From the NCBI GenBank assembly GCA_043803685.1, contig JAZDJU010000123.1:1-64000 (forward strand): a stretch of 64,000 nucleotides of DNA. Reading direction: 5' to 3'. A program made the position numbers and the translations under genes. Positions 1-64,000 of the stretch are shown piece by piece (the first letter of the stretch is position 1; every line of letters begins with the position of its first letter). A model generated the notes under the pieces. It did no database searches. It was given only the letters and a program-made list of their open reading frames with translations, and was not told where the DNA came from. Origin of the DNA: Candidatus Omnitrophota bacterium. GTDB taxonomy: Bacteria; Omnitrophota; Omnitrophia; Omnitrophales; Aquincolibacteriaceae.

Positions 1-57
1 GACTCACTTCTCGTCCTCTACCTTCCAAGCTTTTGTCAAAAATTAATTTAGGAAGCT

Positions 58-131
58 TGCGCGGTAGAGGACTCGAACCTCTGACCTCTTCCATGTCAAG
101 GAAGCGTTCTAACCAACTGAACTAACCGCGC
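58..131 (-). tRNA. tRNA-Val(GAC)
   Basis: Reverse complement GCGCGGTTAGTTCAGTTGGTTAGAACGCTTCCTTGACATGGAAGAGGTCAGAGGTTCGAGTCCTCTACCGCGCA. 7-bp acceptor stem, D-loop, anticodon stem CTTCC/GGAAG around GAC, T-loop GTTCGAG. CCA is not encoded. Confidence 0.97.
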
Positions 132-183
132 ATATATGAAAAATCGCGTCATGAACTTACCACGGAAGGGATGAATTGCGAGG

Positions 184-212
184 ATTATAGGGGAGGTCGC
201 CCCCTAGTTCAA
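184..212 (-). promoter_or_regulatory. sigma70-type promoter for tRNA-Val
   Basis: Minus strand TTGAAC (212-207), 17-bp spacer, TATAAT (189-184), about 50 bp upstream of the tRNA. Confidence 0.7.
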
Positions 213-295
213 GGTCAAAAGCCCTAAAAAACAAATTCCTGACACCCCTCCATCCAGATAGATCCCCTTCTCCGGGAGTGGAACGATTCGAAAGA

Positions 296-901
296 TCAGG
301 CTCGTTTGAGATAATCCTGAAGAAGTGTCCGGAATTTCCCAAGAGCCTGCCCGCGGTGAGAAACGCTGTGTTTCATCTCAGCAGAAACTTCACCGAATGT
401 CTTGCCAAAGGGAGGATAGAAAAAAAGCGGATCATAACCAAACCCCCCGCTTCCGCTCAGTCCGCGAGCGATCTGTCCGTGCACCTGCCCTTTGACCACT
501 CCGATCAGCTTTCCCGGTTCGGCAAGCGCAATGGAAGATTCATAATAAGCCGCGCGCCGCCCCTGCGGCACATGGTTCATCATCGCGAGCAACTTCGAAT
601 TATTCGCGTCATCACTCCTGGATTCCCCACAAAAACGCGCGGAAAAAACCCCCGGCGCCCCGTCCAGGGCCTCGCAGCAGATTCCCGAGTCCTCTCCCAA
701 GGTCATAAGCCCCGTCTGTTCGGCATAGCCCAACGCCTTGATCCCAGCGTTTTCCTCGAAAGTCCGGCCGGTCTCTTCAACTTCCCTGATATCCGGAAAA
801 TCGCGAAGCGTCAAACACTCGACGGAAAGATCGCTCAGGATCTCCTGGATCTCTTTGAGTTTTTTCAGGTTCGCTGTGGCCAGCAAAAGCTTGGTGGTCA
901 T
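296..901 (-). CDS. rdgB: non-canonical purine NTP pyrophosphatase (HAM1/RdgB)
   Basis: [31 protein letters not shown] and SHRGQA motifs. The likely ATG at 901 overlaps the rph stop (ATGA). Confidence 0.95.
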
Positions 902-1614
902 GCGCCAATATGTTTTTTCTGGACCCCTGAAAGTTCGTGGATCCCTTTTTTGGCGAGCTTGAGCATTTGAAGAAGTTTCGCTTCCGTGAAAGGCGCTCCC
1001 TCGGCCGTCCCCTGAACCTCCACAAGTTTCCCGGAACCGGTCATCACGACATTCATATCCACTTCGGCTTTGGAATCTTCGACATAACAAAGATCGAGTA
1101 CCGGAGTCCCGCCTACCACCCCCACGCTGACCGCCGCCACAGAATCCAGGACGGGACTTTCCTTGAGTTTCCCGTCCGCGATAAGTTTCCGTACGGCATG
1201 CTCAAGCGCGATATAACACCCTGTGATCGAAGCCGTGCGCGTCCCGCCATCCCCCTGGATCACGTCCGCGTCGAGCCAGATCGTGCGTTCACCAAGCTTC
1301 TTAAGGTCCACGATCGAACGCAGACTGCGACCGATCAACCGCTGGATCTCTTGCGTGCGCCCTGACAGTTTTCCTTTCGAAGCTTCGCGCGTAATGCGCT
1401 CGTTACACGAAGCCGGGATCATACCGTATTCAGCCGTGACCCACCCTTTGCCTTCAGCCTTGCAGAAAAACGGGACCTTTTCCTCCACCGTTGCCGAGCA
1501 CAGGACTTTGGTATCTCCCATCTCGATCAAACAAGACCCATGAGCATTTTTGAGATATTTCGTACGTACGGTCACTTTACGAAGTTCATTACTTTTCCTC
1601 TGATCGACCCTCAT
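898..1614 (-). CDS. rph: ribonuclease PH
   Basis: [24 protein letters not shown] and [11 protein letters not shown] motifs; usual rph-rdgB pair. Confidence 0.97.
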
Positions 1615-1624
1615 GATATTCCTC

Positions 1625-2338
1625 CTAGCGGATATTCAGTAATTTGTGGAGCTGGATCCCGACGCGGACGTCAGTGAGCCGTTTCGCCCCGATTCGTTGC
1701 AATTCATCCAAAAACCGCATAAGCCCAAGGTCCGGATAAGCTCTTTTCTTAACACTCAGTGGTTGTAAAAAAACCGGCGTTCTCGGCGCCACCTCCGCGA
1801 CCATATGAAGATGCTCTATGTATTCGCGTTTGTTAACGTCCCGGGAGATCACAACCTTGATGTAGATCTCTTTTTTTTTCGCGAGCCTGAGAAATTTCCT
1901 GTGCTCCGCGAGAAATCCTTTTTGACCCGTGACACTCGAAAGCTTCAGGTCCATGGCGATCACATCACATCCGTCGATAACCTTCGATAGCTGCTGCCAC
2001 AAAATACCGCTCGTCTCAAGAAGCACGCGATATTTTCTATTCTTAAGCGCCCGGTAAAGGGGCTTCAAAAAATCCGCATAAAGAAGCGGCTCCCCGCCCG
2101 TAAGACTTACACAGACGTGCGGCCCTGAACATCTCTCGAGTCTGGCCACTTCTCGGAGAACATCCGCGACCGACATCGTTTTTGCGGATTTACCGGCCTC
2201 ATCGCAATAGGCGCAATTCATGTGGCACGCTTCGAACCGGATAAATAGATGCCGCTCACCCATCCGCGGACCTTCGCCCTGGAGTGAGGAGAATATTTCG
2301 GTGATCTGTGCCCGCTTCTCAGTCAGAGAACGTGTCAT
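1625..2338 (-). CDS. queE: 7-carboxy-7-deazaguanine synthase (radical SAM)
   Basis: [24 protein letters not shown] and C-terminal QLHK; adjacent to queC. Confidence 0.92.
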
Positions 2339-3006
2339 GAAGCAAGCAGCGGATCGAGGATCCCGGCTTCGCGAAAACCCTTGGCACGCAAAATGCAGGA
2401 ATCACAACTGCCGCAAGGTTTTGTGCCTCCGGAATAGCAGGACCAGGTCGATTCAAATGGAACGCCAAGTTTTTGTCCCCACAGAATGATATCTTTTTTG
2501 GTAAGACGAATCAGCGGAGTCTTGATCTCCACCTTGCGACCGCTCACCCCGTCCCGGGTTCCGAGCGTCACCGCATCGCCGAACGCTTCGATGTACTCCG
2601 GACGGCAATCAGGATAACCGCTGTAATCCAGCACATTGGCCCCAAAAAAGACCGCCTGGGCCTTTTCGGCTTCGGCGCAGGATATCGCCATGGAAAGAAA
2701 GATGCTGTTCCTCCCCGGCACGTACGTGACCGGGATCTCTCCAGACATGACCTTCTCATCGCGCCCTTTGGGAAGGTCGATCCCGCCATCCAGTAACGCG
2801 CTGCCCTTCCACGGCATATCCACCTCGGACACATAGTGAGGGATCCCGAGTTTTTTCGCCACATTGCGGGCAGCCGAAATCTCCCTCAGATGCCGTTGGC
2901 CGTATTCGATCGACAAAGCGATGGGGCTGTAGTCCTCGGAACGAGCGACATAAAGACTCACCGCCGAATCCAGTCCTCCGGAAAGAAGGCAAATGGCTTT
3001 TTTCAT
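2335..3006 (-). CDS. queC: 7-cyano-7-deazaguanine synthase
   Basis: SGGLDS PP-loop, YGQRH, TYVPGRN, DYSGYPDCR and SCY..CGSCDSC Zn site. Confidence 0.97.
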   Translation of the reverse strand: MKKAICLLSGGLDSAVSLYVARSEDYSPIALSIEYGQRHLREISAARNVAKKLGIPHYVSEVDMPWKGSALLDGGIDLPKGRDEKVMSGEIPVTYVPGRNSIFLSMAISCAEAEKAQAVFFGANVLDYSGYPDCRPEYIEAFGDAVTLGTRDGVSGRKVEIKTPLIRLTKKDIILWGQKLGVPFESTWSCYSGGTKPCGSCDSCILRAKGFREAGILDPLLAS

Positions 3007-3845
3007 GAGACTTTAACGAGCTTGACGATCTTCAGCTTTTCACCAAGGAAAGACTCTCCAATGCGCGTGAAATTACGAACATGGTCTGTCACAAAGATCT
3101 GAAGCGGAGCACGGCGTGCTTGCGTACAAAGAATACCCTTTTCGTGAAGCAGCGCTTTTAATCGAAGCGCAGTAGGAGCGGCGGAATCCACAAGCTTCAC
3201 TCGAGGCCCCATCACCTTGGCGATCACTTTTTCGAGCAAGGGGTAGTGCGTGCACCCGAGGATCAGCGTATCCACATTTTTCTTTTTGATGGGGATCAAA
3301 TATTTTCGCGCGGCTTCAAGAGCCACAGGACCGTCGAGCCAACCTTCTTCCGCGAGAGGCACAAAAAGCGGGCAGGGTTTTAAAAAATACTCCGCGTCAG
3401 GCGATCGCGCTTCGAGGCTCCGGGCATAGCTTCCACTCTCGATCGTGGCATAGGTGGCGATCACCCCGACACGGGAGTTACGCGTTTGCCGCAGGGCTTC
3501 CTCCACCGCGGGGCTGATCACATCCAGGACCGGGACCGGCAACATCTCGGAAAGATACTGGAAGGCGACACTCGAAGCGGAATTGCAGGCGATCACAAGC
3601 GCCTTGATCTTCTTTTTCAGGAGAAAGCGCGCGCAGTCGGTCGATAGCCTTCGGATCTCGTCGTTGGATTTCGTCCCATAAGGAAGGTGGGCCAGATCGC
3701 CCAAATACAGGATCTCTTCCGCGGGAAGGCGCCGACGCAATTCACGAACAACGGTCAGTCCTCCAAGGCCCGAATCAAAAACGCCGATGGGTGAGTTGGA
3801 CGACTGCCGTATTGCTTTTGATTTTTTCAGGGAACTATTTCGCAT
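3003..3845 (-). CDS. murI: glutamate racemase
   Basis: IGVFDSGLGGLTV, PYGTKS, ACNSAS and LGCTHYP. Start uncertain (ORF extends to 3878). Confidence 0.95.
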   Translation of the reverse strand: MRNSSLKKSKAIRQSSNSPIGVFDSGLGGLTVVRELRRRLPAEEILYLGDLAHLPYGTKSNDEIRRLSTDCARFLLKKKIKALVIACNSASSVAFQYLSEMLPVPVLDVISPAVEEALRQTRNSRVGVIATYATIESGSYARSLEARSPDAEYFLKPCPLFVPLAEEGWLDGPVALEAARKYLIPIKKKNVDTLILGCTHYPLLEKVIAKVMGPRVKLVDSAAPTALRLKALLHEKGILCTQARRAPLQIFVTDHVRNFTRIGESFLGEKLKIVKLVKVS

Positions 3846-3896
3846 ATTCAGGGATGGTCGATAACGGTGAATCTTCAAGACGCCTTCAAAATGGGG

Positions 3897-4964
3897 TCAG
3901 AGCACCGAGACCTTTTCCATAGCTTTCCGGATGCGGCGGAGCCCCTCTTCAATTTGACTGATATCGAGGGCGTAACTGAGGCGGATCCTGTCGGGGGCTC
4001 CAAACCATTCTCCAAGATATGTAATAACCTTGAAATCATTATAGAGAACGGACAGAAACTCCCTAGCATTCTTGCATTTCGGGAGCACATAGAACGCGCC
4101 CTCCGGCTTCCAAAGGTCAAAGCCGATGTCTACCAAACCTTTGTAGATATAATCCCGGCGCTCGCGCCATATCTGCTGCTGTTTCGCGATATATTCTTTG
4201 GGAGCTCTCATCGCGGAAAGTGCCATATCCTGCCCCACCAGATTCGTGTTCATCGACGTGTGCGTCTTCATCTCGCAGATATTCTCGACGATCTTTTTGT
4301 CAGAACTCCAAAGATATCCGACCCTAACACCGCACATACAATAAGTTTTTGAGAAAGAATTGACCGTGATCACATGATCGCCCTTAATGTGATAATTTTC
4401 GCGCTCATAAATAAGATCTTTATAGACCTCGTCGGAAACGACATAAACGCCAAGTTTTTGGGTGATTCGCTCGATCTCCTTCAACGTCTCGATCGCCTCG
4501 ACCCTTCCGGTCGGGTTCGATGGCGAGTTGATCAAAACGGCGCGGCAATCCTTAATCTTTCTATTAAAATCATCCAGATCGATCCGACCGTCCACAAGAT
4601 CCGTAAAAACAGGAACCATGCCCGCCAACTCGATGATCGGAAGATAGGAGTAATAATACGGCCGGGGGAGCAACACCTTCTCACCTTTGGACCACCCTCT
4701 AAAAATAAGGTCAAGGGCCTCAGAGGCTCCGTTCGTGATAACGAAATTATCCGCAGTAGAACCGGGATATTCCCGGGCCAGACTTTCACGCAGCTTGACC
4801 TCCCCCTGAATGAGTCCATAACGCAAATCGCGCGTAAGATCAATACCCTGGAAAGCTTCCGGAGGAGGAGGCAAGTCCGGTTGCCCTGAGCCAAAACTAA
4901 TTACGCCGTTCCCTTGTTTTCCGATAAAATCGGCGGGGCTTTTAAGTTTCAAGATTTCAGTCAT
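3897..4964 (-). CDS. PLP-dependent aminotransferase class I/II
   Basis: NSPSNPTG, SDEVY and SFSKTYCMCGVRVGY (PLP lysine). Confidence 0.92.
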   Translation of the reverse strand: MTEILKLKSPADFIGKQGNGVISFGSGQPDLPPPPEAFQGIDLTRDLRYGLIQGEVKLRESLAREYPGSTADNFVITNGASEALDLIFRGWSKGEKVLLPRPYYYSYLPIIELAGMVPVFTDLVDGRIDLDDFNRKIKDCRAVLINSPSNPTGRVEAIETLKEIERITQKLGVYVVSDEVYKDLIYERENYHIKGDHVITVNSFSKTYCMCGVRVGYLWSSDKKIVENICEMKTHTSMNTNLVGQDMALSAMRAPKEYIAKQQQIWRERRDYIYKGLVDIGFDLWKPEGAFYVLPKCKNAREFLSVLYNDFKVITYLGEWFGAPDRIRLSYALDISQIEEGLRRIRKAMEKVSVL

Positions 4965-5015
4965 ATTAAAATGCTAATGATCCTTTTCCCACAAAAAGTT
5001 CCCGAACATCCTAGC

Positions 5016-5133
5016 CTAGCATTGCCTTACATTCTGTTCATAAAGGGCGACAAGGCTTGCCCCAATCTCAGCTGCGCTTCGATTGATTGGCATTGGGACC
5101 CCTTCGTTAAAACTGATAAGAATGGGGACTAAG
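5016..5133. repeat. 118-bp modular hairpin element, inverted copy of 7463-7580
   Basis: Reverse complement matches 7463-7580 at 108/118 positions by manual count. Built from GCCTT..AAGGC and GCCCCAAT..ATTGGGAC hairpins. Confidence 0.9.
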
Positions 5134-5404
5134 ATTCGTCCTCATCCTCATCATGGCCCAACCCGCCTTCTTCGTCATCAATAATACAAAGGACTTCGTC
5201 TCGCTGAACGGTATCCCCATCATCAAAACAGACTTCTGCCAGAACCCCCGTCGCCGGCGCGGTGATCATCACCACCGAATCTTCGATCGCAAGCTCCACA
5301 AGATCATCCCCTTCGGCGACCTCGTCCCCTTCTTGAAAAAGCCAGGTCTTGACCATCGCTTCATCCACATTCTTCCCCAACCCCTTGGCCAACACTTCAA
5401 ACAT
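5129..5404 (-). CDS. stand-alone biotin/lipoyl-attachment-like domain protein lacking the canonical Lys
   Basis: W..QEGD.V.EGD.LVE....V.ITAP.TGVL..V....GD.V pattern; RBS AAGGAG before ATG 5404; downstream of lipA. Confidence 0.85.
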   Translation of the reverse strand: MFEVLAKGLGKNVDEAMVKTWLFQEGDEVAEGDDLVELAIEDSVVMITAPATGVLAEVCFDDGDTVQRDEVLCIIDDEEGGLGHDEDEDES

Positions 5405-5460
5405 TGCCGTCCTCTCCTTTCCCGATACCGCATCATATTTAAATTTAGGGCATGCGGTAT

Positions 5461-5629
5461 AGCACTTGATTTTCATTTATAAAAAATAATCGGAAATCAG
5501 TGCAGTCCCAATTCTTATCGATCGAAACAAAGTTGAGATTGGGGCAGCACTGACTACCCTTGATTTAAATTAAAGTCAGTGCAGCCCAAGTCGCCATTCG
5601 TAAAAGAAATAAAGACTTGGGCAGTACTG
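5461..5629. repeat. tandem array of ~37-43 nt hairpin modules
   Basis: AGCACTTGAT..ATCAGTGC / AGTCCCAAT..ATTGGGGC / AGCACTGAC..GTCAGTGC / AGCCCAAGTC..GACTTGGGC. The same modules recur at 9851-9976. Confidence 0.85.
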
Positions 5630-5662
5630 TTAACCCCCAAATTAATAATACAGAGAACAGGA

Positions 5663-6607
5663 TTAAATGCCCGTGCAGGTCTCGGTATTTCCACTCGTCT
5701 GAGCTTCACCGAGACCCGAGAATGTCTCCCGGGCGTGATAAGAACTCCTCACATACGCACCCGCCAAGACTTTTTCAAAACCCATGGCTCTCAGCTTCCG
5801 AGCCAGGTCCTGAAATTTCTCAGGCGAGACATACTCTTGAACTTCCAAACTTTGGAGTGTCGGTTGTAGATATTGACCTAGCGTCATCATACTCACCCCC
5901 ACCGATAAGAGATGCCGGCCCGTCTCGAGGATCTCCGGGACCGTTTCCCCGAGTCCCAACATCAAACCGCTCTTCGTGATCCTCTTCGGCGCCAATCTTT
6001 TGGCGATCTCAAGCGTTTTGAGCGAGCACTGATAATTCGCCTGGGGCCTGACCACGCGCTGCAACCGTTCCACCGTCTCAAGATTATGGTTAAAAACCTC
6101 GGGGCCCGCATCCACCACACAACGAACCAACTCTTCCCGGGAATGGAAATCTGGGGTCAGGACCTCCACCCGCGATTCGGGAATCTCTCGTTTGACAGCC
6201 CTCACGGTACAGGCATAATGCCCGGCGCCTTCATCCTCGAGATCGTCCCGGGTCACCGACGTCACCACGACATAACGCAATCCCAATTCCTTCGCTGCGA
6301 ATGCCACACGCTCTGGTTCATCACTGCGAAGGTTTTCGCCCGAACCATTCGGCACGGCGCAAAAACCGCACCGCCGGGTGCATGTACCGCCCAGGATCAT
6401 AAAAGTCGCCGTGTCCTCGGCATGACATTCATGACTGTTCGGACACATGGCGGCGCGACACACGGTGTTCAACTTGTATTTGTCCAAAATGGCATGGGTC
6501 TTCTGCGAAGAATTCTCGGGCAGCGAACGCCGCAACCAATCCGGAAAACGCCTCAAGGATCGCACAGGACCTCTTCTGGAAATATCTTTTTTCGGAAGAC
6601 CGTTCAA
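5663..6607 (-). CDS. lipA: lipoyl synthase
   Basis: CX4CX5C (CRAAMCPNSHEC), CTRRCGFC, FNHNLETV and RSSY. Confidence 0.97.
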   Translation of the reverse strand: MNGLPKKDISRRGPVRSLRRFPDWLRRSLPENSSQKTHAILDKYKLNTVCRAAMCPNSHECHAEDTATFMILGGTCTRRCGFCAVPNGSGENLRSDEPERVAFAAKELGLRYVVVTSVTRDDLEDEGAGHYACTVRAVKREIPESRVEVLTPDFHSREELVRCVVDAGPEVFNHNLETVERLQRVVRPQANYQCSLKTLEIAKRLAPKRITKSGLMLGLGETVPEILETGRHLLSVGVSMMTLGQYLQPTLQSLEVQEYVSPEKFQDLARKLRAMGFEKVLAGAYVRSSYHARETFSGLGEAQTSGNTETCTGI

Positions 6608-6622
6608 TAATAAAGACGCGTG

Positions 6623-6651
6623 TTTCTATCAGAAAGCATTGGGAGTGTCAA
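6623..6651 (-). promoter_or_regulatory. putative sigma70 promoter of lipA
   Basis: Minus strand TTGACA (6651-6646), 17-bp spacer, TAGAAA (6628-6623) preceded by TG. Confidence 0.5.
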
Positions 6652-6712
6652 GCTTCAAACATTGACTCCAAGCCTCCCCCAAAAAAGGCGTAAGTCATTA
6701 TCAAGACAAACC

Positions 6713-7375
6713 TTACTTTAAATACGGCGCAAGTAGTTTTTTAGGGATACCGATGTCCGCGACTTCGATTTCTCCCGCGCACTGAGGTCCCTCGCCGACA
6801 AAAAGTCCAGTCTTGGGCAAAGCTAGCGTGACCGTCATTGTCGCCCGCACAGCAACTCCATGGACCTGTCCGGTATCCGCATCCAGTCCGGAAGGAACAT
6901 CGATGCTCACGACTGGCCGCCGGCTACCATTGATCGCGAGAATAGCCCTCAAAAAAGAACCACTTACGGCACGATGGATCCCAATGCCAAAAATAGCATC
7001 GACCACCAACTCCGTTTTATTAAGTTGATCGGAAAGTTCCTCATCAGAAACCTCCCCTAGCTGAGCCCAGGGAATGCCCATTTTTTTGAGGATGGAGAAA
7101 TTCAGGAGAGAGTCCGTAGGAAGTCCCGCAGGGTTCTCCATAAGAACCACATACACGGAATAGCCGCGATTGAAAAGGTGTCTCGCCACGACGAACCCGT
7201 CGCCGCCGTTATTCCCTTTTCCTGAAAAGATCAGAACCCTGCAGGGTTTATATTTCAGCGAAATGATATCGCTGACGCTCCGTCCGGCGTTTTCCATAAG
7301 GAGGAGACTCGGCATGCCACAATCACGGAATGCGGAGTGTTCGATCTTCCGCATCTCTTCAGTCCCGATATTCAT
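6713..7375 (-). CDS. nnrE: NAD(P)H-hydrate epimerase (stand-alone YjeF N-terminal domain)
   Basis: LMENAG, GKGNNGGDG, DAIFGIG, DVPSG and DIGIP. Confidence 0.92.
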   Translation of the reverse strand: MNIGTEEMRKIEHSAFRDCGMPSLLLMENAGRSVSDIISLKYKPCRVLIFSGKGNNGGDGFVVARHLFNRGYSVYVVLMENPAGLPTDSLLNFSILKKMGIPWAQLGEVSDEELSDQLNKTELVVDAIFGIGIHRAVSGSFLRAILAINGSRRPVVSIDVPSGLDADTGQVHGVAVRATMTVTLALPKTGLFVGEGPQCAGEIEVADIGIPKKLLAPYLK

Positions 7376-7462
7376 AGCGGATAGAAGCAAGAAGGAATCG
7401 CGCTACTGCGATGCACGAACATTCGCGGACGCCCCTTCCTTCGCTGTCGATTTACAAAGAAG

Positions 7463-7580
7463 CTTAGTCCCAATTCTTATCAATTTTAACAAAGGGGTCC
7501 CAATACCAATCAATCGAAGCACCGCTGAGATTGGGGCAAGACTTGTCGCCCTTTAAGAACAGAATGTAAGACAAGGCTAG
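7463..7580. repeat. 118-bp modular hairpin element, inverted copy of 5016-5133
   Basis: About 92% identical to the reverse complement of 5016-5133. Confidence 0.9.
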
Positions 7581-9706
7581 TCCATATCGAAGGTTGGGGA
7601 ATCTGGACCTCGGGTCAGCGGAGATTTCAGATTGGATTTTTTCTCGCTATCAAGCACCACAGCCTCGCTCCCGAGAAATAGTATCAATTTCTGAAGACCT
7701 TGCCGAACAGTATCGATCCCGCGGATCCACTCGCCGAGCTCTCGTGCCGCAGCAGCATTTTTCCGGTCCACACGACTCCGGTAGCGGCGATGCTCTTCCT
7801 CATACTTGGCCAACCGGACCTCTTGATCGACAAGCTTCGCGTCATATTCCTGCCGGATCGTCGCTCGTTCGCGAGCAAGTTGCGCGTGCTCCTGGCGCAT
7901 CGATTCGTACCCTTGCGCTTTTTCGGCAAGCTCCATGATCTGCTTTTCGAATTGAGCGAGCGCGTTGTCACGGAATTTCAGGGACTCCGTCATCTCCCTA
8001 AGATCCCCTTCCAAAGCCTCGACCTTTCTGGAAAGTTCTTCCTCGCGGTTCCGGAGAGTCGAGATCTCACGTTGAGTTTCCGACACCACTCGCTCCGACT
8101 TCTGGGAAATATCGTCTTTTTGTTGGATCAATTGTTCGACTGCGGAAGATTTATGCGTCAGATTCGTCTCAAGCTCGCGCACCTTCTCGTGCAAAGCAGC
8201 GGCTTTGGACTTCCACTCATCACCTTCCCGAACCAAAGCTTCGTGCCGCTGGAGCTCTTTTTGAAGATCTTCATAGGCCTTGGCGCCTTCGCCGCTCTTT
8301 TTTCTTTCAGCCTCGACCTGTTGAGCCATTTGCTCAACGGTGGTGGCCTTTTGCATCAGATTCGTCTCAAGCTCGCGCACCTTCTCGTCCAAAGAAGCAG
8401 CCTTTGCGCGCCACTCATCACCTTCCCGCATCAAGGCTTCGCGCCGATCAGCCTCTTTCTGAAGTTCTTCAGCGGCCTTCTTGGCAGTCTCTTCGCTCTT
8501 TTTCTTTTCCTCCTCGATCTGTTGCATCATTTGCTCGACCGTAGAGGCTTTTTGGACTAAATGAGTTTCAAGCTCATTCACTTTTCCGCCCAAAGATTCC
8601 GCCCTCGAACGCCATTCATCCCCATCCCGCGTCAGAGCCTCGTGCTTCTCGGCCCCCTTTTGAAGACTTTCTTGTGCGAGTCTAGCAATCTCATCGTTCC
8701 TCTTCTTTTCCTCTTCGAGCTTCTTCTGATACTCATCCTTCACCCGTATTTCCTCTTCGAGCTTCTTTTGATACTCATCCTTCGCCCGCTTTTCCTCTTC
8801 GAGCTTCTTCTGATATTCATCCTTCGCCCGCATTTCCTCTTCGAGCTTCTTCTGATATTCATGCTTCGTCTTCATTTCCTCTTCGAGCTTCAGCTGAAAT
8901 TCATTTTTCGTCTTCTCAGCTGCTTCAGTGTGCTGCACGTGCAGCTCCTGTTTCTCTTCATGGAATTTCCTCAGCTTTTCATTCAATTCTTTTGCGCGCC
9001 GCTCCCACTCCGTATCCACTTCAACCGCGGGAGCATCCGCCGGCTTTTCTTCGAAGAGCGGTTGCAAAGGAATGATCGCGGCAGGTTCCTCGACGGGCTT
9101 GGCCGGAAAAGGTTCTGCCTGCGGAATGATCGCCGGGGTCTCTTCCGGGGATCCCAAAAAAGGCGCCTGGATATTAGGCAAAACGGGAGGAACATCTTTA
9201 TCGAGAACAACCGCTTTCGGGACCTCGGGGACTCTGGATTCTTCAGACTTCGGCGTCTCACGAACTTTAGGCTCTTCCGGTTTCGTCTCATGGCTGACGG
9301 TTTTCTTTCCTGGGAACTGGAATATGCCTCCCTTCGTCTTCTCCTTCTTATCCTGAGCAGGCGCTTCCGAAGGTCCTGTTTCATTTTTCATAAAAAAGGA
9401 AAGATCCGGGGTCTGCGGCCAAACGATCTGAAAGCAATTCTTCTTGATCATGTCATGGTTCGTGGTTTCCGCGACGGCTCCGAGGGTTTGGAAAAATTTC
9501 TTGATACGCGCGGCAAGTCCGAAAGAGAGATTGTCCACAAGGATAAGCGGCATGTTTGACAGGATCTGCTCGGCATCGCGCTTCTCGACCTCAAAGATCT
9601 CCTCAAGGCGTTTGACGATCTCTCGCTTGTTCTTGGAAGGAACCGACTGGAGCACCACGCCCCAATCTTCGGAGGCGTGGGTGGATCTAGAATCGTTCAT
9701 GGCCAT
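7577..9706 (-). CDS. hypothetical protein: L7/L12-CTD-like N-terminal domain, Pro-rich linker, long coiled coil with internal repeats
   Basis: 709-aa ORF with RBS AAGG. E/K/Q-rich heptad region with repeated EYQKKLEEE and REGDEW..KA..L.EKVRELETNL units. Confidence 0.85.
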   Translation of the reverse strand: MAMNDSRSTHASEDWGVVLQSVPSKNKREIVKRLEEIFEVEKRDAEQILSNMPLILVDNLSFGLAARIKKFFQTLGAVAETTNHDMIKKNCFQIVWPQTPDLSFFMKNETGPSEAPAQDKKEKTKGGIFQFPGKKTVSHETKPEEPKVRETPKSEESRVPEVPKAVVLDKDVPPVLPNIQAPFLGSPEETPAIIPQAEPFPAKPVEEPAAIIPLQPLFEEKPADAPAVEVDTEWERRAKELNEKLRKFHEEKQELHVQHTEAAEKTKNEFQLKLEEEMKTKHEYQKKLEEEMRAKDEYQKKLEEEKRAKDEYQKKLEEEIRVKDEYQKKLEEEKKRNDEIARLAQESLQKGAEKHEALTRDGDEWRSRAESLGGKVNELETHLVQKASTVEQMMQQIEEEKKKSEETAKKAAEELQKEADRREALMREGDEWRAKAASLDEKVRELETNLMQKATTVEQMAQQVEAERKKSGEGAKAYEDLQKELQRHEALVREGDEWKSKAAALHEKVRELETNLTHKSSAVEQLIQQKDDISQKSERVVSETQREISTLRNREEELSRKVEALEGDLREMTESLKFRDNALAQFEKQIMELAEKAQGYESMRQEHAQLARERATIRQEYDAKLVDQEVRLAKYEEEHRRYRSRVDRKNAAAARELGEWIRGIDTVRQGLQKLILFLGSEAVVLDSEKKSNLKSPLTRGPDSPTFDMD
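8708..8905. repeat. coding 42-bp tandem repeat (~4.7 copies)
   Basis: TTCCTCTTCGAGCTTC at 8708, 8750, 8792, 8834 and 8876; encodes 14-aa EYQKKLEEExxxKD units. Confidence 0.92.
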
Positions 9707-9850
9707 AGCCTTTGCCTTTCCTTTCGAGTTAACATTCCGGCATTGATGATCTAAAACCCCAGAAAACTTGGCACTTCCTTCATCGACTTTAAGAGAAAGA
9801 CTTAAGCAACCCCAGTTCTCAAATTAAAAAGATTAACGGTTAACCAGGTT

Positions 9851-9976
9851 AGCCCAAGTCGCCAATTATCAAAAGAAATAAAGACTTGGGCAAGCACTTG
9901 ATTTATCATCCAAAAATTATAAGGAAATCAGTGCAGTCCAAGTCACCCTTCATAAAACAAAATAAAGACTTGGGCA
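9851..9976. repeat. tandem hairpin modules (same family as 5461-5629)
   Basis: AGCCCAAGTCGCCA..AAAGAAATAAAGACTTGGGC, AGCACTTGATTT..GGAAATCAGTGC, AGTCCAAGTC..AATAAAGACTTGGGC. Confidence 0.85.
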
Positions 9977-10057
9977 AGCCAAACCAATTTCGGGTATTAT
10001 ACCCCGACCTGAAAATTTTTCTACCAAGACCTTTACATTTATCTCAAAAACATTTCT

Positions 10058-11017
10058 ATGATCAAACTTGGAAAATTCACGCTCAAAACTCCCGTATTCC
10101 AGTCCCCCATGGCAGATTGCACGAATATCGCCTTCCGCCTGATCGCGCGAGAACTCGGTCTCGAATTGGCATTCACGGAAATGATCTCAGCGGAAGCCCT
10201 CGCGCGCGAGAACAAACGAACGCTTCCTCTCGTCCGCCGGATCCCGGGAGACTCCCCTCTCGGCGCGCAACTCGTCGGTCACGATCCGAATTCCATGGGA
10301 AAAGCCGCTGCTATGATCGAAGCGATGGGTTTTGAGGTCCTCGATCTGAACTTTGGATGTCCTGTGCGCAAGATCACAAGCCCAGGCGCCGGCTCCGCAC
10401 TTCTCCAAAAACCCGATCTTGCCTTGAAAATATTTCAAAGTGTCATGGCGAACGTCAAAAGGATCCCGGTCACCGTCAAAATGCGCGCAGGATTCACCGA
10501 CCCGAGCGGCAAGGAAGCTCTACTCATAGCTCGTCTCGCGGAAGAGCAGGGTCTTTCCGCCGTCACAGTCCACGGACGAACACGCGCCCAGGGCTATTCC
10601 GGTAAAGCCGACTGGAGTGTGATCAGCCTTGTCAAAAAAAGCCTCGCGATCCCAGTGTTCGGCAATGGAGATATTTTCGCCCCCGAAGACGCGAAGCGTA
10701 TGATGGAAATGACGGGGTGTGATGGAATCGCCATTGGCCGCGGGGCCCTCGGAAATCCGTGGCTCTACGCCGACATCCTCGCTCTTCTCGCGGGCCACAC
10801 GCCGCAGCCGCCTTCGCTCGAGGAAAAAAAAAGGATCGCGCTTAAACACATCTCTCTTGAAATCCAATTTGAAGGAGAGAGACTGGGGGTGCTTCAGTCC
10901 AGGAAGATCGCCGCGTGGTATTTTAAAGGCTGTCCCAATGTCGCCCAACTCCGCAACAAGACCAACCAAGCTACCTCTCTGGCGGAAATGACCGCCCTGA
11001 TTCTCGATTATAAATAA
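10058..11017 (+). CDS. dusB: tRNA-dihydrouridine synthase
   Basis: SPMA, TEMIS, DLNFGCP, TVHGRT, GNGDI and GRGALGNPW. Confidence 0.93.
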   Translation: MIKLGKFTLKTPVFQSPMADCTNIAFRLIARELGLELAFTEMISAEALARENKRTLPLVRRIPGDSPLGAQLVGHDPNSMGKAAAMIEAMGFEVLDLNFGCPVRKITSPGAGSALLQKPDLALKIFQSVMANVKRIPVTVKMRAGFTDPSGKEALLIARLAEEQGLSAVTVHGRTRAQGYSGKADWSVISLVKKSLAIPVFGNGDIFAPEDAKRMMEMTGCDGIAIGRGALGNPWLYADILALLAGHTPQPPSLEEKKRIALKHISLEIQFEGERLGVLQSRKIAAWYFKGCPNVAQLRNKTNQATSLAEMTALILDYK

Positions 11018-11029
11018 CGGATAATCAGG

Positions 11030-11185
11030 GCGGCACTGATTACCTTCATTCTTGAAAGAGAATCAAGTGCCGCTGCGTTAAAATTGATGGGTATTGGAAC
11101 CGCCCTCGTCTCAAATTTTATTTTCTAAATGGTTGACGAGGACAGCCCCAACTTCAACTTCGTTGAAGTTGATTGGTATTGGGAT
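11030..11185. repeat. tandem hairpin modules between convergent genes (same family)
   Basis: GCGGCACTGATT..AATCAAGTGCCGC, CCTCGTC..GACGAGG, AGCCCCAA..GATTGGTATTGGGAT. Confidence 0.7.
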
Positions 11186-11239
11186 TGCGTTCATCGAAAG
11201 TTTTGCTTCCTGAAGAACGGCCGGAGAAAACAAGAACTG

Positions 11240-12130
11240 CTACATATGCCGTCGGACCCAGTCCGAGGAACGCTCGGCTGAGGAACGGTAGACGATCGAG
11301 GCGATGATCTTCTTCAGAGTCTGGTGCAGTATTTTAACGAGAAGCGAGTCCGGCCTGAAATCCGCCGGCGCAAAATGCTCCGCGCGATGTTCCGCGACCA
11401 TCGCTTTTACGTCCTGAGGCACGCGCCTCGCGGGATCGTAAACCGCAATGGCATTCCCTCCCGCCTTCTGGGTCACGGTCATGGAAGGCACGTCCGTGAT
11501 CCCGTCCCCGATATAGATCATATTCCGGAACGGAATGCGCCTTTCGGCCTCCGGCATATGCTCGTTAATGCTTTCGCTCAGCTTGAGCTTGCCCTTGTTG
11601 ATGCGAAAAAGAAACTGAGTCTTATTCGTATCGTTGATGACAAGCTTCGGAAAAACGGGCCGGCCTTTTTGAAAATCATATTCGCAGGCGTAAACCTTCT
11701 TGAAATACTTCCCGATGGAGACGCCGTCGAGGAGCTCCTTCAATCCACTGGAAATGATGTAGTGCTCAAGAGTGATCCCCGCTTCGCGAACTTCCGGAAG
11801 GGACTGCATGAACGCGTTCAGCTGATCGAAGTACCCCTCGTCTACTCCGGGATAATAAGGAACCCGAGTCGCCAACTCCTTAAGCTTGCGCTGAGTCAGG
11901 GGACGTCGTTTAAAGACCGGGCCATCGATCAGAAGCTTGAGGTAAGCCAGCGTTTTTTCGTAGCCACGACGCGTCACTAGCAACTGAGATCTTGCCCAAA
12001 ATTTCTTTTTATCGATCCCGTAGGACTTGAAGATCGTCTGTTCTTGCATATTGCCGGGTGAAAGCGTCCCGTCAAAATCATAGACAAGGGCGATGATGTT
12101 CTGCGCGGATTTTTTAGATTCTTTCTGCAT
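11240..12130 (-). CDS. HAD-superfamily hydrolase
   Basis: DFDGTL motif I, IISSG motif II, YIGDGITD motif IV. Confidence 0.88.
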   Translation of the reverse strand: MQKESKKSAQNIIALVYDFDGTLSPGNMQEQTIFKSYGIDKKKFWARSQLLVTRRGYEKTLAYLKLLIDGPVFKRRPLTQRKLKELATRVPYYPGVDEGYFDQLNAFMQSLPEVREAGITLEHYIISSGLKELLDGVSIGKYFKKVYACEYDFQKGRPVFPKLVINDTNKTQFLFRINKGKLKLSESINEHMPEAERRIPFRNMIYIGDGITDVPSMTVTQKAGGNAIAVYDPARRVPQDVKAMVAEHRAEHFAPADFRPDSLLVKILHQTLKKIIASIVYRSSAERSSDWVRRHM

Positions 12131-12156
12131 AAAAGAATTTCTTTTCTAAAGTTGAT

Positions 12157-12248
12157 AGCTCCAGAAATGCTGGGAAGCGAAACATCGCCTTCTGGATATT
12201 CAGCCTCACGTTCCCGCCGATCATTCGCTCTCTTGGCATCTTGGAGCG
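12157..12248. other. long imperfect intergenic hairpin (possible terminator or repeat element)
   Basis: GCTCCAG..ATGC..AGCGAA pairs with TTCGCT..GCAT..TTGGAGC, directly after the orn stop. Confidence 0.5.
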
Positions 12249-12794
12249 CTACTTAAAATACCGCTCCCGGTAGAACTTGAGCTCCGCGATCGATTCCCGG
12301 ATATCGGACAGGGCCCGGTGTGACTTCCCTTTGGGCGGCTCCTTGTCCTTCGGATACCAACGCGCAATAAGCGCCTTGAGAGAACTCACATCCACGTGCC
12401 GGTAATGAAGATACTCGTCGATCTTCGGCATATACTTCAGGAGGAACCTCCGGTCGTGGTGCACCGAGTTGCCGCAAAGCGGTGCCTTCTTGGGCTTGCA
12501 ATATTCCTGGATGATCTCCAGGGTCAACTGCTCGGCCTTTTTGACCGTCATGGTCGACGCCTTGACCGCATCGATAAGACCTGACTTGGCGTGATGCTCC
12601 TGGTTCCACGCGTCCATCCCCTTGAGGATATTCGAAGGCTGATGGATCACAAGATCTGGCCCCTCCGCCAGAATGTTGAGATTCCCGTCCGTAATGATCG
12701 TAGCAATCTCGAGGACCTTTTCCTTTTCAGGGTCCAATCCGGTCATTTCCATGTCGATCCAGACCATGTTATAGCGATGGATCTTTGGCGTCAT
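12249..12794 (-). CDS. orn: oligoribonuclease
   Basis: WIDMEMTGLD, HHAKSGL, CGNSVHHDR, YRHVDVSS and HRALSDIRESI. Confidence 0.96.
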   Translation of the reverse strand: MTPKIHRYNMVWIDMEMTGLDPEKEKVLEIATIITDGNLNILAEGPDLVIHQPSNILKGMDAWNQEHHAKSGLIDAVKASTMTVKKAEQLTLEIIQEYCKPKKAPLCGNSVHHDRRFLLKYMPKIDEYLHYRHVDVSSLKALIARWYPKDKEPPKGKSHRALSDIRESIAELKFYRERYFK

Positions 12795-13354
12795 TGGCTG
12801 GCCTTCTTTCTGGTATCCGCGGCGCGGAAATTTTCGTTGGCATAAAAAAATTCGTCGAATTTCGCTTCAAAAGCGACCTTGAGAGCTTCAGTGGCATGCA
12901 TCATAAAATGGAACCCCGCGTTGAGCGCCCCGGCATTGTCTTCTCCGGGTTTCACAATGGCCTCAAGTCCCAGCTTGTGAAAAAGATGTACCAGAACGCC
13001 CAAGACCGGCGACTGCTCCTTATCCGCGTTGGAAGCATAAAGACTTTCGCTAAAACGCGTCGCTTCATCAAGGGACTTCGGCGACCCGAAGAGTCCCATG
13101 ACTTCCTTGAAATAGAGGTTCTTCAGCTCCTTATCTTCGATCCGGTGATGCGCGCAACATCCCACCCAATAGACACACCCCAAAGCGAGCTTGGCAGGCA
13201 CGTACTCCCGGCAAAAGGTCCCGAACGCGGAACTCTTGAGTCGAGGCTCCAGAGCGCAGAATTCACGGTAAATAAGATCGTGGCCTTCGCTCTCCAAAAC
13301 AAGATCGATCAACGCTTTCGCGCACTGTTGCAGCGACTGTTTCTCAATACTCAC
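12791..13354 (-). CDS. hypothetical protein
   Basis: 187-aa ORF, GGAGG RBS before GTG, 4-nt overlap with orn. Confidence 0.75.
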   Translation of the reverse strand: MSIEKQSLQQCAKALIDLVLESEGHDLIYREFCALEPRLKSSAFGTFCREYVPAKLALGCVYWVGCCAHHRIEDKELKNLYFKEVMGLFGSPKSLDEATRFSESLYASNADKEQSPVLGVLVHLFHKLGLEAIVKPGEDNAGALNAGFHFMMHATEALKVAFEAKFDEFFYANENFRAADTRKKASQ

Positions 13355-13518
13355 GACGCGGATCCTCCAAGACTAGACGCGGGGTTATCCTATCAAGCCA
13401 CACTCGGACTTGCAAGGTACTAAACGTGAAACATGATATTACGAATGATCGAATCTTAAACGTGAGTGAAAGCCCTCAAGCTCGTAGGCCATGGACAGCC
13501 GGTGGGATCCTCGTACGC

Positions 13519-15093
13519 TTATTTAATTCTTCTATAAACATCCACACGCCAATGAACGTCCACAGGAACCTGGGCTATTTTGACAAAACGCGCCCGATAT
13601 AGATCAAAACCGACGATCCACTGCTGAGACAAATAATTCACATGCCATGGGTAAGACATTCTTTCATCATCATCTTTCTTCATATCAAGCACAAAGTCAT
13701 ACTGCAAAACCGCTGCTGGAAATGCATTTTTATTTTCAAGAGCGAGAATGGCATCATCCCAGGCCATAGGAGACACTACATAAAAAGGCAACTCTTTTAG
13801 CGTAAATTGCAATCCCAATTCATCGTGTATCGTGCCTTGATTAAACAACGCAACAACCCTCCCGACAGGGCGTCCGGAAAAGGGACCCTTTTCTTTTCTA
13901 AACACCTCCGTCAAAGCTGCTGCAACAGGAACCTGGCTATCTCGCTGAGGCGCTAAGACACCTCGTTCGCACAAATGTAGATCCCGACGCGGCCAAAAAC
14001 CAAAGTAATACGTCGCATATTGTGCCAGTGCCAAACAAACTAGCAAAGCCGTCATGATTCCCCGGTAAACCTGCCCCTTCAAACTTCTCAATTCATACGC
14101 CAATATCAAAGCAAAAGCAGGAGCAACAGGCATCACAAAGCGCAAGGTTTTGTTATTGGAAAAAGAAAAAAGCAGGAACGGCACGAACCACCAGCATAAA
14201 ACGAACAAATTCCTCTTCTGCCAATAAATAAAATATCGGACAAAAAAGGGAACGCTAAAAATCGCAACGACAGGTCCGATCAAGTGCGGAAATTCCACCC
14301 AATAATGCCATAACCCCTTAGAAGATCTAATCGCCGTTTTAATCGTATATATGGCGTATGCATGAAAATTCTCTGGGCGCAAATACACCATAGAAACCAA
14401 CGGAAAAAAGCATGCCAACATCACGAAGGAATTAACAATCACTCGATGTTTGCACGGGCTATTCCGAAAAGATTGAAACAGATAATAGACCAGCGGCGCA
14501 GCCATAAAAAAAATGGCTGTTTCTTTGATTAACTCCGCCAAAGCGAAAAACACTCCGCACAACGCGCTGTAGGCGACAGAAGAAAACTGCCTTGTTTTAA
14601 GCAGCAAAAAAAATCCGAGACTCACCATGCTCATCAAGGGAAAATCCAGCATAGCAATCCTGGAATGACCGACTACTAACGGGAATATTGAGGTCAGAAA
14701 AGCAGCTAACAGAGCTGTTGTGTCATCATAAAGAACTCTACCAATGCCATAGACGCTGAAAAGCAAAATAAACAGAAATATCGCGTTTGTTAGAAGTATC
14801 GTTAAGATCACATCCTCTTTCCCGACCCACTGCCAAATCTTCCAGGAAACAGCCTCAACAGCTTCATACAATCGCGGATGCGCCTGCCCCCAATCCAGCT
14901 CAAGAAGTTTATCAATGAAAACATCTATCCGCCCCATGGCTTTGAACAAATTGTAACCGGTAGCGATCCGACCGCTCTCATCATAGGCGTGAGCGATCTG
15001 GCTTTTTTGTAAAACATAGAAATTCATCCCAAGATGAAAACAAAAGATCACCGAGAGAATAAGATAGCTCCTGAATTTTAAGGACAAGCACAC
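13519..15093 (-). CDS. membrane GT-C glycosyltransferase (ArnT/PMT-like), copy A
   Basis: Multi-TM; AYDES, HPRL, SRIAMLDFPL, LIKET and KTLRFVMP motifs. Start may be the TTG at 15087. Confidence 0.85.
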   Translation of the reverse strand: MCLSLKFRSYLILSVIFCFHLGMNFYVLQKSQIAHAYDESGRIATGYNLFKAMGRIDVFIDKLLELDWGQAHPRLYEAVEAVSWKIWQWVGKEDVILTILLTNAIFLFILLFSVYGIGRVLYDDTTALLAAFLTSIFPLVVGHSRIAMLDFPLMSMVSLGFFLLLKTRQFSSVAYSALCGVFFALAELIKETAIFFMAAPLVYYLFQSFRNSPCKHRVIVNSFVMLACFFPLVSMVYLRPENFHAYAIYTIKTAIRSSKGLWHYWVEFPHLIGPVVAIFSVPFFVRYFIYWQKRNLFVLCWWFVPFLLFSFSNNKTLRFVMPVAPAFALILAYELRSLKGQVYRGIMTALLVCLALAQYATYYFGFWPRRDLHLCERGVLAPQRDSQVPVAAALTEVFRKEKGPFSGRPVGRVVALFNQGTIHDELGLQFTLKELPFYVVSPMAWDDAILALENKNAFPAAVLQYDFVLDMKKDDDERMSYPWHVNYLSQQWIVGFDLYRARFVKIAQVPVDVHWRVDVYRRIK

Positions 15094-15208
15094 CTCCTTG
15101 AATCGATCCCTGCCACAGCGAAGCCTCCTGGGTTGTATGCTTTTTTTTGCGAGCCCTATAATTCAATAAGTTAGGAATAACATCGACAGCACTTATGAAC
15201 CATTAAGC

Positions 15209-15265
15209 ACATTACGAGGACGGCCGCGACCGCGACAATCTCCACACAAATTACTTCGCTTGCGC
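15209..15265. repeat. degenerate REP-like element (CATT.CGAG..CAATCT..ATT.CTTCG)
   Basis: Near-identical copy at 17209-17265; related to 38911-39010 and 52077-52117. Confidence 0.55.
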
Positions 15266-15521
15266 TAGACAGAACCCAATAGATGACTACTAAATGAAAA
15301 AAGAAAATCCCTGACAACATCAAGAAAATATTTCTTTCGACTCATTAATAAATGATTACTCATTGTTTTAGCGAGCTAAACCTTTCTGAAAATCAACCCT
15401 ATCAATTAGTCCGTTTTTGGAGCTGGGATCCAACCCTGAGGTCCTCGACCTTCTGATTTAAAGTGTGAGTAAAAGCCTTCAAGCGCATGGGGTGTCGCAA
15501 GGAAGCTGGGATGATAAACAC

Positions 15522-17093
15522 TTATTTGATTTTTCTATACACATCAACACGCCTATGGGCGTCCACGGGAACCTGGGCTATCCTGACAAAACTCGGCCGA
15601 TGCAGATCAAAACCAGCGATCCACTGTTGAGACAAATCATTCACCGGCCACGCATAGGACATTCTTTCATCATCACCATTCTTCATATCAAGCACATAGT
15701 CATAGTGCAAAATCCTTAACGGAAATGCGTTTTTATTTTCTTCAGCGAGAATAGCGTCATCCCAAGCCAAAGGAGACTCTACAAAAAAAGGCAACACATT
15801 AAACCTAAACTTCAATCCCAATTCATCCTGTATCGTGTTATTAAACAACGCAACAACCCTCCCAACATCGCGCATGGAAAAAGGACCCGTTTCTCTTCTA
15901 AAAACCTCCGTTAATGCGGCCGCGACAGACACATTGCTATCTCGCTGGGGCGCCAAGATACCCCGTTCAAACACAGGCAGATCCCGACGCGAACAGAACC
16001 CCAAGTAATACGTCGCATATTGTACCAGCGCCAAACAAACCAACGATACCGTCATGATTCGCCGGTAAACCTGCCCCTTCAAACTTCTCAACTCATATGC
16101 CAATATCAAAGCAAAAGCAGGAGCAACAGGCATCACAAAGCGCAAGGTCTTGTTGCTGGAAAAAGAAAAAAACAGTAACGGCGCAACCAACCAAGATAAA
16201 ACGAAAAAATTCACCTGCCGGTAACAAGCAAAATATCGAGTCAAAAAGGGAACGCTAAAAACAGCCACAACAGGTCCGATCAAGTGCGGAAATTTTACGA
16301 AATAATAAAAAATCCCCGGGGAATTTCTCATTCCCGTCTTGATCGCATATGTGGCATATGCATGAAAATTTTCGGGGCGCAGATACACCACAGAAACCAA
16401 CAGAAAAAAGCATGTCAACATCACGAAGGAATTAACAATCACTCGATGTTTGCATGGGCTATTCCGAAAAGATTGAAACAGATAACAGGCCACCGGCGCT
16501 GCAAGAAAAAAAATGGCTGTTTCTTTGGTGAGTTCCGCCAAGGCGAAAAACACCCCGCACAACGCGCTATATAAAACAGAAGAAAACTGCCTTGTTTTAA
16601 GCAAAAAAAGCAATCCGAGACTCACCATACTCATCAAGGGAAAATCCAGCATAGCTATTCTGGAATGACCGACTACTAACGGGAATATTGATGTCAGAAA
16701 AGCGGCTAACAGAGCGGTTGTGTCATCATAAAGAACTCTACCAATGCCATAGACGCTGAAAAGCAAAATGAACAGAAATATCGTGTTTGTTAGAAGTATC
16801 GTTAAGATCACATCCTCTTTCCCGACCCACTGCCAGACCTTCCAGGAAACGGCCTCAACAGCTTCACGCAGTCGTGGATGCGCCTGCCCCTTATCCAATC
16901 CAAGCAATGTTGGAACAAATAGATCGTTTTGTCCGATTTCTTTGAACAACCTATATCCCATGGCTATCCTGGCGCTTTCATCATAGGCGTGAGCGATCTG
17001 GCTTTGTTGTAAAACATAAAAATTCATCCCGAGATGAAAACAAAAAATCACCGAAAGGATCAAATAACTCCGGAATTTTAAGAACAAGCACAC
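15522..17093 (-). CDS. membrane GT-C glycosyltransferase (ArnT/PMT-like), copy B
   Basis: Collinear paralogue of 13519-15093 with long identical stretches; upstream ~170 bp is also duplicated. Confidence 0.85.
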   Translation of the reverse strand: MCLFLKFRSYLILSVIFCFHLGMNFYVLQQSQIAHAYDESARIAMGYRLFKEIGQNDLFVPTLLGLDKGQAHPRLREAVEAVSWKVWQWVGKEDVILTILLTNTIFLFILLFSVYGIGRVLYDDTTALLAAFLTSIFPLVVGHSRIAMLDFPLMSMVSLGLLFLLKTRQFSSVLYSALCGVFFALAELTKETAIFFLAAPVACYLFQSFRNSPCKHRVIVNSFVMLTCFFLLVSVVYLRPENFHAYATYAIKTGMRNSPGIFYYFVKFPHLIGPVVAVFSVPFLTRYFACYRQVNFFVLSWLVAPLLFFSFSSNKTLRFVMPVAPAFALILAYELRSLKGQVYRRIMTVSLVCLALVQYATYYLGFCSRRDLPVFERGILAPQRDSNVSVAAALTEVFRRETGPFSMRDVGRVVALFNNTIQDELGLKFRFNVLPFFVESPLAWDDAILAEENKNAFPLRILHYDYVLDMKNGDDERMSYAWPVNDLSQQWIAGFDLHRPSFVRIAQVPVDAHRRVDVYRKIK

Positions 17094-17318
17094 CTCCTTG
17101 AATCGATCCCTGCCTCAGCGAAGCCTCTTGGGTTGTATGCCGCTTTTGGGGAGACCTTGTAATCAATAAGTTAGAAATAACATCGACAGCATTGATGAAC
17201 CATTAAGCACATTACGAGGACGGCCGCGACCGCGACAATCTCCGCACAGATTGCTTCGTTTCGCCTGTCGTTAATTCGTCAGAGCTTTTGCCGTTTTTAT
17301 GATATAAAGGACATTCTT

Positions 17319-18158
17319 ATGGCCCGTCGCAAATTCTTTAAATTCAAACTAACGAATAAGCAGAAAAGAAGGCTCGTGTCTTTTCTGGCCGTGGGGCTTT
17401 GCGCGTGGATCGGCTATTGGCTTTTCTTTCATCCCACCCGCCAGGCCGAACACAAACCTTCTCAAAAGGTCTCTCATCGCCACGCCAGCCGCCCCAAGAT
17501 CGTTTTCGTGATCGATGACGTCGGCAATCACAACCGTTGCGACGCCCAGATCAAAGCGCTAGGCGACAAAATCACTTACGCCATTTTGCCATTACTGCCC
17601 TACTCCCGTTACTACGGGAATCTGAGCCAACGGACAGGCGCGGAAGTCATCCTCCATCTCCCCCTCGACACGATGCAGGACAAGGTCCCGGGACGCGGTC
17701 TTATTGTTGATACCATGAGCCCCGAAGACATCCTCGACATGCTTTCCCGCGACCTCGACTCGGTGCCCCATCACGTCGGCGTGAACAACCACATGGGTTC
17801 ACGCGGCACCGCGAGCCGGGAGATGATGACCATTATCTTGAAGGAATTAAAACGTCGGGGACTTTTCTTTCTGGACAGCTACACGACTTCGGAATCCGTG
17901 GTCCCTTCGGTGGGACGAGCCATTGGACTTCCGATCCTGGCGCGTGGTGTTTTTCTGGACAACGAAGATTCAAAACCTGCCATCCTCACTCAACTCAACC
18001 AACTGAGAAACGTCGCGCGCGAGAAAGGTAACGCCATCGCCATCGGCCATTACCGCGCGAATACGCTTGAAGTCCTGGCCAAAGAGATCCCCCGTTTTGA
18101 AAAAGAGGGTTTTGAGATCATCACGCTGAAGAAAATGCTGAAAGTTCAGCAGGACTGA
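17319..18158 (+). CDS. divergent polysaccharide deacetylase family protein (YibQ-like), N-terminal TM anchor
   Basis: VIDDVG, ILHLPL, NNHMGS, FLDS.T, RGVFLDN and AIAIGH. Confidence 0.92.
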   Translation: MARRKFFKFKLTNKQKRRLVSFLAVGLCAWIGYWLFFHPTRQAEHKPSQKVSHRHASRPKIVFVIDDVGNHNRCDAQIKALGDKITYAILPLLPYSRYYGNLSQRTGAEVILHLPLDTMQDKVPGRGLIVDTMSPEDILDMLSRDLDSVPHHVGVNNHMGSRGTASREMMTIILKELKRRGLFFLDSYTTSESVVPSVGRAIGLPILARGVFLDNEDSKPAILTQLNQLRNVAREKGNAIAIGHYRANTLEVLAKEIPRFEKEGFEIITLKKMLKVQQD

Positions 18159-19735
18159 ACCACTTTAGCGCGGAAAGTTTCGTGGTGCAGGCCGGTCAAT
18201 TCCAACCGGACGAATTGTCCCGCGTAGTCCTTACCCGCTTCAAAGATCACCCGCCGGTCCTGGTCCAGACGTCCCACCTGCTCCTTGGGATTATCGCCAA
18301 TACGCCCTTCCACAAAAACCGTGCGCTCTTTGCCGAGCATCGCACGGCTGTTCTCATCCGTGATCTTTTTCTGGACCGCCAGAAGCTCCTGATTTCTGAG
18401 GGACTTGATACCCGCGGGCACGTCATCCGGAAGTTGGGCCGCCGGAGTTCCGGGCCGCACGGAGTACTTGTAGATAAAAGCACCGTCGAACCGTATCTCC
18501 TCAAGCGCTCGCCGTGTCGCGAGGTGATCGTCTTCCGTCTCTCCCGAGAAACCGACAATGATGTCGGTCGTGATCGAGATCTCGGGCACAAGTTCCCGGA
18601 GCCGGTCGATCTTCGCCTTGAAATCCGCGTAAGTGTGGAGCCTTTTCATCCGTTTGAGCATACGGTCGGAGCCCGACTGCAAGGGCAAATGAAAACGCCG
18701 GCCGATCTTGGGATTCTTCGCGACCACCTGAAAAAGCTCCTCCGTCGCGTCCTGCGGGTGCGACGTCGTGAACGAGAGACGCTCCAGCCCCTCTATTCCA
18801 CAGAGAGTCTCTAATAACTTGGGAAAAACACTTTCAGTTTGGAGTTCGGAGTTTGGAGTTCGGAGAACCCCTTTTTTTGTCTCCAGACTCCCAACTCCCG
18901 GCTCCGAACTTACGTAGCTATTCACATTCTGTCCCAGGAGCGTGATCCACTTGACACCGTCCGCGACAAGGCGCTCAGCCTCTCGATAGACCTTCTTGGC
19001 CGGCATCGAAACTTCGCTTCCCCGCGTCAGAGGCACAATGCAGAACGTGCAGGCTTTGTTACAACCGGTCATGATGGGAAGCCAGGCGTGGAAACCGCTC
19101 GCGCGTTTGGTGTATTCACTATACTCGATCGAGATACCGTCTTGCTTGATACGGGCGATCCTCGTAGCGGGTTTTCCCTGGACCCGCACGCTGTCGTCCT
19201 CGCGCAAGGATGCAAGGGTAGCCTGCTTGCGGGTCTCGTACACCTGACGGATCATTTCCGGAAGTTCCTTCACGTGGCGCGTCCCGACCATCAAATCCAG
19301 GTACGGGAACCTCTTGAAAAGTTTTTCCCGGTGTTCCTCGACCATGCAACCCATGAGACCGATGACAAGCTCCGGCCGCTCCTTCTTTTCGACACCCAGC
19401 ATTCCGAGCCGTCCCCAAACGCGCTCCTCGGCGTGGTCCCGCACCGAGCAGGTGTTCATAAGGACAATATCGGGTCGTAGCGGTTTGTCCAAAACCTCAC
19501 GACCCGTACTTGGCTCACTGAGAGACAAGCGCGGCTGTAGAGATCCATCCGACACCTCACATCCGGGGCCGGGCTCGTTGGCCAACACATTCGCCGGCCG
19601 TTTTTTGGTCCAGACGTCCGTGTCGTCGTTGTCGAGGATTACCTCAAACCCAGCCTTTTCCAGTATCCCCGCCGCCACCTGAGAGTCGTAGGTGTTCATC
19701 TGACATCCGAAGGTCTTCAATAATATTTTCTTCAC
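18146..19735 (-). CDS. miaB: tRNA-i6A37 methylthiotransferase with three in-frame insertions
   Basis: TFGCQMN..DS, NTCSVR, GCM, GCNKACTFC, QSGSD, YSVRPGT and C-terminal TRAM domain. Start is GTG 19735 or ATG 19768. Confidence 0.95.
   Translation of the reverse strand: MKKILLKTFGCQMNTYDSQVAAGILEKAGFEVILDNDDTDVWTKKRPANVLANEPGPGCEVSDGSLQPRLSLSEPSTGREVLDKPLRPDIVLMNTCSVRDHAEERVWGRLGMLGVEKKERPELVIGLMGCMVEEHREKLFKRFPYLDLMVGTRHVKELPEMIRQVYETRKQATLASLREDDSVRVQGKPATRIARIKQDGISIEYSEYTKRASGFHAWLPIMTGCNKACTFCIVPLTRGSEVSMPAKKVYREAERLVADGVKWITLLGQNVNSYVSSEPGVGSLETKKGVLRTPNSELQTESVFPKLLETLCGIEGLERLSFTTSHPQDATEELFQVVAKNPKIGRRFHLPLQSGSDRMLKRMKRLHTYADFKAKIDRLRELVPEISITTDIIVGFSGETEDDHLATRRALEEIRFDGAFIYKYSVRPGTPAAQLPDDVPAGIKSLRNQELLAVQKKITDENSRAMLGKERTVFVEGRIGDNPKEQVGRLDQDRRVIFEAGKDYAGQFVRLELTGLHHETFRAKVVQSC
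18836..18910. repeat. 75-bp inverted heptamer-repeat hairpin inserted in-frame in miaB
   Basis: (AGTTYGG)x4-AGA, loop, TCT-CCAGACT-CCCAACT-CCCGGCT-CCGAACT. Confidence 0.85.
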
Positions 19736-19836
19736 TTTGATCCAGGATGTTTTCAGTCCTGGCCTCATCTAAAAAGTCGCTACCGTTCCCTTTTAAAGAC
19801 ATTCGAAAAGGTCGTAGAGTTTTTTTCTGACCATCC

Positions 19837-21066
19837 TCAGCGACCGCTCTTATATTCCCTAAAATGCCGATACGGCGCAACCAGAAACCGGTAAAGTTGA
19901 ACGAGCCACGTCCAAGATATAAATTTCATCTTCAAGAAAAAAATAACGAACCTTAAACGCACGCCAAATCCAATATCTTTCTTGAAGAAAGGCAGCATTT
20001 CGACGTATTGTAAATTATTGTTATTCGCCTCGATCAACAGACGGACAAGATGTTCTTTTTTACGAAGACGATAATCATCAACATCAAACACTTCTCGATA
20101 TTTTTCCAAACACCCCAAAAGGTCTAGCGACAAAAGAGTTCGTGAACATTTTTCGCAACGCCCACAATTTTTTGAGGACTTATAACACACGTTCAAATAC
20201 CGATACGATGGCGCGTACTCAACAATTTCCCGGGTCTTTTCAAGCCTCGTGAGCGCTGCGCCTTCTGAATAGATCTTTAGGGTAGTTGTGGAGAACGTAT
20301 CAAGCAACAAAAGATCATAGTAAGATGTGTCCTTATTTTCATTCTCTTCGAGTGAGAATTCTAAAAATGTATGACACGACGCGTAAAAATACGTGCGCCA
20401 CAACTTCTGAAGCGCGTAAACGGCAAAGCACTGCGCGTAGGTGTTTCTGAAGAGATGCCTTTGGGGGAAAATATCCGCGAAGTTTGAATCTGATACGACC
20501 AAATTGTACCCAGCCTCCTGGCAAAAACGCTCTATTCTTTTCCTGTGCTCCAAGAAAAAATCCTTTGGATCAGGCACGGGGTGCGGTGCGAGATGAGGCA
20601 TGATGTGGTGAGAACCCATATTAGTAAATGCGAGATGGGTTAAATTCAGATTTTCATAAGGTGATCTTGTCTGGCGTACGACAACATGAAGACTGTCGAT
20701 GCCGCACGAAATACCCGCACCCACCGCGCCGGCATTTTGAATTTTTTCGGGATTCGCTTCTGCAATGATCTTCGACGCATACAAAACATGACTTCCCTTG
20801 ACGACAGAAGGGATCAAATAAGTTCTGATTTGATAGAGCAACTCTTCGCTTACAGGGGCTTCGCACGCGATATCATGTTTTTCGCGCATCGCCCAGCTAA
20901 GTAGCCCTATGAGAAATCCGTCTGAGCGTTCATAGCAAAGATAGGGACCGAACCTTTCTTCAACCTCGAACCAAACGGTCCGAACATTGTTCTCCACAAC
21001 AATATCCGCCAAAAGCCTCGCCCTACCGTTTTGAACGGTAACAACAGGACGCTTAATCGTTATCAT
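19837..21066 (-). CDS. hypothetical protein with PP-loop-like motif and C-terminal Cys cluster
   Basis: GISCGIDS resembles SGGxDS; VC..NCGRCEKC.RT; GGGAG RBS. Confidence 0.8.
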   Translation of the reverse strand: MITIKRPVVTVQNGRARLLADIVVENNVRTVWFEVEERFGPYLCYERSDGFLIGLLSWAMREKHDIACEAPVSEELLYQIRTYLIPSVVKGSHVLYASKIIAEANPEKIQNAGAVGAGISCGIDSLHVVVRQTRSPYENLNLTHLAFTNMGSHHIMPHLAPHPVPDPKDFFLEHRKRIERFCQEAGYNLVVSDSNFADIFPQRHLFRNTYAQCFAVYALQKLWRTYFYASCHTFLEFSLEENENKDTSYYDLLLLDTFSTTTLKIYSEGAALTRLEKTREIVEYAPSYRYLNVCYKSSKNCGRCEKCSRTLLSLDLLGCLEKYREVFDVDDYRLRKKEHLVRLLIEANNNNLQYVEMLPFFKKDIGFGVRLRFVIFFLKMKFISWTWLVQLYRFLVAPYRHFREYKSGR

Positions 21067-21092
21067 GTTTATGATCTCCCTGATCGCGCGCG

Positions 21093-21186
21093 CTACTCAT
21101 CATGCGCCCTAGCCGCCATCGCGCAGCCCAAAGTCATCCCTAGTATTTTCATCACTTTGATCCAGGACTTTTGCAGCACTGACCTC
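21093..21186 (-). pseudogene. decayed copy of the miaB 5' end
   Basis: 21117-21186 matches 19697-19766 at 53/70 nt. Translates VMKILGMTLGCAM versus miaB VKKILLKTFGCQM, then stops. Confidence 0.65.
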
Positions 21187-21392
21187 CTAGAAACATTGAG
21201 AAAAAGTCCGGACATCCGAATATCATAAATACAATTTTTTGTCTCATGGGAATTTTCTCAATCCCTGATTTAGGTTGGAAGGTATTATTTCATACACTAT
21301 GGTCAGCCAAACAATCTGAGGACAAAGTGACCGTTCTCACCCTCGCGACAACCGCTCTGCTTAACTTAAGGGGTGACCGAGACCATCGGGCA

Positions 21393-22382
21393 CTATGAAG
21401 GAGGCAGGTTCTTTTTCAGCTCTTCCAGAAAAACAGGGTCTACGATAGCGCCAAGCTCCTGGGCTTTCTGGACTTCAGCCCATGCCCGGTCATACTCTTT
21501 GCGAGCGGCACAAACCTTGGCACGTACTGCGTATGCATCCCCAAAAACCGGATCGATCTGAAAGGCGCGGTCGCAGTCAATCTCGGCCCGGGCGATATCA
21601 CCCTTTTTCAGATAACATGTAGCTCGTTGGATTAATGCCCATTTCAATGGCGACTTGGCCTGTGCCAACGCAATGACCTTCGAAAAATCGCTGATCGCGC
21701 TATCGTAGTCCCCCTTGGCATTATAAGCTGCTCCTCGTTCACTATAAGCACCAGACGAATGAGGATTGAACGCTATAGCCTTCTCGCAATCAACGATCGT
21801 CTCATCAGGCCGACCCAGTTTTCGCAAAACTCTTGCACGCAGAACCCAACCAGACGCACTAGAAGGCGCAAGCCTTACCGCCTCATTAGCATCCTTCAGG
21901 GCCTCCAAATACACCGCCTTTGGGTCTTCGTTTTTCGTGCCCCCCATCAACCGAGCCCTGCCTCTCCCATCATACGCATTTGTATTTTGGGGATCATATC
22001 GGATCGCGTCGTCAAAAAATTTGATAGCTCTGTCAGATTCACCCTTTAAGAGGGCTGTATTTCCTAACATGCAACATGCGTCCGTCGACGTGCACACATT
22101 GCTTGTTTGGCCATCCACACTCGCTTGCTCCGCTTGTTTTTGGGCCGGAATGGGGTTCGAGAGCTCCGCTTTAACAATTCTTACGATTTCGCCGGCAGGA
22201 TGCACCTTCAACACACCGTTAGTATACAAAACAACATAGTCTAGAGTTTTTTCAACAATTCGACCTTCCTCTTCCTGACCCGATTTCAAAAAGACCTTAT
22301 CGGCGGAGCATTCCAAGGGCCGCGCAAAAAAACACAGCAACACCACCGCCGCAATCTTCCCAAATCTCCTGTTGAAGATCAT
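21393..22382 (-). CDS. exported TPR protein
   Basis: Signal-peptide-like N-terminus after RBS AAGGAGG; ADKVFLKSG..EGRIV domain; several TPRs (AY..RG.A...KGDYD.AI.DF..VI). Confidence 0.85.
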   Translation of the reverse strand: MIFNRRFGKIAAVVLLCFFARPLECSADKVFLKSGQEEEGRIVEKTLDYVVLYTNGVLKVHPAGEIVRIVKAELSNPIPAQKQAEQASVDGQTSNVCTSTDACCMLGNTALLKGESDRAIKFFDDAIRYDPQNTNAYDGRGRARLMGGTKNEDPKAVYLEALKDANEAVRLAPSSASGWVLRARVLRKLGRPDETIVDCEKAIAFNPHSSGAYSERGAAYNAKGDYDSAISDFSKVIALAQAKSPLKWALIQRATCYLKKGDIARAEIDCDRAFQIDPVFGDAYAVRAKVCAARKEYDRAWAEVQKAQELGAIVDPVFLEELKKNLPPS

Positions 22383-22824
22383 TGGAACCTCCTTGATTTC
22401 TTCTGCCATGATTGACTCCCCTGCGCTATCAACCAGCATTCCGCCCTGTTTTCTTTGACAACAGCTCAAATTCTGCTTATCATCGATTCGTCCAAAAGAT
22501 CACGAACACCATACACTTAAAGGATCCAATATTTCATCGCATCATTATCAGAATGCTCAGCCTCATTGTCAATCTTTATACACGCAACCGATGAAATAGC
22601 ACCCAACAGGCTTTTTCAAATGCTTCCACCTCGACACAATACGAAATATCGATCTTGTTCCCGCATTGCTTGCGGTTTTTCGCTCCCGCCCCAATTAACG
22701 CGCTACATAAAGCGCGGAGTATCAACCGAAAAACAACCCCCGAAGCTCATCGCAAAAACATTCTTCAAGGTTTTAGCGTAATGGCTTTCTTCATAAAAAC
22801 TCACCTCACTTTAGCCGGGGTGGG

Positions 22825-23091
22825 ATGATGCGCTTTGTTTTAGGTATCGCTGCCTACCAGTTCGATCCCGCCGCCTCGCTCGTGTGCAACGGAGAACTTG
22901 TGGCCGTATGCGAAGAAGAAAAACAGCTTCAAGACAGGCGAGCGCAGGCGTTCCCTGCTCGCTCCATTCGCGCATGTCTTGCAATGCGCGGTCTTTCACC
23001 ACATGACATCGATGCGTTCGTCATCAATCACGATCCGCGCACGACCTTCAGCACATTCTATATCATGGATTCGTATGTGGCCTTTCAATAA
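22825..23091 (+). pseudogene. N-terminal stub of a NodU/CmcH-type carbamoyltransferase
   Basis: VLGI...DPAASLV.NG.LV.V.EEE.....FP..SI..CL......DID pattern, ending after 88 aa. Confidence 0.65.
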
Positions 23092-24553
23092 ACATTCAAG
23101 CACGTTCCTCTCCAACGCCACAGGCAACCTCCTTTCATCGATCCTTGCCAAAGCCCTGATCCTGGCGGCTCTTTTCGTATCAGCCAGGGTCCTCGGTCCC
23201 GCCCAATATGGCGTATGGGCCATGTGTTCGCTCATCATCTATTGGAGTGTTTTTATCAACCTTGGGACCCATGCGATCATGCTGCAGGAGATCGCCGCGC
23301 ATCCTGGAGACACAGACCGGCACTATGCTGAAGGAGTAAGAAACAAAACCCTCACGCTAACGCTCCTACTCATTGGAATCAGCATCGCGGCTTTGTACGC
23401 GATCTTGCTAACATCCGCTGGCGCACGCAGCCCCGGAGTGCGCTTGAACGTACACGGCGTTGCGGCCATTATCGTTCTCCTGCAACTCTTTCTCTATCTC
23501 CTCAGTTACTGGTCGGGGATGCACCTCTTTAGGGCTGTCAGCGCCTTACGCTCGCTCTACGCGGGGATCACATGCGCTTGCATTTTGGTCATGGTTTTTT
23601 CCTGGGGGATCCAGGCACTGATATGGGGAACCTTGTGCGGATACCTGTACGCCATCGTATCTGTTTTTCTGAGATACCCGTTCAAAGTACGACTGGAGAT
23701 CGATATCGCGTTCTTTAAATGGATACTCAAAGCAGGATTTCCTTTCCTGTGCATCGGGATCGCACGCGTATCCCTGCATACTATGGACCGCGCTTTCGTA
23801 TACACCCACATGGGCATGCGGGCCATGGGATGGTACAGCCTTGCCTACGCCGTTTCCGACCTATTATTGATCATCTCCTTCGCGGTCACGCAGGTCCTTT
23901 ACGCTAAAATGGTGACGGAATATCGCGCGAAAAAGAACGCGGAACAGGTCCAACAATTATTCTTTTCATCGATCGATCTTTGCTTCTCCGGGATGACCCT
24001 TTTATTCGTATGGGTCTGGTACTTTGCACCGATCCTGCTTCCCCGTCTCCTGCCACAGTATGTCGAAGGGTTGCTCCCCTCCATCCTGCTCAGCCAGGCG
24101 GCTATTTTTCTCTCTCTCACGGTGCTCTGCGGGAATTTTCTTCTCGCCATAGGCCATCCCCGCCGGTACCTTGCGGTTCTGATCCTGGGATGCCTGCTCA
24201 AAGTAGCGCTTGTGGAATCCGTGCTTCGCCACGGAGGCGGGCTGACCGAAGTTGCCATTGTCAATCTTGCGGTGTATGCGATCTTATTCCTGGCAGCATG
24301 GCACCTATGCGGCATGAACAAGGGAAGCGTTCAAGGCAGACTGAGGACCCATGTTCTCTTTCCTTTCGGATTGTGCCTCGCAACCGCAGGCCTTTACCTT
24401 CTCGACTATCTCCCCTGCTGTATCGCCGTAACGAAAATTTGCTGCATGATACTGTTTTCTTCGGTATTGTTGTGGCGGGTGCGCGCCGGATTGAAAAAAG
24501 TGAACCTGAAAGCGAATGAAAGTTACGCCTATGAAACGTGTACTGATACTTGA
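23075..24553 (+). CDS. oligosaccharide flippase (Wzx/MOP family)
   Basis: Multi-TM; ARVLGPAQYG, DRAFV..MG..AMGWYSLA. Start inferred at ATG 23075. Confidence 0.88.
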   Translation: MWPFNKHSSTFLSNATGNLLSSILAKALILAALFVSARVLGPAQYGVWAMCSLIIYWSVFINLGTHAIMLQEIAAHPGDTDRHYAEGVRNKTLTLTLLLIGISIAALYAILLTSAGARSPGVRLNVHGVAAIIVLLQLFLYLLSYWSGMHLFRAVSALRSLYAGITCACILVMVFSWGIQALIWGTLCGYLYAIVSVFLRYPFKVRLEIDIAFFKWILKAGFPFLCIGIARVSLHTMDRAFVYTHMGMRAMGWYSLAYAVSDLLLIISFAVTQVLYAKMVTEYRAKKNAEQVQQLFFSSIDLCFSGMTLLFVWVWYFAPILLPRLLPQYVEGLLPSILLSQAAIFLSLTVLCGNFLLAIGHPRRYLAVLILGCLLKVALVESVLRHGGGLTEVAIVNLAVYAILFLAAWHLCGMNKGSVQGRLRTHVLFPFGLCLATAGLYLLDYLPCCIAVTKICCMILFSSVLLWRVRAGLKKVNLKANESYAYETCTDT

Positions 24554-25691
24554 TGGAGAACACAGGATCGCCCTTGCGCTGGCAAAGGCGTTTCATCGAC
24601 GAGGATATGGCGTTGATCTGGCAAGCACCAAGCCTCTTCCTCGAGGTTTTTTCTCCCGGTATTGCCACCGGAAAATACGCTACCGCCCGGATGATCTTTC
24701 CTCGTTAATTCTCGCCATCCATGAGCAGCCTTATAGCCTCATCGTGCCGGTACTCGATGCCAGTTACTCCGTTGCTTACGAGCTGATCGACCGGGGGATC
24801 CAAGGCATGATGCCGTTACCGCCAAAAACTCTGTTCGATGCGATGCAGGATAAGGCTTCAGCTCTCTCCATGTTGCAGGCCTACGGTCAGGCCATCCCTG
24901 CCACATACCGGATCGAAGAATTTATGGCGCTGCGCAATAACCACGGGATCAAAAACGAGTCACAACGTTTTCTGATCAAGCCTAGGATATCGAGTTCCGC
25001 CAGAGGGATCGTCGTTTTCGAGGGAACCCTGGGGTTCGACGCGGCCTACGAGCAATACCAGAAACAGACTCAGGACCTCTCCGGGAAGTTTGACGGATGC
25101 GTTCTCCGGGATCCCATTGTGCAGGAATATGTGGATGGAGAAAATTTTTCGCTCAACATGATCTTTCGAAATGGAAAACTGTATTTCCGGCAGCTCGTTC
25201 ATCATATGCGCTATTATCCCAACACATTCGGCTCCCCCATTCGTAGCCGCACGTTCTCAGACAACTCCTCCCTGTTAGAAAGCCTTGCCCGTTTTTTTGA
25301 AACGATCGGGTGGCACGGAGTGGTCCATTGCGATCTTATCCGCACGCACCACGAGGGAGAATATCGAGTCAATGAAGTCAATCCGCGCTTCTGGGGAACG
25401 ATGAGCAATACCCTCCAAAGCGGCGCGGATATCGTCACCGCGTTGGAGGCCTTATCACAAGACACCGTATCGCCGCCCATGATCTCTCCAACGGATTATG
25501 GCTACGAGTACCGGCATCTGTTCTTCGGAGAGATCGCTTATCTGTATCGATCAAAACATAAATGCGCCGCCTTCAGGGAATTAGTCACACGGCCGGGTGA
25601 TAGAAAAATATTCTGGGGATTCGACCCCACGGACCCCGGCCCCTTAGCCGCGCAACTCATCAACCTGTTCACGCACAAAGAAGTGATCTAG
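24516..25691 (+). CDS. ATP-grasp domain protein
   Basis: FFSRYC, DK, IPATY, LIKPR.SS.ARG, VQEYVDG and NEVNPRFWG. Confidence 0.9.
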   Translation: MKVTPMKRVLILDGEHRIALALAKAFHRRGYGVDLASTKPLPRGFFSRYCHRKIRYRPDDLSSLILAIHEQPYSLIVPVLDASYSVAYELIDRGIQGMMPLPPKTLFDAMQDKASALSMLQAYGQAIPATYRIEEFMALRNNHGIKNESQRFLIKPRISSSARGIVVFEGTLGFDAAYEQYQKQTQDLSGKFDGCVLRDPIVQEYVDGENFSLNMIFRNGKLYFRQLVHHMRYYPNTFGSPIRSRTFSDNSSLLESLARFFETIGWHGVVHCDLIRTHHEGEYRVNEVNPRFWGTMSNTLQSGADIVTALEALSQDTVSPPMISPTDYGYEYRHLFFGEIAYLYRSKHKCAAFRELVTRPGDRKIFWGFDPTDPGPLAAQLINLFTHKEVI

Positions 25692-25710
25692 CTCATGAAG
25701 GGATGGTATT

Positions 25711-26964
25711 TTGATGCGAAATAATCGTTTGGCGAACATGGCTCGTTTCCTATGGAAAGAGGCCCTCCAGACCCTAACAAAACATTGGTCTGCGACTGCG
25801 GCACGTGCGTTCAGCAGGCAACGCCTTCAACTCAAACATGCGGTAGCAGCCTCTTACACGACCCCCTATTTCGACTACACGCGCATGAACGCGTTATTTT
25901 TCAAGGAATTCAGAGAAAAATTTGACGAGATCCTTTCATTGTCGAGCGATGAAGCTCTTGATCGTTATCTTTCCGGCGTGGATGAGGCCTTCCGCGCGTA
26001 TTGCAAAAGCGGCTTTGCCCTCGGCACTTCTTCCTGCACCGCGGCGCTCAGCTTCTCGCTCCGGGCACTCGGCGTAGGCCCCGGCGATGAAGTCGTCACG
26101 GTACCCAACTCTTACTGCGCGACGGCGCTGGCCATTCTTGACGTGGGAGCCAAACCCGTATTTGCGGATGTGACGGATGATTTCCTTATCGACTGCGGCG
26201 AGATCGAGCGCCATATCACCCCAAGAACAAAGGCGATCCTGCCGGTCCATCTGTACGGCCATCCCTGCGATATGGAACAGATCACTACGATCGCACACCG
26301 ACACCGTCTCAAGGTTGTTGAAGACGGCGCCCAGGCGCTCGGAGCATCCTTCCGAGGAAGGAAGATAGGCGCCTGGGGGGACACGGGATGTTTTAGTCTG
26401 CATTCTTCGAAGCTGGTAAGTGGCTACGGCAACGGAGGCATGCTGGTGACCCATGACCGGCGCGTATGGGACATGGCGAAAAATTTCCAGACCCCTTGCA
26501 CGAACAATGAAAGCGTGCTGGATTCTCACCGTACCCCCGACCAGCTCAATCCGTTCGTCGCCGCGTTCGCGAGGGTGAAACTGAATCATCTGGATGCATT
26601 GATCGCCCGCCGAGGACAGATCACCGCACTTTACAACAGAGAATTAGAAAGCATCGCGAACATCAAACTCCCGAGGATCGCAGCGGATGGTGTAAGCGCT
26701 TTCAGAAACTATACCGTGCGATGTGAACACCGGGACGCATTGCAACAGGCTTTGGCCAAGGAGGGCATCGAAGCAAAGATCTTCTATCAGATCCCGCTTC
26801 ACCTGATGAGCATTTTCCGAACGCTCGGTTACCGCAAGGGAGACTTCCCCGTTTGCGAACGCTTACAGGGATCGATCTTGTCGTTGCCGAATGCGCCTTA
26901 CCTTTCAGACGATGAAGTCATCCACATTGCGCGGCAGGTCAAGGCCTTCTACAACCATCACTAA
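25711..26964 (+). CDS. DegT/DnrJ/EryC1/StrS sugar aminotransferase
   Basis: GVGPGDEV, PVHLYG, EDGAQALG and FSLHSSKL (PLP Lys). Confidence 0.93.
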   Translation: MMRNNRLANMARFLWKEALQTLTKHWSATAARAFSRQRLQLKHAVAASYTTPYFDYTRMNALFFKEFREKFDEILSLSSDEALDRYLSGVDEAFRAYCKSGFALGTSSCTAALSFSLRALGVGPGDEVVTVPNSYCATALAILDVGAKPVFADVTDDFLIDCGEIERHITPRTKAILPVHLYGHPCDMEQITTIAHRHRLKVVEDGAQALGASFRGRKIGAWGDTGCFSLHSSKLVSGYGNGGMLVTHDRRVWDMAKNFQTPCTNNESVLDSHRTPDQLNPFVAAFARVKLNHLDALIARRGQITALYNRELESIANIKLPRIAADGVSAFRNYTVRCEHRDALQQALAKEGIEAKIFYQIPLHLMSIFRTLGYRKGDFPVCERLQGSILSLPNAPYLSDDEVIHIARQVKAFYNHH

Positions 26965-26987
26965 AAAAACCCGGATAATACCGACCG

Positions 26988-28052
26988 TTATAACGCCTGG
27001 GACGGAACCGTCTCACAGCCACACACCAGAGGGATCTTGCCCTGAGGCGTGGAGATAACATACCGGGGCATTCCGAGTCCCGTCATCGAAGACCCAATCG
27101 TTCTCATGATCGCCTTTCCCGAAGCCACAGACGCCTGAAAATGGACTCCCCCTTTGACCCCATGGCCCTGAAACAAATAGTAAGGCCGGATCCGTGCCTT
27201 TAAAAGATCGCGGATCAAGGATTTCATCACGGAGGCGCTATCATTCACCCCCTTCAATAGAACGCTCTGGTTATTCAGGGGAAATCCTCCCTCCAGAAGC
27301 AACACGATCGCCCGACGCACCTCGGGTGTCAATTCGGAGGGATGGTTGAAATGCGTATTGATCCAGACCGGATGGTACCGCTTCATCATACGTACTAGCG
27401 CCGGAGTGATCCTCTGGGGAAGAGTCGAAAGAACCCGGGTGCCGATGCGGATCATTTCCACATGCCGGATACGGCGTAACGCGCGCAAGATCTTTTCGAT
27501 GAACGCATCGTCTTCCATCAAGGGATCCCCTCCCGTCAAAAGGACGTCACGGATATTCTTGTGGCGGACGATATAGTCGATCGCGCGGGAAAATGTCGAT
27601 CGGTCGATGCGATGGTCACGGCGCGTCACGGAGTGCTTTCGAAAGCAAAACCTGCACATACTGGCGCACCGGCCGGTCAACAAAAAGGCAACCCGGTCCG
27701 GATAGATCCGGCATAAGGACTCGGCCGGCATATGTGCCCGCTCGTTCTTGGGATCACAAACGCCTTCCTGGTTTCGAATTTCCTCTAGAGACGGCAGGAA
27801 TTGCCTGCGAAACGCAGAGGCATGACCCTTTTCAGCGATGAGACGCGCGCAATAAGGCGTGATCTTCATCCGGTAAAACCGGGTTACCGCATCGATCGAC
27901 TTCTGTTGCGCTTTCGTCAGAGGGATCCACGCGGCAAGAGAGGCGCTGTCGCAGAGAGAGTGGGCCACCTGCCATCGCCAATCTTTCCATAGCCGCCGCG
28001 GGATCCTTTTCACGATCTCACATCTCCTTTTTTCAAAAACTTTCGCCTTCAA
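26988..28052 (-). CDS. KamA-family radical SAM aminomutase
   Basis: DWRWQ, YPDRV, CASMCRFCFRK, LTGGDPL, HFNHPSE, NQSVLLKGVND, PYYL and GKIPL. Confidence 0.93.
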   Translation of the reverse strand: MKAKVFEKRRCEIVKRIPRRLWKDWRWQVAHSLCDSASLAAWIPLTKAQQKSIDAVTRFYRMKITPYCARLIAEKGHASAFRRQFLPSLEEIRNQEGVCDPKNERAHMPAESLCRIYPDRVAFLLTGRCASMCRFCFRKHSVTRRDHRIDRSTFSRAIDYIVRHKNIRDVLLTGGDPLMEDDAFIEKILRALRRIRHVEMIRIGTRVLSTLPQRITPALVRMMKRYHPVWINTHFNHPSELTPEVRRAIVLLLEGGFPLNNQSVLLKGVNDSASVMKSLIRDLLKARIRPYYLFQGHGVKGGVHFQASVASGKAIMRTIGSSMTGLGMPRYVISTPQGKIPLVCGCETVPSQAL

Positions 28053-28071
28053 GATTTTATTCGAAATTCTA

Positions 28072-29112
28072 TTATAAAAAATAGTTCCAGAAAGAAAAAC
28101 AGCCGCGCCTCGGCATAGGGCACTCCCCGCTTTCCTTCACACGCTCAGCCAGAACTTTCTCGAGTTTCTTCCCCCCAAGTTCATCCACGCGGCACCGACA
28201 AGGTACGTACCGGCAACTGGCGATAAAACCTTCCGGTGAGATCATCGCAAAGTTGCCCGGTGCGGGACAGCAAAAAGACGGGGGCTGCTGAGAACGCGTA
28301 GCACGGACCATTCGATGAATATACAGCTTATCGAAAAAAGAAATATATCTGCTCCGGCCGTGTTTTCCGATGAAATCGGTCAACCCTTTCGCCAGACTCT
28401 CTTTCTGTGACGACGTATAATCCAAGAGAAATGAAGGGCTCGTAAATTTATAAGCAAGAGAAGAAGGGACGGGATTCGTATATGAAACCGCATGCTCCAG
28501 GAATTTGATATGAAACCGGCACCCATGGGCCACCGCAAACGCAAAAGCATTCTCCAACTCCTCGGCGTCAAAATACCCAATGACCGTTTTTAGGGCCCGC
28601 GGCACCGATGGAAATTCTCCGGCAAGCATTTCCAGGGTGCGTTCGATCCCTTCCCGATGCTCCGACGAGGCGCCACTTGCCAAAGCGCCATTAAGGCTTA
28701 CGCTGATCGAAATTTGTTTACATGGACCCCACAGGCGCAGCAAGTCGCGAATCTTTTCTGTCTGCGTGCCATTGGTAGTGATGATCAGCTTGCTTGTGGG
28801 ATAGCGTGCATGCAAGAACTCAAGAATACTGTGAAGCTCCGGCGCTAAAAATGGCTCTCCCCCTGTTATCTGCACGCTTGTCGGCGCCTGAAGGACCTCA
28901 TCACACACGCGGCTCACTGTTTCCTTCGAAAGCCATGTCTCCTGGGACATGCGCCAAAGATCGCAATACGAACAGGAAAGATTACACTTATAACCCACCA
29001 TAAAGCAAAGATGCCTTATGCGAGGGAAGCGTTTTATAAACATTCGCCGCCCCCCCATGGCACTATCGACCGCAAAAGAGGAAAGATCCAAAAAACGATC
29101 AGCCCGCGACAT
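28072..29112 (-). CDS. radical SAM protein with C-terminal Cys (SPASM/twitch-like) region
   Basis: CNLSCSYC, TGGEP, TTNG and CPAP...ISPEG.IASC. Confidence 0.88.
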   Translation of the reverse strand: MSRADRFLDLSSFAVDSAMGGRRMFIKRFPRIRHLCFMVGYKCNLSCSYCDLWRMSQETWLSKETVSRVCDEVLQAPTSVQITGGEPFLAPELHSILEFLHARYPTSKLIITTNGTQTEKIRDLLRLWGPCKQISISVSLNGALASGASSEHREGIERTLEMLAGEFPSVPRALKTVIGYFDAEELENAFAFAVAHGCRFHIKFLEHAVSYTNPVPSSLAYKFTSPSFLLDYTSSQKESLAKGLTDFIGKHGRSRYISFFDKLYIHRMVRATRSQQPPSFCCPAPGNFAMISPEGFIASCRYVPCRCRVDELGGKKLEKVLAERVKESGECPMPRRGCFSFWNYFL

Positions 29113-30865
29113 TTTCTATATCCGTTTTGTCCTTAGTTTCATATAGCTCCAGCAACACACCATCGATCCACCGGGAATCGACTAGAACGGCATTTTCTTT
29201 CATCCACCGTTGCACTTCGAGCGTATTATTCCCGAAGTGCGGACGTCTCCCCCAATAAGAATGGACCAACCATATCCGGCGCGCCGCAATAAGTGAAAAA
29301 AGATCATCGTCCAAGAATAAAGGAACTATAGGAGTGCCTTTTCTCTTCGGCCCGTGAAGCTGCGGCACCTTCCCGCCCCGGGTGTCACCGGACAAAGAAG
29401 CGAGCGCATCCTTCTCGGCATCCGTCAAAGTCACCCCAAGGTATGGCTTCAGGATTTCAGCCTCTTTCAAAAAAGGCATGCGTTTGTTTCGCAGGAATCT
29501 TTCCGACAACGCACCGTAACGCAAGAAAACGGTCCTCATCTCTCGAAGATTGTGCCAAAACATATTCAGAACCCTCATTTTCTCAAAATCATCCCTGAGA
29601 AGCACGCGGAGCGAATAAACATGATAGTGAGGAATGTCCCATCGCATCAGGGAAAGATAATGAGCCAGCACATATTCCATGTCCGTATTCGAATAGAGGA
29701 GCGCATCCCCCGGCATCGCACGCGCGCGAACATAGCGCAAGAGAGGTTGGCTGGGATATTTATAAAAAACCCCTCGATGATATAGATGGGATTGATAGGC
29801 CTCCTCATAATTCGAAGGCCCGCGATAATAGATCACGAGCGACTGCGCAATAAGAATAATCAGCCCCACTGCCGCAAGCCGCGCGACGAGATGCTTTTTC
29901 AAGTTAAAAAATGCGGCCGCGACAAGGAGATACCACACCCCAGAAACAATCATAAGTTTCCTTCCAAGGAATGCGGGGAAAAAAAGATACGAAAAAAGAA
30001 GCATCCCGGCAAGAGGCGCGAGCACAATTAAAAAAAGAGACATCTGTTTCCTTTGTACAAGCAGAGGCACGCACAATCCCGCAACAACAAACATAGCCGC
30101 TATGGCCCATTGATTGCCTGACTGAGTAAAAAAATACCCCGTCAAAAGACTCGCGATCCCTCCATAAACTGCGTTCATATCCGGCTTTGGGATCCAACCA
30201 ACGGAAGACAGGTCTTTTGACAGGACTCCGGCACCCCACAGGCACAACCCTGCGGCAGCTACCGTGATCACGCTCAGACACGCAAGACGACCGGGCAACG
30301 AAAAACGTCGATAGAGACACCCCACAAGGTACGCCGCCAGCGGGACGGTCACACATAAAGACAGATAATCGATCCCGGCTGCCAGCACAGCCGCTAATAA
30401 AAAAGTCACGGCAAATCGTATTTGCCGGTGAGCACGCCAGGAAAAGAATAAATAGAGGGCGGCAAGTACTGCGCAGGAACTCATTGCATAGACGGTTGCA
30501 TCCTGAGAGTACCACACGTGCATGGGAGATACCGCAAACAACCAAGCCGCACCCCAAGTGATTTTTTTTTCGGGAAACAACAATCTCCCCAGCTTATAAA
30601 GAATCCCAAGCGCAGCGACATCAAATAACACGGAGGGCAACCGCAAAGAAAACACGGAGACACCAAAACACGACGTCCAAAAATTCATGAAGCCGTAATA
30701 AAGATACGGAAACCCTGGCACCCCTGGAAGATCCCTTTGGATCACTCGACATGTGATGGCCTCGTCAAACCATAGATCAAGCCGCGTCAAATGAAAGAAA
30801 CGCAAAAAAAGGGCAATGCCCACGATCACTAAAAAATGAACATCCCATACGCCTTTTCGTGACAT
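29099..30865 (-). CDS. membrane GT-C glycosyltransferase (PMT-like)
   Basis: LRFFHL...LWFDE, PYLYY, SLRLPS, SPMHVWYSQD..VY; multi-TM. Start uncertain (ORF extends to 30907). Confidence 0.85.
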   Translation of the reverse strand: MSRKGVWDVHFLVIVGIALFLRFFHLTRLDLWFDEAITCRVIQRDLPGVPGFPYLYYGFMNFWTSCFGVSVFSLRLPSVLFDVAALGILYKLGRLLFPEKKITWGAAWLFAVSPMHVWYSQDATVYAMSSCAVLAALYLFFSWRAHRQIRFAVTFLLAAVLAAGIDYLSLCVTVPLAAYLVGCLYRRFSLPGRLACLSVITVAAAGLCLWGAGVLSKDLSSVGWIPKPDMNAVYGGIASLLTGYFFTQSGNQWAIAAMFVVAGLCVPLLVQRKQMSLFLIVLAPLAGMLLFSYLFFPAFLGRKLMIVSGVWYLLVAAAFFNLKKHLVARLAAVGLIILIAQSLVIYYRGPSNYEEAYQSHLYHRGVFYKYPSQPLLRYVRARAMPGDALLYSNTDMEYVLAHYLSLMRWDIPHYHVYSLRVLLRDDFEKMRVLNMFWHNLREMRTVFLRYGALSERFLRNKRMPFLKEAEILKPYLGVTLTDAEKDALASLSGDTRGGKVPQLHGPKRKGTPIVPLFLDDDLFSLIAARRIWLVHSYWGRRPHFGNNTLEVQRWMKENAVLVDSRWIDGVLLELYETKDKTDIENVAG

Positions 30866-31199
30866 ACCCGCATCGCCCCCGTAAACCATAGATTTGATCG
30901 TGCTCATATTAGAATCGCGGCGGTTACCAACGCTCCAAAAACTCTCGTCGCCTTCTTATCACCATGAATGCATTCAACGTTTTTACTCTGAAAACTTTCT
31001 TTTTTTGTCCCACTATGCGGAACAGCCCCGCGGGAATGAGGATGATAGGCTATCGCGCTCGCAAGATGAAAGAAAAATCGTCCCCAACCCCCTGAGTCAG
31101 AAGAAATCGAATGGAACCTCGCGCTTTCCCCAAGGAAATACACGAGATCAAACTCGAACAAAGCGCGCGGGCAGGCGCTACTTACGATGCCTATGTTTT

Positions 31200-32564
31200 T
31201 CATATGGAGCTGTCCACAATATGCACAAAATTGAACTTACCTTTTTCCTTTCTGGCAATTCCTTCAACCATCCGGATACTCCACTTCACCCGGTTGGCAA
31301 AAAGCCCCGAGAGTCGTTTCTGAAGCCGCGACATATCGACAGCCCCCCCCGAAACAATTTCAAGAACGATTTCTTTCCGAGGATAGTACACGTATCGGCT
31401 CTCTTTGATTCCCTTGAGATTCCTCAGCACCCAAGAAAGAACTCTAAAATCATAGGTTGAACCGTCTTCAAGCCTGATCAATGCCCCAGACCTGCCTGTG
31501 ATATTCTCGACCAGAGTATCCGTCCTGCCACAGGGACATGGCTTCTGCGACAGCGAAGCAATGTCTCCTGTGTCGTAGCGTATCAATGGCATCGTTTGAT
31601 TGATCAGAGTCGTAGTGATCAGCTTAACCTGGGATGTTTCCGGACCCTCAACGGGAAGCAATTCTACGATACTACTGTTTGAATCAATATGAAACCCCTC
31701 ATGGAAAGGACAATCAACCCCCCACACAGTCGCCTCGTTCATGCCGTAGAAATTAAATACCGGACATCCAAAAGTCTCAGACAACGAACGCCGGTCATTT
31801 TGGGAAAGATATTCATACCCTGTAATGACCGCACGCAACGATGAAAGGCGGGCTTTTCGCGCCCGCAATTCCAGGGCAATTAATTTTAAAAATGAGGGCA
31901 TCCCTCTCACAAAACCATATCGTTTCTGCTCAAGGAGGAAATGAGCGATCTCCTGAACGGATCGCGTATCGAAACGCAGTGTATTAAAATAAAGGCATCC
32001 ACGGCGCCGTTCCATCAGCAGCGTGCGCTTCAACGCCTTCGCAATAACAATATGAGGATCCCGGGGATCGACCCCCGCGAGACGGTATTGTCTTCGGACA
32101 AGAGCTCCTTGGGCGGCGATCTCTCCTGCGCTGAAATAGACGTTCAAAGGAGTCCCTGTCGAACCGGAGGTAGACCGCGCGGTGAGCTTTTCGCGTTTCA
32201 CACCATCCGTGAGGAATAATTCCGGATGGCGCTGGACCGTTTCCCTCTGCAAAATGGGGATCTTGCCGAGATCCGAAAGCGAACGGATCGTCCCGGCATC
32301 AAAGTTGATCTGCCGGAACAGCGAACGGTAATAAGGAACATAGCGCTGGGCGTGGAGAGCGATACGCTTGAAACGGATCAGTTGATTTTGCTGTTTGAGA
32401 TCCCAAGGCGTGTGATCGGACCGTTCGATCTCCAAGCAAAAATTAATGTATTTGAGCGGAGGAAAAACGTGCTCAAAGGAACTCCGTAAGGCTTCCGGCA
32501 GAAGAGAAAATAAACGATCAGCGATTTTCATCGCTTTCGCATCCGTCTCAAACCAAGAATGCAT
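31200..32564 (-). CDS. phenylacetate-CoA ligase/CapK-like adenylate-forming enzyme
   Basis: VPYYR, TSGSTGTP, YGMNE, MPLIRYDTGD and CPCGR. Start uncertain. Confidence 0.9.
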   Translation of the reverse strand: MHSWFETDAKAMKIADRLFSLLPEALRSSFEHVFPPLKYINFCLEIERSDHTPWDLKQQNQLIRFKRIALHAQRYVPYYRSLFRQINFDAGTIRSLSDLGKIPILQRETVQRHPELFLTDGVKREKLTARSTSGSTGTPLNVYFSAGEIAAQGALVRRQYRLAGVDPRDPHIVIAKALKRTLLMERRRGCLYFNTLRFDTRSVQEIAHFLLEQKRYGFVRGMPSFLKLIALELRARKARLSSLRAVITGYEYLSQNDRRSLSETFGCPVFNFYGMNEATVWGVDCPFHEGFHIDSNSSIVELLPVEGPETSQVKLITTTLINQTMPLIRYDTGDIASLSQKPCPCGRTDTLVENITGRSGALIRLEDGSTYDFRVLSWVLRNLKGIKESRYVYYPRKEIVLEIVSGGAVDMSRLQKRLSGLFANRVKWSIRMVEGIARKEKGKFNFVHIVDSSI

Positions 32565-32655
32565 CCCTTTTCCGGCCCTCAACTTGACTTCTATTATTGC
32601 GGCGATTAGTATAGCACACTCTCGACAAAGCAACGAACCCTGCTAAGCGAAACGA

Positions 32656-34110
32656 ATGAAGATCATCTTTGTCGCCCGTTCCCATTTTTACCAGCAACTC
32701 GGCATCATGTACCTCTCCTCCATCATTGACACTCTGCCCATCCAAAAGAAACTTTGTCTTGCCCGAATGGATGATGTACTGAGCGAGATCGATTCAGCTC
32801 AGGGGAAAGTAGTTCTGGCATACTCCGTAATGTCCTATGACTCCCAGTTCTATATCGATTTCAACCGGGCTCTCAAACGTATACGACCGGAAATATTCAG
32901 TATTATGGGTGGCCCCCATCCGACTTTTCACCCTCAATGCCTTGAAGAAGAGGGCATCGATGCCATCTGCCTCGGCGAAGGAGAATGGGCATTTCTGGAA
33001 CTATGCGAAAAGCTTCTGGCCGGAGAAGACTATACGAGCGTGAGAAACTTTTGGTTTAAACGCAATGCCTCCATGATTCGCAACTCCGTCCGCCCCCTGG
33101 ATCCTGACATTTCAAAGATCCCCTTCCCCGATCAAAACATGTTCTTTTCCATGGGAGTCGAACACCTCACACTTCCAGTCTTCGCAAGCCGCGGATGCCC
33201 TTTCTCTTGTTCGTTCTGCTTCAATCACCAGGCCAAAGAACTCTATCGCGATAAAGGCCCTTATCTCCGTTTCAGAGACCCTCAAAATGTGATCGATGAA
33301 ATACAGACGGCTGAGCGAAAACTCACTTTAAAGATCAGACGCGTCTTCTTCATGGACAGCACTTTTATCTATAATAAACCATGGCTACATGACCTGTGCG
33401 CTCTTTACAAGAAAGAAATCAAAATACCCTTCAGCTGTACTGCGCGCGCAGATCTCGTCGATGAAGAAACCATCGCGCTCTTGAAAGATTCCGGCTGTTG
33501 CCGGGTAGGTTTCGGCGCGGAAGTCGGGAACGAGGCCTATCGCATGAAGACACTGAAAAAAAACATCACCAACGACCAACTCTTGCGGACCGCCGCTCTA
33601 TTGAGAAAACACAAACTTAAATTCAAAGTCTTTAACATGCTTGGACTGCCTCATCGCAGCCTTGCGAATGATATCGAAACGTTGAAATTCAACTGGCGTC
33701 TCGCGCCAGACTGCGCCCACGCATCACTCTTCACCCCCCTGCCGGGCACTCTTTTCCACGAAGAACTGGTATCCAATAATCTCCTAACCAAACAGTTCGG
33801 CGAAGAAAACAACTTTTCACTTCTCAAGAAAGAGTCGAATATTAAATTCGAAGGAAAAGCGGAGAAACGCCAGATCGAGAATTTCTATAAATTCTTCACC
33901 TTCTGCGCGCGCTTTCCGATCTTTTATCCCCTGGTGCGTCTTTTGATCACACTTCCTTTCGACAACGTCTATCATGCTTTCCACCGTTGCTTCTTTTATT
34001 TCTTCAACGCCTGTATTTTTGAGAACCCAACGGATATTTTTCGCGTGGTCCTTAAACATAACCCGCTTAAGCTCATTAGAATCTTCTTTTCACAAGCCAA
34101 GGAATATTAA
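32656..34110 (+). CDS. cobalamin-binding radical SAM protein
   Basis: QLGIMYLSS, GGPHPT, GEGE, SRGCPFSCSFC and MLGLP. Confidence 0.92.
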   Translation: MKIIFVARSHFYQQLGIMYLSSIIDTLPIQKKLCLARMDDVLSEIDSAQGKVVLAYSVMSYDSQFYIDFNRALKRIRPEIFSIMGGPHPTFHPQCLEEEGIDAICLGEGEWAFLELCEKLLAGEDYTSVRNFWFKRNASMIRNSVRPLDPDISKIPFPDQNMFFSMGVEHLTLPVFASRGCPFSCSFCFNHQAKELYRDKGPYLRFRDPQNVIDEIQTAERKLTLKIRRVFFMDSTFIYNKPWLHDLCALYKKEIKIPFSCTARADLVDEETIALLKDSGCCRVGFGAEVGNEAYRMKTLKKNITNDQLLRTAALLRKHKLKFKVFNMLGLPHRSLANDIETLKFNWRLAPDCAHASLFTPLPGTLFHEELVSNNLLTKQFGEENNFSLLKKESNIKFEGKAEKRQIENFYKFFTFCARFPIFYPLVRLLITLPFDNVYHAFHRCFFYFFNACIFENPTDIFRVVLKHNPLKLIRIFFSQAKEY

Positions 34111-35027
34111 TGGTGACCAGCGCACCCCCTGTCTTTTCCGTAGTTCTCTCGACTCGCAACAGGCCGAATCAACTTACAACCTGCCTTTGGGCCCTCATCG
34201 CCCAAGATTTCCCTGCTGATGCATTTGAGATCATCGTCGTGAACGATGATTCAAACGACGCCACGCCATCCGTTCTGTCCGGTCTAAAAACCGCATCCGG
34301 CAGAGCCATCACTGTCATAACCAATCCTCACAGGCAAGGCCATGCAGCATCCCGAAATAAAGGGTTCTCTAAAGCCCGAGGCGAGTTCATCGCATCCACC
34401 GATGATGATTGTGTAGCCCCCCGCACCTGGCTTAAGGCGCTTCATAACCATTTCATCCAAGACGGTTCACTCGCCGCGGTAGGCGGAAGCGTGATGACCC
34501 CATCATCGAACAGATACAGCCAGGCAGAATATCTACTGAACTTTTCATCATGGTTCCCCCAGGGAAGAATCCGTTTCGTCACGAACATCCCGACCTGCAA
34601 CATTGCCTACCGACGCAAAGCCATCACAGACCACCGCTTTGATGAAGACTCTATCGATATCGGCTACCGGGACTCCCTTTTCAATTACCGGCTCCACAGC
34701 GAAGGGAAAAAAATCCTCTTTGATCCGCGCATCTGCATGACACACAATGGCGTCACGTCAGCGCGCGCTTTTTTTAGAAAGCAAAAACGGTTTGGAAAAG
34801 GTTTCGCGTCAAGAGGCCACTCGGTGCATGGAAGATCGGGGAAAACACTGCTCCAGTACCCACGCCTTCACTATCTTCATCTTTTGTTCGTCTTTCTTCG
34901 CTGCATTCACAACCGATTCAATTTCTACAATTTCTGGTCCGTCGCTAATCTGTTATATGCGGGAGAGCGATTCCGGGTAAGAACGATCCTGGCCTCAAAA
35001 CATTCACGGACCAAGTGCGCCCCATGA
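34110..35027 (+). CDS. glycosyltransferase family 2
   Basis: SVVLSTRNR, EIIVVNDDS.D, SRN.G and STDDDC. Confidence 0.92.
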   Translation: MVTSAPPVFSVVLSTRNRPNQLTTCLWALIAQDFPADAFEIIVVNDDSNDATPSVLSGLKTASGRAITVITNPHRQGHAASRNKGFSKARGEFIASTDDDCVAPRTWLKALHNHFIQDGSLAAVGGSVMTPSSNRYSQAEYLLNFSSWFPQGRIRFVTNIPTCNIAYRRKAITDHRFDEDSIDIGYRDSLFNYRLHSEGKKILFDPRICMTHNGVTSARAFFRKQKRFGKGFASRGHSVHGRSGKTLLQYPRLHYLHLLFVFLRCIHNRFNFYNFWSVANLLYAGERFRVRTILASKHSRTKCAP

Positions 35028-36124
35028 TCGGCCAGCTTCCCTCGCACAAGAATTACTACCTCAAGAGGTTTTTCCATCGCCCGGTCGTTCCACACCACAT
35101 CATTTTCGATATCACCGAACATTGCAATTTAAAATGCGCGCATTGCGCCGACCGCACTTTTCAAACCACCGAATCCGAATTGTCCACCTCTGAGGTCTGC
35201 GCTTGTTTCGATTCTCTTCTGAGCCTCGGAAAGGAACGGCTACCCTATATCGCTCTCAACGGAGGAGAACCGTTCCTGAAAAAAGGGCTGGATGAAGTGA
35301 TCTCTTTTCTGGAAGGCCATAGCTTCCCCTGGGGGATCATCACGAACGGAACTTGTGAGGCTCCCGCGGTCATGCAGAAGATCACCTCGAGCCGTCATTT
35401 GAGAATGTTCCGCGTCTCCCTGGACGGCCTCGAAAAGAACCACAACGCGCTTCGTGGTTCTCCGGACTGTTTTGAAAAAACGATTGCGTTCATCAAACAA
35501 ACACGCGAAAGCAATCTCAAAATACGCTTGGTTTTCACGGTGACCGCCCTCAACATAGACGACATTCTTCCCACAGCTCGCTTGGCCGCCCGTCTGGGTT
35601 GCCATGAAATTCATTTCTCGCTCATTGCATTCAGCCGATCACCGGAAAAATTGGCCCATGAAACAGAATTGCAAAATCTTTTTCAGAAAAAAGAGCGGAA
35701 CTGCAGGATCTCCCTCAAAAACGAGCGCTTACTAACGCCGGATACAAGCAAACTTTGGAATGCTCTCAACCATGCGAAAAAAATCAGGTCTATTAAGGTC
35801 ATCGTGACGCCCGATCTTTCAGCCTCTAAACTCTCTGATTATTTCAGTTCGCAAGGGATCCGACGAAACGACAAGTGCGTCTTCCCATGGTTTGGAATGC
35901 GCATCGACGCGGCGGGCAATGTCTACCCTTGCCGTTCGATCAACATCATCCTCGGCAATGTTCGCACAACGCCACTTATAGACCTATTCAACGGAACCGC
36001 CTTCGAAGAGTTCCGGTCCCGTTTTGACGGCCAAACCCTTTCCATATGTCAGCGCTGTTCTTACCGTAACGGCAGGCTTAACTGGAGAACCCTTCTCACA
36101 AGACTACGCGACGGTTACCACTAA
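35015..36124 (+). CDS. radical SAM/SPASM protein
   Basis: CNLKCAHC, GGEP, SLDG and C.FPW...IDAAGNVYPC...CQRC. Confidence 0.92.
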   Translation: MRPMIGQLPSHKNYYLKRFFHRPVVPHHIIFDITEHCNLKCAHCADRTFQTTESELSTSEVCACFDSLLSLGKERLPYIALNGGEPFLKKGLDEVISFLEGHSFPWGIITNGTCEAPAVMQKITSSRHLRMFRVSLDGLEKNHNALRGSPDCFEKTIAFIKQTRESNLKIRLVFTVTALNIDDILPTARLAARLGCHEIHFSLIAFSRSPEKLAHETELQNLFQKKERNCRISLKNERLLTPDTSKLWNALNHAKKIRSIKVIVTPDLSASKLSDYFSSQGIRRNDKCVFPWFGMRIDAAGNVYPCRSINIILGNVRTTPLIDLFNGTAFEEFRSRFDGQTLSICQRCSYRNGRLNWRTLLTRLRDGYH

Positions 36125-36131
36125 TTTTTTT

Positions 36132-37166
36132 ATGACATTGACCATTATCATTATCTACTACCACCAGACGGAATTACTTAAGCGCTGCCTTCTCAGCATT
36201 GCGAGATCCTGCCTTCCCGAGAGCTACGAGATCCTCCTTGTGGTCAACCGCGCCGACCCCCTTCTTGAGCAATTCATTAAAAGCACCGGACTTCAGATCC
36301 GGACGGTCCAAGGGGAAAAACAACGGCCTGGGGCATTGCGTAACCAGGCATTACGACTCGCTTCAGGCAAGATCATTTATTTTTTGGATGACGATGTGAT
36401 CGTGGAGCGAAATACACTGGTCAACCTCTGCGAAGGCTTTGCGCGGCATCAAGATTGCAACGTGATCGGTGGCCCCAACCTTACCCCGGACGCAAGTACG
36501 TTATTTCAGAAATGCTCGGGGGAGGTACTCGCGTCTTTTTTCGGCTCCGCGGGCGTATCCGCGAGGTATCGCCTCCCACGCCAAGAGAGCCCCGCGGATG
36601 ATCGACATTTGATCTTATGCAATCTCGCCATACGACGCGACGCGCTGCAGAAAGAAAATTTTGAATTCAATGAATCGGTCGTATCGAACGAAGAGAATCT
36701 GCTTCTCCAGCAACTCGCGCGGACTGGCCACCGGATGCTCCTGATGCCTTCCGTTGCCGTATATCACGAACGCAGAAAAACATGGTCTGGATTTGCGGCA
36801 CAGATATTCAAGTACGGGACGGGTCGAGGACAAATGACACGACTTATGCCGAGAACCTTATCCTTGACGCATCTCCTTCCGGCCTTCTTCTTGGGATATC
36901 TGCTCCTGGTTGTTTTACTTCACCGCCCGGAATTTTTTATTCCCCTTGCCGTATATACCTCGCTAGCCTTAGTCGTTTCGCTCAGGATCGCTTTAAAAAA
37001 CAGGAATGCGCTTTTTTTTCCTTCATCAATGATCTTATTCCCCACATGCCATATCGCGTACGCAACCGGCTTCTTGAAGGGAATTCTAGAAAAACAGAGA
37101 GGCAGAAACACTTCAGGATCGTCCCAAAAAAACTCCCAGGTGCGTCCTGCGGAAGCGAAGCCATAA
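36132..37166 (+). CDS. glycosyltransferase family 2 with C-terminal TM segments
   Basis: RNQA..A.G.IIYFLDDD, GGP, CNL, NEE..L and QIFKYG.GR. Confidence 0.9.
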   Translation: MTLTIIIIYYHQTELLKRCLLSIARSCLPESYEILLVVNRADPLLEQFIKSTGLQIRTVQGEKQRPGALRNQALRLASGKIIYFLDDDVIVERNTLVNLCEGFARHQDCNVIGGPNLTPDASTLFQKCSGEVLASFFGSAGVSARYRLPRQESPADDRHLILCNLAIRRDALQKENFEFNESVVSNEENLLLQQLARTGHRMLLMPSVAVYHERRKTWSGFAAQIFKYGTGRGQMTRLMPRTLSLTHLLPAFFLGYLLLVVLLHRPEFFIPLAVYTSLALVVSLRIALKNRNALFFPSSMILFPTCHIAYATGFLKGILEKQRGRNTSGSSQKNSQVRPAEAKP

Positions 37167-37272
37167 ACAATTCCCACTCTCCCCAACATCCATACCCCTT
37201 AAGGCATCGCGGACGTTCTCATCTGAAAGCCGAATGTTTTCAGCAACGTCTTTTTCATGTCACCTTTAATCG

Positions 37273-38844
37273 CTATTGGCTGAAGGCTTCTTTTAATAGA
37301 GTCTTGGCGATATTCTCAGCCAATAGGCGGTTCCCCTTCTCAGTGCAGTGGCCAAAATCGCCGAACATTTTGTCGATAAAATATTCTCTGTAACTATCCC
37401 GGCTCACTCCCGCCTTAAACGTTTTTCCGTTATCCACAAAAAGGATCCCCCGCTTCCCCTTAAATATCTCTCGAAGCGGGGCGCTGTCACGCATGGGGTA
37501 CGAAACGCAAACGAATCGTATTTTCTTTTCGCTTAAAATTTCCTCCATTTTGATATAGTTTTTCGCGGTCACATTCCCAAAGCACTCCCTTGCGACCTCT
37601 ACCGCTTTTTCACTCTGCCCCTTTTTCTCAAGCCATCGGATTAAATCCTGCTGGATCCTGTCGTTTTCGGGGTACTTCATTTGAAATTCATTGAACAACG
37701 CCTCAGCCGCCTGAAACTTGCCTTGTTTTATATAGGTTCGCCCGAGTTCCCTGTAGGCAACATATTTCTCATCCATCAGATCCAGAGCCTTCTTAAAACA
37801 CTCTTCGGCTAAAGCGTCCTTATTGACCTGATCTCGATAATAGAAACCTCGGAAAAAATGATACTCTGCATTATAAGGATCCAGCTCGATAGCTTTTTTA
37901 AAAGACTCTTCGGCCTGGGGATACTTGTGTTCTCCTTGTTCCCGGCTGGCATCGGCTAACCCAAAATAAGCGTTTGCTTCGCCGGGATGGATCTGGATCG
38001 CTTGCTTGAAAGATTCTTCAGCTTGCGGAAAAGCCCCCTGTTTCTGATGCAGCCAACCCAGTTTAAGCCAGGCATACCCATTATCAGCATTGTTAGATAA
38101 CGCCTTCTTGAAACTTTTTTCAGCAAGAGCATAGTGACCTTGATCCTGATAATTCAACCCCTCCTTCACCAGAGGATCCTCTTCACACGAAGGAACGGAA
38201 GCTCCTTGTCGCGCATTCTTTTCCTCCTCGTGACCCCGTTGTGTCCGGAGTTCCTCTGCCGCCGGCGATACGCGCTGAGCCTCACGGATCTTTTCCGGCA
38301 TCGCCTTGGCCGGTCGGATCGTTTCCATTTTTTTTATAACCCGGCACCCCATAAGCTTCAGAAAGTTATAGACTCTGAAATGCGTCCAAAAAAATTCGGG
38401 CCCGGACGACGGCCTTACCTTATAGCTGAAAAAACCGCAATCGTTAATGCCCATCATCGCAATAACCATATCGGGTTTATAGACTTCTATGTTTTTTTCA
38501 AGGTTCGCCACGATATCGGACGTTCCGGTCCCGACAACACCTTTATTGATAACGCTGAATCGCAACCCCACAGAAGCCTGATTCAATATCTCTTCAAGAA
38601 AAACGGGGTACGGTGTTTTAACTCGAAAGTAAGCCGTCGTGGACTCTCCGAGGCACAGGATCCTGTACACACCCTTTTGTTTCATGGAAAGATGATTTCG
38701 GCGCTCCTGAAAGGCTCCGTACACTGCGCCGCCGACGCGTAAGCCCGCTTCGAGGATCAGCAGTGTCATCACTGCCGACAAGATCAGAAGCGACACTTTT
38801 TGCCCCCAAGAGACCCAGGGGCCTGTTCGTTTATTGATCATCAT
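37273..38844 (-). CDS. membrane-anchored SGNH-hydrolase-like protein with inserted TPRs
   Basis: N-terminal TM, LCLGESTT, NKG, GIND, TPR repeats and DFGHCT.KGN. Confidence 0.85.
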   Translation of the reverse strand: MMINKRTGPWVSWGQKVSLLILSAVMTLLILEAGLRVGGAVYGAFQERRNHLSMKQKGVYRILCLGESTTAYFRVKTPYPVFLEEILNQASVGLRFSVINKGVVGTGTSDIVANLEKNIEVYKPDMVIAMMGINDCGFFSYKVRPSSGPEFFWTHFRVYNFLKLMGCRVIKKMETIRPAKAMPEKIREAQRVSPAAEELRTQRGHEEEKNARQGASVPSCEEDPLVKEGLNYQDQGHYALAEKSFKKALSNNADNGYAWLKLGWLHQKQGAFPQAEESFKQAIQIHPGEANAYFGLADASREQGEHKYPQAEESFKKAIELDPYNAEYHFFRGFYYRDQVNKDALAEECFKKALDLMDEKYVAYRELGRTYIKQGKFQAAEALFNEFQMKYPENDRIQQDLIRWLEKKGQSEKAVEVARECFGNVTAKNYIKMEEILSEKKIRFVCVSYPMRDSAPLREIFKGKRGILFVDNGKTFKAGVSRDSYREYFIDKMFGDFGHCTEKGNRLLAENIAKTLLKEAFSQ

Positions 38845-38883
38845 GTAGGAATTCGATCCCTTCCGCGTTCATGTCACTTTTAG

Positions 38884-39038
38884 GCCTATCCGGCTATCAA
38901 ATTCAGCATTCCTTGCGAGCCGCGAAGACGACGCCCTACCTGTCGAAAGGCAGCAATCTGTTTTGAAGCGAGAGATTGCCGCGCCCCACAAAACGGGGCT
39001 CGCAAAGACGCTCGAGGATTTGCTATCAGGATAGGCTC
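38884..39038. repeat. nested palindromic REP-like element
   Basis: Outer GCCTATCC..GGATAGGC stem enclosing TTGCGAGCC..GCAATCT..AGATTGC..GGCTCGCAA. Confidence 0.65.
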
Positions 39039-39077
39039 TAAGCCGAGCTCTATAAATTTCAGTCTGCCATGCAAATA

Positions 39078-39893
39078 TCACTTCAAATCAAAGTCGGGAT
39101 GACATTTCTTTTGGATCCAATCAGAGTTTAACTTTCTTTCAAGTATCCGATCGAACATGTATTCGAAAATTAAAACCCGGTCGAATTGAGATTTATCAAG
39201 CATCGAATTAACCACCGCAAATTTATTTAATTCCTCAATGTTAGGAAGCCCCATGGCTTGAGACATTTCATGCCCGCTAACAATCATTAACCAAACTTCA
39301 CCGAATTGAGCGCGATCAAACGAGGTCACGATCTTTGATCCAATCGCCGCCTTCAGTTCTTCTTCCGTAAGCCCCACGCCCGCTGCGCTATGGTTCCAAT
39401 TCCATTCGATATAGTTGCAGCTCGTTTTCGAAGCAATTATTTTTGAAACATATTTTGTTAAAAGCTTACTTTTAAAACTGCCTGAGTATTCTTTAAATTC
39501 GCGGGCCAATTCACCTCCTTTATCGGCTAAAAATGACATCATGTCTGTCCCGAACTGGACATGATCTTTTTTACCTGGGAGATCCAACCCTTTAAAACAA
39601 ATGACGCAGGAAACACAATTTAAGACTGGATGAGCCTTTCTTATTTCGCGAATTTCTCTTAACAGGCCATCCCATGTTTCTTCAATTGCACGCCGTGGCT
39701 TCCCCGAAGAGCCTGTTACGCTTGAATGAAACTCCGTCAATTCAATCGCGATTTTAGAAGCCGATGAATCTTGCGAGACCAAAACTACGTCGGGAGGATC
39801 ATCGCCCTTAGTAACCATAAGATTAGAAACGCCTAGCAGATTAAGATATTGGGTTACATAAAATCGTTCACGCTCTTCGTGTGTCGTTTTCAT
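39078..39893 (-). CDS. hypothetical protein, possible PD-(D/E)XK-fold nuclease; AT-rich
   Basis: E..F, PPDVVL...IAIELT pattern; visibly AT-richer than its neighbours. Confidence 0.7.
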   Translation of the reverse strand: MKTTHEERERFYVTQYLNLLGVSNLMVTKGDDPPDVVLVSQDSSASKIAIELTEFHSSVTGSSGKPRRAIEETWDGLLREIREIRKAHPVLNCVSCVICFKGLDLPGKKDHVQFGTDMMSFLADKGGELAREFKEYSGSFKSKLLTKYVSKIIASKTSCNYIEWNWNHSAAGVGLTEEELKAAIGSKIVTSFDRAQFGEVWLMIVSGHEMSQAMGLPNIEELNKFAVVNSMLDKSQFDRVLIFEYMFDRILERKLNSDWIQKKCHPDFDLK

Positions 39894-40035
39894 ATTAATT
39901 AGTTTGTATCAGGAAAAGATCGCCTCGTTATTTTATCAAACAACTGTTTCATTATTCTATTTAGCATATCCTATTCGTTAACCCGAACAGCACTTGTACC
40001 TCATGTACAAGTACGGCAGAGTCAGAGCCATAAGG

Positions 40036-41181
40036 TCAGCTCTGCACTCTGGCCGCAAGTCCTTCGTCGAGCAAGGATTGGTTTACATAAACAAAATCAG
40101 ACTGCGGACTGCTGACTTCAGACTGGCTGTGGTCTGCGGTCTGAGGTCTACAGTCTATAAAGACATCGGCGAGATAGCGGTCGTACTTGTCGGACTTGAC
40201 GGTACGGACAAGAACCGGAGAAGCAGAGAGGCCAGAGGCAAGGTACAGAGATTTTTCTTGTTTCTCTGCTTCTGTGCTTCTTAGCATCTTCTCAAGAAAC
40301 GCCTTAGCCTCTTTCCCCTCGGCGCTTTGGATCTCCGGAGCGTCCAGCCCGCGCAGGCGTAATTTCTGGACGATCGTGAATCCGAATCCGAGCGGGATCG
40401 AGACCTTGAGCGTATCGCCGTCGATCACTTGCACAACATCGGCCCGATAAGTGTAAAGCACTTCCACGCCCAGCTTGGATTTTTTCAGCTTTCCTTTTTC
40501 TAGCATCACAATATCGCCTTCCCGGAATTTGTATTTTTTATCCGGCCTGAAATAGCAGGAAAATCCGAGGTCCAGTACGAGCTCGCCCTTGTGCTCCCCG
40601 ACCGTGGCTTTGAGAACGCGGTACGTCCCCGGAATTCCCGGCTTGGCTTCAAGCGGAGCCTCGACCGGAAGACCGGCGGCATCTCCGGCTTTCAGTTTTT
40701 TGATCTCCTGACGCATTTCCTTGACCGTCCACTTCTCTTTGGCCGCACGCTCCGTAAGGACGTTCCGCGCCTCAGCTTCATTGACACCCAGAAGATCCCG
40801 GTACTGCGCCCAACTCAATTCGCCCGATGTCGGTCGAATCGGATAGGCCCGCGCGAATTGGAGCGTGTACCGGAGTTCCGTCACGCTGGAACCGAGGTCC
40901 GCCGCCAACCTTTCTAAAACCTGTTCCCCGTAATCCGCACGCTCTTTGAATTGAAGCACATGTTCGTCGATCAACTTGCCGGTCTCCCACGCCTCGCGGA
41001 CCTTCTCCTGACGCACGGCCTGCTCGACCCGTTCCCGGCTTTCGGTCCGGACCTCGCGGATCGCGTGCACCAATTGATCATAAGTTCCAACTTGGGCGGG
41101 AGCCGCGGTAGCCAGGGTGGAAAGCTGAAGGAATAAAAAAGCGGCAAACGTGAAGGGCCTGACTGCGTGGCGGATCAGCAT
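40036..41181 (-). CDS. DUF1016/YhcG N-terminal domain fused to a thermonuclease (SNase) domain, with putative signal peptide
   Basis: WETGK.I..YG..VL..LA.DL..QFA..YP..LSW..Y..LL..W (YhcG-N), then VIDGDT, RLRGLDAPE, DKYDRYLA and N..LL.EGLA (SNase). Confidence 0.85.
   Translation of the reverse strand: MLIRHAVRPFTFAAFLFLQLSTLATAAPAQVGTYDQLVHAIREVRTESRERVEQAVRQEKVREAWETGKLIDEHVLQFKERADYGEQVLERLAADLGSSVTELRYTLQFARAYPIRPTSGELSWAQYRDLLGVNEAEARNVLTERAAKEKWTVKEMRQEIKKLKAGDAAGLPVEAPLEAKPGIPGTYRVLKATVGEHKGELVLDLGFSCYFRPDKKYKFREGDIVMLEKGKLKKSKLGVEVLYTYRADVVQVIDGDTLKVSIPLGFGFTIVQKLRLRGLDAPEIQSAEGKEAKAFLEKMLRSTEAEKQEKSLYLASGLSASPVLVRTVKSDKYDRYLADVFIDCRPQTADHSQSEVSSPQSDFVYVNQSLLDEGLAARVQS
40099..40156. 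repeat. inverted heptamer-repeat hairpin, in-frame inside the SNase domain
   Basis: AGACTGC GGACTGC TGACTTC AGACTG / TGTGGTC TGCGGTC TGAGGTC TACAGTCT. Confidence 0.7.
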
Positions 41182-41224
41182 AAAAGAGTCTCCGGATTTT
41201 CGCCGCTCGTGAAAGTATTTATAC

Positions 41225-41989
41225 TCATTCCCGGACATGAAAGGAAGGGAAAAGCGATTGGAGCGTTGAACGAAGATTGGCAGAAATACCGGCTCCGGGA
41301 ACGGCGCTTTCGCGGAGTTCCTTGTCGGGACAATGGCCGGAGCGAAAAGACTGGATCACATAATTTTTGACGCCGAGGGCCGAAAGCTCGCCTGCCATTT
41401 CCAGAATATCAGGCTCCGAAAGAAGTTCGGGATGAAAGGTGGTACGAAATTCACAGGCCACACCGCTCGCGAGCAACTGAGCCACGCTCCGGCGAGCAAC
41501 TTCCCCGCTCTGTGGGATCCGCGTCACTTTTTCGTAGAGCCGGAACGGGGCCTTGATATCGAAACCGACCCAACTGCAAAGCGGCAGAACTTCCGCGAGA
41601 CGTCCGGGAAACATACCGCCGCTATGAAGGCCGATCTCAAAACCCATGTCCCTGACCGCTTTCATCCAGACCGGCAAACGTTCGTGAACGGTCGGCTCCC
41701 CGCCGGAGAACACGATCCCGTCAAGCTGGCCCTTCCGGGAATCAAGGAATTGAAGGATCTTTTCTTGGGAGATGAGCTGCCCCGCCGGGGGCATAGACCA
41801 GAACTCGGCATTGTAGCAATAGCGGCATCGCCACGGACATCCCTGAAGATAAAAAACCCCGGCCAGACGGCCGGGGAAATCTATCGTCGTAAAGGGCGTG
41901 ATGCCCGCGACGCAAATATCACTTAAACTTCCTTGATCAGCAGCAACCACACCCGGCTTCTTTGGGTTCGGCGAAGTTTTTCCGTTCAT
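41225..41989 (-). CDS. nrdG: anaerobic ribonucleotide reductase activating enzyme
   Basis: TTIDFPG, GCPWRCRYCYN, SGGEPT, DIKA and EFRTT. Start is ATG 41989 or GTG 41950. Confidence 0.92.
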   Translation of the reverse strand: MNGKTSPNPKKPGVVAADQGSLSDICVAGITPFTTIDFPGRLAGVFYLQGCPWRCRYCYNAEFWSMPPAGQLISQEKILQFLDSRKGQLDGIVFSGGEPTVHERLPVWMKAVRDMGFEIGLHSGGMFPGRLAEVLPLCSWVGFDIKAPFRLYEKVTRIPQSGEVARRSVAQLLASGVACEFRTTFHPELLSEPDILEMAGELSALGVKNYVIQSFRSGHCPDKELRESAVPGAGISANLRSTLQSLFPSFHVRE

Positions 41990-42110
41990 AGAATTCGCCT
42001 TTTTTCCCGACGTTAAAGCCTGCAACCGGGCGGTGGTATCCCATCACACGTGTCCAAACCTCGCAGCGCGTGCGTTCTTCGTCTTTCAATACGACTTGGT
42101 CCTGGGTCAT
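41937..42110 (-). CDS. 57-aa NrdD C-terminal glycyl-radical peptide (not in the ORF track)
   Basis: MTQDQVVLKDEERTRCEVWTRVMGYHRPVAGFNVGKKGEFYERKNFAEPKEAGCGCC*; RBS GAGGAGG; RVMGY motif. Confidence 0.88.
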   Translation of the reverse strand: MTQDQVVLKDEERTRCEVWTRVMGYHRPVAGFNVGKKGEFYERKNFAEPKEAGCGCC

Positions 42111-42127
42111 AAGTGCCTCCTCTTGTA

Positions 42128-44194
42128 TTAGACTTTCGCTTCGGTAGCCGCCGCGGCAGACTCGGTTCCCGCGGCGTCCTGACTCTGAAGTATTTTCTGG
42201 TTAATAAGTTCCTGATCACACTTGGTACAAAATTCGTGCTCGCCGGCAAGATAACCGTGCGTCGGACAGATCGAGAAGGTCGGCGTGATCGTGATGTAAG
42301 GGATCCGGTAACCCTCGAGCGCCCGTTTGACGAGTCGTTTGCACGCTTCCGCGCTGGACATACGTTCTCCCATGTAAAGATGAAGCACGGTCCCTCCGGT
42401 ATAGCGGCGTTGCAACGCTTCCTGGCGGCCCAACGCCTCGAACGGATCGTCCGTAAACGTCGCAGGCAACTGGGAGGAATTCGTGTAATAAGGCCGCTCG
42501 TCCGTACCCGCGTGGAGAATATCGGGAAAACGTTTGATGTCCTCTCTCGCGAAACGGTAAGTGGCACCCTCCGCAGGCGTCGCCTCAAGATTATAGAGAT
42601 GGCCCGTTTCCTCCTGGATCTCCACGATACGCTTCCGGATATGGTCGAGCGTCCGGAGAGCAAGATCAAAACCCGCCTCGGTCGTGATGTTCTCTTTTCC
42701 GTTCGTGAAGTTACGAATACATTCGTTGATCCCGTTGACGCCGATCGTCGAGAAGTGACTTCGCAGAGTCCCGAGATAGCGTTTGGTGTACGGAAAAAGT
42801 CCGGCATCCATATGCCGCTGAATGATCTTCCGTTTAAGTTCGAGGCTTGTCTTCGCGATCTGAAGGAGAGTGTCGATCCGGTTAAAGAACGCCGACTCGT
42901 CCCCTTTCGAGAGATAACCGATCCTGGCGCAATTCAGAGTTACGACACCGAGTGACCCCGTCTGTTCGGCGGAGCCGAAAAGCCCGTTCCCGCGCTTGAG
43001 AAGCTCGCGCAGATCGAGTTGCAGACGACAGCACATCGAACGAATCTGGTTGGGTTTCAGGTCGGAATTGAGGAAGTTCTGGAAATACGGAAGTCCGTAC
43101 TTGGCGGTCATCTCGAAAAGCGGCACGCAGTTCGGATGGTCCCAGTTGAAATCCGGCGTGATATTGTAGGTCGGGATCGGAAACGTAAAGACGCGGCCTT
43201 TGGCGTCGCCTCTCATCATGACTTCGATGTAAGCTTTATTGATCATCGCCATTTCCTCGCCGAGGTCGCCGTAGACAAAATCAACTTCCTTACCGCCGAT
43301 CACCGGATGCTCGTTCTTGAGATCGTCAGGACAGACCCAGTCGAAAGTCACGTTCGTGAAAGGCGTCTGCGTCCCCCACCGGGACGGAACATTCAAGTTA
43401 TAGATGAACTCCTGAATGCTCTGCTTCACTTCTTCATAAGGAAGCTTGTCGACGCGGATGAAAGGAGCCAGATAGGTGTCGAAGGAAGAGAACGCCTGAG
43501 CGCCCGCCCATTCGTTCTGAAGCGTGCCGAGAAAATTAACCATCTGCCCGACCGCGGAGCTCAGATGTTTTGGCGGCGCGGATTCCACTTTGTCCGGAAC
43601 TCCGTTAAAACCTTCGCGAATGAGCGTCTTCAGGGACCAACCGGCGCAATAGCCGGAAAGCATATCGAGATCGTGGATGTGGATGTCGCCATGCCGGTGG
43701 GCATTGGACACTTCCTCGGGATAAACATGAGAAAGCCAGTAGTTGGCGATGACCTTCCCGGAAATGTTGAGGATCATACCGCCAAGGGAATAGCCCTGAT
43801 TCGCGTTCGCGTTCACGCGCCAGTCCAGCTTGTAAAGGTATTCGTTGACCGAGGAAGTGACGTCCACCACGGTCTTCTTGTCCCGGCGTAATTTCTTATG
43901 TTGTTCGCGGTAGACGATGTAGGAGCGGGCGGTCTTGAGATGGTTGGAGGAGATGAGCACCTGCTCGACAATGTCCTGGATCTTTTCGATGTCGAGGAAA
44001 CCTGGAGAGTAGCGGTTATCAATAACTTTTATAACTTCCAAAGTTAGAATTTGAGCTTCCGCGCCATCATATTCCCCTGTCGCCTGCCCCGCCTTCACGA
44101 TCGCGTTGTAGATCTTAGTGCCATCGAAAGGAACGATGGAACCATCACGCTTGCGGATGCTAGTGATCTTCTTTGAAAGGAATTGATCGGCCAT
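42128..44194 (-). CDS. nrdD: class III (anaerobic) ribonucleoside-triphosphate reductase with ATP cone, lacking the terminal RxxGY motif
   Basis: KRDG..FD..KI ATP cone, HIHDL, GYCAGW, FTFPIPTY, RSMCCRL, EATPAEG, TGGT and CPTHG..CTKC. Confidence 0.96.
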   Translation of the reverse strand: MADQFLSKKITSIRKRDGSIVPFDGTKIYNAIVKAGQATGEYDGAEAQILTLEVIKVIDNRYSPGFLDIEKIQDIVEQVLISSNHLKTARSYIVYREQHKKLRRDKKTVVDVTSSVNEYLYKLDWRVNANANQGYSLGGMILNISGKVIANYWLSHVYPEEVSNAHRHGDIHIHDLDMLSGYCAGWSLKTLIREGFNGVPDKVESAPPKHLSSAVGQMVNFLGTLQNEWAGAQAFSSFDTYLAPFIRVDKLPYEEVKQSIQEFIYNLNVPSRWGTQTPFTNVTFDWVCPDDLKNEHPVIGGKEVDFVYGDLGEEMAMINKAYIEVMMRGDAKGRVFTFPIPTYNITPDFNWDHPNCVPLFEMTAKYGLPYFQNFLNSDLKPNQIRSMCCRLQLDLRELLKRGNGLFGSAEQTGSLGVVTLNCARIGYLSKGDESAFFNRIDTLLQIAKTSLELKRKIIQRHMDAGLFPYTKRYLGTLRSHFSTIGVNGINECIRNFTNGKENITTEAGFDLALRTLDHIRKRIVEIQEETGHLYNLEATPAEGATYRFAREDIKRFPDILHAGTDERPYYTNSSQLPATFTDDPFEALGRQEALQRRYTGGTVLHLYMGERMSSAEACKRLVKRALEGYRIPYITITPTFSICPTHGYLAGEHEFCTKCDQELINQKILQSQDAAGTESAAAATEAKV

Positions 44195-44232
44195 AGAGTC
44201 TCCCTTTATTTGCTTTTCATATATCGGCACTC

Positions 44233-44280
44233 TGTCAACATATTGTAGTCTTTTTTCATCACGCCCCCCACCTGTAGTGC
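44233..44280. promoter_or_regulatory. tandem NrdR boxes
   Basis: Cores CAACATATTG (44236) and CCACCTGTAG (44268), 32 bp apart, just upstream of nrdD; fit the acaCwAtATaTwGtg consensus, the second one weakly. Confidence 0.7.
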
Positions 44281-44593
44281 GATAGGCGGTCAGAAGGCTG
44301 AAAAAGATTGGCCATTTGATTTAAGATCGGGTCAGAAACAACTTCTCGCGTGCGGCGCAAAAAAAATTCAGCGCCCAAAAAGATCCTCCGCTTTCACTCA
44401 TGAAGGCAATGTTTTTCAAAACAAAGCGGATCACCGTCGCAAAAAAAACAGCGATCACGACAGCACGGATAATATTCGCATCACAAAAAAGTTTCAAGAA
44501 ATAATTATGGTTTTTTTCCGGAGAACTTTGAGGCGGGAATATTTTTTCTAAAAAAGTGCTTGAAAATCCAGGATCTCTGTGAAAAAAAACGGG

Positions 44594-45307
44594 TCAGCAG
44601 GTCCCGGACGCTTTATCACGGATCATTTCGATCAAAAGTTTTGCGATCTCCCCGATCGGAACGCGCTCCGTATTCCAAACCATATCGTAAAGAAGCGGGT
44701 CGCGGATGTCCTTATGAAAAAAAGTTTTTACGAGCTCGGCCTTCGCCTTATCTTTTTCATCGATCGTTTCACGCGCCGCTTTTTCAGACAGGCCGAACGC
44801 GCTCATCATCCGTTTCACCCGCGATTCCATCGGCGCCTCGAGCCGGACATGGATGCCAAGAGGGAGATCGCGTGTTAAAAAGGAGCATCCCCGTCCCACC
44901 AGGATCACTTTTCCGTGAATGGCAAAAGTCCGCATCAACTGGAACATCTTTTTAACCACAAGGTCCTGCGATGCGGTCCCGTGAATAAACTGGGTCAGAA
45001 TGTCCTCCGCGTGGGAATGATATTCGGTCCGACGGAGAGACTCGACCAGGTCCTTGAGCTTGGGGTCCTGGGCGATCGTGTGGCAGAGCTCCTGATCGCA
45101 AAACTGCCAGTCCCGGAATAGAGGCTCCCCGTGAAGGGCTTGTATCTTTTCGGAAAGAAGCGTGGCGAGTACCTGCCCGCCAGCTCCGGCCTGCCGGGAA
45201 ATAGCGACGAAAGGAAAGCGACCTTTTTGAGGATCGATCTCAGGACCGTTCTTTTCGTGGTAATGAAGACTGTCGATGAATGACGCCAGTTTTTGGATCT
45301 CGGTCAT
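44594..45307 (-). CDS. cytidylate kinase-like family protein
   Basis: ISRQAGAGG, GKVILVGRG, HVRLEAP..RV and DPLLYD; RBS GGAGG. Confidence 0.85.
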   Translation of the reverse strand: MTEIQKLASFIDSLHYHEKNGPEIDPQKGRFPFVAISRQAGAGGQVLATLLSEKIQALHGEPLFRDWQFCDQELCHTIAQDPKLKDLVESLRRTEYHSHAEDILTQFIHGTASQDLVVKKMFQLMRTFAIHGKVILVGRGCSFLTRDLPLGIHVRLEAPMESRVKRMMSAFGLSEKAARETIDEKDKAKAELVKTFFHKDIRDPLLYDMVWNTERVPIGEIAKLLIEMIRDKASGTC

Positions 45308-45325
45308 AAGTCCTCCTGAATTCAT

Positions 45326-45482
45326 GTCATCCCCGAATGCTTTACTCGGCACTGGCTCTCATTAAAACTTTTATTGAAAGCGAGTGCCGCACTAAACTTC
45401 CTATATGCTTCATAGGTTGTTCAGTGCGGGGACCCAGCATACCGCTCTTTATGGATCCCCGCTTCGAACTTACGGGGATGAC
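45326..45482. repeat. REP-like palindromic element with nested hairpin modules
   Basis: GTCATCCCCG at the left end and CGGGGATGAC at the right end; internal GGCACT..AGTGCC and GCACT..CAGTGC hairpins. Confidence 0.75.
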
Positions 45483-45503
45483 GCCCTTAAAGAAACACGG
45501 GCG

Positions 45504-47648
45504 TCACTTCAAAATAATACGCGCGTCGATGACGCCGGCGCCCTTCCCCTCACCATAGACCATGAGCGGGTTAATATCGATCTCGTCAATCTCCGGATGG
45601 TCACAAGAAAGCTGGGACAAGCGCTTTAGACAATCGGCGATCGCCTCCAGATCCGCGGGAGGTTCGCCTCGCACGCCTTCGAGCAGCTTGAACGCGCGGA
45701 TGTTCCTCAACATATCGTGAGCGCTCAGTTCCCGGATCGGCGCCACGCGGAATGTCACGTCCTTCAGCGCTTCAACATAAATACCACCCAGACCGAACAT
45801 CAGGATCGGCCCGAAATGAGGATCGCGTTTCATACCGAGAATAACTTCTCGTCCCTTGGGCGCCATGCGTTGCATGAACACGCCGTCGATCTTGGCCTTG
45901 AGCCGTTCGCCCACCGCCATAATGTCCCGGAAAGCGTGCTGAACATCATCCGCGGAATTCAAGTTGAGACGGACACCGCCCACGTCGACCTTGTGGATGA
46001 TCTGCTGAGAAACAACTTTCATGACGACCGGAAATCCGATCTTTACGGCCTGCTCCCAGGCGTCTTCAGCAGTCCGGACAAATGCCCACGGGATTACCGG
46101 AAACTCGTAAGCGCTGAAGATCTCCATCGATTGATGAATGGGAAGAAATTTCTGATTGTCTTTCAAGGCTTTTTCAATGACCGCGTCCGCGGATTGACGA
46201 TCCACCTGGTAATGCTTCACCCCGGTCCGGGAACGACCTAGCCACTGTTGGTACTTGTTCATGGCCGCCAACGTGCGCGCCGAATCTTCCGGGAAAGAAC
46301 ATTGAGGGATCATGTTCTCTTTAAGGACTTTGACTCCGGCCTCGACGTCGGCGTGTCCCATAAAACAAGCCACGATCGTCTTATGAGACTCCTTGTCTAC
46401 GTCGACGATCACCTTGGCCGTCGCTTCGGCCTCGGTCATCGCCTGGGGCGTCAAAAGCACCATCACGCCATCCACGTTCGGCTCCGCGATCACAGAGCGG
46501 AGCGCGTGCTCGTAGCGATCGTGCTGGGCATCCCCGATCACATCGACTGGATTTGAAAAATTCGAGGTGGGAGGAAGTTTTTCCTTAAGCTTCGCCACCG
46601 TCGCGGGGCTCATCTCCGCCATCTGAAGCCCGAACTTCACGCACGCGTCCGTCGCCATGATCCCAGGACCGCCCGCGTTCGTCACGATCGCCACGCGGTT
46701 CCCCTTCATCAAGGGTTGGTTCGCGAACACGATCGCAAGATTGAACATTTCCTGGGCCGATTCCATACGCATCACGCCCGACTGGGCAAATACCGCATCG
46801 TAAACTTCATCGGCGCCCATAAGAGACCCCGTGTGGGAACTCGCGGCTTTGGCGCCTTGCGCCGTGCGACCGGACTTGATCACGAGGATCGGCTTGGGTT
46901 TGGCAATGTCCCCAGTGATCTCCCGGGCGAGTTCGATGAACTCCTGCCCTTTTCCGATATCCTCAAGATACATCATGATCACGTCGGTATTCGGGTCGTC
47001 TTTCAGGTACTGAAGGATCTCAAGCTCCGTCACGTCCACCTTGTTGCCAAGGCTGATAAGTTTGGAAAGACCGATATTCTCACCGCGCGCGTAATCCAGA
47101 AGCGCCGTCGCGAGAGCACCGCTCTGCGAAATAAATGCGATATTCCCATTCTTTGGAATGTTCCCGGAAAAGCTCGCGTTCAGGCAAAGGCTCGGATCAT
47201 TATTGATAAGCCCGAGGCAATTGGGCCCCAGCATGGCAATGCCGTACTTATCCGCGATACTCTTGATCGCCTTTTCAAGCTTGACCCCTTCGCCCCCGAT
47301 CTCACGAAATCCGGCCGAGATCACGATCGCGGCCTTGGCGCCTTTCAGAGCGCAGGCCTCGAGTTCCGCGGGCACCGCGGCTCCAGGGATGATAAAAATG
47401 GCGAGATCCACGTTCTCCGGAAGATCCCCAGCGTTCGGCACACACTTCACGCCAAGCACGTCTGTGGCCTTGGGGTTGACGGGAAACACTTTTCCTTTAT
47501 ACCCGCCCTCCACGAGGTTCTTCATGATTGCGTACCCCACAGCCTCAGGACGCCGGGAGGCCCCGACCACCGCGATCGCCTTGGGTTCGAAAAGGGCCTT
47601 GAGATCTTTTTTCCTGGACGCTTCCACGGTTTCTAGGCTCATGGTCAT
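45504..47648 (-). CDS. ADP-forming acetate-CoA ligase (fused alpha/beta)
   Basis: AVVGAS, GPNCLG, SQSGA, SHTG (phospho-His), NAGGPG, NPVDV, HKVDVGGV and DINPL. Confidence 0.93.
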   Translation of the reverse strand: MTMSLETVEASRKKDLKALFEPKAIAVVGASRRPEAVGYAIMKNLVEGGYKGKVFPVNPKATDVLGVKCVPNAGDLPENVDLAIFIIPGAAVPAELEACALKGAKAAIVISAGFREIGGEGVKLEKAIKSIADKYGIAMLGPNCLGLINNDPSLCLNASFSGNIPKNGNIAFISQSGALATALLDYARGENIGLSKLISLGNKVDVTELEILQYLKDDPNTDVIMMYLEDIGKGQEFIELAREITGDIAKPKPILVIKSGRTAQGAKAASSHTGSLMGADEVYDAVFAQSGVMRMESAQEMFNLAIVFANQPLMKGNRVAIVTNAGGPGIMATDACVKFGLQMAEMSPATVAKLKEKLPPTSNFSNPVDVIGDAQHDRYEHALRSVIAEPNVDGVMVLLTPQAMTEAEATAKVIVDVDKESHKTIVACFMGHADVEAGVKVLKENMIPQCSFPEDSARTLAAMNKYQQWLGRSRTGVKHYQVDRQSADAVIEKALKDNQKFLPIHQSMEIFSAYEFPVIPWAFVRTAEDAWEQAVKIGFPVVMKVVSQQIIHKVDVGGVRLNLNSADDVQHAFRDIMAVGERLKAKIDGVFMQRMAPKGREVILGMKRDPHFGPILMFGLGGIYVEALKDVTFRVAPIRELSAHDMLRNIRAFKLLEGVRGEPPADLEAIADCLKRLSQLSCDHPEIDEIDINPLMVYGEGKGAGVIDARIILK

Positions 47649-47655
47649 ATCCTCC

Positions 47656-50600
47656 TTACGCCGCTACCGGGTTCGGAGCATCCGTCCCGGGCTTCGATTG
47701 GGCCAAATACTCGAAGCGTTTCCACCGCGCCGTAACTTCCTTTTGCGCGATCGCGTAAAGCCGCTTGGCCTCTTCAGGGTTGCTCTTCATGATCATCTTG
47801 AACCGGTTCTCCAGCATCAAATACTGCTCGAGCGGGATCGTCGGAGCCTTCGAATCGATCATGAGCGGGTTCTCCCCCTTCTCAAGACGCCGGGGATCAA
47901 AGCGATAAAGGATCCACTGCCCGGATGCCACAGCGGCTTTCTGGTCCTGCAGCCCGTTGATCATGTTGATGCCATGCGCGATGCAATGACTATAGTCGAT
48001 AATGAGCGACGGCCCGTCATAGGACTCGGCCTCCTGGATCGCCTTGAGAGTCTGCTGATCATTGGCCCCCATGGCAATGGTCGCCACATAAATGTTCCCG
48101 TACGTCATGGCGATCATCCCGAGATCTTTCTTGCCGCCAGGTTTTCCACCCATCGCGAACTTCGCGGTAGCACCGCGCGGTGTCGACTTCGACGCCTGTC
48201 CGCCCGTATTGGAATAAACCTCTGTATCGAGCACGAAAACATTTACATTTTTGCCCGATGCAAGCACATGGTCCAGGCCGCCATACCCGATGTCATAGGC
48301 CCATCCGTCACCGCCAAAGATCCAGACGCTCTTTTTGACAAGCGTATCCGCCAGGCTCAAGAGCTGGGCCGCATCGGCGTCCCCGCTAAGCCCCGCCAGT
48401 TTCTTCTTAAGCGCCGCCACGCGTTCCCGCTGATCATAGATCTCAGCCTCGGTCTGCTGCGCGGCGCCGAGGATCGGCTGAACGAGATCCGCTCCGAGCT
48501 TGTCCTGAAGCTTCACGAGAAGTTCGGAAGCATATTCCTTTTGTTTGTCGATCGCCATCCGGAATCCGAAGCCGAATTCCGCGTTGTCCTCGAAAAGCGA
48601 GTTCGACCACGCCGGCCCGCGTCCGTTGGCATCCTTGGCCCAAGGCGTCGTCGGCAGATTGCCTCCATAGATGGAAGAACAACCTGTCGCGTTCGCGATC
48701 ACGGCACGATCGCCGAAAAGCTGTGAGACGATCTTGATGTACGGTGTTTCCCCGCACCCCCCGCAAGCGCCCGAAAACTCAAAGAGCGGACGCATGGCTT
48801 GCTGCTGATTGATCATGCCGGTCTTCAGTTTCCGGCGATCATATTCGGGGATATCGAGAAAGAATTCCCATTTGGGAACTTCAACGCAACGAAGCGGGAT
48901 CTGAGGCGCCATGTTGATGGCTTTTTTCTTGGGATCCGTCTTGCTCTTGGCCGGACAGGTATCCACGCAAAGCCCGCAACCCGTGCAATCCTCGGGAGCG
49001 ACCTGGATCGTAAACTTCTGGCCCTTGAAATCCGGCATCTTCGCGTCCGCGGACTTAAATCCTTCCGGGGCTTTCTCAAGATATTTCGGATCATAGACTT
49101 TCATACGAATGACGGCGTGCGGACACACAAAGTTACACTTGCCGCACTGGATGCATATGTCCTGCTCCCATACGGGGATCTCAAGCGCGATATTACGCTT
49201 TTCATATTGTGTCGTCGCGGTCGGGAACGTGCCGTCCACCGGCATCGCGCTCACGGGGATCGAATCGCCGCGGCCTTCGATGATCGCGCCCAGAACAGTC
49301 TTCACGAACGCCGGGGCGTTTGCCGTCACAGGGGCCAATCTCTTGAGTTTGCTATCCACAACCGCGGGAACCTTGACCTCATGGAGATGCGCAAGCGTCG
49401 TGTCCACAGCTTGAAGGTTCTGCTGAACCACATCCTCGCCCTTCTTGCCATAGGTCTTCTTGATGGATTTCTTGATCTCGTCGATCGCCTGCTCACGCGG
49501 CAACACGCCGGAGATCGCGAAAAAGCAGACCTGCATGATCGTATTGATCCTCATGCCCATACCACTTTCCGCGGCAACCTTGTAGGCATCGATCACATGG
49601 AACTTCAGTTTCTTTTCAAGGATCTGTTTCTGAACTTCGATCGGCAGGTTCGGCCAAACTTCCTCGGAGCTCCAGGGAGCGTTCAAAAGGAACGTGCCTC
49701 CGGGCACGATGTTACGAAGCATGTCGTACTTTTCAAGAAAAACGGTCTGGTGACACGCCACAAAATGCGCCTTACTAATAAGGTAGGGCGAATGGATGGG
49801 CTCAGGGCCGAAACGAAGATGCGACACCGTGATCGCGCCGGATTTCTTGGAGTCATAGACAAAATACCCCTGGGCGTAATTCTCCGTGTTCTCGCCGATG
49901 ATCTTGATGGAATTCTTGTTCGCGCCCACCGTTCCGTCCGCGCCTAACCCATAGAAAAGAGCGCGCACGACCTTGTCGGATTCAATGGAATACTCAGGAT
50001 CAAAAGGAAGGCTTGCCTGAGTGACATCGTCATTAATACCGACCGTAAAACCGTGTTTGGTCTTACCCGAGGCGAAGAAATCAAAGATCCCCTTCACCAT
50101 CGCCGGCGTGAATTCCTTGGAGGAAAGACCGTAGCGACCCCCGTAAATCTTGGGCGCCTGCGTGAACTTCGACCAGCCGTTCTGAGAAGCTTCCTGGAGT
50201 GCGGCCACGCAATCGAGATAAAGCGGCTCGCCGATCGCTCCCGGCTCTTTGGTACGGTCAAGCACGATCAGATTTTTTGTGGTTTGCGGCAAGAGACTTA
50301 CGAAACGTTTCACATCGAACGGACGATAAAGAGAAACTTTGAGACAGCCGACCTTCGCGCCTTTGGCGGTGAGGGCCTTCACGGTCTCCGCGGCCACTTC
50401 CACGCCGGACCCCATGATCACGATGACCTGCTCCGCGTCCTTGGCGCCAAGGTACTCGAAAAGCTGATACTTCCGTCCGGTGATACTTGCGAACTTGTCC
50501 ATCGCCTGCTGAACCATGTCCGGGCACGCGGTGTAGAACTTGTTGACCGTTTCACGGCCCTGGAAATAAACGTCCGGATTCTGCGCGGTGCCGCGAAGCA

Positions 50601-51279
50601 CGGGACTGTCCGGCGAAAGCGCGCGGGCACGATGCTCCATCACTTTGGCCATGTTGATCATGCCTCGAATATTGTCCTCAGATAGAAGGCTGATCTTCTG
50701 AACTTCGTGCGAAGTACGGAAACCGTCAAAGAAATGAAGAAAAGGAATGCGGGACTCCAGGCTTGCGGCCTGAGCGATGAGCGCGAAATCCATCGCCTCC
50801 TGAACCGAATTGGAAGCCAGCATCGCGTAACCGGTCTGGCGTACCGACATGACGTCCGAGTGATCACCGAAGATCGAAAGCGCCTGGTAAGCGAGTGAGC
50901 GAGCGGAAACGTGCATGACCATGGAGGTAAGTTCCCCCGCGATCTTGTACATATTCGGGATCATGAGAAGAAGTCCCTGCGACGCCGTAAAGGTCGTCGT
51001 CAAAGCGCCGCGCTGAAGCGCGCCGTGCACCGCGCCGGCAGCTCCGCCTTCGCTCTGCATTTCGGCCACGGACGGAACCGTTCCCCAAATATTCTTTTTA
51101 CCCTGGGATGCCCATTCATCGGCCCATTCCCCCATGTTGGAGGATGGCGTGATGGGATAAATGGCGATACACTCGTTGACGCGGTACGCGACATAAGCGA
51201 CCGCCTCGCCGGCGTCCATGGTAACGAATTTTTTGCTGACGGATTTCGCTTCGGATTTTTCCAGGGTCTGTTCAGGCAT
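47656..51279 (-). CDS. nifJ: pyruvate:ferredoxin (flavodoxin) oxidoreductase
   Basis: YPITPS, MQSEGGA, GRYGL, two ferredoxin motifs (CIQCGKC, CTGCGLC), GACGGCGE and GGDGW. Confidence 0.97.
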   Translation of the reverse strand: MPEQTLEKSEAKSVSKKFVTMDAGEAVAYVAYRVNECIAIYPITPSSNMGEWADEWASQGKKNIWGTVPSVAEMQSEGGAAGAVHGALQRGALTTTFTASQGLLLMIPNMYKIAGELTSMVMHVSARSLAYQALSIFGDHSDVMSVRQTGYAMLASNSVQEAMDFALIAQAASLESRIPFLHFFDGFRTSHEVQKISLLSEDNIRGMINMAKVMEHRARALSPDSPVLRGTAQNPDVYFQGRETVNKFYTACPDMVQQAMDKFASITGRKYQLFEYLGAKDAEQVIVIMGSGVEVAAETVKALTAKGAKVGCLKVSLYRPFDVKRFVSLLPQTTKNLIVLDRTKEPGAIGEPLYLDCVAALQEASQNGWSKFTQAPKIYGGRYGLSSKEFTPAMVKGIFDFFASGKTKHGFTVGINDDVTQASLPFDPEYSIESDKVVRALFYGLGADGTVGANKNSIKIIGENTENYAQGYFVYDSKKSGAITVSHLRFGPEPIHSPYLISKAHFVACHQTVFLEKYDMLRNIVPGGTFLLNAPWSSEEVWPNLPIEVQKQILEKKLKFHVIDAYKVAAESGMGMRINTIMQVCFFAISGVLPREQAIDEIKKSIKKTYGKKGEDVVQQNLQAVDTTLAHLHEVKVPAVVDSKLKRLAPVTANAPAFVKTVLGAIIEGRGDSIPVSAMPVDGTFPTATTQYEKRNIALEIPVWEQDICIQCGKCNFVCPHAVIRMKVYDPKYLEKAPEGFKSADAKMPDFKGQKFTIQVAPEDCTGCGLCVDTCPAKSKTDPKKKAINMAPQIPLRCVEVPKWEFFLDIPEYDRRKLKTGMINQQQAMRPLFEFSGACGGCGETPYIKIVSQLFGDRAVIANATGCSSIYGGNLPTTPWAKDANGRGPAWSNSLFEDNAEFGFGFRMAIDKQKEYASELLVKLQDKLGADLVQPILGAAQQTEAEIYDQRERVAALKKKLAGLSGDADAAQLLSLADTLVKKSVWIFGGDGWAYDIGYGGLDHVLASGKNVNVFVLDTEVYSNTGGQASKSTPRGATAKFAMGGKPGGKKDLGMIAMTYGNIYVATIAMGANDQQTLKAIQEAESYDGPSLIIDYSHCIAHGINMINGLQDQKAAVASGQWILYRFDPRRLEKGENPLMIDSKAPTIPLEQYLMLENRFKMIMKSNPEEAKRLYAIAQKEVTARWKRFEYLAQSKPGTDAPNPVAA

Positions 51280-51530
51280 GTGATGATCCTTTGGTTTCGA
51301 GGTTTAGGATGTCATTTTTAAGATATCAAAAAATCGCGTCCACGCAAAACACACGAATCGCTTACAGCTTCCGACTTACCGTCCTCCGGATATTCCAAAA
51401 ATGAGGCCTGGAACGAGGGACTTTGAAAGGCTTTCTATGTCGTTCGGGGGCACGCTGACGGGCCTTTCACCAAATTCACGACTCGTGTGGGGCATTGTAT
51501 GATTTTACGGAGTTATTTTCAAGGGAAAAG

Positions 51531-51604
51531 GCGCGGAACGAGAAACGTGGAACGTAAAAGTCTTTTTCTTTTTATTTTCGCGTTCAGCGTGCCCCGTTAC
51601 CCGC
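51531..51604. repeat. inverted heptamer-repeat hairpin
   Basis: GCGGAACG AGAAACG TGGAACG / CGCGTTC AGCGTGC CCCGTTA CCCGC. Confidence 0.65.
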
Positions 51605-51659
51605 CTTTCAGACTCGTTCAATCCTTGCATTAAAAGACCGTATTGATTAGTATCCGTTC

Positions 51660-52052
51660 ATGTCCCACGACACGATCAGCCTTCTTCAATTCATGGTCTG
51701 CAAGGATTTCGAGCCCGGCGAACAGGACTGCTATACCGCCAACCTCGTCCGGAGCAATCTTCACGTGCCTTCCTTCCCCTACCATTTCGACCAGCTGTAC
51801 GCGGTCACCTGCTGGCGCAAAGACAAGATGTTCCACAAGGAAGTGATCGAGTATGCCACCGAGGACGGACAGGTCCTCAAAACACCCCCCATGGACATTG
51901 AGCCCGTCACCTCAAGCGTACTCTTCCGTTGGCACAAACATGCTTTTCCGGCAGACCTTGAGATCCAGAAAGACGGCCTGCTTCACATTCGTGTCATCCT
52001 GGATTGGAAAGTCCATTTCGAGTCGTATCTCATGATCGAGAAGCGACCCTAG
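51660..52052 (+). CDS. hypothetical protein
   Basis: 130-aa ORF with a plausible beta-rich sequence, upstream of the antiporter on the same strand. Confidence 0.7.
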   Translation: MSHDTISLLQFMVCKDFEPGEQDCYTANLVRSNLHVPSFPYHFDQLYAVTCWRKDKMFHKEVIEYATEDGQVLKTPPMDIEPVTSSVLFRWHKHAFPADLEIQKDGLLHIRVILDWKVHFESYLMIEKRP

Positions 52053-52076
52053 TGACTGGCATGATACTTGCAATTG

Positions 52077-52117
52077 GTCATTGCGGACAAGATGTCCCTA
52101 CGCTCCTTCGCAATGAC
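52077..52117. repeat. short REP-like hairpin
   Basis: GTCATTGCG..CGCAATGAC. Confidence 0.65.
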
Positions 52118-52134
52118 AAACTAAGGACTCAAAC

Positions 52135-53379
52135 ATGACCCATCACGACTGGTTGCCACAATTCTGGATGACACTCCCCTTCATAGGGCTTCTTCTTTCG
52201 ATCGCACTCCTCCCGCTCACTGCGCCCAAATTCTGGCACTCGCTCAAAAATCAAACCCTTGTGGCGCTCTTCTTTTCTCTACCGGTCGTTTATTTATGCC
52301 TTGTTCACAACCCCCATCTGCTTTTTACCGGCTTGGAACATTACCTTTCGTTCGTGATCCTGCTGGGCTCCCTCTTCATCGTCTCGGGGGGCGTTTGTAT
52401 CACCGGCGATCTGGTCAGCACGCCACTCGCCAATACTCTGATGCTCGCAACAGGCGCCGTCCTCGCGAACTTCATCGGCACGACCGGAGCTAGCATGGTT
52501 TTGATCCGGCCACTTCTTTTTGCGAACAATTACCGCAAACACCATATTCATATCCCGATCTTTTTTATCATGATCGTCAGCAACATCGGCGGTCTGCTTA
52601 CGCCTCTCGGGGACCCCCCTTTGTTCCTGGGATTCTTATTGGGCGTCCCTTTTTTCTGGACCTTAAGCCTTTTCCCGTTCTGGGTTCTTGCGGTCGGGAT
52701 CCTTCTTGCTGTATTTTTCGTGATCGATTATCGGGCCTTCGACCATGAGACAAAAAAACTGCAACGTGAAGCCCGCTCGGATAAACCGGTCCACATCAAA
52801 GGACTCCGGAATGTGGCCTGCTTAGGGATCATCATCGCTTCAACGCTCTGGGCCCCGCAACCTTACCGGGAAATATGGATGGTGGCGGCCGCGCTCATCT
52901 CTCTTAAGATAACACCCAAGACCTACCATCAGGCCAATGGCTTCACCTTTGACCCGATCACAGAAGTAGCCGTTTTATTCCTCGCCATCTTCATTACCAT
53001 GGAACCCGCGCTCGAGATCCTTTATTTGCGGGGAGCGGAGCTTGGCATCACACAGCCGTGGCAATTTTTTTGGGCCACCGGCGGATTCTCTTCCTTTTTG
53101 GATAATGCACCGACCTATTTGACGTTCATTTCCTTGGGACAAGGTCTGAAATTAGCGGGCCCCCATCTCAATCTACCGGAAAACATTCTCACGGCCATAA
53201 GCGTGGGAGCCGTGTTCTTTGGCGCTATGACCTACATTGGAAACGCACCCAACTTTATGGTGCGCTCGATCGCCCAACATCGCGGTTGGAAAATGCCGAG
53301 TTTCTTTGGGTATATGCTTTGGTCGGGGCTCATTTTATTACCCCTCTTTGGTTTGATCACTTTTGTTTTTTTTCGGTGA
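52135..53379 (+). CDS. putative Na+/H+ antiporter (ion transporter superfamily)
   Basis: Multi-TM; GTTGASM, SNIGGLLTPLGDPPLFLG, SSFLDNAPTY and MTYIGNAPN. Confidence 0.9.
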   Translation: MTHHDWLPQFWMTLPFIGLLLSIALLPLTAPKFWHSLKNQTLVALFFSLPVVYLCLVHNPHLLFTGLEHYLSFVILLGSLFIVSGGVCITGDLVSTPLANTLMLATGAVLANFIGTTGASMVLIRPLLFANNYRKHHIHIPIFFIMIVSNIGGLLTPLGDPPLFLGFLLGVPFFWTLSLFPFWVLAVGILLAVFFVIDYRAFDHETKKLQREARSDKPVHIKGLRNVACLGIIIASTLWAPQPYREIWMVAAALISLKITPKTYHQANGFTFDPITEVAVLFLAIFITMEPALEILYLRGAELGITQPWQFFWATGGFSSFLDNAPTYLTFISLGQGLKLAGPHLNLPENILTAISVGAVFFGAMTYIGNAPNFMVRSIAQHRGWKMPSFFGYMLWSGLILLPLFGLITFVFFR

Positions 53380-53401
53380 CCTAAAATCTACTTTCCACGC
53401 C

Positions 53402-53508
53402 AGACGACAGACCACAGACTGTAGACCAGAGTAAAAACAAAAACTTAAACGAGGATTTCGCCTCTGGGTTTTTGAACTGCAGGCTTTAGTCTTAGGTCTG
53501 CAGTCTAC
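53402..53508. repeat. inverted heptamer-repeat hairpin
   Basis: AGACGAC AGACCAC AGACTGT AGACCAG / AGTCTTA GGTCTGC AGTCTAC. Confidence 0.7.
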
Positions 53509-53512
53509 GCTG

Positions 53513-53779
53513 CTACTGCCCGTAAATCTCCCGCCGGTGGCCAATACGAAGAATGGTGAGTACCGTTCCGTGGATCTTGTAAATAACACGCCAGTCCCCG
53601 ACCCGAAGTTTCCAATAACCTTTCAAGGTATGCCGAAGAGGCGCTCCGAACTCATGAGGGAAAAAGGCTAGCTTTTGCTCGATGGCCCTGCGGATCCTGT
53701 GTTTCTCCGTAGCGCCGATCCTGGGCAGGTCATTCCGGACAACGTCGGGATGGTAGAAGATCTCGAACCGTGGCTCCAT
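53513..53779 (-). CDS. type II toxin, RelE/ParE family
   Basis: G.PLR..LKGYWKLRVGDWRVIY..I......IGHRREIY. Confidence 0.92.
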   Translation of the reverse strand: MEPRFEIFYHPDVVRNDLPRIGATEKHRIRRAIEQKLAFFPHEFGAPLRHTLKGYWKLRVGDWRVIYKIHGTVLTILRIGHRREIYGQ

Positions 53780-53790
53780 AGGCAGGATAC

Positions 53791-54021
53791 TTACGAACCC
53801 CAAACGTCCCGGTGACGGACCGGCTTCTTTTTAGAAAGAGACTTCTCCCGTTCCGCCGCACTCTTGGCCCAATACGTATCTTCATGAATAACCAATGCCT
53901 CACGCAGAAGATCGCGGGCAACGAGCGACATGGACAAGCCTTCCTTTTTGGACATTTTATAAAGAGTTTCGTAGATCGAAGGCTCTAGGACAACATTAAG
54001 CCGCGGTTGTTTTGTAGACAT
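53791..54021 (-). CDS. antitoxin (ribbon-helix-helix-like)
   Basis: RLNVVLE..Y..L..MSKKEG.SMS.VARDLL.EAL, directly upstream of the toxin; RBS AAGGAG. Confidence 0.85.
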   Translation of the reverse strand: MSTKQPRLNVVLEPSIYETLYKMSKKEGLSMSLVARDLLREALVIHEDTYWAKSAAEREKSLSKKKPVRHRDVWGS

Positions 54022-54046
54022 GAGGGGCTCTCCTTTTTCTAAGCGA

Positions 54047-54075
54047 AGTGTATCACAAGTGATGAACCCTGGCAA
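54047..54075 (-). promoter_or_regulatory. toxin-antitoxin promoter with overlapping operator palindrome
   Basis: TTGCCA, 17-bp spacer, TACACT; inverted repeat ATCAC-AA-GTGAT at 54052-54063. Confidence 0.6.
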
Positions 54076-54112
54076 GCCTCTCCCTCAAACTAAAAGCCAG
54101 AGGCTGCAGAAC

Positions 54113-54178
54113 CCGGGGAACGGTTAACGGGAAACGGTGAAAGCAAATCTTTTACGTTACCCGCTCCACGTTCCCCGG
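54113..54178. repeat. inverted heptamer-repeat hairpin just downstream of the giant gene
   Basis: CCGGGGAACG GTTAACG GGAAACG / CGTTACC CGCTCCA CGTTCCCCGG. Confidence 0.7.
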
Positions 54179-54195
54179 CCGATCAAAGAACGGCG

Positions 54196-57100
54196 TTACG
54201 CTGCCTTCTCCACCGCCCGGCTAGCGGCGAATTCCTGAGTAAGCATTTCCATATCCATGGTAAGGACCCCGTTTTTCGCCGAAAGAGCCAAGAGGTCGAT
54301 GCCTTTTTCTTTTAATTTCGAGATCAGCATCGAGGGATCCACCTTCATGAGTTCCTGATCCATCGGTGATGCCGCGGCATAGATTCTGTTGATCAGAGCT
54401 ACCGCTGCACAAACAAGCTTCTTCAGCTCAGGATTATCTTTACTCTTAAAATCCGCCAGGATCGACAGAATGCCATGAGGCTCGACGCCGAGCTCTCTCG
54501 TAAAAAACGCCATGAACGGCTCACTCTCACTCGCCTTGACGACATCTCTCACGAGAACATTCGCAGGCTTCCGCTCGCTTATTCTGATTTTCATGACAAC
54601 ATTGGAAACATCATCCCAACCTCTTCCCACCGGATTATTTTTGTCGTAGAGAACGACCAAACGCGGAATTTTTTCCATCTTCCTCAAAGCATCAAGCTCG
54701 AGATTCGAATCCGGCCCCTGTTCAACGATCATCGAAACACCGGAGCCGGGCATTTTGCTGATCAAATCATCAATGAAGCTTGTGAACCCCTGGGTTTTCT
54801 TGATATCAATTTTTCTAACCTCCGACCGTCTAACATCCCCAGACTTCATCAATGCCGGCGATGCCTCTGCTCCGCCTATCAGTGCCTTCATCGATATCTC
54901 AGCCGCGATTGCGTCCGTCATACCATACGGCTCAAAAAGTTTCACAAGAAGTTGCGTCAATCCTGTCGAAACAAATTCCGTAAGCGCGGCGACGTCCTTG
55001 TAGCCTTGCAGCTGCGCCATCAGCGCAGTCTCTTGATCGCCAAACTTCGTTTTCTCGCTATCGATCCCCGCCTGTCCTTGTCTCAGCAGCAACGCCTGAA
55101 CCGCGTCAGGATTACTGTCCTGCGTCATTTGAGTAATTTGAACTGCCGGCGTCCCCGTAAGCACTTCCAACGGATTCTGATCGATCCGCACCTCAGAACG
55201 GCGAGACCCAAAAAAATCACGGAGATGCTCGAACTTTGGATCGAGAGGGTCATCTAATATATCGATCGCAAATTTATGTATATTGGGGTTATTCTTAAGT
55301 TCATGTATGCTTGGCTTAACTGTGAGCATTCCTGCCTCCACACGCGGCTCAAGAAATTCGACATAGAAGCGTCTGGCATCAGCGGGAAAACTCAAAGAGA
55401 TCTGCTTCATGTCTTTCATGAACATATCGCTCAACGCAGCGTCAAAGGTGATCGTTCCATTCCCTCGTATTTTATCCCTGGCGCTTATGAGTAGAGTCAC
55501 TTTAGCAAGAGCGATATTAGCAACCACAACCCCTCCGATAGCACCCAGAGGCTTAGGCTTCATAAGCACATACACGAGCGTATTCTGATCCTGAAGCGTT
55601 TTCTCCCACCGAGATCTACCTTCCGCATTGCTATCGTCAGAAAAGCCTCTTGATAGCTCAAGATTGAAAAGTCTCGCCGCCAGGGACTTGAGCTGATCCG
55701 GATTTTCTTCCAGCGATTTCCTCGCGTTGACGACTGTCCCAAGAATTTCATGTTCCGAAATGATGGCCTCCGACCTCGCCTCAGCACGCTCTGGGGTGGA
55801 GGTCGCCGGCGACTGAGGAATGCCCACAGCAACAGGACCCAAACCCGCCTCAGAACGCTGAGCACCCCAAAACTTGCGGAGACCAACAAACTTCGAATCA
55901 AGTGGGTTCGCAAGCAATTTGATTTCGATGTCAGGTCGTGGGTCCTCCAAGCCCTTACGCGCAGATGAAATAATCTTAAGAACCTCCATTTCTTGACGGG
56001 GGTTCAAGAACCCCTTCTCTTCGTCGGTATAGAATCCCTCTGAAAGTCCTGTAAAGTTCCACGAAATTAGCATTTTTTGTTTTTTAGACATTTCACTCAA
56101 AAAGGTATCGAGAAGGAATGATCCCCTTCCCCGGACTTTATCTGGCGAGCTCATGAGTCGGGCAAGGCGCACAGTTTCACCTTCCAGATAACCACGAACC
56201 ACCCCAGCAATGTCCTCTGAAGGATCAAAAAGCACGTACACATAATGGCTGGGATCGCGCAAGCTTGCCTCCAATTCGCGCACGCTTCTTTCAAACTCCT
56301 CTACATCCATTTTAGAAATATAACTTTCCGTTTCAACTTCACGAATCCTTCTTGCTAATTGTTCGAATTTTGAGGGGTCAAAACGCTTCGCATCAACCGT
56401 TTTGCCAAGACCAGGGTATTCCGCAATAACAGCTTCTTTCGGGATCTCGAACCGGGCTTCCGAGCGCTGAGTGCCCCCAGACTCGCCAAGGGGATTCTTT
56501 AGCAAATTAACTTCGTAAGAACGGCCCTCGTGCTTGAACGTCAATAGCCCCTTCTCCTGGCGCGCATTCAAAATATCCAGTTCGCGATCATCCGATGAAT
56601 ACCACCCGATCCTTTCGACGCCCTCTTTGCTCATCAGATTCAAAAATAGCTCCATAAAGGGTGCCAGGGTTCCATTATCGAGACTTAAGAGCGAATCCAG
56701 CCACATCTCTTTTTTTCCTTTCAACACGGGACCGCGAGGCACGGCAGCTCCTGAAATTTCCCCGTTCTTGTCGACAAATACCCACATGGCCTGATCGGGG
56801 TCTTCCAGCATCGCCTCCCAAAACCCTGTATCCATTTCCCATTTTCCCAGCACAAAGCTCGGACGATCGAGATAATAAAGCCTTGAAGCCAACGGCTTGA
56901 GTTGATCCGGGGCGAGCTTCAGCCATTCTCTCGCATCCACTATTTTCCCAAGGGGATACTCCGCAACCACGGGGACATTGGACGGGAGGTCAAACTTCGT
57001 ATCATGCCTGCGTAATGCGTAAAGAGGAGCGAACTCGGGAGCCAAGGGATCTTTGAGCAGGGTCACGTTGTAAACAGAGCCGGCAGTTCCGGTATACGTC

Positions 57101-60100
57101 AAGATCCCGTTCTCCTGAAGAGGTTTCAATACACTTTCATAGAAATTTCCGTCTGAAGTGTCTCGCCACAAAATTCCCATGATCCCTTTCTTGAACATCT
57201 CGCTAAAAAATGCGCCCAAAACCATTCTTCCCTTCCCCCGGATCCCGTCATCAAGACTCGCCAGCCGACCCAGCGACGCTTTTTTTCCGCCTTCGAGATC
57301 AACCTCAGCAACCGCGGATATATCCCCGTGGTCATTAACGAAAAAGAAGAAATCTTTGCGACTGTCTTGCAGTTCCTTCTCCAAAGGCTTGAGCTGATCC
57401 GGTGCGAGGGCTAGCCAATCCCGGGCGTTCACGACTTCCCCGAAACCCTCAGCCTTAGCGACCACTCGCACACCCTTGGGAAGTTGTAGCCGGACCTCGG
57501 AACGACCTTCAACATATCTCACGGGACGCCTTCCGGTTGTGACCATTCTAGGGAATTCAGGTAATGGATAAAGCGGTCTGAGTAACAGAAGGGGATCGAT
57601 TGCTTGCAGATCTCTCACACCAAAACCCGTATACAACTCGCCGTTGACCTTATGAACCTCCAAGTGCAAATGATCATAAGTCCGTCCATATTGCTTCTCA
57701 ACCTTCGGCGATAACGGGTACTCTCTTCTAACGGCTTCTTTTTTATGCCAGGCATTGACTCTTCCGAGCCTTTCTCCCTTTTTGACCCCCAAATCGCTTT
57801 TAGAATCAAACCAGGTATGTTTTAAAATATGTTCGGGAATGCTATCTCTCTGCAAATGTACATATTGCCAGAGCAGATCAGAAGCAGGAGAATAGACCCA
57901 AACATCCGCGAACGAGGCCGCAGCCGAGTCACCTCTACCATCGAACCTTTGCACATAGACGACAAAGCCATCCTCAACAGGGTATACAGAAGTGCCAGGT
58001 TCGGCTTGAAGATCGATGCCATCATGTTTTTCGTCTCGATCTGTTGTTGGCCAGTTGGTCGTTCCAAAAAAATTAGCGATGTGTCTTGTCGCCACCGACA
58101 TATCCACAGGCCATTCAAACGAGTGAGAAAGTGGCTTCAAACTATCAGGCAAGCTTCCCATCCTGACGTGCCGGAGATAAGCTTCGCGCTCAACCCCCAA
58201 AGGATCCACATCGTTTTGTCGCAAAGGCTGGAAGTTTCTCATCTCCGAGCGCTTGTACCCCACAAAGTCGCGGAGATCATCAAATTCGGAAGCAAGCGGA
58301 CTCTTAAACAAACGAACCTTGTATTTAAAACCATCCTTCTCAAATGTCAAAATACCTCTTGCTTCGCGATCCGCTAAAAATTTATCGTAGAATGCTTCCG
58401 AACCAGACGATGCTGTCCATTCAAATTCCGTCTCGAGTCCGCCATACATCCGGTCCAGAAAAGCATCCAGCAGAAGCGTCCCTCTTCCACGCACTCCGTC
58501 GTCGAAGCTCATAAGTCGATCCAGGCCTATAGTATTCCCCTCCAGCGGCCGAAAGTGACCGCTCACAGCACCGACAAGATTCCCTGAACGATCTCTCAGG
58601 ACATAGATATATTGTTCAGGATCCCCAAGCTTGCTTTTCCAAAAAGCAATATCCGTCTGCCATGTTTGGGCCAAGGAGCGTAATAGCTCCCATTCCATCT
58701 CGTAGAGCCCTTTTGCCAAAGTCTCTATTTCTTCCTGACCTGGATCCCCCCCATGGAAATCCTTCACGTCCAGAACTTCGCCAACACCAATGTCCGGCAC
58801 GATCACGCGAAAACCTTCAGGGATCTCGAATCGCGCCTCGGAGCGTTTTGTCCCTACAAATTTTCGGAGATCATCGAATTCAGGATCAAGTGGATTTTTC
58901 AACAATGTGATCTTGTACGAATCGCCATCCAGTTTAAATTGAAGAATTCCCTTCGAACTTCTGGCATTCAGAAAATGATCATAGAAATCCTTGGCATCAC
59001 TGAGGGAGTGCCATTCAATCTTTTTGAGATCCCGCTTGAACATTTCGCTCAAAAAAACATCCAGAAGATACGTCCCCTTCCCCTTCATTCCGTCCTCAAC
59101 GCTGATGATCTGCACCAGCTGCGCGCCACCTACGTGAGGCAGGGGAGAAATACTCAAGGCAACACCAACAACATCCCCAGCCCGTACAAGCAGTTGCACA
59201 TGCTGCAACGAATCTCCGAGTGTTTCCTTCCATTCACGTACGCCGTCCTCCGTTTTCTCCCAAGAGAAATGCTTCACTTCGAACGCATCAAGGAACTTGG
59301 CCAAGGGCTCGAGTTGGGTCGGATCAGCCTTAAGCACATCCCTCGCATCCACCACTTCCCCAACGCCAATATCCGGTGCGATAGCCTTAACACCCTCAGG
59401 GATCTCGTATCTAACTTCCGAGCGCTTCGACCCAACAAACTTGCGGAGATCATCGAATTCTGGAGCGAGCGGATCCGCAAGCAATTTGATCTCGACATCG
59501 GCTTCAGGCGTTACGCTGCGAGACGGATCATGCTTTAATCGTTCCAGCATCCCGGCGTCCTGCCGAGGCTTTAAATATCCTTTTTCTTCGTTAAGATAGA
59601 AATTCTCTGAGAATCGGCTAACATTCCATCTGAATATCGTGACGCCGAGGCGGGACATCTGACTTAGAAAAACATCCAAAAGAAAAGTGCCTTTCCCTTG
59701 GACGTTGTCATTAACGCTCATGAGCCGGTCCAACCAGACACCTTCCTCACCCTTCAAAGTGAACTTGCTCCCTCTGACGGCCGCCCCAACGATCTCTCCG
59801 GAAAGATCTCGAAGGATGAACACAGACTCAGGATCTTCCAGGATATCCAGCCATTCCAACACACTCGGGACTTTCTGTCCTTCCTGGATGTAGCAGCGAC
59901 TAGAGAGCTCATAGAGCCTTTTCGCCAAGAGTCCTGCATCCAACCCAAGCTGATTTGCATTGAACACTTCCCCGACAAGAGCATGCTCCGCGATTGCAGG
60001 AACACCTTCGGGGATCTCGATACGAACTCCAGCTTTCTTTGGAGACGGCTTCGCCGACGGAACCGGGCGCCCTTCCGCAGACTTCTTCTCACTCCAGCGG

Positions 60101-63100
60101 AGAGCGACTTCGCGCAGGGCGAGCGAAAAACTGTTTAACTCTAACTGTATCGCGGGCCAATCAGGCAGAGACTGAAGACTCTTCAAATACCACCCAGAGG
60201 GACGCGCATAACCAATGTAGTGGCTCAATTCCCCATTTAAGTGGTCCACGAATCCCTGAAAGAATTGTTTTCCGGTCAGATTTAGCAACGCAAGATCGTT
60301 GATCGGAACAACACGACCCAATCCTGGGATTTCAAATAAGAAAAGGCCTTTGATCTCATCCCCGAGTTCTGCCAAACTCATCTTTGAAAGCTTTTCAGCC
60401 TGGGCCTCGTCTTTTTCAGAGATACTCCATATTCGCGGGTCCTGCAGGGGCTCACCTAAGCTGTCCTTACTGGCCCGCTCAAAAACCACGTCGAAACTCT
60501 CGCCACGGCTAACTATTTCCCCACCACCTCGCACTTCAGAACGGCTTGCCCCCATGGCAACCTCCGAAGTGACGGAACGGGAAGGAATGAGATAGGCTTC
60601 TGCCTTATCGGCCGAATCAAGATAGTAGGGCTCCTCGCCCCAGGTTCCCCCGAGCTTTTTCTTCGCAAAGGGCACCTTCCGCCCCCCCAGTTTTCCGATC
60701 ACCACTTGTTCGATAAAATCATCGTTGGAAACATATTTCCCATGCCCCGGTATTCCAAGATAAAGGTCTTTCGCAGAGATCTTCTGCTGAACATACCCCG
60801 CGTAATTGATCGTCTGCTCCCCGATCCAGAACATCAGCGCCTGACTGCGCTCATACGCGGCATGGATCTCCAGATTCTGGATCACGAGACTCCCGTCCTC
60901 GTCCAGATAGAGCCACGCCGCCGCCATCGTCTCGCCCGTCTTGTCATCCACTACTTCCATCACACTCATCCCCTCATCCACCAACCGCTCCACCATCGCG
61001 TGCGGGAATTGCCCCGACCCCATTCCGAGGCAGCAAGTGACCTTATCCCCGATGAATAAGTCCTGACCCGGCTGGCGGCCATAAAGACGAAATTGAAAAT
61101 ACGTGCGCATCGCCAGGATCTTCTGGTTCTCACGATCCAGGAGCCTCAGCTTGAGCGTCACAAGCTTTTCATAAAAATGCGTAGCCGCTTCAAGGGCTTT
61201 TCGGTCTTGAGGCCCTTGAAGTTTTTGGATCATATTTCGAACCGCGCTTAAAAGCGTCCCGGGATTTTCATCAGCTCCCAGAAGTTTTACGTTCGTCAGG
61301 ATCTTCACCGCATCGTTTTTCTTGGGACCTTCCTGACTCACCTGAAACTCGACTTTGCCTTCCTTCTCCGCAACCTTCAATCCTGCTTTTCCAAGGATCC
61401 CGACCCAACCCGCGGACGCGTTGTTTGCCGCCGCGTAAGTTTTTCCCGCGTCTTCCAATACCTGATCCACATCCGCATCCGGACTCCACGCCCGGTCCTG
61501 CCCCTGCCCGGAATAAAGCAACTCTCGCGGCTCGACTTTGGAGTTCTTGCCAAGCCAGGCGTCCATATCGTCCCCGTTTTGCTTCCCCAGGTCCCGGACA
61601 CGCTTATTGTGCAACGCCAATGGCCGTCCAATCGCGTCCGTCTGGTCCGTGTTTTCAATAAAATCCATGAACCGTCCCCCAAAAAAAGAGGTCAGTGTGG
61701 CGCGCATCAGACCGCCTCGCTCCTCGGCTCCTTGTTCCCCAGATTCTATCGTCTTCAGCCCTTTCACAAGCAGATGCGCCCGGTTCCAGTCCAGAAGAGC
61801 ATGCACCTGTTCCGGCAATCCGTTCCCGCTGATTTCGATCCCAAGATCTTGGGCCAGAAACAAGACGAGTTGGCGTTTCAAGTTTTTCGCAAGCGGAGTG
61901 GGTGGCAGGGCTTTCATTCCCGCGAACTGCAACTCTTCTTCCAGCGCTCGTTCGCGGCCCATGGCTCCGAAGATCGAAGCGACGTTCATCAACTCCAAGA
62001 GTCCGGTCACGTCTGGGGAGTACTTTTGACCACTTCGATCCTTCAGGCGTTCCTGATAATTCAGAAGGGCCTTCGCCAACCGTGGATTCTCCAAGACCCC
62101 CTGTTTGTCGGTGATCCATTTCCGGAGCATGTTCGCGCTAAAGATCTTCTGACTACGGATAAGCCCTTCCAAATTCTTCATGGCTCCCGGCACCAGCACT
62201 TCCACTGCCACAGTCATGGAAAGCATCCGTGATATCTCGCCTTCCACAAGCCTTCGATTTAAGGATAACTCGGAATTTCTCTCCGCGAGCACAACCCCGA
62301 GAGAGTCCCTTCCCTGGTCCAGGGCATCAAGCCAGGGTTTATCCTGACCGAATAGAATTTCACCCAATGCGCGATTATCAATCGCATAGGTTAGGTGATA
62401 TTTCCTGACCCACTGCCGCGATCGTTGCAATGCATCCTCCAGATCCCCCTCCGGCATGGATTGCTTCACAAAGGACAATAAACCGGAACTTTCAGCGACC
62501 AGAAGCTTTCCGGCCGCATCTTCTAATCCATTCTCCCTAAGCGTTTGAAACCACTTGTTCGCCATCAAAACTGACGCCGCGTCCTTCTCCATCAATCCGG
62601 ACGATACGGCCGCGATTACAAGCTCACTGGCCTGGCTTTCAAACCCGTTTTTTTTCAGGGTCGCTTGAAAACATTCGTCCACCCTGGCGATCGACGCCTC
62701 ACCCTTCTCCATCAATCCGAACCTTACGGCCTCGACCACAAGCGGACCTGCCCAGTACTCCAACCCATTCTTCTTGAGCGTTTGAAACCATTCGTCGACC
62801 TTCGCGATCGACGCAACGTTCTTCTCCAGCAACCCGGACTTTACGGCCTCGACCACAAGCTCACCGGACAGTTTCCCCAATCCCTTCTCCATGAGCACCT
62901 TAAACCATTCATCAACTTTGCCAATCGACGCCACGCCGCGTCCCATCACCCCGGACTTTACAGCTTCGATCGCAAGGTGACCGGCTAAGTCAGCACGCCC
63001 CATCGTTATGTGCATTTGAAACCATTGGTCCAATTCGGCGAGCGATGCCTTGCTTTCCTCCATCAATCCGGACTTGACGGCCTCGAGCAAAAGCAGACCG

Positions 63101-64000
63101 GCCACATCCCACCTCTGCGCATCCTTGAGCAACTGGAGACATTCGTTCAGCCGGGTGATCGCTACGCTCTCCTCCATCAACCCGGATTTTACGGCCGCAA
63201 TCACAAGCAGACCGGCAAAGTCCACCCACCTTGCCTCTTTTAGCGCGTAAAACCATTCGTCCACTTTGGCGATCGAAGCCGCGTTCTTCTCCACCAGTCC
63301 GGACCTTAGGAACGCAATCATAAGCTCACCGGCCGAATACCTTCTCGCACTCTTTATTAACACGTAAAAATGTTTGTCCAACCAAGTGATCGCTGCGCTC
63401 TTCTCCATCAACCCGGCCTCAGTGGCCGCGAGCACAAGCTGACCGGCCCATTCTTCCAACCTCACTCTCATTAGCGCTTGAACCCATTCGTTCACCTTGG
63501 CGATCGACACGGGGTTCGTCTCAATAAACCCGGCCTTTACGATCCCGGTCACAAAGTCCCCCGAAAAATACGACCGAGGCTCAGCAACGAGCACGCGGAA
63601 CAACTCATCCACCTTAGCGATCGACGCCGAATTCTTCTTCATCAATCCGGACTTGATTGCCTCGAGCATCACCTGCCCGGCCTGTCCCGCTTTGTTGTCG
63701 TCAGTAAGCAATCGTTCAATCAAGGTCATGACCTGTTCCCTTTTCATGATCAGTTGCTTGGCTTCCGTGCGAACAGCGTCAGGGAACAACGCCACCAGTT
63801 GCTTCCCGTCCTCCACATCCGGCAAAGAATCTCCATCAGCTCGCATTTCAGAACGTTGATCTTCGGACCTGGTTGAAGAGTCAGGACTCGAGCCCACTTC
63901 CGGGGGGCGGGGTTCTTTGCCGCGGGGCGGAACAGCGGCCTTCCCAAACAGCGATTTCCACACCCCGATTCTCACACCAACAAGAAAGAGCCCTAAGGCT
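54196..64000 (-). CDS. giant modular protein, 5'-truncated by the window (>3260 aa): helical repeats, seven GNAT-like modules and an M23 peptidase, separated by RSExR motifs
   Basis: The frame stays open beyond the ORF-track GTG at 63975 (upstream ALGLFLVG, TM-like). HDGID..HLHLE M23 motifs; repeated RGxG..LLD.FL units. Confidence 0.92.
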   Translation of the reverse strand, partial: ALGLFLVGVRIGVWKSLFGKAAVPPRGKEPRPPEVGSSPDSSTRSEDQRSEMRADGDSLPDVEDGKQLVALFPDAVRTEAKQLIMKREQVMTLIERLLTDDNKAGQAGQVMLEAIKSGLMKKNSASIAKVDELFRVLVAEPRSYFSGDFVTGIVKAGFIETNPVSIAKVNEWVQALMRVRLEEWAGQLVLAATEAGLMEKSAAITWLDKHFYVLIKSARRYSAGELMIAFLRSGLVEKNAASIAKVDEWFYALKEARWVDFAGLLVIAAVKSGLMEESVAITRLNECLQLLKDAQRWDVAGLLLLEAVKSGLMEESKASLAELDQWFQMHITMGRADLAGHLAIEAVKSGVMGRGVASIGKVDEWFKVLMEKGLGKLSGELVVEAVKSGLLEKNVASIAKVDEWFQTLKKNGLEYWAGPLVVEAVRFGLMEKGEASIARVDECFQATLKKNGFESQASELVIAAVSSGLMEKDAASVLMANKWFQTLRENGLEDAAGKLLVAESSGLLSFVKQSMPEGDLEDALQRSRQWVRKYHLTYAIDNRALGEILFGQDKPWLDALDQGRDSLGVVLAERNSELSLNRRLVEGEISRMLSMTVAVEVLVPGAMKNLEGLIRSQKIFSANMLRKWITDKQGVLENPRLAKALLNYQERLKDRSGQKYSPDVTGLLELMNVASIFGAMGRERALEEELQFAGMKALPPTPLAKNLKRQLVLFLAQDLGIEISGNGLPEQVHALLDWNRAHLLVKGLKTIESGEQGAEERGGLMRATLTSFFGGRFMDFIENTDQTDAIGRPLALHNKRVRDLGKQNGDDMDAWLGKNSKVEPRELLYSGQGQDRAWSPDADVDQVLEDAGKTYAAANNASAGWVGILGKAGLKVAEKEGKVEFQVSQEGPKKNDAVKILTNVKLLGADENPGTLLSAVRNMIQKLQGPQDRKALEAATHFYEKLVTLKLRLLDRENQKILAMRTYFQFRLYGRQPGQDLFIGDKVTCCLGMGSGQFPHAMVERLVDEGMSVMEVVDDKTGETMAAAWLYLDEDGSLVIQNLEIHAAYERSQALMFWIGEQTINYAGYVQQKISAKDLYLGIPGHGKYVSNDDFIEQVVIGKLGGRKVPFAKKKLGGTWGEEPYYLDSADKAEAYLIPSRSVTSEVAMGASRSEVRGGGEIVSRGESFDVVFERASKDSLGEPLQDPRIWSISEKDEAQAEKLSKMSLAELGDEIKGLFLFEIPGLGRVVPINDLALLNLTGKQFFQGFVDHLNGELSHYIGYARPSGWYLKSLQSLPDWPAIQLELNSFSLALREVALRWSEKKSAEGRPVPSAKPSPKKAGVRIEIPEGVPAIAEHALVGEVFNANQLGLDAGLLAKRLYELSSRCYIQEGQKVPSVLEWLDILEDPESVFILRDLSGEIVGAAVRGSKFTLKGEEGVWLDRLMSVNDNVQGKGTFLLDVFLSQMSRLGVTIFRWNVSRFSENFYLNEEKGYLKPRQDAGMLERLKHDPSRSVTPEADVEIKLLADPLAPEFDDLRKFVGSKRSEVRYEIPEGVKAIAPDIGVGEVVDARDVLKADPTQLEPLAKFLDAFEVKHFSWEKTEDGVREWKETLGDSLQHVQLLVRAGDVVGVALSISPLPHVGGAQLVQIISVEDGMKGKGTYLLDVFLSEMFKRDLKKIEWHSLSDAKDFYDHFLNARSSKGILQFKLDGDSYKITLLKNPLDPEFDDLRKFVGTKRSEARFEIPEGFRVIVPDIGVGEVLDVKDFHGGDPGQEEIETLAKGLYEMEWELLRSLAQTWQTDIAFWKSKLGDPEQYIYVLRDRSGNLVGAVSGHFRPLEGNTIGLDRLMSFDDGVRGRGTLLLDAFLDRMYGGLETEFEWTASSGSEAFYDKFLADREARGILTFEKDGFKYKVRLFKSPLASEFDDLRDFVGYKRSEMRNFQPLRQNDVDPLGVEREAYLRHVRMGSLPDSLKPLSHSFEWPVDMSVATRHIANFFGTTNWPTTDRDEKHDGIDLQAEPGTSVYPVEDGFVVYVQRFDGRGDSAAASFADVWVYSPASDLLWQYVHLQRDSIPEHILKHTWFDSKSDLGVKKGERLGRVNAWHKKEAVRREYPLSPKVEKQYGRTYDHLHLEVHKVNGELYTGFGVRDLQAIDPLLLLRPLYPLPEFPRMVTTGRRPVRYVEGRSEVRLQLPKGVRVVAKAEGFGEVVNARDWLALAPDQLKPLEKELQDSRKDFFFFVNDHGDISAVAEVDLEGGKKASLGRLASLDDGIRGKGRMVLGAFFSEMFKKGIMGILWRDTSDGNFYESVLKPLQENGILTYTGTAGSVYNVTLLKDPLAPEFAPLYALRRHDTKFDLPSNVPVVAEYPLGKIVDAREWLKLAPDQLKPLASRLYYLDRPSFVLGKWEMDTGFWEAMLEDPDQAMWVFVDKNGEISGAAVPRGPVLKGKKEMWLDSLLSLDNGTLAPFMELFLNLMSKEGVERIGWYSSDDRELDILNARQEKGLLTFKHEGRSYEVNLLKNPLGESGGTQRSEARFEIPKEAVIAEYPGLGKTVDAKRFDPSKFEQLARRIREVETESYISKMDVEEFERSVRELEASLRDPSHYVYVLFDPSEDIAGVVRGYLEGETVRLARLMSSPDKVRGRGSFLLDTFLSEMSKKQKMLISWNFTGLSEGFYTDEEKGFLNPRQEMEVLKIISSARKGLEDPRPDIEIKLLANPLDSKFVGLRKFWGAQRSEAGLGPVAVGIPQSPATSTPERAEARSEAIISEHEILGTVVNARKSLEENPDQLKSLAARLFNLELSRGFSDDSNAEGRSRWEKTLQDQNTLVYVLMKPKPLGAIGGVVVANIALAKVTLLISARDKIRGNGTITFDAALSDMFMKDMKQISLSFPADARRFYVEFLEPRVEAGMLTVKPSIHELKNNPNIHKFAIDILDDPLDPKFEHLRDFFGSRRSEVRIDQNPLEVLTGTPAVQITQMTQDSNPDAVQALLLRQGQAGIDSEKTKFGDQETALMAQLQGYKDVAALTEFVSTGLTQLLVKLFEPYGMTDAIAAEISMKALIGGAEASPALMKSGDVRRSEVRKIDIKKTQGFTSFIDDLISKMPGSGVSMIVEQGPDSNLELDALRKMEKIPRLVVLYDKNNPVGRGWDDVSNVVMKIRISERKPANVLVRDVVKASESEPFMAFFTRELGVEPHGILSILADFKSKDNPELKKLVCAAVALINRIYAAASPMDQELMKVDPSMLISKLKEKGIDLLALSAKNGVLTMDMEMLTQEFAASRAVEKAA

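Follow-up and report, generated by a model that had tools for sequence, protein, structure and literature searches.

A candidate in-frame cassette array encoding a polyprotein in a giant gene of an Omnitrophota bacterium

Giant multi-enzyme proteins of Omnitrophota have been described as the 'Archaeovorin' type (bioRxiv 10.1101/2023.11.21.568195) and as 'multi-enzyme metabolic clusters' (bioRxiv 10.64898/2026.06.07.730766). Whether such giants work whole or cut up has been posed as a question, and cleavage into several products, at points that are not known, has been suggested, with C39 or S8 peptidases proposed for the task (bioRxiv 10.1101/2023.11.21.568195). The terms 'Tiki', 'linker' and 'palindrom' are absent from the main texts of both papers. 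The gene considered here resembles these giants in coming from the same phylum and in having an N-terminal signal and many unrelated enzymes in one frame, though at 7,108 codons it is smaller than the size cut-offs of both studies, that of the 2026 catalogue being a length of at least 10,000 residues (bioRxiv 10.64898/2026.06.07.730766). A paralogue in the same genome exceeds 10,126.

Viral polyproteins with a site-specific protease, such as picornavirus 3C or potyvirus NIa, are similar in that a single frame holds whole functional proteins with a short, lineage-specific consensus between them. They differ in that the present gene is chromosomal and has many paralogues per genome, its candidate protease has a predicted TIKI fold, the junction is also a DNA word, and the cutting is something that we infer. 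MARTX toxins are likewise large, exported and modular, with modules that would be freed by proteolysis, and the head of our protein has a residue set like that of their TIKI-fold effector RRSP (PMC6254334). However, neither RTX/MARTX repeats nor a cysteine protease domain were found by Pfam over the whole protein (16 segments), and the TIKI domain that is cargo in MARTX would here be the processing enzyme. Integrons, with their IntI integrase and attC sites, are comparable in carrying unrelated genes between recurring imperfect palindromes, apparently moved as units, whereas the cassettes here share one reading frame and the site is 16 bp long, sharp-edged and devoid of a GTTRRRY core. CRISPR arrays also have a palindromic repeat around unrelated inserts, runs of one variant and terminal copies that are more decayed, but here the repeat itself is translated, most inserts code for protein, with sizes of about 0.1-3 kb or larger, and a search of five genomes (76-94% complete) found no Cas1.

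Neither the peptide motif nor the head was found in the published literature, and for a site serving as both recombination target and protease site no precedent was found there, and none is known to us. What we add is the motif as a genome trait, the palindromic word encoding it, duplicates bounded by that word, and antisense genes lying between words.

The giant gene and its modules

The window, by which we mean the whole 64,000-nucleotide stretch analysed, contains the 3′ part of the giant gene (54196..64000, minus strand; 3,267 of 7,108 codons). The full frame, with its 5′ end now recovered, occupies C123:54199-75522 on the minus strand from stop to stop, and the 5′ part, with a signal-like N-terminus and the predicted TIKI/Ere-fold head, lies beyond the window on contig C123 up to 75522. 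It has 16 copies of R[SA]E[VAMLITS]R and contains HEAT, M23 and seven GNAT-like modules; Pfam over the whole protein (16 segments) gave HEAT_2, M23, one weak EF-hand match and nothing else.

Read in the direction of translation, the part of the gene in the window has first a decayed RSEDQ copy (63856..63870), which adjoins the first junction motif, RSEMR (63841..63855). Mismatches are counted against the canonical 16-bp word described below, and this motif has 5 of them. A 1,099-residue module without a Pfam match follows (60544..63840), made, judging by sequence, of helical repeats of about 38 residues and an unannotated C-terminal part, and then an RSEVR (60529..60543; 3 mismatches). GNAT-like repeat 1 (59425..60021) is preceded by a non-canonical KAGVR (60022-60036) and followed by RSEVR (59410..59424; 5 mismatches). 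For repeat 2 (58846..59409) structure prediction gives a GNAT fold with coil at both flanking motifs; RSEAR (58831..58845; 2 mismatches) separates it from repeat 3 (58252..58830), which ends at RSEMR (58237..58251; 5 mismatches). The next module (57505..58236) is M23-family peptidase-like, with HxxxD and HxH, and matches PF01551 just below the cut-off (E 2e-6; 28.2 bits against 28.7). Beyond another RSEVR (57490..57504; 3 mismatches), repeats 4 and 5 (56467..57489) meet at RHDTK without a motif, and RSEAR (56452..56466; 3 mismatches) leads to repeat 6 (55858..56451). A cluster at 55762..55857 comprises RSEAG (55843-55857), a canonical RAEAR (55774-55788) and RSEAI (55762-55776). Repeat 7 (55201..55761) comes next, then RSEVR (55186..55200; 2 mismatches, with CCGT as its left arm and GCGG as its right), the last RSEVR (54814..54828; 6 mismatches) and a C-terminal segment (54199..54813) with a helix-like tail ending in KAA. 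Window copies thus differ from the word by 2-6 mismatches, and two of the seven GNAT-like repeats lack a motif in front.

The preliminary description of this DNA had reported nine RSE[VAM]R motifs, with RSEDQ just ahead of the first, and all nine 15-nt stretches translate so on the minus strand; the positions it gave for RSEAG (55843) and RSEAI (55762) are the low ends of these features, and the RAEAR between them, a tenth canonical copy, had been overlooked. It was also correct that three copies (aa 41, 1145 and 3050 of the ORF track) are not next to GNAT repeats. No stand-alone homologue of the GNAT module at near length was found. Complete family members of the source genome all end in [AS]A; the idea that the C-terminal segment is one conserved domain was rejected, the last helix alone being common to the members.

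The motif separates whole proteins

Seventeen ORFs, themselves chosen by the motif, contain 157 copies where 0.62 are expected, against 3 copies in 1,512 other ORFs. When giants of the source genome are chosen by the head, all 13 carry 4-28 copies, while 12 of the 14 giants without that head carry none. The preliminary description had asked about background frequency, about the motif as a structural element and about other giants of the lineage: its nine copies compare with 0.012 expected from composition, the motif is coil in the predicted module and stands 0-38 residues ahead of homologous modules in relatives, and it is present in all 13 head-bearing giants of the genome. None of these three outcomes refutes the reading.

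None of the 157 motifs lies inside a Pfam match, compared to 14.1 expected (40 Pfam stretches), and a two-domain hexokinase, for instance, is bracketed by motifs 6 residues off on either side. Hydrophobic stretches begin within 30 residues after the motif in 18 of 155 cases and end before it in 2 of 154 (random, 1.8%), and those after it include signal-like, lipobox-like and twin-arginine-like leaders; TatC was not found in the source genome (91% complete) and was found in 4/4 relatives. Cytosolic enzymes and exported modules occur in one chain. Among homologues of the window's GNAT module, 16/20 have the motif at most 38 residues upstream, and in family f3 the separator before the same module is GxSLG. 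The motif thus separates whole proteins. It is strict in its two arginines (Arg...Arg), single-residue variants being at background level.

The motif is a trait of the genome and not of the head, with one type per genome; the separators of other families are G-x-S-L-G, GARLA or RxSTSG. Among giants from other classes and orders, no clear motif was found in 24/30. Internal start codons after the motif were considered and rejected, as Met shows no excess there in the source genome (2 vs 3.9); it is enriched at this place in two other genomes (G035 and G032).

A palindromic word beneath the motif

The DNA that encodes the motif is a palindromic word of 16 bp, CCGC-N8-GCGG. Of 157 copies, 135 have CGY for the first Arg (background 39%) and 155 have TCN for the Ser (background 67%). 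Both arms are intact at 7/172 sites in the source genome, where 0.9 are expected, and at 31/95 sites in f4/f9 loci chosen by head, where 0.3 are expected; other RxxxR peptides have intact arms at near background. The base 5′ of the first Arg codon is C at 62/172 sites in the source genome (42.5 expected) and at 63/95 in f4/f9 (26.7 expected), and identity around the word is limited to the 16 bases, with sharp edges. Among 96 genomes from the order, 58 contain the exact word and none contains its reversed control; the source genome has 2 exact copies, the word there being much eroded. Scanning for palindromes de novo brought up CCGC-N8-GCGG again in G035, G032, G027 and, weakly, G002, with nothing convincing in the remaining genomes. 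One and the same word is used across three families, and family f17 has the same arms around a 10-base core that encodes a different peptide; the words of the GxSLG and GARLA families are not clearly palindromic.

Decay of the word consists of transitions, alike on both arms, and is more advanced in terminal copies. At DNA-defined sites of the source genome, the two Arg codons show 79 changes, 74 of them silent: the motif accumulates silent substitutions, and those that alter an amino acid are purged. Codon-pair bias was rejected as a cause of the codon usage, since Arg ahead of TCN elsewhere is CGY in 45-49%, as was restriction-site avoidance, since GATC is not avoided; free words outside giants were likewise rejected (10 vs 9 in the reversed control). 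That the codons of the motif differ synonymously, as first noted, stands; the conclusion that conservation lies at the peptide rather than the DNA level does not, in view of the codon bias and the 16-bp word. It lies at both, because the codons are far from random. The first reading had also argued against a module cassette, and here the word under the motif speaks for the 'cassette system', so that this half of its title is supported; its overall interpretation is partly supported, and cleavage at the motif is what we infer.

Several observations bear on the insertion of modules at the word, which we consider likely. Both ends lie within 3 nt of words in 8 of 16 recent duplicate pairs, one of them 3.3 kb long and in the source genome, and one end does so in 3 more. 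Locus L100 has six identical words in succession between unrelated modules; adjacent identical words are enriched only in G035 (16/117, compared to 2/86 in G032 and 1/79 in G027). A small coiled-coil gene runs antisense within the open giant frame at 10 of 12 loci, whole antisense genes lie between words, and fresh words flank both antisense genes and unrelated modules. Fresh words lie near compositionally foreign modules in G035 only (rho 0.30, p 0.003), with no significant result in three other genomes. As for an inserting enzyme, tyrosine recombinases occur in 5/5 genomes, reverse transcriptase in 4/5, Y1 transposase in 4/5 and IS110 in 2/5, and no tie between the giants and any of these was found in the five genomes. 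One tyrosine recombinase adjoins one giant among 104 neighbouring ORFs of the source genome, and G035, which has the most words, has two (79% completeness).

The head domain and the explanations weighed

No protease is identifiable in the window, as the preliminary description had said; a candidate, the head, is encoded by the same gene at 9-11 kb upstream from the edge of the window. Its model (pLDDT 90) predicts a TIKI/Ere-fold hydrolase with a parallel beta-sheet core, as in Ere, ChaN and HopBA1. TIKI/Ere proteins make up five of the six best structural matches, with middling Z scores of 8.2-9.1, namely EreC (Z 9.1, rmsd 8.0, 185 aligned), 2qgm (Z 8.7, rmsd 4.2, 159 aligned), ChaN (Z 8.6, rmsd 5.7, 182 aligned), HopBA1 (Z 8.5, rmsd 3.5, 163 aligned) and Bcr135 (Z 8.2, rmsd 4.2, 164 aligned), and a methyltransferase ties at Z 8.6 over 98 residues. 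ChaN binds heme, and neither the Ere nor the ChaN relatives are known to be proteases. At E below 0.001 Foldseek returned no match, the Pfam families ChaN, TraB and Ere matched weakly in 2-4 of 79 heads, and a PDB sequence search by head profile gave nothing meaningful.

H177, E205, R527 and H562 are invariant in all 79 heads and D175 of D175-x-H177 is kept in at least 90%, this first acidic residue being N, S or T in 6/13 source-genome heads. The head has a 2His/2Glu-type set plus Arg, matched by sequence order and not by superposition, with a His-to-Glu spacing of 28 as in RRSP H3902/E3930; RRSP is a site-specific endopeptidase in which such a set is catalytic (PMC6254334). All five residues are kept by the head of the present gene and by the head-only gene C114:46201-48417. 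Where heads stand free, a signal-bearing gene follows in 8 of 10 loci. Motif type changes 6 times on the head tree, at least 4 of these changes forced by well-supported branches, so orthologous heads must read different motifs, which is awkward for the head as the protease; the trees do not support each head reading its own motif.

We lean, by a little over even, towards an in-frame cassette array encoding a polyprotein, in which the word is the insertion site and its translation, R-[SA]-E-x-R, the cut site. Some enzyme would join DNA at the word, leaving one copy on either side of the new piece, and pieces that hold the frame open would be retained. The precursor would be exported by its N-terminal signal, and the TIKI/Ere-fold head, acting on any giant in the cell, would cut following the last Arg of the motif and so release enzymes together with signal-bearing proteins, which would probably act on or inside a cell of a host or prey.

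Alternatively, polyprotein and cassette word may both be real and the motif be read by another protease, from the cell itself or from its host, the head serving in export, ligand binding or other hydrolysis. The disregard of the motif, a genome trait, for head clades, the first acid lost from six heads, and ChaN and HopBA1 among the top fold matches would fit. We nevertheless consider this unlikely, as no protease is common to the 104 ORFs near source-genome giants, the head with its four invariant active-site-type residues is on all 13 long motif-bearing giants whose 5′ end is covered, and the first motif comes soon after it.

Less probable again is a recombination site only, with the giant working as one chain and the peptide as an uncut tag to which a chaperone, translocon or scaffold binds. 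Every DNA-level result fits, as do the joints without a motif. However, leaders of the signal, lipobox and twin-arginine types begin right after motifs, and such leaders function at an N-terminus only; additionally, cytosolic and exported modules are mixed in one chain, and the strictness of the arginines looks like a protease site.

We give slightly less credence still to the converse, a protease site only, whose DNA likeness would stem from ordinary duplication and from recombination at short similar sites, RecA-type or by slippage, and need no enzyme dedicated to insertion. The palindrome lacks compensatory covariation, the search for an inserting enzyme in five genomes found none, and the word is much eroded here and, in the families with GxSLG and GARLA, not clear, all of which agree with it; the conserved C ahead of the first Arg codon, a base not fixed by the peptide, the constancy of the word over three families, the arms kept by f17 and the fresh words around unrelated modules and antisense genes do not.

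Finally, it is very improbable that the word acts as a hairpin in the mRNA, one that makes translation pause or split or is itself cut, and so releases modules with no protease. Canonical words do fold into small hairpins (-5.0 to -9.5 kcal/mol), and the folding of motif regions is slightly better than that of synonymous controls, but a hairpin under pairing selection was rejected on the lack of covariation at the silent position pairs 0/15, 3/12 and 6/9, on symmetric decay (left-arm C-to-T and right-arm G-to-A equally enriched, so that G-U pairs are not favoured) and on inconsistent flank swaps, silent changes are tolerated where amino-acid changes are not, and no Rfam families were found in 50000-64000.

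For Omnitrophota giant proteins, the motif supplies the exact positions of candidate cuts, a candidate protease and natural borders along which modules can be annotated, and the word a testable route for the growth and reshuffling of the largest known bacterial genes; the enzymes concerned could serve as tools. Tentatively, and at somewhat short of an even chance, we propose natural gene capture, in which an enzyme integrates DNA of either orientation at a palindrome of 16 bp within giants, the site is duplicated, and the same bases encode a site cut after export by a TIKI-fold enzyme. If true, gene capture and cutting would explain the growth and use of genes of 10,000-100,000 codons.

The giant gene and what its motif separates

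The giant gene, whose 5' end has now been recovered on its contig, is a minus-strand frame of 7,108 codons (C123:54199-75522), the last 3,267 inside the window, and the close relatives of its N-terminus sit in records named Candidatus Omnitrophota. All nine RSE[VAM]R motifs of the preliminary description are in place, with 0.012 expected, and the broader pattern R-[SA]-E-[VAMLITS]-R occurs 16 times in the whole frame, ten of them within the window. There they divide the protein into a 1,099-residue helical-repeat module, seven GNAT-like repeats, an M23-like module and a C-terminal segment. The first of these (window 60544-63840) consists of some ten helical repeats, each of roughly 38 residues, and a C-terminal part that bears a TCC motif; Pfam gave no match for it and PHROG only a marginal one. 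The GNAT-like repeats share 34-47% identity with repeat 2, and a GNAT fold is predicted with an E-value of 1.5e-7. A motif-like PAEVR immediately follows the predicted signal sequence of the gene (L001:15220-15245, minus strand). Downstream of the gene (window 41228-53376) lie ordinary genes, for anaerobic ribonucleotide reductase and its activase, an acetate--CoA ligase-type protein, pyruvate:ferredoxin oxidoreductase and a membrane protein.

When giants were split into fixed-size chunks without regard to the motif and scanned against Pfam, with a single family retained for each matched region, the 40 matched stretches contained none of the 157 motifs, where 14.1 would be expected. Multi-domain enzymes, namely a hexokinase, a PAS hybrid kinase, a beta-CASP nuclease, a glycogen synthase and a phosphoglucomutase, lie unbroken between two motifs. 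The preliminary description had named, as something that would refute its reading, a prediction of the motif as an integral secondary-structure element of the modules. Both motifs flanking the one modelled GNAT module are coil, and among homologues of this module at 18 relatives' loci a motif is found 0-38 residues upstream in 16 of 20 and close downstream in 16 of 20; the motif thus lies outside the fold. At 18 of 155 sites a hydrophobic 15-mer begins no more than 30 residues past the motif, and at 2 of 154 one ends just before it (Fisher p 0.0003). Two lipobox-like leaders and two of three twin-arginine-like leaders follow a motif; TatC was not found in this genome (91% complete) and is present in four of four relatives. 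From the leaders that follow the motif, we infer that a cut would fall after its last Arg.

The motif as a trait of families and genomes

The family, defined by its N-terminal 600-800 residues, is found in all 41 near genomes and in 117 of 151 genomes sampled across the phylum. Within this genome the motif extends well beyond the one gene, for it occurs in each of the 13 giants of at least 1,500 residues that bear the same N-terminal head domain (4-28 copies each). Twelve of the 14 other giants lack it, and the other two are 5'-truncated with a family-like C-terminal end. Another set of giant ORFs, of 2,400-5,900 codons (contigs C75, C72, C86, C130, C106 and C31), has neither head nor motif. 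Sequences that differ from the motif at just one of its Arg, Glu and Arg positions are found at near-background frequency, Ser can be replaced by Ala, and the median spacing between motifs is 226 residues. All complete family members in the genome end in [AS]A, and their C-terminal tails are not conserved apart from the last helix. A helix-like tail with this ending (window 54199-54240, and family C-termini) recurs across several classes and could serve as a tag for export or for recognition by a protease.

Among forty giants of relatives chosen by the head alone, the motif is present in all 28 from families f1, f4, f7 and f9 (1-21 copies) and in none of 12 from f2, f3, f6, f8 and f10, ten of which carry [GAS]-x-S-L-G at similar spacing. 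In 30 giants of more distant groups, GAR[LM]A is found in four of five from f23 and RxSTSG in two of three from f17, with no clear motif in the remaining 24. On trees of the heads (a quick tree of 49 and a FastTree of 92) the motif types are interleaved, with six changes, at least four of them forced by well-supported branches, which argues that the motif's writer and reader act on all giants of a cell.

A palindromic DNA word

The preliminary description took conservation to be at the level of the peptide rather than the DNA; both levels turn out to be real. The codons of the motif are strongly biased to C-CGC-KCC-GAR-GYG-CGG, a 16-base imperfect palindrome (the word) that takes in the base preceding the first Arg codon, a position unconstrained by the peptide. 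Of the 172 sites in this genome, 7 keep both four-base arms intact (0.9 expected); the corresponding figures are 8 of 134 for other f1 giants (0.9 expected) and 31 of 95 for f4 and f9 giants chosen by head (0.3 expected), with other RxxxR 5-mers near background. Among 96 genomes of the order, 58 contain the exact word (43 of 65 in f1, 9 of 12 in f9, 5 of 5 in f4; the other seven families lack it), and none contains its reversed control. The window's copies carry 2-6 mismatches each. Sequence identity between sites stops at the 16-base edges, and in relatives the first and the last copy have decayed further than those between them. Twenty loci (L100-L119) were selected for holding the word, which biases counts from them; one has six identical words in succession between mutually non-homologous modules. 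In f17 the same arms enclose a 10-base core that encodes another peptide, and its two genomes have 13 and 4 copies. The words behind GxSLG and GARLA are biased in their codons but form no clear palindrome.

Sites located by DNA likeness alone number 92 in frame in this genome and at most six in any other frame, and 74 of 79 changes in their two Arg codons are silent, so the peptide is under selection. An RNA stem is ruled against by the absence of compensatory changes between the arms and by decay through transitions, alike on both, a pattern of double-stranded DNA after a fixed word was written.

Recent duplicates within a genome form 16 pairs when the heads are set aside (one, of 3.3 kb, in this genome). 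Both ends lie within 3 bases of words in eight pairs, one end in three and neither in five; 39 of 64 duplicate ends are within 30 bases of a word, compared with 6.3% at random. Some inserts are unlike ordinary modules. At L108, L110, L111 and L115, in contexts unrelated to one another, two words enclose a long in-frame hairpin of 110-175 bases that resembles an intergenic palindromic repeat. A complete small coiled-coil gene occurs in 9 of 96 genomes (for instance L107:11316-11849 and L102:13430-13942, and at L169-L180), and at 10 of 12 loci it lies antisense within an open opposite-strand giant frame, mostly between two motifs; it has a conserved YTVTEVGTLLE and no clear Pfam family, and may be a mobile element targeting the word or a functional overlapping gene. 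Such cases are rare, since another reading frame fits best in just 3 of 537 segments; they suggest that DNA can come in with either orientation and is retained provided that the frame stays open. Against insertion, neighbouring-word identity is enriched in only one of three genomes, a foreign-composition signal near words appears in only one of four, and the window's copies carry the mismatches noted above. Searches of the genomes pinned down no inserting enzyme, and the 104 ORFs neighbouring this genome's giants hold no shared protease or recombinase. One tyrosine recombinase gene (C34:12537-12974; L132:4417-5688) lies about 0.6 kb before a giant on the same strand, the only such neighbour found. 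On balance these sequence patterns make it highly probable that the word serves, in some sense, for recombination or insertion.

The head domain and a model

The head has a predicted TIKI/Ere fold, modelled with a pLDDT of 90. Across 79 heads, H177, E205, Y521, R527, G559, G560 and H562 are invariant and D175 nearly so (numbering of this gene). Five of the six best structural matches to the model are EreC, two Bacillus Ere-like proteins, ChaN and HopBA1 (Z 8.2-9.1); a Foldseek search gave no match. The order of the conserved residues matches the 2His/2Glu+Arg set described as essential in RRSP, a site-specific endopeptidase (PMC6254334). The first acid is replaced by N, S or T in 6 of this genome's 13 heads. 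To our knowledge Ere and ChaN are not proteases, which together with this loss argues against a simple picture of the head. Separate head genes of 518-739 codons occur at L062-L071 and in this genome (C114:46201-48417). In several other families that have one, the next gene has a signal-like start in 8 of 10 loci, three of these ending in AA. This arrangement fits action of the head in trans, and the two genes would be a split form of the system.

In the model we propose, modules would enter at the word, leaving it on both sides, and older copies would decay silently while the peptide persists. The precursor, with its signal-like N-terminus, would be exported, and the head would likely cut after the last Arg to release cytosolic-type enzymes, lipoproteins and membrane proteins. 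Cutting of the chain at the motif seems to us probable; the whole model, with the head as the protease, we hold only a little better than an even bet. Cleavage of giant Omnitrophota proteins by C39 or S8 domains has been suggested, in an account that states the cleavage points to be unknown (bioRxiv 10.1101/2023.11.21.568195). The main text of a later preprint (bioRxiv 10.64898/2026.06.07.730766) does not contain 'motif', 'cleav', 'linker', 'palindrom' or 'Tiki', and literature covering few subscription journals yielded nothing relevant on Omnitrophota polyproteins, TIKI or palindromic sites. What is described here holds up as real, is general within one order and lies well away from known systems, with a mechanism argued from sequence alone; as a guess resting on the lifestyle proposed in the literature, the released modules might act in a host or prey cell.
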